Part shown: positions 1-27,309 of the stretch, piece after piece | How positions within the stretch are numbered: position 1 is the stretch's first letter | Layout: every line of letters starts with the position of its first letter | Assembly: GCA_965601575.1 (NCBI GenBank) | Contig: CBFCWR010000001.1 | Span: 1 to 27,309, forward strand | Reading direction: 5' to 3' | Origin: an uncultured Desulfofustis sp. | GTDB taxonomy: Bacteria; Desulfobacterota; Desulfobulbia; Desulfobulbales; Desulfocapsaceae | Length of the DNA: 27,309 nt | Program-made: the position numbers and the translations under genes | The notes under the pieces: generated by a model | What the model was told of the DNA's origin: nothing | The model's input: the letters and a program-made list of their open reading frames with translations, nothing else | The model's database searches: none

Positions 1-117
1 TTGCAAATCAGCCTCAACATAATGATTATTACAGGGAAACGTCGTAGCTCGGGATAGCGATCCGTACGTTATCTGATCTCCAGGATCAATTTCCACTGAG
101 GAATAAAGATAAGTGCC

Positions 118-966
118 ATGAATGTTCTCGACTCATTTAGTCTCAAAGGGAAAGTAGCGGTTGTCACAGGCGGAGGTGGTGAGTTGTGCGGCGCCATGGC
201 AACTGCACTTGGTTCGCTGGGTGCAAAGGTTGCGATTTTAGACCTCAACCGTGAAAAAGCAGAGAAGAAAGCCGCGGAAATCGACAAAACCGGTGGCTGC
301 GCAATGGCCATGGCCTGTGATGTGTTGAGCATCGATGAGCTCGAATCATGTCATGAACAGGTATGCAACAAATGGGGGGCGGTCGATTTACTTATCCCCG
401 GCGCTGGCGGAAACGACCCGCGCGGCACCACGGATCAGGAATTCTTTGTGTTTCAGGAAAAGGTGCAAGAACAGATGCAGGGATTCTTCGATCTCGATCT
501 CGATGGGTTTCGTCAGGTGTTCGATTTGAATTTTCTGGGAGTGTTCCTCACCACCAAGGCCTTTTCAAAATCTATGGTAGAGCAAGGCAGGGGCTCAATT
601 CTGAACATTTCATCCATGAGTGCGCTTACGCCACTGACCAAAGTTGCGGCATATTCAGCTGCCAAAGCCGCGGTGAGCAATTTCACGCAATGGCTGGCGG
701 TACATTTTTCTCAAACCGGTGTGAGGGTAAATGCGATAGCCCCGGGCTTTTTTATGACCGAGCAGCTTCGATTTCTTCATGTAGACCAGGAAACAGGAGA
801 ACTGTCTGAACGGGCTCGAAAGGTTATCGCCCACACTCCCCTGGGCCGCTATGGTGAACCCGGGGACCTAGTGGGCGCTGTTGTCTGGCTTTTATCGGAT
901 GCCTCAGAATTTGTGACGGGTGTTGTCGTGCCAATTGATGGCGGATTCTCAGCCTACACGATTTAA
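118..966 (+). CDS. SDR family oxidoreductase, D-mannonate oxidoreductase (UxuB)-like
   Basis: Rossmann motif VTGGGGELCG, PGAGGNDP, NISS, catalytic YSAAK, RVNAIAPGFF and C-terminal PIDGGF. The GGGG-x-LCG and GAGGN variants are typical of mannonate/fructuronate reductases. Confidence 0.85.
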   Translation: MNVLDSFSLKGKVAVVTGGGGELCGAMATALGSLGAKVAILDLNREKAEKKAAEIDKTGGCAMAMACDVLSIDELESCHEQVCNKWGAVDLLIPGAGGNDPRGTTDQEFFVFQEKVQEQMQGFFDLDLDGFRQVFDLNFLGVFLTTKAFSKSMVEQGRGSILNISSMSALTPLTKVAAYSAAKAAVSNFTQWLAVHFSQTGVRVNAIAPGFFMTEQLRFLHVDQETGELSERARKVIAHTPLGRYGEPGDLVGAVVWLLSDASEFVTGVVVPIDGGFSAYTI

Positions 967-1430
967 CGCGGCCGCCAGACCCTGCCAGTTGACGTCTCTG
1001 GCTGGCACGATTTCCCAACTTGCCGGGTAATTCAAAATTTTCTGATTTTTCCCTGTCATTATCCCTGTAGTATCGAGAATAAAAATATCGGCTTACCTCC
1101 ATTATGAACTAGGCGATGAAGATAAAAACCTTTGAACTTCCCCATGAACACTACCTGCTGAAAGGCGATGAGCTCAGGGAAAGGTAAAATTGTTATTAAC
1201 TGCCCATAGTTATGTTGGTTATGGAAATTTAGATCAATCCGGAGAAAGTCCTTTTGGTTGTTAGATGATGCCGACGTCCGGGACAGATTTCTTGGGGAAC
1301 TCCTGCATTGCCCATGAATAATATGGTTTCATGAAATATGGGTCTTATATTCTGTATGTCCCTATCTAAGAGCCATCATGAAAAAAATGTTCTGAATATT
1401 GGCTTACGCAGAAAAAGAGGATCATTCGAG

Positions 1431-2231
1431 ATGAGAACAAGAAGCCTTATGGGTGAGCTGATTACAGCATTGTTGCCGGTGCTGGTAATGATATTGATTG
1501 GCAATACCGTGGCGGCAAAACCTCAAGACAAAAGTGATTCGAAAAATATGAATAGTTCAATAGTTACCACATACAATGCCGAAACTCTGGCGATTCCACC
1601 AATTGATGCGGCGGCGCCATCCACCTTCGAAACAGCGTCATTCGGGTTGGGCTGATTCTGGGGATTTGAATCCCGGTTCGGGATCGTACCTGGAGTGATC
1701 CGGACGCGTGTCGGATACGGTGGCGGGAACACGGCTTCGCCGACTTACCACAACATTGGCGATCATACGGAAACCGTGCAACTTGATTATGACCCCACCC
1801 TGATAAGCTATGAGCAGCTGTTGGATATTTTCTGGAACAGCCACGACCCGACCAGGAGTTCAAGGCCGGGGCAGTACATGCGCGCGGTGTTTTTCCACGA
1901 CGACCGGCAACGCCAGCTCGCAATGACCTCTAAAGCCGCGATCGAAGAAAAAACCGGCAGTACGGTTAAAACCGAAATAGTGCCAATTCGATCATTTACC
2001 CTGGCGGAAGACTACCATCAGAAATACACCCTGAAGCACAACAAGGGCCTGAAAAAAGAAATTATGCACATCTATCCGGAGCATCAGGACCTTGTCGATT
2101 CAACCGCCGCCGCCAGGCTCAATGGGTATGTGGGTGGTTACGGCAACAAGGACCAGTTGTCGAAGGAGATCGAAAGCCTGGGGTTGAGTGATGAGGCAGC
2201 AAAAGTGCTGGGTAATCTGGTCCCCAGGTAG
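1431..2231 (+). CDS. msrA: Selenocysteine-containing peptide-methionine (S)-S-oxide reductase with N-terminal signal peptide (Sec = TGA 1653-1655)
   Basis: ORFs 1338-1655 and 1695-2231 are in the same frame. Reading through TGA gives ASFGLG-U-FWGFESRFGIVPGVIRTRVGYGGG, the MsrA GCFWG motif with U in place of C. Downstream motifs TYHNIGDHTETVQLDYDP, QY and AEDYHQKY are intact. The start at ATG 1431 follows AAGAGG and is followed by a hydrophobic stretch ending VAA. Confidence 0.93.
1657..1694 (+). promoter_or_regulatory. Bacterial SECIS-like hairpin 3' of the Sec UGA
   Basis: Upper stem ATCCCG(1670-1675)/CGGGAT(1679-1684) with a GTT loop about 20 nt after the UGA. The lower stem TCTGGG(1657-1662)/CCTGGA(1689-1694) includes G.U pairs. 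Spacing and the loop G fit the bacterial SECIS consensus. Confidence 0.75.
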
Positions 2232-2252
2232 GCCTTTCGAAACAGATGCCCC

Positions 2253-2627
2253 TCAGGCTGCAAGGGGATCGGGGCCGAAACGATTCTCAGCGCTTGTTCC
2301 CTGCTGGACAAACCAGAAGAGCAGGATGAGGAAGCCGATAATTGGGATGAGCGAGATAAGGAGCCACCAGCCCGATTTGTCCAGATCATGCAGGCGCCTT
2401 ACTCCCACTCCTATTGACGGCACTATTATGGCCAGGCCCCACAGTGTACTGAAGAGCCCATAGCCTGAAGGGTTGCCGAAAATCAGGCCATCGACAAAGG
2501 ACAATAGCATCGCCACTCCCCAGCCAAACAGCGCAAACCACCAGTATTCCGATCGGGGGGCTCTGTCGTTGAAATTCGCATATTTTTTAGTCAGGCATGT
2601 TTTTACCGCGTCGCCAAAACTCATCAT
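2253..2627 (-). CDS. DUF805 family inner-membrane protein (YhaH/YhaI-like)
   Basis: KYANFNDRAPRSEYWWF, VGVRRLHDLDKSGWW and C-terminal NRFGPDP; three hydrophobic segments; GGAG RBS. Confidence 0.92.
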   Translation of the reverse strand: MMSFGDAVKTCLTKKYANFNDRAPRSEYWWFALFGWGVAMLLSFVDGLIFGNPSGYGLFSTLWGLAIIVPSIGVGVRRLHDLDKSGWWLLISLIPIIGFLILLFWFVQQGTSAENRFGPDPLAA

Positions 2628-2828
2628 GGTTCCTGCTCCCTTGGTGTAATTTTATGTTGTAACACACGGTCATGATTACCATCACCGGACAGATCAACTC
2701 TAAGATCGACACCGCAAAAATCCGCTAAAATATTTTACGAACTTTTTTGATGATTAATGTTGCACTCAAAGAATGTGGTGGCTCAGCTTCTAATCCCCTG
2801 CGGCCGTCACCCAAAACAGGAGTTTAAA

Positions 2829-3020
2829 ATGGACTTTCTCAACAAGCTCAGCTTGCCCGTAAAATATACCATTTTCGGTTTTCTAGGCGGTTTGATCGCC
2901 TTGATTCTTCTGCCATTGATCGGTTATCCACCAAGCAATCCAATTGCCACCGTTGTCGGCTGCGCGTTCGGTGGATGGCTTGGCGGGTTTGCCCGTAAAA
3001 AGATGGGAAAGACCAACTGA
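2829..3020 (+). CDS. Small two-TM glycine-rich membrane protein (63 aa)
   Basis: CAGGAG RBS about 6 nt before ATG 2829. Two hydrophobic helices with GxxxG motifs (GFLGG, GCAFGGWLGG) and a basic tail RKKMGK. Confidence 0.65.
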   Translation: MDFLNKLSLPVKYTIFGFLGGLIALILLPLIGYPPSNPIATVVGCAFGGWLGGFARKKMGKTN

Positions 3021-3225
3021 TTTTCACACCTCCACCTGTTGTAACACCTCTTCAAGCAAAGCAGCTGCGGTGTATGCCCAATTTTCTCTCCCTCATGAAA
3101 GTCAAGACTAATGCTGATTGATTCTATTCAACACCGCAGTCAGACGATTAGATAATGCCAACGGATCGTCGGCGGTGGCTTGAGCACAGTCAGGGTGATC
3201 AGGGTGAGACCTTGTGGCGAGGAGG

Positions 3226-3270
3226 TATGCGGCACTTCAGCCATGATCGATAATTGAGAAGTGCCGCATA
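3226..3270. terminator. Inverted repeat, probable terminator of the vWA-OmpA gene
   Basis: Perfect 13-bp stem TATGCGGCACTTC(3226-3238)/GAAGTGCCGCATA(3258-3270), about 20 nt past the minus-strand stop at 3293. The loop is long (19 nt) and there is no clean U-tract. Confidence 0.5.
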
Positions 3271-3292
3271 TATAAAGAACTTTCCGAACAAC

Positions 3293-4372
3293 CTATTTGT
3301 CGGTTATCACAATTGAAACCCGACGGTTTTTCATTCGTCCATCTTCCGTCTCATTGCTGGCAGCAGGCTCGCTTTTACCAAACCAGCTCAGGGTGATTCG
3401 ACTTTTGTCGATGCCCATTTTTTCGGTGAGATAGGTGCGGGCGCTTTCTGCCCGGCGCTGTGAGAGCTTCATGTTGTACTCTTCCGTGCCAACGCTGTCG
3501 GTGTGGCCGGCAAGCACAACCCGTTTGTCCTTATTGAGATTCAGATAAATTGAAAGCTCTATTAATTCCTTGGCCGCGGTCTCGTCAATGGCGCTGCTGT
3601 CGAAGGCAAAAAGCACGGCGCCTTGGATCGTGCCGGTTGCTTCTTCCTTCGGTTTCATCGCAATTTTGGTTGCTCTCTCGACTCTGAACAGGATATCTGT
3701 CATCCATTCGGGTTTGCCGAGAAGCTGAGAGAATGGGATCGTGCCGGAACATTCACTGGCGCTGGCAATGTTCATCACTGCTTCATACTGGGCCTTGTCC
3801 TGCTCGGTGCTGATAACCTGGAAGCAGACATTGTACTTTTCCGCCAGTCTCTTGGCTGTGGTTCCGGGAGCAGGAAAACCTGGTTGCGATGAATACTGTC
3901 CATCGGTAAATACGAAGACGACGGTCTTGCCCTCCAGTCCTGCCAGGACTTCTTCAAGTCCCACCAGGGCACCCTTGAGCCGGGTGTTGCCCCTAGGCTT
4001 GGTCGGCAACGCTTCAACCGCGCTGGTGAACTCGCTCTTGTTATAGGTCCGCATGGACAGGTGGGTTTTCAGGTCATTCCACCCCCAGCCGGGCGTAAAG
4101 GAATAGATCCCCGCCTGCCAGTCGAGTTCGGGCAGGGTGGATACTTTTTCTTCCAGTATCAGACGTTCGGCCTCGATTTCCAGCATGTCGGTGTTGCCAT
4201 ACTTGTCTGACATCGAACTGGATGAATCGTGGAGCACTATAAAGTTGTCGGCAGTTTTAACGAACACCACGTCTCCCTCATGGTGCATTGCCATCAGAGA
4301 AGTGGTGGTGCCCACAGACAATAAAAGGATAGAAGAGAGAAGCACACTGATATAAGAAATTGAACGATGCAT
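3293..4372 (-). CDS. Secreted vWA-domain / OmpA-C (peptidoglycan-binding) fusion protein
   Basis: Signal peptide; MIDAS DSSSSM, GNT and VFTDG; C-terminal OmpA domain with FAFDSS, GHTDSVG, NMKLSQRRAESA, GKSEP and NRRV; GGAGG RBS. Confidence 0.9.
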   Translation of the reverse strand: MHRSISYISVLLSSILLLSVGTTTSLMAMHHEGDVVFVKTADNFIVLHDSSSSMSDKYGNTDMLEIEAERLILEEKVSTLPELDWQAGIYSFTPGWGWNDLKTHLSMRTYNKSEFTSAVEALPTKPRGNTRLKGALVGLEEVLAGLEGKTVVFVFTDGQYSSQPGFPAPGTTAKRLAEKYNVCFQVISTEQDKAQYEAVMNIASASECSGTIPFSQLLGKPEWMTDILFRVERATKIAMKPKEEATGTIQGAVLFAFDSSAIDETAAKELIELSIYLNLNKDKRVVLAGHTDSVGTEEYNMKLSQRRAESARTYLTEKMGIDKSRITLSWFGKSEPAASNETEDGRMKNRRVSIVITDK

Positions 4373-4602
4373 AAATTCCTCCGGTCGGGTTGCGATGAGA
4401 TAGATGTAAGCCTTTCGAATGAGGCTTTGGATTACCCATTAGATAATTCCCATCCTGCAGAAAGCAAGATGAAATCTCTCAATCTCAGGTATTTATTCGA
4501 TATCTAATATAAAATCTGATTGGAAATAGCGGAATTGAAGGGGGGGAGGATGAGCCCTGAATAGGGGAGATTGCCATCTCACCTCGTTGATGTTAGCTGG
4601 GA

Positions 4603-6300
4603 TCACATCTTACCATGACGCAGGATTGAAACCAGCAGCCAGAATCCCATCATGCCGGCGAGCAGGAAGCCTATGAGGCCTATGATGGGGATATCGTGCC
4701 ATTTTGGAGGGATTCCGGACAGAACGATCAGTGATGAACCGATTACCAGAGATGCCAACACGATGGCAAAAGCTATCCGGTTTGACACCTGGTCAAGGGC
4801 AGCTCTCAGTTCGGACAGACCGCGGTGCTCAAACTCCATCTTGATCCTGCCCTGCCGAAGCTGAGCCAAGATCGTCCTGATCTCTTCCGGCAGATCCCTC
4901 AGCAGCTCGACATATTCAGAGGTCGTCACACCTGTCTCTTCTGCTATCCGGTTGATACGCACCCGTTCCGCCTTGACCTTTTTCATGAATGGTTCGGCGA
5001 GCTTGATGAGCTCGAGATCCGGATCAAGAATACGCCCGACTCCTTCGACGGTGGTTATCGCTTTCATCATGAGATAAAAGTTGGGCTTGAAGAATATCTT
5101 ATGATGGGAGACCAGGTCGAGCATGTCCTGCAGGATCTGGCCGGCTTCGAGTTCTTTCAAAGGCAGGTACATGTACTTGTCGAGCATATCGGAAAGATCG
5201 CGGCTCAGTGCCTCTCGGTCGACGTCCTCCAACTGGTTCGTCAACTTGAGTACACTTTCCGTTACCTTGCGCTCGTTGTTCCGGACCACATGGAGTATGA
5301 GATCGGCGAAATCCTCGCGGTTCTGTCGGCTCAGCCTTCCCATCATGCCGAAATCGAGGAAGCAGATGACATCGTCCGGCAGAATAAATATGTTGCCGGG
5401 GTGCGGATCAGCATGGAAAAAACCATGAACGAAGATCTGCTCCATGATCAGGTTGGTGCCCCGTTCGGCTACCAGGCGCAGGTTCGCGCCCTGCTCGAGG
5501 AGCTGATCGACCTCGGAGGCTTTCACGCCGTCGATGCTTTCCATCGTCAAGATGCGTCTGCAGCTCAGCTCCCGGTAGACCCTGGGGACATAGATTGCGG
5601 AATTTCCTTTGAACTGCCTGCCGAACCGCTCAATGTTTGAGATCTCAACCGCGTAATCAATTTCCTTTGAGATGGTGCGGGCAAACTCCTCAACTATCGA
5701 ACTCGGGCGGTGGCCCTGCAGTTCTTCCAGATAGCGCTCCATCAGGGAGGCGATATGGGCAATTATTTCGAGATCTATGGCAATGGTTTTTTCGATATCG
5801 GGCCGCTGTACCTTGACCACGACAGTGGTGCCATCGTGCAACACGCCCCGGTGAACCTGGCCGATGGAAGCGGCCGCGATCGGTTCGGAATTGAATTCTT
5901 TGAACAGTTCGTCCGGTTTTTTGCCGGTTTCCTCAATGAAAATCTGTTCAACGTCCTCGTATGAGAAAGAGGGGACGTCATCTTGTAATTTGGCCAATTC
6001 AATCAGATAATCCGGCGGGATGAAATCAGACCTGGTGGAAAGAACCTGACCGAGTTTGATGAACGTCGGGCCAAGTTCTTCACAAGCCATGCGTAATCGT
6101 TCTTCTCGAGAGAGCCTGTCGATCTGCTCCTTGGGTTTGCGGTTGATCATCTGCAGACCGCTCTCCAGGTACTGGTCGATATGGAGCATTTCAATGGCAT
6201 CCGCGAAACCGTATTTGAAGAGAATGCGTACTATCCTCTGGTATCTGTTCAGATGCCGGTAAGTTCTCCCGATTGATCCTATCTTTCTGATGCTGAACAT
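4603..6300 (-). CDS. ABC1/AarF/UbiB family atypical protein kinase
   Basis: LGPTFIKLGQVLSTR, AAASIGQVH, VVKVQRP, FFHADPHPGN and LDFGMMG, plus two C-terminal TM helices. Confidence 0.95.
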   Translation of the reverse strand: MFSIRKIGSIGRTYRHLNRYQRIVRILFKYGFADAIEMLHIDQYLESGLQMINRKPKEQIDRLSREERLRMACEELGPTFIKLGQVLSTRSDFIPPDYLIELAKLQDDVPSFSYEDVEQIFIEETGKKPDELFKEFNSEPIAAASIGQVHRGVLHDGTTVVVKVQRPDIEKTIAIDLEIIAHIASLMERYLEELQGHRPSSIVEEFARTISKEIDYAVEISNIERFGRQFKGNSAIYVPRVYRELSCRRILTMESIDGVKASEVDQLLEQGANLRLVAERGTNLIMEQIFVHGFFHADPHPGNIFILPDDVICFLDFGMMGRLSRQNREDFADLILHVVRNNERKVTESVLKLTNQLEDVDREALSRDLSDMLDKYMYLPLKELEAGQILQDMLDLVSHHKIFFKPNFYLMMKAITTVEGVGRILDPDLELIKLAEPFMKKVKAERVRINRIAEETGVTTSEYVELLRDLPEEIRTILAQLRQGRIKMEFEHRGLSELRAALDQVSNRIAFAIVLASLVIGSSLIVLSGIPPKWHDIPIIGLIGFLLAGMMGFWLLVSILRHGKM

Positions 6301-6314
6301 GGGGGCTTGATTGC

Positions 6315-6626
6315 CTAGCCTTCGGCGCTCTTTGCTTCGATCATGGCCTTGAGTTCTTCTATCTGGATGCGGAGTTGGGAAATATCGTCACCCCTGGCGA
6401 TATCCATATTTTTCAACTGGGCAGCAATGGCATCATGTATCTGCTGATCGAGTTGGCTCTTGGCTTCTTCCGATTTTTTCACCATATCGTCGATGAACTG
6501 CTTGCCTTCATCCTGGGTCATTTTGCCTTTTTCGATAAGTTCCGTTCTCAGTTCTTCAAGTTTTTCCTTGGTTAAAAACGCTGCACCGGCACCGATGTAG
6601 AACATGTTCTTCAGCACGTCTTTCAT
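6315..6626 (-). CDS. Phasin-like (polyhydroxyalkanoate granule-associated type) coiled-coil protein
   Basis: YIGAGAAFLTKEKLEE..ELIEKGKMTQDEGKQFIDDM followed by a C-terminal coiled coil; AAGGAGG RBS; ends 14 nt upstream of the UbiB kinase. Confidence 0.85.
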   Translation of the reverse strand: MKDVLKNMFYIGAGAAFLTKEKLEELRTELIEKGKMTQDEGKQFIDDMVKKSEEAKSQLDQQIHDAIAAQLKNMDIARGDDISQLRIQIEELKAMIEAKSAEG

Positions 6627-7067
6627 ATCTCTGCCCTCCTTTGTCAGGGGTTGTGTACCTTGGTCCTACCAATATTGTACGTATTCAGAGCATGTGAGAC
6701 AAATCGACCTCCATGTTTAATCAAAGTATTTGGCAACCAAACCGCTGAGAGGCACCAATAATACCCGAAGAAGAGGCTTGAATTTTTATGTGAACCGTCA
6801 GAAAGGCGAACACCTGGGTGGCAGAAGAGCTCTATTTTCATGCAATCATCCCCGCTCAAGTGATATTATATAAGGAGACGGCTGCATCAACGGTTGGAAG
6901 CCTCTCCCCGCTGGTCAGTACTTCACAGGCTGGGCAACCACTATTGCATTCTACTCTCAGGACCCGATCCCATCCCACCTGCGGCCGGACCCCGGTCCAC
7001 AGCCAGCGCCGGGTGAAACGGTACCGGAGAGACGTCACCACCAGGTCCCTGGTGCGGAGGATATGCA

Positions 7068-8366
7068 ATGGGCAAGAATCTTTTCATTGTCGGACTGGAT
7101 CCGTTCCATCTCCTCCAGCTAAAGGCCCTCGCTCGCTCCAGCGAATACCATTTCATATCACTGATATCATACGAAGAAATCAAGTGCGGATCACATTTCC
7201 CGGTACGCGGGTTTCTCGAGCAGGCACCGAGGCTCCTCGCCGACTATCCCGGGAGAGCCGATGCCATCCTCGGCTACTGGGATTTCCCCGTCAGCACCAT
7301 GCTACCTATCCTCCAGAAACAGCAGGGCCTTAGGGGACCAAGCCTAGAGGCCGTGCTGATGTGCGAACATAAATACTGGAGCCGGTTGAAACAACGGGAG
7401 ATCATCCCCGAATTTATCCCGGCTTTCCAGCAGGTCGATCCGTTCAACCCGGAGGCTGTTCAAGACTGCAGTCTCACCTATCCGTTCTGGCTCAAGCCGA
7501 TCAAGTCTGTACTCTCGCATCTGGGCTTCATGATCCGCGACCAAATGGAGTTCGAGACGGCGCTGGCAAAGATTCGCAAGGGCATCGCCCGGTACGCAGA
7601 ACCCTTCAACGACATTTTTAACCGGACCGATATTCCAGCCGAAATTAAAGCAGTCGACGGTTATCGCTGCATTGCAGAAAGTTTGATTTCGGCGGGTCGT
7701 CAGTGCACGCTCGAGGGGTATGTGCATGATGGAGAGGTACATGTGTACGGCATCGTCGACTCCGTGCGCGAAGGCAAACACCAGTCCAGCTTCTCTCGCT
7801 ACCAGTACCCCTCCATCCTGCCGCCGCAGGTTCAGCAGCGGATGATAGCGACGACCCGCAAACTGATTACGCATTTGGGCTACTCCGATGCCCCGTTTAA
7901 CATAGAATTTTACTGGGATGACCGGCGTGACTCCATAAGCTTGCTGGAGATCAATACCCGCATCTCCAAGTCACACTGTCCGCTGTTCAAAATGGTAGAC
8001 GGCGAGTATCACCATGATGTGATGATCGACGTCGCCCTGGGCAGAGCGCCACGTTTTCCCCACCGGCAGGGACGCTTTGCCACTGCGGCCAAATTCATGG
8101 TGCGGTGTTACCGGGACGGCAAGGTACTGACCATACCGGGACCTGATGAGGTGAAACGGTTCAGGGAGCGGTTTAGTGGGGCCGATGTTCAAGTCAACGT
8201 AATTCCAGGAATGCGCCTCTCCGACCTTCGCGACCAGGACAGCTACAGTTACGAGATCGCAGATCTGTTCATGGGAGCCGATTCAAATGAAGAACTCCTG
8301 GCCAATTACCACGAAGCCCTGACCATGCTGCCTTTCCATATTGTCCATGATGAGGAGAGTATATGA
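7068..8366 (+). CDS. ATP-grasp domain protein (biotin-carboxylase-like / L-amino-acid-ligase-like fold)
   Basis: HKYWSR, FWLKPIKSVLSHLG, ESLI, TLEG, NIEFY and LEINTR ATP-grasp motifs; GGAGG RBS 7 nt upstream. Confidence 0.88.
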   Translation: MGKNLFIVGLDPFHLLQLKALARSSEYHFISLISYEEIKCGSHFPVRGFLEQAPRLLADYPGRADAILGYWDFPVSTMLPILQKQQGLRGPSLEAVLMCEHKYWSRLKQREIIPEFIPAFQQVDPFNPEAVQDCSLTYPFWLKPIKSVLSHLGFMIRDQMEFETALAKIRKGIARYAEPFNDIFNRTDIPAEIKAVDGYRCIAESLISAGRQCTLEGYVHDGEVHVYGIVDSVREGKHQSSFSRYQYPSILPPQVQQRMIATTRKLITHLGYSDAPFNIEFYWDDRRDSISLLEINTRISKSHCPLFKMVDGEYHHDVMIDVALGRAPRFPHRQGRFATAAKFMVRCYRDGKVLTIPGPDEVKRFRERFSGADVQVNVIPGMRLSDLRDQDSYSYEIADLFMGADSNEELLANYHEALTMLPFHIVHDEESI

Positions 8367-10387
8367 AAATCATCCGCTCGTTTAAGCACACTGTAAGACA
8401 AGTAGAGAACGTCTGGATTCCAATGCCTGACGGGGTTCAACTCGCCGCCCGAATCTGGTTGCCGGAGGAAGCGGATAGTACCCCGGTACCGGCGATTCTC
8501 GAATACATCCCCTACCGCAAAAGAGACTCCAAGCGCAGTCGTGATACGCAGATCTACACTTACTTCGCCGGCCACGGTTATGCCGGTGTAAGGGTTGACC
8601 TCAGAGGCAGCGGCGATTCTGAAGGGGTGCTCCGGGATGAATACCTGCAAGTGGAACTGGACGACGGCCTTGCCATTCTGCAATGGCTTGAACAGCAAAA
8701 GTGGTGCAACGGCAGAGTGGGGATGATGGGAATTTCATGGGGAGGTTTTAATGCGTTGCAGATTGCCGCCCTGCAGCCGCCCCAGTTGCGGGCGGTAATT
8801 TCTGTGTGTTCGACGGACGACCGTTTTGCCGATGACGTCCATCACATGGGCGGCTGCCTGCTGGGTGACAATCTCTCCTGGGCCTCCACCATGTTCGCCT
8901 ATAACTCATGCCCGCCGGATCCTGAAATCGTCGGCGAGCGCTGGCGTGAAATGTGGTTTGAACGTCTCCAGGGCAGCGGGCTCTGGCTGGAAAAGTGGCT
9001 GCGGCACCAGCGTCGTGATGATTACTGGAAGCACGGCTCGGTGTGCGAAAACTTCGAGGCCATCCAATGTCCGGTCATGGCCGTGAGCGGCTGGGCGGAT
9101 GGCTACTCCAATGCGGTCTTCCGTCTCATCGAGGGGTTGCAGGTGCCGCGCCTCGGGTTGATCGGCCCCTGGGGCCACAATTACCCTCACGTCGGCGTAC
9201 CTGGTCCTGCTGTCGGCTTTCTGCAGGAGGCCTTGCGCTGGTGGGACAAATGGCTCAAGGATATCGAAACAGGCATCATGGAAGAACCGATGCTACGTGC
9301 CTGGATGCAGGACAGTGTACCGCCGACCACCAGCTACGAGCTGCGCCCTGGGAAATGGGTGGCCGAATCCACCTGGCCGTCGCTGCGCTCGACGATGAAA
9401 GCCTACGCACTTGCTCCGGCCAGGATGCTGGTCAGTTTCCCTAAGCCGCAGAAGGAGGAGTGCCGCAGTCTGCAGTCGCCGCTGGGCTTGGGCCTGTTCG
9501 CCGGTAAATGGTGCTCCTATGCCTCCGCCCCCGATATGCCCTACGATCAGCGTCAGGAGGACGGCGGTGCCCTGGTCTACGACAGTGCCCCCCTGGCGAC
9601 CCCGCTGGAATTATTGGGGGCACCCCGGATCGAGCTGGAGCTCGAGGCAAACCGGCCCGCCGGCATGATTGCCGTACGCCTTTCGGATATCGCCCCCGAC
9701 AACAAGGCCACCCGTTTTACCTACGGGCTGCTGAACCTGACCCACCGCGACAGCCACGAGCTGCCGCAGCCGCTCGTGCCCGGAAAAAGGTACCTGGTCA
9801 AAATGGCCCTTAATTACGTGGCCCAGCGAATTCCTGCCGGTCATCGTGTGCGTGTGGCTGTCTCGACTTCTTACTGGCCGATGGCCTGGCCGTCCCCGGA
9901 AGCAGTGCAACTCAAGATTTACACCGGCAAAAGCATGCTCTTCCTGCCGGTGCGCAAATCACGTCTTGAGGATACCCAGATCCGTGCATTCGATGCTTCG
10001 GAGGCAGCCCCCCCCTTGCGCGTCAACGTGATCAAGCCTCAACATCATAACTGGAGGGTCGTCCGTGATCTGGCCAGGGACATTTCCACGCTGGAGGTAA
10101 TCAACGACGACGGCGTCCAGCTTATCAACGAAATCGACTTGACCATCGGCCGTTCCACCAAGGAATGGTATACGTACCAGGGGGATGATTTCAATTCAGT
10201 CAGAGGCGAGACCCTTTGTGAACGAAGTTTCTGCCGAGGTTCCTGGTCCACCAGGACGGTCACGAGGACCGTCTTGACCTCTTCCCGGAAGGCTTTTTTT
10301 GTCTGTGCAGAACTCGACGCATACGAAGGGGATAAACGGGTATTTTCTGAAAACTGGGACTCTGTCATACCCCGTGACTTTGTCTGA
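8363..10387 (+). CDS. CocE/NonD family hydrolase (peptidase S15 / Xaa-Pro dipeptidyl-peptidase-like)
   Basis: EYIPYRK, VDLRGSGDSEG, nucleophile GISWGG, GWADGY (Asp) and GPWGH (His), then a C-terminal beta-sandwich. The start overlaps the upstream stop (ATGA). No signal peptide. Confidence 0.93.
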   Translation: MKIIRSFKHTVRQVENVWIPMPDGVQLAARIWLPEEADSTPVPAILEYIPYRKRDSKRSRDTQIYTYFAGHGYAGVRVDLRGSGDSEGVLRDEYLQVELDDGLAILQWLEQQKWCNGRVGMMGISWGGFNALQIAALQPPQLRAVISVCSTDDRFADDVHHMGGCLLGDNLSWASTMFAYNSCPPDPEIVGERWREMWFERLQGSGLWLEKWLRHQRRDDYWKHGSVCENFEAIQCPVMAVSGWADGYSNAVFRLIEGLQVPRLGLIGPWGHNYPHVGVPGPAVGFLQEALRWWDKWLKDIETGIMEEPMLRAWMQDSVPPTTSYELRPGKWVAESTWPSLRSTMKAYALAPARMLVSFPKPQKEECRSLQSPLGLGLFAGKWCSYASAPDMPYDQRQEDGGALVYDSAPLATPLELLGAPRIELELEANRPAGMIAVRLSDIAPDNKATRFTYGLLNLTHRDSHELPQPLVPGKRYLVKMALNYVAQRIPAGHRVRVAVSTSYWPMAWPSPEAVQLKIYTGKSMLFLPVRKSRLEDTQIRAFDASEAAPPLRVNVIKPQHHNWRVVRDLARDISTLEVINDDGVQLINEIDLTIGRSTKEWYTYQGDDFNSVRGETLCERSFCRGSWSTRTVTRTVLTSSRKAFFVCAELDAYEGDKRVFSENWDSVIPRDFV

Positions 10388-10626
10388 GCCGGTCCGTTCA
10401 GGCGTAGACTGATCCCTGATACATCAGCACAGTAAAGGATTTCCCACGAGTCAATAATCAAGACCGAGCCAGCCGCATCCTCCTTTACTGAGCCACTTTC
10501 AACTACAGTCCAACGATCGGGCCGGCCGGCTCTGCCTGACAGAAGTTCAGGGTATGATTATAGTTTAACTGTGTTGACAGGCAGTGAGATACTCCTGAAA
10601 ACTCGATAGATCGGCATGGAGGATAT

Positions 10627-12015
10627 ATGTGCTTCTCTCCTGTCATTTCCCGCCTGCGATGGGCACGGCTGTTTTGTGTCATTATCCCGCTCTGCCTGTT
10701 ATTTGCTGTTCCCTGCCTTACTTCAGGATCCGAAGAGAAAAGTTCGGCGCTGGTTCTCAGCATAGACGGCACCATCAATCCCGCGGTATCAGACTACATC
10801 AGAAAAGGGTTTCAACTGGCCGCAGAGCAAGGCGCTGCTCTACTGATTATCCAGATGAATACGCCCGGGGGACTCGACGCCTCGATGAGGGATATCATTC
10901 AGGAAATTCTCTCTTCTCCGATCGCCGTGGTAACCTACGTGTGGCCGGACGGCGCCAGGGCCGCAAGTGCCGGCACCTATATTCTCTATGCCAGCCACGT
11001 GGCCGCCATGTCACCGGCAACCAATCTCGGGGCCGCCACTCCCATTCAGATCGGCGGTCTGGGCGATGGCAGGGAAGGAAAGGAGGATGAGGGAGATGCG
11101 GCTGAAGATACCAGGTCGACCCTTGAGAAAAAGGTAATCAATGATGCCAGCGCCTATATCAAGGCCCTTGCCGACAAACACAACCGCAACGGCGAATGGG
11201 CGGTAGAGGCTGTGCAGGAGGCGGTGAGCCTGACCGCCCGCGAAGCACTCGAGCTGAACGTCATCAACATAGTGGCTGAGAACCTTGAAGATCTGCTTGA
11301 ACAGCTTGACGGCTTCCAGCTCAGCGTGGACGGTGAACCGGTATCTTTGATCACCTCCGGGGTGCGCGTGAATCATTTCGAGCAGAGCTGGCGCTACAAA
11401 TTACTCGGGGTAATCAGCGACCCGACCATAGCCTATCTGCTCCTGCTGCTCGGCTTTTACGGGCTTATCTACGAACTGGCCAATCCTGGTTTTCTGCTGC
11501 CGGGGGTGGCAGGCGGCATCTCCCTGATACTTGCCATGTACGCGCTTCAGCTGCTGCCGGTTAATTACAGTGGGCTGGTGCTGATGATACTGGGGATAGG
11601 CTTTCTTATTGGCGAGGCCTTTATGCCAAGTTTCGGTACCCTGGGTATTGGCGGAATCATCGCTTTTGCCGCCGGCTCCCTCATCCTCATCGACGATCAA
11701 ACCATGCGTGTCGCGCTGCCCACCATCATCGGCACCACGGCGGTGTCGGCGCTCTTTGTTATCCTGCTGATGAGCAGGGTGGCGGTGATGCGGCGACAAC
11801 GCATTCACACCGGTGTCGAGGCGATGGTCGGGACGAGGGGCGAGGCGCGATCAGATTTCACCGGCTCCGGCCTGGTCTGGGTAAACGGGGAGTCCTGGAA
11901 TGCACAGTCCAGTGTGCCAGTGAAAAAGGGAGACCAGGTGAAAATACTGTCCGTATCCGGTCTTGAACTCATTATCGAACCATTGAAGGAGGACTCTGGC
12001 CATGATCACTCCTGA
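10627..12015 (+). CDS. nfeD: Long-form NfeD membrane-bound serine protease (ClpP-like N-domain, TM bundle, OB-fold)
   Basis: Signal peptide, IDGTINP, MNTPGG, AASAG (Ser), NLGAATP, EKKVIND (Lys), multi-TM region and C-terminal VNGESWNA; GGAGG RBS. Confidence 0.93.
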   Translation: MCFSPVISRLRWARLFCVIIPLCLLFAVPCLTSGSEEKSSALVLSIDGTINPAVSDYIRKGFQLAAEQGAALLIIQMNTPGGLDASMRDIIQEILSSPIAVVTYVWPDGARAASAGTYILYASHVAAMSPATNLGAATPIQIGGLGDGREGKEDEGDAAEDTRSTLEKKVINDASAYIKALADKHNRNGEWAVEAVQEAVSLTAREALELNVINIVAENLEDLLEQLDGFQLSVDGEPVSLITSGVRVNHFEQSWRYKLLGVISDPTIAYLLLLLGFYGLIYELANPGFLLPGVAGGISLILAMYALQLLPVNYSGLVLMILGIGFLIGEAFMPSFGTLGIGGIIAFAAGSLILIDDQTMRVALPTIIGTTAVSALFVILLMSRVAVMRRQRIHTGVEAMVGTRGEARSDFTGSGLVWVNGESWNAQSSVPVKKGDQVKILSVSGLELIIEPLKEDSGHDHS

Positions 12016-12817
12016 TTTTCTGACCCCCAATCTGATGAGCTATGTGATTCCCCCCCTGCTGGTCGTTGGCCTGATTGCCCTGTCGCTGAAGATAGTTGCA
12101 GAGTACGAGCGTCTGGTCGTGCTCTTTCTCGGGCGTTTTCAGGCGGTCAAACAGCCGGGACTGAGAATCGTGGTGCCGGGTATCCAGCGTGCCTTTCGGG
12201 TGGATCTGCGGGTTATCACCATGGACATCCCGCCCCAGGATGTGATTTCCCATGACAATGTCACGGTTCGGGTAAACGCGGTGCTCTATTTCAGGGTCGT
12301 GGATCCGGAAAAAGCCATTATCCAGGTTGAAGACTACAGCACCGCGATCAATCAGCTCGCCCAGACAACGCTTCGCTCGGTACTGGGGCAGCATGATCTG
12401 GATGAAATGCTGGCCGACCGTGAAAAGCTCAATGACAATATCCAGCAGATTATAGACAAGAGAGCCGATGCCTGGGGCATCAAGGTGATCAACGTCGAAA
12501 TCAAGCATATCGATCTCAATGACTCGATGATCAGGGCGATCGCCAGGCAGGCCGAAGCAGAGCGAGAGCGAAGGGCAAAGATAATTCATGCCGAAGGTGA
12601 ATTTCAGGCAGCTGAAAAACTGCTCTCGGCAGCGAACATTATATCGCAAAACAGCCAGGCCCTGCATCTCAGGTACCTGCAGACATTAAATGACATTTCG
12701 ACCAACAAGACCTCGAACACCATCGTCTTCCCGCTGCCGCTGGAATTCATCAAGTCAATGGGGCCGAAGAGTCTGGATCTAAAAGACGGCGCCGGGCAGC
12801 AGGAGCCCGCCGTTTAG
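12002..12817 (+). CDS. Stomatin-like (slipin, SPFH/band-7) protein
   Basis: N-terminal TM, EYERLVVLFLGRF, VDLRVITMDIPPQDVISHDNV, AQTTLRSVLG, QAEAERERRAKII and LRYLQTL; overlaps the nfeD end by 14 nt. Confidence 0.95.
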   Translation: MITPDFLTPNLMSYVIPPLLVVGLIALSLKIVAEYERLVVLFLGRFQAVKQPGLRIVVPGIQRAFRVDLRVITMDIPPQDVISHDNVTVRVNAVLYFRVVDPEKAIIQVEDYSTAINQLAQTTLRSVLGQHDLDEMLADREKLNDNIQQIIDKRADAWGIKVINVEIKHIDLNDSMIRAIARQAEAERERRAKIIHAEGEFQAAEKLLSAANIISQNSQALHLRYLQTLNDISTNKTSNTIVFPLPLEFIKSMGPKSLDLKDGAGQQEPAV

Positions 12818-13086
12818 TGACCCGGCCGGGTGACCAATCGTAATGTCTTCAGTGAGTTATTGGCCCTTCTGCCGCCATTTTGTGTGAGCGTTTATGAGAC
12901 AATGACAACCGTTACGTGCTGTTCAACAGGTCCGCGTTCATTTTCTCATCACCGGGGTGCAGTTTTTCGGGAAAATCGGCCCCGAAAAGAGAGTCAGAAA
13001 ACTTGCTATTAGGCCGTTTTTTGCAGGATAATTAAGTAGAGCCTGAGTCCTTTTTTACTCACTGCGATGTCAAAAAGGAGGTCGTC

Positions 13087-15147
13087 ATGGCGAAGACAAA
13101 ACAGAACGGTCTGCATCACCACATCACCGCCGTAAAAAAAGGTGAACGCGCCTTCGAGAATGCCTTCCAGGCAGTCTCACGGATGATCCTCGAAAAGAAG
13201 ATTGACAAGGTCATTGTCAACGGTAAAAGCACTTTCGATTATCTGATCTTTCGCCAAGCAGAGAAGCATATCATCGGCATGTATGATGAGATAAACTCGT
13301 TCGTGTCTTTCGTGAAAGACGCCTCACAGGGCGGATCGTCCGGGGAAATGGCTTTCGTGCTCGTTGGTGAGCCCGGCAACGGCAAGACATTTCTGGTCGA
13401 ATACCTGTGCACCTTGTATCGGCAATTTCTCTTTCGCGAGGAAAACAGGCGCTATACGTTCCGGTTCAACGGCATGAGCCAACTCGGTCATTACGGTGAC
13501 ATAAACGTCATCGAATCACAGACCTATGAAGACCCCATGGTCCTGGCCATGAATCTGCTCGAATCGGCGGACGATTCCCGCAATTATCTGGCCCGCCGCT
13601 ATCGACTGAGCACTGCGATTATTGAGAAATGGTGGCAGAATTATCGGCCGCTTGGCGCCTGTACCGCCTATATCTGGAATGATATAAGGGACTTCACCGG
13701 GGGTAAACTCGAGGATATGCTGAAATTCGTCGAGATCGTGCCGGTCCCCCTGACTGAAAGTCTCGGCACGGTAACCGGAAAATATCCGGCCAAGGATAAG
13801 ATTACCTCATCCGCGGTAGACCTGCTGGGAGAGGAGTCGATTCAGAGGCTTCTGCACATAACCGACACCAACAACCCTTATCGCTTCGATCTTCGCAGGG
13901 GGGCGCTGGCCCGGGTCGCCGGTGGAGGCATCCATTTCAGCGATGAGATCTACAAGAACAAAAAGGACCTTGTCCAGGTCTATCTCAGCATTATTCAAAA
14001 CAGGACGATAGAAATAGACGGCTACAAATGGCCCATCGACACGCTCATCGTGGCCACCAGCAACAATGCCGAATTCAATAAGTTCCTGGCTGAAAAAGAG
14101 GAAGCACCGATCATTGACCGCTGTCGCGTCTGCTATGTGTCGCATAATACCGACTATCGCCTGCAGGGCCAGCTCACGGATTACGCCATTGGCGATAAAA
14201 CAAAAACGACCCTGACCGGAGACGAGCTGCACCAGGATCCAAATCTCAATTACGCCGCTTCGGTGGGGGTTGCCTTGACCAGATTGCCGCGCTCGGAGAA
14301 GTTGACGCCCATCGAAACCATGAAACTGGCTGCGGGCGAGGTAGCGGGAGAAAAATCGATAAAAACCCTTTCGGAAGTCATCGACACCTTGAACCAGGAC
14401 GCCGACGTCACCAGCCGTTTTGGCCAGAAAGGTCTGGGGCAGAGAAATCTGGGGCGGGCCATGCAGCTGATGCTTGAAAGTTCGGAAACGAACGAGGGGC
14501 AATGCATGTTTGCCTACGACATCTACAATGCCCTGGAGCGCATTGTCCTGGACTATGTGCCGGAGCCAACCGACCGGGCGAAATTTCTCGATGACCTGAA
14601 GACGGCACGCGGCCTCTACCGGGAGCGGATCATGACGGAAATGTTCAACGCTTACATGGATGAGCCGCTGGCAATCAGAAAGGACGTTCTGAACTACGTG
14701 AACATGATCATCGGCATCGATGCCGAAAATCTCGGCCCCGACCAGCTGTGGAAATATAAAAATCCGCAGACCGGGGAACTGCAGGCATTGAAAATCGACG
14801 AGCGCTATATCAATTCCGTGGAAGATTGCCTCGGGCTGAAAATAAAAGAACAGAAGGATACCTTCAGGACATCGATCCGTAAGATTTACGGTCAGAAGAT
14901 CTCGACGAACCCGAACTACGATTTTATGGACAATCTCGAACTGGTCAAAGCGGTCACCGATGTGCGGTTGAAATCAGATATTGCCGGGGCCGGCAGTCTC
15001 ATCGGTGCACTGGCGAACAGAACGAATGAGGAAAATCAGAAGCTCTACGACCGGATGGTGGACACCATGTTGAACAAGCTGGGCTACTGTAGAACCTGCG
15101 CCCAGAAAACCATTGAGTACTTCTGCACGCAGGTGGATGAAACATAG
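13087..15147 (+). CDS. prkA: PrkA/YeaG family AAA+ ATPase (annotated serine protein kinase), copy 1
   Basis: Walker A GEPGNGKT, Walker B IHFSDE, sensor SNN, Arg-finger IIDR and C-terminal LGYCRTCAQKTIEYF; AAGGAGG RBS. Confidence 0.9.
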   Translation: MAKTKQNGLHHHITAVKKGERAFENAFQAVSRMILEKKIDKVIVNGKSTFDYLIFRQAEKHIIGMYDEINSFVSFVKDASQGGSSGEMAFVLVGEPGNGKTFLVEYLCTLYRQFLFREENRRYTFRFNGMSQLGHYGDINVIESQTYEDPMVLAMNLLESADDSRNYLARRYRLSTAIIEKWWQNYRPLGACTAYIWNDIRDFTGGKLEDMLKFVEIVPVPLTESLGTVTGKYPAKDKITSSAVDLLGEESIQRLLHITDTNNPYRFDLRRGALARVAGGGIHFSDEIYKNKKDLVQVYLSIIQNRTIEIDGYKWPIDTLIVATSNNAEFNKFLAEKEEAPIIDRCRVCYVSHNTDYRLQGQLTDYAIGDKTKTTLTGDELHQDPNLNYAASVGVALTRLPRSEKLTPIETMKLAAGEVAGEKSIKTLSEVIDTLNQDADVTSRFGQKGLGQRNLGRAMQLMLESSETNEGQCMFAYDIYNALERIVLDYVPEPTDRAKFLDDLKTARGLYRERIMTEMFNAYMDEPLAIRKDVLNYVNMIIGIDAENLGPDQLWKYKNPQTGELQALKIDERYINSVEDCLGLKIKEQKDTFRTSIRKIYGQKISTNPNYDFMDNLELVKAVTDVRLKSDIAGAGSLIGALANRTNEENQKLYDRMVDTMLNKLGYCRTCAQKTIEYFCTQVDET

Positions 15148-15189
15148 ATAGCAGATTCGGAAACTCATTGATCAGACTGAGAGGTTGCG

Positions 15190-16515
15190 ATGATTGATGA
15201 TTCTCGAAAAAAATACCGGTCCCTCTCTGCTGCAGGGCCGGCACCTCCCCCGCCTCCCCCCGGTTTTATTCGACCCCTCTATGACTATCATGACGCCGAG
15301 GCCTGGTCCCTGACGCCGATACTTAAATTGGCTGCCATGGCGCCGACCCGTTCACTCGATGAATTGATGACCCGGGACAAACAGCGGGAGAAGGACGGTT
15401 TTCCACGAAAAATATTTCTTGGCAAAGTGGTGAAACCGGGCGGCAAGGATGACGAGCGCGTCGTCGTGGTGCCGACAACGGTGGAAGAAAAATTTCTCCA
15501 TGATGCGGTGGTTGTGGATGAAGACAGTGAGGGGGGCGCAGGAGGCGAAGATCCGCTCTACGGGGGCCAAGGTGAGGGGGAAGAAGGGGAGATCATCGGC
15601 GAACAGCCCATCAGAAACGGCCCGGAGGGGGGAGCAGGAGCGGGTCATGGTGAGGGAACCATCCATGAAATCGAGTCGAATGCCTACGAGCTGGGCAGGG
15701 TGCTTACCGAAGAGTTCAAACTGCCCAACCTGAAGGACAAGGGTAAAAAAAGGTCCCTCACGAAATACTCCTACGACCTCACCGACAGACACAAAGGCTT
15801 TGGCCAGGTCATAGACAAGAAAGCGACGTTGCGGCAGATAATCAAGACCAACATCGGTCTCGGCCGAGTCCACCAACGGGCAAGAGTCAGAACGGATGCG
15901 CTGCTGGTTTCACCACATGATCGCATTTACCGGATTCTGTCCAAGGAGAAGGATTATGAATCCCAGGCAGTGGTGTTTTTTCTCAGGGATTATTCGGGAT
16001 CCATGGGAGGAAGGCCGACGGAGGCGGTAGTAAGTCAGCACATCATGATCTACTCCTGGCTCACCTATCAATATGAGAACCAGGTCGAAACCAGATTCAT
16101 CCTCCATGATACGGAAGCGAAAGAAGTCGAAAACTTCAACATTTATTACAACTCCAAAGTAGCCGGGGGAACCCAGGTGGCATCGGCATACCGGTTGGTA
16201 AACCGGCTGGTGGAAAAGGAGAATCTGGTACGAGACTACAATATCTATGTCTTCCATGGAACCGATGGCGACGATTGGGACACGAAGGGTGAAGAGGCAC
16301 TTCCGGAACTCAGGAAAATGCTCACTTACGTCGCCCGCATAGGTATCACTATCGCCGAGAATAGCTTCGGCATTCCAGGACGAAGCGACCTGGAGCGCTA
16401 TATCAGAAAATCGGGGCTGCTGGATGAAAAGCCCAGCCTGCTCAGGCTTGACGTTTTAGGCAGGGAAAGCAGCGAGTCAAGGCTTATTGAAGGTATCAGG
16501 GCACTGATATCGTAG
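15190..16515 (+). CDS. DUF444 / YeaH-YhbH family vWA-like protein
   Basis: ELPNLKDKG-like FKLPNLKDKG, DKKATL, MIDAS RDYSGSM, FILHDTEA, GGTQVASA and HGTDGDDW. The start codon is uncertain; ATG 15337 is an alternative. Confidence 0.9.
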   Translation: MIDDSRKKYRSLSAAGPAPPPPPPGFIRPLYDYHDAEAWSLTPILKLAAMAPTRSLDELMTRDKQREKDGFPRKIFLGKVVKPGGKDDERVVVVPTTVEEKFLHDAVVVDEDSEGGAGGEDPLYGGQGEGEEGEIIGEQPIRNGPEGGAGAGHGEGTIHEIESNAYELGRVLTEEFKLPNLKDKGKKRSLTKYSYDLTDRHKGFGQVIDKKATLRQIIKTNIGLGRVHQRARVRTDALLVSPHDRIYRILSKEKDYESQAVVFFLRDYSGSMGGRPTEAVVSQHIMIYSWLTYQYENQVETRFILHDTEAKEVENFNIYYNSKVAGGTQVASAYRLVNRLVEKENLVRDYNIYVFHGTDGDDWDTKGEEALPELRKMLTYVARIGITIAENSFGIPGRSDLERYIRKSGLLDEKPSLLRLDVLGRESSESRLIEGIRALIS

Positions 16516-16528
16516 GAGATGAGCATCC

Positions 16529-18157
16529 ATGGAACTGATCAGCCAACATGCAAAAAAAATAATGGAGGGATGCAAAGAACGGGCTCGCGAGGTTGGGCTC
16601 AGTTTTCAGGACGACAGCCTTGAATATATTGTCACCAACCGGGATATTCTGGAATTGTCACCCAAGACGATGATTCCCACCCTGTATGACTATTGGGTCC
16701 AGGATGTCGAAGTGTTGCGGGAGTTCGGCCGCTACGAACTCTTCCCCTACAACCCCTATGAGACGGTAATCAACACGCGGCCGCCTATCTCGTTTTATAA
16801 CGACAACAATCCGGACTGGCTCAACGTGATGATTTTTTATCACGTCATTGGCCATATCGACTTCTTCCAGAACAACCTTTTTTACCAGCACACCTGGGAT
16901 TACGATTTTACCAGCAGGGCACTCTCCGATAAGCGACTGATCAGCCAGCTCCGCTCTGAAAAGGGACGCTGGGTTGATTACATAATCGAATTCGCCAGAT
17001 CGATCGACAATCTGGTGGGCTATTTTTCGATGATGTCGGCCCAGAGACAGCTGTACTTCACCCGGACAGTGACCGCGGTCGATTACTATTTCGATAGATT
17101 CCTGCAGGAAGAGGCGAAGGTGTCCGTACCGGACTACTTCAAGGAAATCGAACGGTATAATAGCCTGTTGCGCACACATCCGGACGACACGGACGAGAAG
17201 TTTCTCGATGAAGTACGGTCGCGCCATGCCGAATTCGACTCGTACTGGAACAAATATCAGGAGCAGGATAGAACCGCCGATTGTCACGACCTCCTGGAAT
17301 TTATCATGGAACATTCCAGTTTTCTCAACAAGGAAGAGAACCGCTGGATGAAAATGGTCATTGAGGTCATCCGCAATACCTCGCTTTATTTCCAGCCCCA
17401 GATTCGAACCAAGATTCTCAACGAAGGGTGGGCGAGCTACTGGCACGAAAAGCTGTTCCTGAGCGATGATCGGATTAGCGGGCATGAAATTGATTTTGCC
17501 AGGGTGCATGCCAAGGTGACATCGATGCGGCGCATCGGTCTGAATCCCTATGCGTTGGGCATGCATATGTTCTTTTTCCTTGAAAATATGGCAGACAAGG
17601 GGCGGATCAGCAGCGACTACCGCCGTCTGCGCGACAGAACCAGGCGGGACACTTACGACAACGGTGCCGGCCAGGGACGAGACTTTATTTTCAACATACG
17701 CAGAACCTATTGCGATTCGATGTTCGTTGCCGACTACATCACGCAGGATTTTATTGATGAGCACAAACTGTTCGTTGCCGGCAGAAAACTCAATGAACAG
17801 CGCATGACCTGGCAGTATTACGTCAAGAGCCGAAGTGCAGAGGATTACCGGGACATGGTGTTGGACTCTCTGTACCATCCTCCCGCCATTGAGTTTGAAA
17901 CAACTCCTGAAAACCACCTGCATCTGCACCATCTCTTCGAGGGGAAACCGCTGGTGCGTGACTACATTGCCGGAACGATGCTTGGTATCGAGTATCTGTG
18001 GGGCGACCAGGTTATCCTGGACACCTTTGAGCCGGTCAAAAAAGAGGTTGCCAGTGACACGGGTGATGCCGCCAAGACGGAAACCCCCAGACAGGAGATA
18101 GGCTGGAACAAGGTAAGATACAAGATGCGCGACAGGCAACTGTCCCGTAAAGAGTGA
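16529..18157 (+). CDS. SpoVR/YcgB family protein
   Basis: YETVINTRP, FYHVIGHIDFFQNN, YFQPQIRTKILNEGWASYWH and LNPYALG; adjacent to DUF444. Confidence 0.93.
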   Translation: MELISQHAKKIMEGCKERAREVGLSFQDDSLEYIVTNRDILELSPKTMIPTLYDYWVQDVEVLREFGRYELFPYNPYETVINTRPPISFYNDNNPDWLNVMIFYHVIGHIDFFQNNLFYQHTWDYDFTSRALSDKRLISQLRSEKGRWVDYIIEFARSIDNLVGYFSMMSAQRQLYFTRTVTAVDYYFDRFLQEEAKVSVPDYFKEIERYNSLLRTHPDDTDEKFLDEVRSRHAEFDSYWNKYQEQDRTADCHDLLEFIMEHSSFLNKEENRWMKMVIEVIRNTSLYFQPQIRTKILNEGWASYWHEKLFLSDDRISGHEIDFARVHAKVTSMRRIGLNPYALGMHMFFFLENMADKGRISSDYRRLRDRTRRDTYDNGAGQGRDFIFNIRRTYCDSMFVADYITQDFIDEHKLFVAGRKLNEQRMTWQYYVKSRSAEDYRDMVLDSLYHPPAIEFETTPENHLHLHHLFEGKPLVRDYIAGTMLGIEYLWGDQVILDTFEPVKKEVASDTGDAAKTETPRQEIGWNKVRYKMRDRQLSRKE

Positions 18158-18176
18158 TCATGAGCGGGGTAAGACA

Positions 18177-20381
18177 ATGCATGACGTGACGAGGGCACTT
18201 ACCAAGCTGATAGACAAGAATCAGGACTGGCAGAAAGAGCCGTTGTTGAGCTTTGCCGAATTTTTAGAGGAGGCGACTTCCCAGCCTGCCCTGATCATCA
18301 GGAGCATCTATCAGCTTTACGCAGACATGATAGACAACTACATCTGCGAGGAAATCGACGAGTATCAGGATGACCTGGAGTCCCTGCAGTATGTGGCCTA
18401 TGACTGCCAGGATTTGCTGGCCGTCGGCACTGACCGCCCGTTTTTTGCCGATCAGCTGTTTGCCAACCGACTGGTGCGTCACGTTGACTCATTGTCGATC
18501 GGTGCCCAGCAGAATAAAGTGTACATATTCGATGGGCCGCCCGGCAGCGGGAAATCGACTTTTCTCAACAACCTGCTGAGAAAATTCGAGGAGTATACCG
18601 CCTCGTCTGAGGGACTGCGATACGAGATAGTGTGGCGCCTTGCCGATGAACCATCAGAATCAGCTGCGGCTGGCGATGCCGCAGCGCACGGGAGGAAAGA
18701 ATTTGACGTTCCCTGCCCGAGCCATGACAACCCCGTCCTCATCGTTCCCCTTGATTCCCGTCGGCGTTTTTTTGATGATCTTTTCGAAAACGACACCTTC
18801 AAGTGGGAGTTTTTCACCGATAAGAAGTTCGAGTGGGTATTTAACGACCAGCCCTGCACGATCTGCAGTTCGATCTTCGATGCCCTGATGCAGAAATATC
18901 ATCACATCGGCAAGGTGTTGGAATACGTATACGCCAGGCCTTACGTATTCAACCGGCGTCTGGGCGAAGGTATTTCGGTGTTTAACCCGGGAGACAAGCC
19001 CATCAAACGAACGGTGCTGCAACACGAAGCCATCCAGAAAAAGCTCGACAAATTGTTTCCAGACTCCAGGCCGATACGATATCTCCACTCGCACTACGCC
19101 AGAACAAACAACGGCATCTATGCGCTGATGGATATCAAGTCCCATAATACCGAAAGATTGATGGAACTCCATAATATCATCAGCGAAGGGGTGCATAAGG
19201 TTGAGGAACTGGAAGAAAGCGTAAAATCGCTTTTCTTTGCCCTGATGAACCCGGAGGATAAGAAACAGCTCAAGGGACTGGATGCCTTCAGGGATAGAAT
19301 TGAGTATATACATATCCCCTATGTCCTTGATATAAAAACAGAAGTTGATATTTATCGGGAAATTTTCGGGAAACACATCGACGAAAGTTTTCTGCCTCGC
19401 GTGCTCCACAATTTCGCCAGGGTGATCATCGCCACCAGGCTGGAGCCGGAGTCAGAAGCAATGCGTGCCTGGATCACCGATCCCGGCCAGTATGAATTAT
19501 ATTGCGATAAGAGTCTGCTGCTTCTGAAAATGGAAGTGTATGCGGGCTCCATACCGAGTTGGCTTTCGGAAAGCGATTTGAAAGGCTTTACCCCGAAACG
19601 GCGGCGGCAGATCCATGAGGAAGCGATAAGGGATGGATGGAAGGGCTTTTCCGGCAGGGACTCGATCAGGATTTTCAATGAGTTTCTCTCTACCTATTCA
19701 AGCGAGAGCAGGCTCATCGATATGTCCATGCTGGTTAAATTTTTCCAGAAGTATTGCCAGAAAGACAAGGATATCATCCCCGACCATTTTCTCGATTCGC
19801 TGCTGCAGATGTACAACTACATTGTACTCCAGGAGGTCAAGGAGGCGTTGTACTACTATAACGAAGATCAGATCGCCATCGATATCCAAAACTACATATT
19901 TGCCGTCAACTTTGATCCCGGCACCACGGAAACCTGTTTGTTCACCGGTGACAAACTGCATATTACCGAGGAGCTGTTCTCCAGGATCGAGACGCGACTG
20001 GTGGGCGATCCGAAAGATGGGGAAGCGTTTAGAAATGATGTGCAGAAGACCTATACCACCAGCACGCTCACCCATGAAATCATGCAGGAGAGGCTTCCCA
20101 TCGTCGAGACAACGCTGTTTCAGAATCTTTTCCAGAGGTATGTCCATAACCTCAAGGAAAAGGTGCTCGAGCCGTTTTTAAAAAATGAGAACTTCCGTAT
20201 GGCCATACGTGATTTTGACACCGATGAATTCAGAACCTATGACGACAAAATCGGTAACGATGTCACCTTTATGATAGAAAACCTGCAGAGCAGATACGAC
20301 TATACCAGACAAGGTGCCAAAGCAATCTGCATGTACGTGGTCGACAACGAAATCGCCCAGCAGTTCGAGGGCAAGGGTTGA
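18177..20381 (+). CDS. Second, divergent PrkA-like AAA+ protein
   Basis: Walker A GPPGSGKS, CPSHDNP, ARTNNGIYALMD at the Walker B position (no Glu), AFRDRI Arg-finger, GFSGRDS and C-terminal YDYTRQGAKAICMYV. Confidence 0.88.
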   Translation: MHDVTRALTKLIDKNQDWQKEPLLSFAEFLEEATSQPALIIRSIYQLYADMIDNYICEEIDEYQDDLESLQYVAYDCQDLLAVGTDRPFFADQLFANRLVRHVDSLSIGAQQNKVYIFDGPPGSGKSTFLNNLLRKFEEYTASSEGLRYEIVWRLADEPSESAAAGDAAAHGRKEFDVPCPSHDNPVLIVPLDSRRRFFDDLFENDTFKWEFFTDKKFEWVFNDQPCTICSSIFDALMQKYHHIGKVLEYVYARPYVFNRRLGEGISVFNPGDKPIKRTVLQHEAIQKKLDKLFPDSRPIRYLHSHYARTNNGIYALMDIKSHNTERLMELHNIISEGVHKVEELEESVKSLFFALMNPEDKKQLKGLDAFRDRIEYIHIPYVLDIKTEVDIYREIFGKHIDESFLPRVLHNFARVIIATRLEPESEAMRAWITDPGQYELYCDKSLLLLKMEVYAGSIPSWLSESDLKGFTPKRRRQIHEEAIRDGWKGFSGRDSIRIFNEFLSTYSSESRLIDMSMLVKFFQKYCQKDKDIIPDHFLDSLLQMYNYIVLQEVKEALYYYNEDQIAIDIQNYIFAVNFDPGTTETCLFTGDKLHITEELFSRIETRLVGDPKDGEAFRNDVQKTYTTSTLTHEIMQERLPIVETTLFQNLFQRYVHNLKEKVLEPFLKNENFRMAIRDFDTDEFRTYDDKIGNDVTFMIENLQSRYDYTRQGAKAICMYVVDNEIAQQFEGKG

Positions 20382-20461
20382 GATGTAACTCTTCTTGGGG
20401 ATGTCTTCAGGTCACTGCTCTCCAAAGACCTTTCTCAAACTCCACTCAGTTATGGCGAATA

Positions 20462-21559
20462 TCATTGGTCTCCTGACTGTAAAAGCCAGTAGTCGAGACC
20501 TTCCTTCTCGGCGGCCTGGAGGCGAGATCGGTGTGCTGCCGACTTGCCGGTGGTCAGCAGCTCGGTGAGATCGCCAATTACCTCGGGATTGAAAAGGTGG
20601 TAGATGTGCCCTGAGAATCTCCTCAAATTGATGGCGGATATATCTATGCTTTCTACTTCTTCGAATATCGTCAGATCTTTTCCCGCCTGGCCAAGACGCG
20701 GATAGCCATGCACCTCCTGCGATAGTTTCAGGGCCTTGTCGTTGTCCGACACATAGACGGTGATTCGCCTGACTAGTTTTTTCAGCTGGGGTAATTCCTG
20801 GCGAAATATATCGATATCAATATCGGGTGCGATGAGCACCAGTTCGTTGAGCAATGTGTTCTCATTGGCACGGTAGGACAGGCGGGCGAGCGCCTGGACG
20901 ATCCCCCTGGCTCCCAGGCTGTGGGCGACCACATCCAAATTTCCATCCCCGGTCGCCGCGACTGCCAGATCGAGAAATTCAGCGATATGCGGGACGCTCC
21001 AAACCAGATCGGCCTCGTCCCAGGTGTATTTCAACATGTTGCCGTCAGCCGGCCAGCTGAACAGCAGCAGTCTCTCCTCGAGTCCAAGGGCGCGCTGAAG
21101 CAGGGCGCCGCGGCGGCAGCTCTTTTCAAAATCAATATTGTAGCCATGAATGTAGAGAACCAGATTGCCACGGTCCCTGTCGGGGAGAGCTTTGATCGTC
21201 CGCCCCAGATCCTCCAGCGAAGCCTCCTGAATACTTACCATTTCAATCTTTTCATCAGGAATATAGAAAGGGACTGTCTCGGCAATTTCATCGAGTCCCC
21301 AGATTGGGGAGAAACTCACGGTACAAAACCCCGCCTCCAGCTGCCCGCGACTGCCGCCGTAATAGTGTGCCGGCTCGGTTTCTCCGGTTCTGTTGCGCAA
21401 AGTCACAAATGGTACCGAAACTTTTTCAATCATGCGCTCCATTGCATCTGTATCCTCCTGGGCTTCCCCCGAACGTACGGCGCCGATGGCCCTGGTTCCA
21501 GGGTGTGAGATCGCAATAAGTAGAGATAAAGCAGCAAAAACAAATTTGTGGTGTGGCAT
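20462..21559 (-). CDS. DUF900 family alpha/beta hydrolase (esterase/lipase), probably secreted
   Basis: LYIHGYN, FSWPADG, nucleophile elbow VAHSLG, IAPDID, DKALKLS..HGYPRLG and GHIY. ATG 21559 precedes a signal-like MPHHKFVFAALSLLIAIS; the ORF track extends it to 21697. Confidence 0.88.
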   Translation of the reverse strand: MPHHKFVFAALSLLIAISHPGTRAIGAVRSGEAQEDTDAMERMIEKVSVPFVTLRNRTGETEPAHYYGGSRGQLEAGFCTVSFSPIWGLDEIAETVPFYIPDEKIEMVSIQEASLEDLGRTIKALPDRDRGNLVLYIHGYNIDFEKSCRRGALLQRALGLEERLLLFSWPADGNMLKYTWDEADLVWSVPHIAEFLDLAVAATGDGNLDVVAHSLGARGIVQALARLSYRANENTLLNELVLIAPDIDIDIFRQELPQLKKLVRRITVYVSDNDKALKLSQEVHGYPRLGQAGKDLTIFEEVESIDISAINLRRFSGHIYHLFNPEVIGDLTELLTTGKSAAHRSRLQAAEKEGLDYWLLQSGDQ

Positions 21560-21560
21560 A

Positions 21561-21758
21561 TTATCTGCGTTGGGACACGCGTGAATTCCAGGAAGTTGGC
21601 CTGCTACCTCTCGCCACCCCCACCAAAGGCGACGCGAGAACAAAAACCTCATCGCTGTCCGGGGAGCGAACGAAAACGAGGTCGGTATTTGAGACAATCG
21701 CGTAATGGAGGCTATCGGGCTCGAGGTGCTTGAGTTCTGCCAGATGCACTTTTTTCAT
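21561..21758 (-). pseudogene. Probable 5' remnant of a Rieske-domain (glutamate-synthase-related) gene
   Basis: Strong GAGGAG RBS. The first ~41 aa (LAELKHLEPDSLHYAIVSNTDLVFVR..DEVFVL) resemble, from memory, the strands preceding the CxH ligand motif of Rieske domains. No CxH follows in any frame and the remainder looks non-coding. Confidence 0.5.
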
Positions 21759-22217
21759 TATGTTCTCCTCGGAATACGCTGAAAAACCAACATTCAGACC
21801 GTTGGTGAATAATCAAGAATCGCTGACCCGTCTCAGGTGCAACTCAATATAATCTAGATTGTAAGACTAATGTCATTCCCTGTACTGGCAAGTCATGGAC
21901 AATAGTTTGTCAGGTAATGTCCGGCTGGTCGACCCACGCTGGAACTCTGCTTGTTCACCCTGTATAATAACGAGACGTAGCTGAAGACCACACTGAGTTG
22001 GTTGGCATCGGGGCTGAGCCTTTTTCTCTCGCGCGTATGTCCACGATGGCTTTTGCCAGATGAAGGCCTTGGATCACTCTCCAGTAAGCGTGAGGGAGCC
22101 CGGCCTTTCATAGTTGTGAGAAACGATGGCGACAGTAACATTCCAGCAAAGAGGTTGAGGGTTTATCCAGGCCTTGCACGATCGATTCAGAGATGAAAGT
22201 TGTCCGGAGGAAAAGAG

Positions 22218-22469
22218 ATGTCCACAAAGAAAACATATCCCAAACGACCGAAGGTCCGGGCGGAAAATCCCAGCGGCGTCTGCGGCAAAATTGAGCACAT
22301 GACGATTGATGAACTCAAAGAGATTGCGGTCGGTGACAGTTTTGACGGCAGATGTCCCGCTTGTGGAATGTTTCATTTGACCAGAGCAGATATAGAGGTG
22401 CTCGAGAGCGAGAAAATCAGCGACTCGGATTATTATCATGAAATGAAAAGTCAGGCGGAAGAGCACTGA
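22218..22469 (+). CDS. Small Cys/His-containing hypothetical protein (83 aa), possible metal binder
   Basis: GGAGG RBS 7 nt before ATG 22218; GVCGK and CPACGMFH motifs; protein-like composition. Confidence 0.7.
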   Translation: MSTKKTYPKRPKVRAENPSGVCGKIEHMTIDELKEIAVGDSFDGRCPACGMFHLTRADIEVLESEKISDSDYYHEMKSQAEEH

Positions 22470-23052
22470 TCACCACAATAGATCGATCCATAGGGCTGGC
22501 GCCAGCAAATTTGGTACGTATCCCATCAGCGCTTCCTTTGTTATTTCTATCAGCCGGGTGGATGTGAATGCATACGGATAGAATCGGACAACAGCGTTCA
22601 CCCGCCCATCGGACACCCGCAGCTGGCCTGATTCACTATCGTTATTGCTGGCAGAGTTGTCGCGGGTTTAGTGTCGCGGGGGCCAAGCGAGTTGCGATGA
22701 AGGGTACCCGGCTACCTATAATGGCTCCCCTTGCAGTGGGAGTCTCTCATGGGGTGCCGCTGTGTTTATCGATAAGAGATAGAAAGCGCAGGACATCCGG
22801 TGAGCGGGAGAAAAATCCTTTTTTGTGCAGATTTTCTTAGAAAATAGTGGAGGGGATGATCATTATCTGGTTATTTCCGCAGCAATCAACCGGCTAGATG
22901 CACGAGCAATTGTCGTTTAGAAAGTGCATAAATGATATAATTTTAGCATGTTATGGCATTTTTGCGGTTCAGGCAGGTGGGGGGAAGTCGAGTAGGTGTT
23001 ATTAATTGTGTTCACACAGCCGTGGTGAACCGTTCTTTTCGTAGAGGCTTAC

Positions 23053-25791
23053 ATGAGTAAAAAATGGGTATATCGATTTACCGAGCTCGATGCAATTGAA
23101 GAATATGTCCAGGGAAGTTGGGAGGACGTGCGGGGCCTGCTGGGCGGAAAAGGTGCCAATCTTGCCGAGATGGTGCGCATCGGGGTCCCTGTGCCGGATG
23201 GCTTCATTATCACCACGGAAGCGTGTAACGAATATCTTTCACTCGGCGAGCAGCTTCCCGATGGTTTATGGAGCCAGTTGCTGACTTCGCTGGGTGAAAT
23301 CGAAAAAGCGACCGGCAAGGTTTTTGGTGATCCCGGCAATCCGCTTTTGCTGTCCTGCCGTTCAGGCGCCAAGTTCTCCATGCCCGGCATGATGGATACG
23401 GTTCTCAATATCGGCATGAACGACGAGACCGTTGCGGGGCTCATCGAGAGCACCGGCGATCCCCGGGTTGCCTACGACCTCTACCGCCGCTTGATCCAGA
23501 TGTTCGGAAGCGTGGTCATGCACATTCCGGATGAAAAGTTTGAAGAGATCATCACCAGGACTCGAATGGAAGCGGGCGTAGGCTCGGACACGGAACTCAC
23601 CGGCGATCACTGGAAGGAGATAACCGAAGAGTTTAAGAACGTGTTCCGCTTTTATACCCATCACCATTTCCCCACAGAACCTTATGCGCAGCTGCAGATG
23701 GCCATAGAGGCCGTATTCATGAGCTGGAACGGCAAACGGGCAATTGATTATCGCAACGCCGCGGGTATTGCTCACGATCTCGGTACTGCGGTGAACATCG
23801 TCACCATGGTCTACGGCAACCTTGGCGATGACAGCGGTACCGGCGTGGCCCTCACCAGAAGCGGTACCACCGGGGAAAAACGCATAGAAGGTGATTATCT
23901 CACCAATGCGCAGGGCGAAGATGTCGTTGCGGGCATCCGGATGACCAAAGATCTGTCCGAGCTCAAAAAGGAGATGCCCCAGGTCCATGCCGAGTTTGAA
24001 CGGGTCGCGGTACTTCTGGAAAACCATTATCGGGAAATGCAGGACGTGGAGTTTACCATCGAAAAGGGCAAGCTGTGGATGCTGCAGACCCGCGATGGTA
24101 AAAGAACTTCCCAGGCAGCCGTGCGGATTGCCATAGAAATGGCGGAAGAAGGCCTGATCAGCAGAGAAGAAGCAGTGATGCGGGTAACCCCGGATCTCAT
24201 CGACTTTTTCTTTCATCCCCAGTTCGACAGCGGGGCAATCAGCGAGGCGGTCGCCCAGAACAGGCTCCTTGCCAAAGGCTTGAATGTCTCACCGGGCGCC
24301 GCAGTCGGAGTGGTGGCGCTTGACGCCGATATTGCCGAAACCTGGGGCAAGCAGGATGGCCGGAAAGTCATCATGGTGCGCCCCGAGACCAGGCCGGATG
24401 ATGTGCATGGCATGCTCGCCGCCCAGGGTATCGTGACCAGCCGTGGCGGCAGAACAAGTCATGCGGCCCTGGTGGCAAGGCAATTTGGGACTCCTGCGGT
24501 GGTCGGGGTTGAAGATCTGGATATCGACCTCACCAGACGACAGATTATCGTCGGAGACAAGACCATCAGGGAGGGAGATTTCATCTCCGTTGATGGGACC
24601 ACCGGGGAAATATTCCTGGGTGAAATAGAGACCAGGAAACCGGACATCAAGGATCCGTGGCTCCTCAAACTGCTCGACTGGGCGGATGAATTTCGCATTC
24701 TCAGTGTCTGGGCCAATGCAGACTATCCGGTTGATGCCTCGAGGGCGCGAGACTACGGCGCCGAGGGCATTGGCTTGTGCAGAACCGAGCACATGTTCAT
24801 GGAGGCGGAGAGATTGCCGTTTGTCCAGAAGATGATCCTTGCTGAGATCGAGGTGCAGCGCAGTGAAGCCATCAAATCGCTGTTGCCGCTGCAGCGCGAG
24901 GATTTCACCGGGCTGTTCAGGGTGATGGCCGGTCTCCCCGTGGTGATACGGCTCATCGATCCGCCCCTGCATGAATTCCTTCCGGATCACCTGTCGCTGG
25001 TGCGCGAGTTGTCCGATTTGAAGATTCAGCTTCAGCATGCAGCCAACCTGGAAGCGATTGATGATTTACTCAAGCAGATACGCAGCAAGGAGAAGGTGCT
25101 GGACCGGATAGAAGTGCTGCGTGAAGACAACCCCATGCTCGGACTCCGCGGGGTGAGGTTGGGGAACCACTTTCCGGAATTGCCTCAGATGCAGGTGAGG
25201 GCGATTATTGAGGCGGCCTGTCTGGTGACCAAGGAAGGAGTGGAGGTGAAGCCCGAGATAATGATACCGCTCACCAGCCACGTGAATGAGTTGAAGTTTC
25301 AGCGCACCCTGCTCGAGGAAGAAGCCAATAAGGTGATGAAGGAGCAGGGGATCAAGATCAATTATAAATTCGGCACCATGATCGAGATTCCACGGGCTGC
25401 ATTGACTGCGGACCAGCTGGCCGAATATGCCGAATTTTTCTCTTTCGGCACCAACGACCTTACCCAGACCACCTACGGTATATCACGAGATGATGCGGAG
25501 TCCGGTTTCCTGATTGAATACATGGTGCATGATATTCTTCCGGAGAATCCTTTCGAGACCATCGATATCGATGGGGTGGGTCAGTTGATGCGGCTTGCGG
25601 TGGACAAGGGGCGAAAAACCAGACCGGAAATCAAGCTTGGAATCTGCGGAGAGCATGGGGGAGAAGCAAAATCGATTGCTCTCTGCCACGAGTTGGGGCT
25701 CAACTACGTATCGTGCTCTCCTTTCAGGGTTCCGCTGGCCCGCCTCGCGGCTGCCAGGGCGGCGCTGGCTGAAAAAGCCGAGACGCAATAA
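23053..25791 (+). CDS. ppdK: Pyruvate, phosphate dikinase
   Basis: GGKGANLAEM, RSGAKFSMPGMMDT, GEDVVAG, LQTR, phospho-His GGRTSHAA, GLCRTEHM, NPMLGLRGVR, SFGTNDLTQ and GICGEHGG. Confidence 0.98.
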   Translation: MSKKWVYRFTELDAIEEYVQGSWEDVRGLLGGKGANLAEMVRIGVPVPDGFIITTEACNEYLSLGEQLPDGLWSQLLTSLGEIEKATGKVFGDPGNPLLLSCRSGAKFSMPGMMDTVLNIGMNDETVAGLIESTGDPRVAYDLYRRLIQMFGSVVMHIPDEKFEEIITRTRMEAGVGSDTELTGDHWKEITEEFKNVFRFYTHHHFPTEPYAQLQMAIEAVFMSWNGKRAIDYRNAAGIAHDLGTAVNIVTMVYGNLGDDSGTGVALTRSGTTGEKRIEGDYLTNAQGEDVVAGIRMTKDLSELKKEMPQVHAEFERVAVLLENHYREMQDVEFTIEKGKLWMLQTRDGKRTSQAAVRIAIEMAEEGLISREEAVMRVTPDLIDFFFHPQFDSGAISEAVAQNRLLAKGLNVSPGAAVGVVALDADIAETWGKQDGRKVIMVRPETRPDDVHGMLAAQGIVTSRGGRTSHAALVARQFGTPAVVGVEDLDIDLTRRQIIVGDKTIREGDFISVDGTTGEIFLGEIETRKPDIKDPWLLKLLDWADEFRILSVWANADYPVDASRARDYGAEGIGLCRTEHMFMEAERLPFVQKMILAEIEVQRSEAIKSLLPLQREDFTGLFRVMAGLPVVIRLIDPPLHEFLPDHLSLVRELSDLKIQLQHAANLEAIDDLLKQIRSKEKVLDRIEVLREDNPMLGLRGVRLGNHFPELPQMQVRAIIEAACLVTKEGVEVKPEIMIPLTSHVNELKFQRTLLEEEANKVMKEQGIKINYKFGTMIEIPRAALTADQLAEYAEFFSFGTNDLTQTTYGISRDDAESGFLIEYMVHDILPENPFETIDIDGVGQLMRLAVDKGRKTRPEIKLGICGEHGGEAKSIALCHELGLNYVSCSPFRVPLARLAAARAALAEKAETQ

Positions 25792-25796
25792 AGAAT

Positions 25797-25829
25797 CGCG
25801 GCAGTTCAGATCCGGTCCGAACTGCCGCG
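25797..25829. terminator. GC-rich inverted repeat between ppdK and the convergent small ORF
   Basis: Perfect 11-bp stem CGCGGCAGTTC(25797-25807)/GAACTGCCGCG(25819-25829), 5 nt after the ppdK stop. It is followed by a U-rich run (ATTCTTTA) only on the minus strand. Confidence 0.6.
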
Positions 25830-25876
25830 CGCAAACTGCTGCAGTCTGGTCTTGCGTGTGGGGTAGCGAGCAGGCG

Positions 25877-26077
25877 TTAATGCTCCTGCTCCTTGGATGA
25901 TATCGGCAGGGTATAAGGCGAAAGTCTGGATCGATATTTCTTTTCCAGATAGTTCAAGAGCTCGTCATGGGTGTAGTGCTCCCCATGCTCACTGATAAAC
26001 TCTTGCAGCACCTTTTTCTTTTCACTCTCTTCAGTTTTTTTCCACAACTTTATTACTGATACTCGATAGATACTCAT
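25877..26077 (-). CDS. Small charged hypothetical protein (66 aa)
   Basis: MSIYRVSVIKLWKKTEESEKKKVLQEFISEHGEHYTHDELLNYLEKKY has an amphipathic helical look and a downstream terminator-like hairpin. The RBS is weak. Confidence 0.45.
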   Translation of the reverse strand: MSIYRVSVIKLWKKTEESEKKKVLQEFISEHGEHYTHDELLNYLEKKYRSRLSPYTLPISSKEQEH

Positions 26078-26702
26078 CTCACTTTTTTCTGAATCCCAAA
26101 AAAATAAAAAGTAGAGCCCGACAGAGGAGGTATGAACCGTATCGGACTCTACCAGAGGAGAGGGCCACATCTGTGCAGGAACAAGGACTAACTCTCCACA
26201 CTGTGCACGAAGAGGGCCGAGGGAATAACAGCCCTCTCCATGAGCTGGAAAAGGGGTCGTGCTGTCAGTACAAATCAGATTCCAGCGTTACGCTGCAGGG
26301 TGAGTCCCATCGTCTCGCAGAGGAGTAAATATCTCACTGACCGGCCTATCATTGCTCTTAAGAACTGCCTGAACATTACTTATAAGCCGGTATCGCTCCT
26401 GTAAAATCCCGCCTGAAATCCGCGATGAAAAACCACCTGCCATCAGAGATGGTATATCAAAATCAGTGCCAGTTATTTCTGGCGCCTGATTGTTTATTTA
26501 ATAACAATCAGTTATCTGTTTGTTGTCGTTTTCAGAAGGGATTGCGGTACTGCCGTGGGGAGATGGTTTTTACGATTCGGTCACAACAACAGGCGTGAAA
26601 CGTACCTTTATTCACAACTTTGTAAGACTTCGGCGGGCAGCTTTCCCAGGGTTTGACGGCAATTAATCGATACCGATGGGGTGCGTCGCAAGGGTAGGGT
26701 AA

Positions 26703-27125
26703 TTACTTTTCACGTGGCGGGCTGATCATGGCCTCTCCATCCACCACGACGGTGCCCTCCTGGTTAACGCAGGTGGTTTTCATGCGTACCCTCTTTTTCT
26801 CGGTGATGATGTCAATGACTTCGACGGTGGCCGTAATGGTATCGCCAATGATCACCGGTGCCAGAAATTTAAGACTCTGGGACATGTAGATGGACCCCGG
26901 ACCGGGCAACCGGGTACCCAACAGGCTGGAGATGAGTCCGGCGGTCAGCATACCGTGGGCAATGCGGGTTTTAAATGCGGTGGATTGGGCATAGACCTCG
27001 TCGACGTGGGCCGGATTAAAATCACCCGTGATCCCCGCATAGAGATACACATCGGTTTCAGAGATTGTTTTGCTGAAGCTGGCTTGGTCGCCCACATGCA
27101 GCTCATCGATGGTTTTACCTTTCAT
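26703..27125 (-). CDS. MaoC family dehydratase ((R)-specific enoyl-CoA hydratase, PhaJ-like)
   Basis: Hydratase-2 motif YAGITGDFNPAHVD, RIAHGML, GPGSIYMSQSLKFLAPV and VVDGEA; GGGAGG RBS 7 nt before ATG 27125. Confidence 0.93.
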   Translation of the reverse strand: MKGKTIDELHVGDQASFSKTISETDVYLYAGITGDFNPAHVDEVYAQSTAFKTRIAHGMLTAGLISSLLGTRLPGPGSIYMSQSLKFLAPVIIGDTITATVEVIDIITEKKRVRMKTTCVNQEGTVVVDGEAMISPPREK

Positions 27126-27309
27126 AGCTGTTCCTCCCATCTCTGCGAGTTGAATTACGCCCCTGGGGTTCAGGTCTTGAGGGCTTGCTAGAGGTTATAA
27201 GCACTGCCGCCCGTTATTTCAGCAGCCAATCCACTTCTCCCTGATATTTCTCCACGCCTTCAACAGTTGCCTGCAGGTGTAACGGCTAACTACCGCGGTA
27301 CTTGCTTGG

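Follow-up and report, generated by a model that had tools for sequence, protein, structure and literature searches.

Does an in-frame UGA codon at the catalytic position of an MsrA gene mark a broken gene, or does it encode the selenocysteine (Sec) of a working enzyme? The window, that is, the whole 27,309-nucleotide stretch of uncultured Desulfofustis DNA that we analyzed, raises this question at positions 1431-2231. Here, the first-pass annotation had proposed a single selenoenzyme of 266 amino acids from two open reading frames that gene callers keep apart. We put the probability that this is a genuine selenoprotein MsrA, with Sec at catalytic residue 75, at about 95%. Support for a single enzyme comes from the TGA codon of its orthologues, from covariation in a SECIS hairpin, from tRNA-Sec, SelB, and FdhA in the same genome, and from the use of the standard genetic code.

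Reading frame and annotation of the MsrA gene

The MsrA gene occupies a single frame on the forward strand (1431-2231) with 266 sense codons, a TAG stop, and one internal TGA (1653-1655). The ORF list and a translation in which TGA is read as selenocysteine (U) both place the ORFs 1338/1431-1655 and 1695-2231 in this shared frame, joined through TGA-TTC-TGG-GGA as had been claimed. No other stop or frameshift occurs between 1431 and 2231. The translation, together with matches to Pfam PMSR and PF20939, to TIGR00401, and to PDB structures, identifies the gene as complete. The codons around the internal TGA are GGC TGA TTC TGG GGA, or G-U-F-W-G. The first-pass annotation had recognized this as the counterpart of the catalytic GCFWG of MsrA, and U75 does align with the Cys of other family members. 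Its coordinates, the length of 266 residues, and the expected peptide GLGUFWGFESR likewise match our translation.

Translation is taken to start at ATG 1431, since the corresponding Met is the first residue of the orthologues (MKTRS.., MTKRS.., MGKRS..). A Shine-Dalgarno-like AGAGGA (1416-1421, forward strand) can be read from the sequence 9 nt 5' of this codon. An upstream ATG at 1338 was considered as the start and dropped, given both the orthologue Met at the equivalent of 1431 and the AGAGGA 9 nt ahead of it. A promoter scan found no sigma-70-like promoter upstream of the gene.

Public records hold the gene only in part. Its sole entry in the protein collection is P0002, a protein of 178 aa that is 100% identical to our translation and covers 67% of the full protein. 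It corresponds to a GTG-initiated fragment (1695-2231, forward strand) that lacks the catalytic residue and is what gene callers record. The earlier statement that pipelines split or truncate Sec-MsrA genes thus holds here, where P0002 keeps the C-terminal fragment only. The closest relatives are mostly fragments of 166, 178, or 188 aa named “peptide-methionine (S)-S-oxide reductase”. At E <= 1e-20, there are 3166 related proteins, many of them recorded as 166-188-aa fragments without the catalytic residue. A few gene calls instead translate the TGA as Trp (“GLGWFWG”). The W in P0008, P0036, P0051, and P0104 shows only that the callers used a code with TGA = Trp.

Conservation and decoding of the UGA codon

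The UGA at residue 75 (1653-1655, forward strand) is conserved among orthologues from several phyla. In 40 related genomes, 10 further full-length orthologues were found, at 47-66% identity; each contains a single internal stop, which is a TGA at the same codon. In these 10, both flanks of the TGA are conserved as protein (..IPPIDAAAP..ETASFGLG-U-FWGxES(R/Q)FGI..GVIRTRVGY). An evenly drawn sample of 300 genomes of the phylum yielded 20 more genomes that carry the subfamily, and TGA stands at the catalytic codon in 21 of their 21 matches. Named records with the same TGA come from Desulfobulbaceae, Desulfofustis, Desulfobacteraceae, Chloroflexota, Anaerolineae, Nitrospiraceae, Armatimonadetes, Halanaerobiaceae, and Clostridium hydrogeniformans. 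In all, the same TGA is found in ~40 orthologues, down to ~37-45% identity, across several phyla.

Other members of the subfamily have Cys (TGC/TGT) at the aligned column. These include L047, L048, L051, L053, and L090-L093, as well as P0057, P0067, P0072, P0085, P0103, P0109, and others. No TGC or TGT was found at the catalytic codon of any close orthologue examined. The first-pass annotation had left the choice between TGA and Cys at this codon to the homologues; they divide into orthologues with TGA and more distant family members with Cys. This alternation of Sec and Cys at the catalytic column is the usual pattern of true selenoproteins.

A hairpin of the bacterial SECIS type follows the UGA (1670-1684, forward strand). 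Identified by pairing and covariation, it consists of the stem strands AUCCC (1670-1674) and GGGAU (1680-1684) around the loop GGUUC (1675-1679), and it sits in-frame within the codons for E-S-R-F-G-I. The distance from the UGA is 15 nt for the start of the stem and 20-24 nt for the loop, which makes the “about 20 nt downstream” of the first-pass annotation a fair description. Across 39 distinct Sec forms, columns 18-22 pair with columns 28-32 in 92.3% of cells. Double changes account for 23 cells, and three of the five pairs vary on both sides: pair 18-32 occurs as six types (CG, AU, UG, GU, UA, and GC), pair 19-31 as UA, GC, and UG, and pair 20-30 as CG and GC. None of 500 shuffles reached the observed covariation score. 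As a control, the partner strand was slid by 1-3 columns, and pairing fell to 28-58%. Within the loop, G24 and U25 vary hardly or not at all.

The stem also separates Sec forms from Cys forms. Full pairing is seen in 25 of 35 Sec forms vs 2 of 8 Cys forms, with hairpin energies averaging -8.8 and -5.2 kcal/mol, respectively. Where Cys forms have the same residues (DSRFGS), synonymous codons disrupt the stem. A comparable hairpin, CCC-GGUC-GGG, follows the UGA of selD in genus mates. When positions 1653-1712 were folded alone, the energy was no better than that of shuffles (z = -0.19), so the support for the hairpin is comparative rather than thermodynamic. Both the TGA and the hairpin recur in ~40 independent orthologues, and their co-occurrence is therefore far beyond chance. 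We regard 1670-1684 as a conserved, covarying SECIS-type element and a putative SelB site. The hairpin lies within coding sequence, so some of the covariation (E..I vs D..S) could be protein-level co-variation.

The SECIS of E. coli fdhF is a small intragenic stem-loop about a dozen nt past the UGA, with the loop GGUC. Set against this general description, the Desulfofustis hairpin is similar in its G-U apical loop (GGUUC), at about position 23-25 from the U of UGA. It differs in that its conserved stem has 5-7 bp and that no conserved bulged U was identified.

The genome encodes much of the machinery for Sec insertion. Its tRNA-Sec(UCA) scores 75 bits and is called SeC by ARAGORN, and its SelB reaches 332 bits (cut-off 242). 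The genome also contains another selenoprotein gene, FdhA, with TGA at the canonical ..QARI-U-HSS.. site. Neither selA nor selD was found in this metagenome-assembled genome (MAG; 89% complete, 503 contigs) using Pfam PF03841, TIGR00474, TIGR00476, and tblastn with genus-mate proteins; these searches returned only AIR-synthase-type paralogues. The machinery that the first-pass annotation had listed is thus present as far as tRNA-Sec(UCA) and SelB go, and selA and selD are the part not recovered. Both genes score above their cut-offs in five of five genus mates tested, whose selD itself carries TGA. Given this, and the incompleteness and fragmentation of the MAG, their absence is most simply an assembly gap.

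TGA is also the commonest ordinary stop in this genome, where it ends 487 of the 1005 ORFs that are 350 aa or longer. An alternative code, with TGA as Trp or Gly, was ruled out on these grounds. By the standard bacterial route, tRNA-Sec(UCA) delivered by SelB would decode the UGA (1653-1655), with SelB positioned by the in-frame hairpin at 1670-1684.

Could the UGA be translated in some other way? A near-cognate tRNA might read through it as Cys or Trp, either always or when selenium is scarce, and so give in effect a Cys or Trp form of the enzyme. The failure to find selA and selD in this assembly would fit such read-through, as would the W printed at this position in the public gene calls of four relatives (P0008, P0036, P0051, and P0104). 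However, Trp cannot act as the nucleophile of MsrA, and a genome in which TGA is the commonest true stop also holds tRNA-Sec, SelB, and a Sec-type FdhA. The machinery is complete in genus mates, and a SECIS hairpin kept by compensatory changes would be purposeless without SelB. We therefore consider non-Sec read-through very improbable.

The UGA might instead be a genuine stop, in a gene that is either dead or divided. A single base change would turn TGC or TGT into TGA, and annotation pipelines do take the gene as truncated, as expected if a Cys-MsrA had lately been inactivated by a nonsense mutation. Against this, the frame is intact and free of further stops or frameshifts, protein conservation extends to either side of the TGA, close orthologues never show TGC or TGT, and the same TGA recurs in ~40 orthologues from several phyla at identities as low as ~37-45%; a pseudogene is hardly credible. 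Equally hard to credit are two separate products, a small secreted peptide (1431-1655) and a 178-aa MsrA-like protein from GTG 1695, even though both pieces are open frames and databases hold the second. Missing from that second piece are the first beta-strand of the PMSR domain and its entire G(C/U)FWG motif, and the Pfam match starts upstream of the TGA, at residue 69. The stretch from the TGA to 1695 is conserved as protein in all orthologues (FWGxESRFGI..GVIRTRVGY), and each Cys form is one uninterrupted protein that shares the N-terminal IPPID segment. Selenocysteine at residue 75 of one continuous protein remains our reading of the locus.

Domains, fold, and active site

The 266-residue product has two domains. 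For domain searches, Cys was substituted for U. The catalytic PMSR domain covers residues 69-207 (1635-2051, forward strand) and matches PF01625 with 143.4 bits against a cut-off of 23.7 (8e-42). A C-terminal helical domain follows, with a PF20939 (MsrA_helical) match of 30.5 bits against a cut-off of 23.7 at residues 220-255 (2088-2195, forward strand) and helices at residues 205-263 in an AlphaFold (AF2) model. The protein also matches TIGR00401 (msrA) with 127.2 bits against a cut-off of 108.1. Its best PDB matches are structures of the selenoprotein MsrA of C. oremlandii, here CoMsrA (4LWJ-4LWM, 4U66, and 7C13; phmmer E 4e-53, residues 68-260). The AF2 model, built from an alignment of 15 sequences, has a mean pLDDT of 78.8, rising to ~80-98 across most of the catalytic and helical domains, and superposes on 4LWL/4LWJ with a TM score of 0.88 (by target) over 201 columns.

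The active site is conserved with that of CoMsrA. In CoMsrA, it comprises the GCFWG motif together with Y47, E55, Q89, Y90, H137, and Y140 (PMC4333827). The nucleophile motif here is G74-U75-F76-W77-G78, and the six further residues align in the phmmer alignment with Y106, E114, Q148, Y149, H196, and Y199, respectively. Together, the alignments and the predicted model show the product to be a peptide-methionine (S)-S-oxide reductase (MsrA) of the two-domain CoMsrA “1-Cys” type. The 266-residue translation contains no cysteine at all, which makes the protein a “1-Sec” enzyme that lacks a resolving residue. By the chemistry of the family, Sec75 would attack the sulfoxide, releasing methionine and leaving a selenenic acid. 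The selenenic acid would then be reduced by an external thiol or selenol reductant, which is required because there is no resolving Cys.

CoMsrA, from Clostridium (Alkaliphilus) oremlandii (4LWJ, 4LWK, 4LWL, 4LWM, and 4U66), shares with the Desulfofustis protein Sec in G-U-F-W-G, no Cys elsewhere, and a catalytic PMSR domain followed by a C-terminal five-helix domain (PF20939), at ~41-42% identity over 200 residues. The two differ at the N terminus. CoMsrA has 209 aa with Sec at position 16, and the Desulfofustis MsrA has ~67 extra N-terminal residues made up of a predicted signal peptide, a low-complexity linker, and the IPPID motif. The alignment starts at CoMsrA chain residue 9, which corresponds to residue 68 here, and IPPID has no counterpart in the solved chain. 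This motif (I55, P56, P57, I58, and D59; 1593-1607, forward strand) opens the mature domain and consists of nearly invariant columns common to the Sec and Cys forms of the subfamily, as their alignment shows. The predicted signal peptide or anchor, absent from CoMsrA, makes for a difference of location rather than of fold or chemistry.

The selenoprotein MsrA described here is a new example of an already described enzyme family and two-domain structure. CoMsrA has been characterized biochemically and structurally (PMC4333827, PMC4479559). Surveys reported Sec-MsrAs from Syntrophobacter fumaroxidans in 2006 (PMC1794560) and from the deltaproteobacterial symbionts of Olavius in 2007 (PMC1976440), and the family, whose motif is GUFWG/H, is an established one among bacterial selenoproteins (reviewed in PMC13188914). 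That Sec-MsrAs exist, as the first-pass annotation had stated, is borne out by these last three sources. The deltaproteobacterial Sec-MsrAs of the surveys match the Desulfofustis enzyme in family, motif, and broad lineage (Desulfobacterota). The same three sources (PMC1794560, PMC1976440, and PMC13188914) contain no mention of “signal peptide” or “periplasm” for MsrA, of its export, or of a link with exported MsrB. Export of Sec-MsrA may thus be under-described in the literature.

Predicted export and envelope repair

The N terminus resembles a signal peptide of the Sec type or a membrane anchor. This predicted element spans residues 1-29 (1431-1517, forward strand; MRTRS-LITALLPVLVMILIG-NTVAA/K, cut before K) and combines a basic n-region, a 15-residue hydrophobic core, and V-A-A at -3 to -1. 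In the AF2 model, it forms a lone helix (residues 7-24), followed by a disordered linker (residues 27-52). A signal peptide, lipobox, or transmembrane segment is present in all 18 Sec orthologues first inspected (18/18), and many full-length Cys forms likewise have one of the three. From these sequence features, MsrA most likely acts outside the cytoplasmic membrane, as a periplasmic or membrane-anchored protein.

Gene neighborhoods of relatives link the enzyme to exported MsrB. In ~10 loci, the Sec-MsrA gene is directly preceded by an MsrB or MsrA-MsrB gene with its own signal peptide. Two genus-level relatives additionally have genes for an OmpR-type regulator and a HAMP histidine kinase upstream of this MsrB/MsrAB and Sec-MsrA pair. 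A census of neighbors found that only MsrB/MsrAB (~10 loci) and two-component genes (3-4 loci) recur. No thioredoxin-like or CcdA/DsbD gene was seen near the orthologues, most of whose loci provided only 1.5-kb flanks. In our window, the MsrA gene is a solitary gene, flanked by an SDR gene on one side and a convergent DUF805 gene on the other. Its neighbors (SDR, DUF805, a small membrane protein, OmpA-vWA, and UbiB) include no recognizable redox partner.

Methionine sulfoxide repair outside the cytoplasm has a parallel in PilB of Neisseria, which is among the fold matches (PDB 3BQE-3BQH) at ~30% identity. PilB uses Cys and has a fused thioredoxin-like domain for recycling. The two systems are alike in that MsrA chemistry is predicted to take place outside the cytoplasm and in association with MsrB. 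Unlike PilB, the MsrA here has Sec, no Cys, and no fused redox domain. CoMsrA, for its part, is recycled by a cytoplasmic (seleno)glutaredoxin (PMC4333827). Outside the membrane, glutaredoxin is not an obvious reductant.

The enzyme is most likely an envelope-located, selenium-dependent Met-S-sulfoxide reductase, given its predicted location. In many relatives, it and the adjoining exported MsrB or MsrAB would form a set for the repair of methionine sulfoxide in the envelope. A broader view, which we somewhat favor, joins these observations. The gene would belong to a large and mostly mis-called clade of exported MsrAs, with signal-peptide and lipoprotein forms, the IPPID motif, and the helical domain. 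This clade appears to be uniformly Sec in Desulfobacterota, is often found beside exported MsrB/MsrAB, and is sometimes accompanied by an OmpR/HAMP-kinase pair. Its members would carry out selenium-dependent methionine-sulfoxide repair in the envelope of anaerobes and be recycled by a periplasmic reductant other than a resolving Cys.

These findings do not overturn current knowledge, in which Sec-MsrA and its two-domain structure are already described; what is new relative to textbook knowledge is confined to the predicted exported, cysteine-free character and the link with exported MsrB. They do affect how such genomes are read. Because many records are fragments without the catalytic residue, metabolic or stress-response inference from such MAGs misses or misjudges an active repair enzyme. 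The conserved TGA and hairpin together provide a simple rule by which mis-called Sec-MsrA genes can be repaired. An exported, cysteine-free seleno-MsrA also poses the question of which envelope reductant regenerates the selenenic acid in sulfate-reducing and related anaerobes. Finally, this MsrA is a further entry among the few selenoproteins predicted to use the general secretion route.

Selenoprotein genes besides MsrA

The selD gene contains an in-frame TGA in all five genus mates tested. At the three loci that were read, from the genus mates G001, G008 and G009 (L039:1528, L040:1528 and L041:1528), this codon lies in the context ..SKTCG-U-AAK.. and is followed by the hairpin CCC-GGUC-GGG, which has GGUC as its loop and strongly resembles the hairpin of MsrA. 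The window's own genome also harbors a formate dehydrogenase alpha gene in which TGA occupies the canonical Sec position, ..HQARI-U-HSSTVAG.. (contig C67:2925-4532; locus L064), and which gives the MAG a second selenoprotein gene.

Variation among Sec and Cys forms of MsrA

At L054:133-1437, from a Halanaerobiaceae MAG, an N-terminal TM segment and an MsrB domain precede Sec-MsrA in a single fusion. In three further orthologues (L082, L087 and L088), the UGA is preceded by 263-325 open codons, suggesting that Sec-MsrA is fused there to another N-terminal domain. In the L054 gene the usual hairpin position is unpaired, and a different stem, CCCGGA..UUCGGG, starts 8 nt 3' of the UGA and may stand in for it. 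In two Cys forms, with TGC at the catalytic codon (L048:4064-4111, from a Dehalococcoidales MAG, and L093), the SECIS-like hairpin CUCCC-UGUUC-GGGAG is still perfect. These may be recent Sec-to-Cys conversions that retain a SECIS fossil.

One orthologue, L074 (genome G085, contig C30:77499-78095), contains TGA twice in frame. It reads G-U-F-W-R in place of G-U-F-W-G, and its frame ends 135 codons past the first TGA. L074 could contain a second Sec; alternatively, the gene could be truncated, or a copy in decay.

Family match and downstream neighbors of the window gene

Residues 25-168 of the window MsrA (1431-2231) weakly match positions 97-224 of the NCBIfam model NF041383, “VPGUxxT family thioredoxin-like (seleno)protein, type 2”; at E 1.2e-8, the hit falls far short of the cut-off. 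This match suggests that the model takes in an MsrA-like region.

A convergent DUF805 gene (2253-2627, minus strand) is separated from the MsrA stop by a 21-nt gap, the site of a terminator-like GC hairpin, CCCCTTGCAGCCTGAGGGG (2249-2267, minus strand). This hairpin overlaps the 3' end of the DUF805 gene and may act for both genes. Further downstream, also on the minus strand, are genes for an OmpA-family protein that carries a signal peptide and a vWA domain (3293-4372) and a UbiB/ABC1 kinase-like protein (4603-6300); neither of these window neighbors has an evident connection with the MsrA gene.

A conserved gene order ending in Sec-MsrA

An OmpR-family response regulator, a HAMP histidine kinase, an exported MsrA-MsrB fusion with a GCFWC motif, and Sec-MsrA occur in that order at two loci, L068:4641-8714 (genome G007) and L045:2-4801 (MAG MFD09964). 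This gene order is absent from the window itself. At L068 and L045, the set may constitute an envelope oxidative-stress regulon.

Follow-up and report, generated by a model that had tools for sequence, protein, structure and literature searches.

What a second PrkA ATPase with an altered Walker B motif contributes to a module that otherwise contains one is the question raised by this locus. The canonical PrkA/YeaG-YeaH/YhbH-SpoVR/YcgB module (E. coli yeaGH and ycgB; B. subtilis prkA-yhbH and spoVR) is built from the same three families in identical order and has a single PrkA, whereas the window, meaning the whole 27,309-nucleotide stretch analysed here, encodes two, each on its own long branch. 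The four-gene version is a real, conserved and uncharacterised variant of the known PrkA/YeaG-YeaH-SpoVR(YcgB) stress/starvation module, and the consistently different catalytic motifs of its two ATPase paralogues suggest a mechanism for the machine that can be tested.

Organization of the locus and assignment of its products

The genes and the leader elements are placed as follows:

13003-13032, + strand: sigma-70-like promoter candidate TTGCTA-18-GATAAT, from a consensus scan only
~13073-13080, + strand: strong ribosome-binding site AAAGGAGG, read from the sequence, 3' of the promoter candidate
13087-15147, + strand: PrkA1 gene, 686 aa (ORF list; Pfam PF08298 and PF06798)
15190-16515, + strand: YeaH/DUF444 vWA-type gene, 441 aa (Pfam PF04285)
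16529-18157, + strand: SpoVR/YcgB-family gene, 542 aa (Pfam PF04293, E 1.9e-58)
18177-20381, + strand: PrkA2 gene, 734 aa (Pfam PF08298 and PF06798), with the altered Walker B

All four genes lie on the + strand, separated by gaps of 42, 13 and 19 nt, and their ORF coordinates are identical to those of the original prediction, which had described four co-oriented genes with short gaps. Besides PrkA1 and PrkA2, the whole 3.19-Mb assembly contains no other PrkA gene. The leader upstream of PrkA1 comprises 269 nt; the promoter scan of this leader gave a site count not above that of shuffled sequence, no sigma-54 site was found by scanning it, and it had zero matches in Rfam.

PrkA1 and PrkA2 are both full-length members of the PrkA family of AAA+ proteins. 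AAA_PrkA (PF08298) and the C-terminal PF06798 were matched in the correct order in PrkA1 (49.7 and 130 bits) and in PrkA2 (37.1 and 171 bits), with a cut-off of 25 for each, and hhalign aligns the two proteins over their whole lengths with 99.5% probability (620 columns, 17% identity). Against NCBIfam NF011999 (PRK15455), which represents canonical YeaG, PrkA1 scored 41.8 and PrkA2 18.3 bits, neither reaching the cut-off of 576. The best structural matches of the AF2 model of PrkA2 (pLDDT 89, pTM 0.85) were B. subtilis PrkA and YeaG; PrkA2 has the two-domain architecture of canonical PrkA and superposes over its full length on the B. subtilis protein (TM 0.58/0.66, E 1e-21). In the phylogenetic tree, PrkA1, PrkA2 and canonical PrkA fall into separate clades, all three with a bootstrap support of 100%, and the two proteins of the window are anciently diverged paralogues.

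YeaH was assigned by PF04285 (119 bits, cut-off 27) and NCBIfam NF003712 (657.8 bits, cut-off 421). Its MIDAS metal site is complete, the DYSGS, GGT and GTDGD motifs being kept in 73-74 of 74 related loci. SpoVR reached 198.6 bits with PF04293 (cut-off 27) and 82 bits with the canonical YcgB equivalog NF008737, below its cut-off of 679; a search for a solved structural relative of SpoVR gave none.

Distribution and inheritance of the four-gene operon

The four genes behave as a single inherited unit, in line with the co-inheritance with YeaH and SpoVR on which the original prediction had drawn. Of 80 genome loci fetched, 68 show the order PrkA1-YeaH-SpoVR-PrkA2; among the other 12, ten end at a contig end and one (L063) at a masked N run, and a single locus (L058) lacks the three downstream genes and may hold an orphan PrkA1. 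The gene order and orientation of the window also recur in the loci L084 and L085; examples of the order include a contig of Patescibacteria and a locus whose PrkA2 is just 33% identical to that of the window. In relatives, PrkA1 and PrkA2 are either both present, approximately 5.3 kb apart, or both missing. Variants include a five-gene version in which PrkA2 occurs twice (L093), two loci combining a canonical-like PrkA with a very divergent PrkA (L092 and L095), and a very distant solitary PrkA2-like gene (P0315). The four-gene version is widespread and not a rare arrangement, and the operon of the window is an ordinary example of it. Canonical three-gene operons are also found within the same phylum. 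A canonical PrkA together with the two-PrkA pair was seen in none of 301 sampled genomes, but since only about 1.2 such genomes would be expected by chance, this is no proof that the pair takes the place of a single PrkA.

A cluster with two PrkA genes, DUF444 and SpoVR, always linked as they are here, has been known from haloarchaea since 2011 (Anderson et al. 2011, PMC3102087). The likeness is one of description: the haloarchaeal PrkA genes are described as adjacent, whereas PrkA1 and PrkA2 here flank YeaH and SpoVR, and the ATPase motifs of the haloarchaeal pair are not discussed in that work (PMC3102087).

The two nucleotide sites

The residues on which the comparison of the two ATPases and of YeaH rests are the following:

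13366-13389, + strand: PrkA1 Walker A GEPGNGKT, G94-T101, essentially invariant in 241 clade members
13930-13947, + strand: PrkA1 Walker B IHFSDE, I282-E287 (D286-E287 at 13942-13947)
14062-14121, + strand: PrkA1 sensor-1 Asn N326 (14062-14064) to D344-R345 (R345 at 14119-14121)
15988-16272, + strand: YeaH MIDAS residues D267-Y-S269-G-S271 (15988-16002), GGT 326-328 and GTDGD 357-361
18534-18557, + strand: PrkA2 Walker A GPPGSGKS, G120-S127 (clade n=169)
18714-18866, + strand: PrkA2 Cys3-His cluster C180, H183, C227 and C230, an insert in the AAA+ domain
19116-19139, + strand: PrkA2 Walker-B equivalent IYALMDIK, I314-K321 (D319 at 19131-19133)
19248-19298, + strand: PrkA2 sensor-1 Asn N358 (19248-19250) to D373-R374 (R374 at 19296-19298)

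PrkA1 has a textbook AAA+ nucleotide site, with GEPGNGKT, a Walker B of the classical hhhhDE pattern, the sensor-1 Asn and the arginine of a DR pair. In the 241 members of its clade, the Walker A varies at P96 alone (Ala in 3), D286 is kept in 240 and E287 in all, and N326, D344 and R345, which align with the canonical SNE...LDR, are each kept in 241/241. The PrkA1 clade is also evolving very slowly: across the 80 genome loci PrkA1 is 78-96% identical (median 82%), and in the 65 complete loci its median of 82% compares with 64, 63 and 59% for the three other proteins.

In PrkA2, the Walker A equally satisfies GxxxxGK[ST], its Gly and Lys residues being invariant in both clades (G120, G125 and K126 each in 169/169, with S or T at residue 127), whereas IYALMD fails the classical hhhhDE pattern. 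The predicted strand covers residues 314-317 in the AF2 model; M318 takes the position of the Walker-B Asp and D319, in most alignments, that of the catalytic Glu. HMMER and MAFFT alignments pair D319 with E287 of PrkA1 and with the Glu of PDB entry 9xip; hhalign alone sets it opposite D286, that is, the Walker-B Asp and not the Glu. M318 is present in 163 of the 169 clade members and D319 in 168, the sole exception being Glu, and three members read ED or EE at positions 318-319. The sensor-1 polar residue and the arginine are found in both proteins (N326/R345 and N358/R374); N358 (167/169) terminates strand 352-357 of the model, R374 (169/169) lies just before strand 375-379, and the clade comparison shows little or no variation at K126, N358, R374, R421, N324 and R327. 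We infer that R345 and R374 act in trans. The PrkA2 site is thus altered and not decayed, because the acidic D319, the Walker A, the sensor-1 Asn and the arginines of DR and TRL are all kept.

The Walker-B asymmetry between the paralogues is real, clade-wide and beyond chance, the motif reading hhhhDE in PrkA1, hhhhMD in PrkA2 and hhEFhE in canonical PrkA. DE is therefore missing from the canonical family as well (E. coli YeaG has GIMEFVEMFK and 9xip has GIVEFIEILK), yet B. subtilis PrkA has been reported to turn over approximately 13 ATP per minute, so absence of DE does not mean inactivity. By analogy, a single acidic residue may suffice, and PrkA2 could match YeaG in activity.

These results bear on several statements of the original prediction. 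Its quoted motifs are all present, namely GEPGNGKT (94-101), IHFSDE, GPPGSGKS (120-127), IYALMDIK (314-321) and AFRDRI (370-375), and the loss of the Glu, for which it had proposed alignments of both paralogue clades, proved to be clade-wide (D319 in 168/169 against E287 in 241/241). PrkA2 indeed has no catalytic Glu in the strict sense, although most alignments place a near-invariant Asp at the corresponding position. Within AFRDRI, which it had named as the Arg finger, conservation is confined to D373-R374, so the conserved arginine is R374; R372 is peculiar to the sequence of the window. The proposal that PrkA2 does not hydrolyse ATP is weakened by the retention of D319 and the other site residues, and by the activity of canonical PrkA lacking DE.

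The Cys3-His cluster of PrkA2 (C180 in 169/169, H183 in 163/169, C227 and C230 in 167/169 each) is common to PrkA2 and most canonical PrkA in the three-clade comparison and is absent from PrkA1, which has lost it. We infer metal binding, and the cluster is probably a metal site. Just one solved protein of the PrkA family was found, PDB 9xip/9xiq/9xir (692 aa, entered as 'Serine protein kinase'). It has a canonical-type Walker B, GIVEFIE, and, like PrkA2, the CPxH...CPxC cluster; it matched the profile of the PrkA2 clade at E 3e-44 and that of the PrkA1 clade at E 1.4e-20. A literature search found no paper describing these entries.

Possible working of the ATPase pair

We give an even chance to a mechanism in which the single PrkA ATPase of the stress/starvation module would be replaced by PrkA1 and PrkA2 in one AAA+ assembly with unequal sites, whether as a single mixed ring or as two rings in association, forming a remodelling module coupled to YeaH. 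PrkA1 would be the main hydrolysing motor; PrkA2 would bind ATP and give its arginine to a neighbour, its own hydrolysis being slow or triggered by a signal, so that it would serve as a timer or regulatory site. Through its MIDAS metal site, YeaH would couple the ATPases to a partner by way of an acidic residue on that partner, for which SpoVR, a substrate and a PrkA subunit are all candidates, as with the vWA subunit of Mg-chelatase and in MoxR systems, and the output would be remodelling or controlled turnover of target proteins during starvation instead of serine phosphorylation. A joint function of the module would be in keeping with the cofitness reported for YeaG, YeaH and YcgB (r > 0.7 in six bacteria).

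By analogy, a putative hetero-oligomer with unequal sites, like ChlI/ChlD of Mg-chelatase, is the best reading. In Mg-chelatase (BchI/ChlI with BchD/ChlD), MoxR-vWA and CobS-CobT systems, an active AAA+ protein, an altered AAA+ paralogue and a vWA/MIDAS protein are co-encoded, as here, and outside the PrkA family the PrkA2 model comes closest in fold to ChlI, ChlD and archaeal LonB (Mg-chelatase fold similarity, E ~1e-4). Pfam also shows a similarity of AAA_5 type, with the PrkA2 match under the family cut-off. ChlD consists of an AAA+ module, which is degenerate, followed by a vWA/MIDAS domain. The differences are several: the vWA protein here is a separate gene, whereas in Mg-chelatase the vWA domain and the altered AAA+ module form one protein; BchD is more degenerate than PrkA2, in which Walker A, sensor 1 and the arginine are retained; PrkA adds a 280-aa helical C-terminal domain and a SpoVR partner; and a chelatase substrate context is absent from this locus. 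Membership of the Mg-chelatase I/D pair was rejected, as neither PrkA1 nor PrkA2 has a Mg_chelatase Pfam domain and the vWA protein is unfused, which leaves a likeness at fold level and a comparison of how the systems work.

The arginine and sensor residues retained in both PrkA1 and PrkA2 would fit two fully functional sites equally well. Both paralogues could be competent ATPases, each assembling into its own homo-oligomer, and could share out the ancestral PrkA job, by substrates or by steps with YeaH and SpoVR, Met-Asp being the clade version of an unorthodox Walker B. We regard this as possible, if somewhat unlikely. The hhEFhE motif of active canonical PrkA, the strict selection of D319 with the remaining site residues kept in both proteins, and the variants L092, L093 and L095, which suggest a modular and not a fixed stoichiometric use, all speak for it; however, PrkA1 and PrkA2 are almost never apart in the searched genomes (exceptions being P0315 and possibly L058), the strong difference in evolutionary rate points to unequal roles, and PrkA2 also lacks the upstream Glu of canonical PrkA, one short acidic side chain being left. 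That PrkA2 might instead bind nucleotide but be catalytically dead, a pseudo-ATPase serving as scaffold or adaptor in a purely structural function, like BchD/ChlD or the clamp-loader delta-prime subunit, seems improbable to us. Replacement of both classical Walker-B residues (M318, D319), the faster evolution of PrkA2 relative to PrkA1, and its structural kinship to ChlI and ChlD agree with such a role, but Walker A, sensor 1 and the arginine, which dead AAA+ modules usually also lose, are invariant in PrkA2 across phyla, and residue 319 is acidic without exception.

As for the output of the assembly with unequal sites, the serine-kinase label of PrkA, which the original prediction had considered probably misleading, is doubtful, and we hold it very unlikely that the two proteins are Ser/Thr kinases as named, or Lon-like ATP-dependent proteases, with different substrates. 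E. coli YeaG has been cited as phosphorylating itself and casein, and B. subtilis PrkA has been reported to degrade alpha-casein in an ATP-dependent manner, its Swiss-Prot name now being ATP-dependent protease. Nevertheless, Pfam searches of PrkA1 and PrkA2 gave no Pkinase-clan domain at E <= 0.01 and no Lon_C or other peptidase domain; the C-terminal domain of PrkA2 (residues 448-734) is helical except for one small hairpin in the confident model, and the structural matches of that model include no kinases and show similarity to LonB/LonC confined to the AAA+ module. A Hanks-type Ser/Thr kinase and a Lon-type protease with a Ser-Lys dyad domain were rejected on these grounds. Moreover, B. subtilis PrkA was found to be an ATPase with no kinase activity, and pure B. 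anthracis PrkA, with negligible kinase and protease activity, oligomerises with ATP.

The four-gene operon and its distribution

PrkA/YeaG, YeaH and SpoVR form a widespread module, found in both bacteria and archaea and linked with starvation, sporulation and persistence-like states. Its biochemistry is a matter of dispute, the module having been read as a kinase, a protease or a remodelling ATPase. The version with two PrkA proteins represents a natural experiment, in which evolution has divided the ATPase between a subunit with a textbook site and a subunit whose unorthodox site is fixed. The genes concerned are listed below, the identity of the four operon genes being practically certain.

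10627-12817, + strand: NfeD-family membrane protein (462 aa) overlapping an SPFH/Band-7 protein (271 aa) by 14 nt, directly upstream of the operon
13087-15147, + strand: PrkA1, 686 aa, Pfam AAA_PrkA and PrkA C-terminal domain
15190-16515, + strand: YeaH, 441 aa, Pfam DUF444
16529-18157, + strand: SpoVR, 542 aa, Pfam SpoVR
18177-20381, + strand: PrkA2, 734 aa, Pfam AAA_PrkA and PrkA C-terminal domain

The gaps within the operon measure 42, 13 and 19 nt, in gene order, and a strong ribosome-binding site, AAAGGAGG, lies 5' of prkA1. The second gene is a YeaH-type equivalog (NCBIfam score 657.8 bits, cut-off 421), and the MIDAS metal site of its product is complete. Its start codon at 15190 is supported by relatives' contigs, which start aligning exactly at this position. 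Residues 14-25 of YeaH (15229-15264) form a proline-rich stretch, AAGPAPPPPPPG, located N-terminal to the match with the family model, which starts at approximately residue 50. The window is taken from contig 1 of a 3.19-Mb MAG (89% complete), an assembly with just two PrkA genes, both in the operon, and its PrkA1 shares 96% identity with the protein from a Desulfofustis MAG, which places the organism in the Desulfobulbales.

A PrkA1 scan of species-representative genomes returned at least 573 loci, 80 of which were fetched. All four genes were found in the same order and orientation in 68 of these 80, while ten of the other 12 end at a contig edge, one (L063) is interrupted by a masked run of N, and one (L058) is alone in being without the three downstream genes. 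In L058, the PrkA1 gene (product 79% identical) is followed by approximately 3.1 kb (11043-14150) without any ORF of at least 150 aa and without trace of YeaH, SpoVR or PrkA2; either decay of the operon or a misassembly may explain this locus, the one true exception in the set of 80. Identical gene order was also observed in a Patescibacteria contig, and around a PrkA2 just 33% identical to that of the window. Cultivable carriers include Desulfobulbus propionicus DSM 2032, Desulfosarcina alkanivorans PL12 and Geotalea uraniireducens. Within the genus of the window, the operon occurs in just three of 12 other genomes, with the two PrkA copies approximately 5.3 kb apart where they lie on one contig. 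Among 301 Desulfobacterota genomes, 18 carry the pair, 20 carry canonical PrkA only, i.e., the single-copy ATPase typified by E. coli YeaG, and three carry a third two-copy type. None of the 301 has both canonical PrkA and the pair, but as approximately 1.2 would be expected by chance, this count is no evidence that the two are mutually exclusive. A cluster of two PrkA genes with DUF444 and SpoVR was described in 2011 as a haloarchaeal signature (PMC3102087). Three loci (L075, L080 and L077), with PrkA1 78-79% identical to that of the window, come from MAGs labelled Bacteroidales, candidate division KSB1 and 'Bacterium UASB270', reflecting either horizontal movement of the operon or mis-binned contigs, two explanations that are hard to separate because PrkA1 is so extremely conserved. 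Overall, the copy in the window is an ordinary one. The variant is widespread, annotated and so far untouched by experiment, sulfate-reducing and other bacteria carrying it in hundreds of copies; what makes this copy of value is therefore the hypothesis it suggests rather than the window itself.

Walker B motifs in the PrkA family

The motifs quoted in the original prediction were each recovered where it had placed them, with PrkA1 D286-E287 encoded at 13942-13947. It had also called for the conservation of the difference between the two Walker B motifs to be checked, and the asymmetry proved to be clade-wide, Asp-Glu in PrkA1 and Met-Asp in PrkA2. Across 241 PrkA1-clade proteins from several phyla, the Walker A motif GEPGNGKT is essentially invariant, D286 is present in 240, and E287, N326, D344 and R345 are present in all 241. 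For PrkA2, we analyzed 169 clade proteins, including 50 cluster representatives at 50% identity. K126, N324 and R374 show no variation; position 319 is Asp in 168 proteins, the remaining one having Glu; M318 occurs in 163, N358 in 167 and R421 in 168. As these motif states are conserved within both clades, the asymmetry is a fixed clade character and not the result of drift in a Desulfofustis genome. Of the PrkA2 motif AFRDRI, which had been proposed as an arginine finger, only D373-R374 are conserved; R372 is a local peculiarity of the window sequence. A Glu-Glu pair, E346-E347 of PrkA2 (19212-19217), is near-invariant (166/169 and 165/169) and lies in the beta-hairpin predicted immediately ahead of the sensor-1 strand; it may supply an acidic residue from elsewhere.

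The register of PrkA2 D319 was then evaluated. In HMMER alignments with both paralogues and with both clade profiles, PrkA1 E287 and PrkA2 D319 fall on one and the same Glu in the GIVEFIEILK motif of PDB entry 9xip, the sole solved PrkA-family structure found, and a three-clade MAFFT L-INS-i alignment agrees, with D319 opposite E287. This alignment is anchored by E..KN between canonical PrkA and PrkA1, and by TE.L between canonical PrkA and PrkA2. The AF2 model of PrkA2 (pLDDT 89, pTM 0.85) has a strand at I314-L317 followed by M318 and D319, corresponding to the hhhh-D-E pattern, and three members of the PrkA2 clade have ED or EE at positions 318-319. However, profile-profile alignment with hhalign disagrees, setting D319 opposite D286 and N324 opposite N291. 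Based on the two anchors, the predicted end of the strand at residue 317 and the ED/EE members, we favour, as a still unproven assignment, Met in the position of the Walker B Asp and Asp in that of the catalytic Glu. The AF2 model of PrkA1 has pLDDT values below 50 over residues 262-290, including Walker B, and over 323-352, and is therefore of no help in fixing the register. Foldseek searches of a PDB set lacking 9xip returned weak generic AAA+ matches only.

Canonical PrkA proteins also lack the DE pair. The Walker B motif reads GIMEFVEMFK in E. coli YeaG and G[MVIL]xE[FY]IE[VI][FL]K in six canonical PrkA proteins from Desulfobacterota, and that of 9xip is likewise without DE; canonical PrkA has a Glu at the catalytic position and another one three residues before it. 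PrkA1 has the classical Asp-Glu, and PrkA2, with its lone Asp, shows the greatest reduction among the three types. Nevertheless, the PrkA of B. subtilis uses its Walker A motif to bind and hydrolyse ATP, with a kcat of approximately 13 per minute (PMC9512850), and a Walker B without DE therefore does not, by itself, mean absence of hydrolysis. The claim that PrkA2, having no catalytic Glu, does not hydrolyse was correct in that the Glu is replaced, but it did not account for the near-invariant Asp, nor for ATP hydrolysis by the canonical PrkA of B. subtilis. Moreover, PrkA2 proteins across phyla keep Walker A, sensor 1, the DR arginine and the lid TRL arginine, features that tend to be lost from truly dead AAA+ modules. 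Since these are retained, we read the PrkA2 nucleotide site as altered, and probably slow or regulated, rather than dead, and the chances that its hydrolysis is impaired are about even.

Among the papers searched, none dealt with the 9xip structure or with a Walker B asymmetry between PrkA paralogues. The useful new points are the conserved three-way Walker B divergence and the retention of sensor residues in PrkA2, which together make clear mutational tests possible. The whole family is thus one with an unusual Walker B and three clade-specific solutions, which bears on the reading of existing ATPase data.

The two paralogues differ in further respects. A CPxH...CxxC cluster in the AAA+ insert (C180, H183, C227 and C230) is common to PrkA2 and most canonical PrkA proteins, and is missing from PrkA1 and from E. 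coli YeaG; in PrkA2, this Cys3-His cluster would form a putative metal site. Median identity over 65 complete loci is 82% for PrkA1, 64% for YeaH, 63% for SpoVR and 59% for PrkA2. In the tree, PrkA1, PrkA2 and canonical PrkA form three clades with 100% bootstrap support each, the stem of the PrkA1 clade being very long (2.59) and its crown very shallow. PrkA1 and PrkA2 can still be aligned over their full lengths (hhalign probability 99.5%, identity 17%), and the match between the PrkA2 model and B. subtilis PrkA extends over the full length (E 1e-21).

A proposed joint assembly or divided labour

Comparison of the loci establishes part of a mechanism, namely a conserved unit of four genes and a fixed difference between two ATPase sites. 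YeaG, YeaH and YcgB show tight cofitness in six bacteria, and kinase activity has been looked for in Bacillus PrkA proteins and not found. We propose that PrkA1 and PrkA2 would be part of one AAA+ assembly with unequal nucleotide sites, in which PrkA1 would act as the main motor and PrkA2 as a slow or regulatory site, and which the YeaH MIDAS would couple to SpoVR or to the substrate, as in Mg-chelatase and MoxR-vWA systems. After PrkA/YeaG, the folds closest to the PrkA2 model are those of Mg-chelatase ChlI and ChlD and of archaeal LonB. That the two paralogues join in one complex is somewhat probable, and the mechanism taken as a whole stands at roughly equal odds of being right or wrong. 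The observation behind the original prediction was confirmed, and its interpretation, a hetero-oligomeric remodeller with a non-hydrolysing PrkA2, supported in part only.

A bolder form of the joint assembly would make the pair an obligate hetero-oligomeric AAA+ motor, with a fast DE site and a slow Met-Asp timer site linked to the Cys3-His metal module, fixed before several bacterial phyla diverged and replacing the homo-oligomeric canonical PrkA; we put it forward tentatively, as a possible but doubtful scenario. The main rival of the joint assembly, in which both paralogues would be active as separate homo-oligomers that have divided the ancestral job, is slightly favoured by the variants with extra or different second PrkA copies, and we regard it as possible but less likely than the joint assembly. 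A complex prediction for PrkA1 (1-412) with PrkA2 (1-447) scored 0.00 and gave no model, which speaks neither for nor against contact. If the obligate hetero-oligomer is real, it would represent a natural separation-of-function form of the YeaG-YeaH-YcgB starvation machine, still unexplained, and the job of that machine could best be worked out in it. With the ATPase split between two subunits, the roles of nucleotide binding, hydrolysis and the metal-binding insert can be mutated separately.

Two kinds of variant operon were observed. One locus (L093, G278:C40:14000-27500) has five genes, PrkA2'-PrkA1-YeaH-SpoVR-PrkA2, the extra PrkA2 copy lying directly upstream of PrkA1 and being 50% identical to the PrkA2 of the window. 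The third two-PrkA type, found in genomes G056 (L092) and G129 (L095), consists of a canonical-like PrkA (Walker B VEIHEIL), YeaH, SpoVR and a very divergent PrkA-like protein of approximately 826-863 aa with the motif LLHIHDAFGG. In the tree, the first copy groups with canonical PrkA and the second with neither PrkA1 nor PrkA2, which suggests that a second PrkA was acquired more than once. An apparent SpoVR-PrkA fusion in G129 (1367 aa) was ruled out, as the ORF is merely extended out of frame in this G+C-rich genome.

Regulation, sequencing runs and flanking genes

No sigma-54 promoter was found upstream of prkA1, no Rfam family matched in the whole window, and promoter and terminator predictions in the window were no more numerous than in shuffled sequence. 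In three RNA-labelled runs, the flanks, including the neighbour on the opposite strand, were covered as evenly as the operon; these runs may therefore be DNA-like and do not bear on transcription. A fourth run, a wetland metatranscriptome, yielded just short contigs from relatives, spread over all four genes. Sediment runs X3, X4 and X7, labelled 'TRANSCRIPTOMIC Oligo-dT', show flat depth over 12000-21800 across genes of both strands, and these libraries probably contain DNA or carry a wrong label.

The operon flanks look unrelated to the four genes. Upstream, the NfeD and SPFH/Band-7 genes represent a classic NfeD-stomatin pair, separated from prkA1 by a 269-nt leader; downstream, a DUF900 hydrolase gene lies on the opposite strand. 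Further upstream, at 7068-10387, genes for an ATP-grasp protein (432 aa) and an S15-family X-Pro dipeptidyl-peptidase-like hydrolase (674 aa) overlap by 4 nt and may constitute a peptide ligase/hydrolase pair. At 3293-6300, on the - strand, the gene for an OmpA-domain protein with an N-terminal vWA domain (359 aa) adjoins that for an ABC1/UbiB atypical kinase (565 aa).
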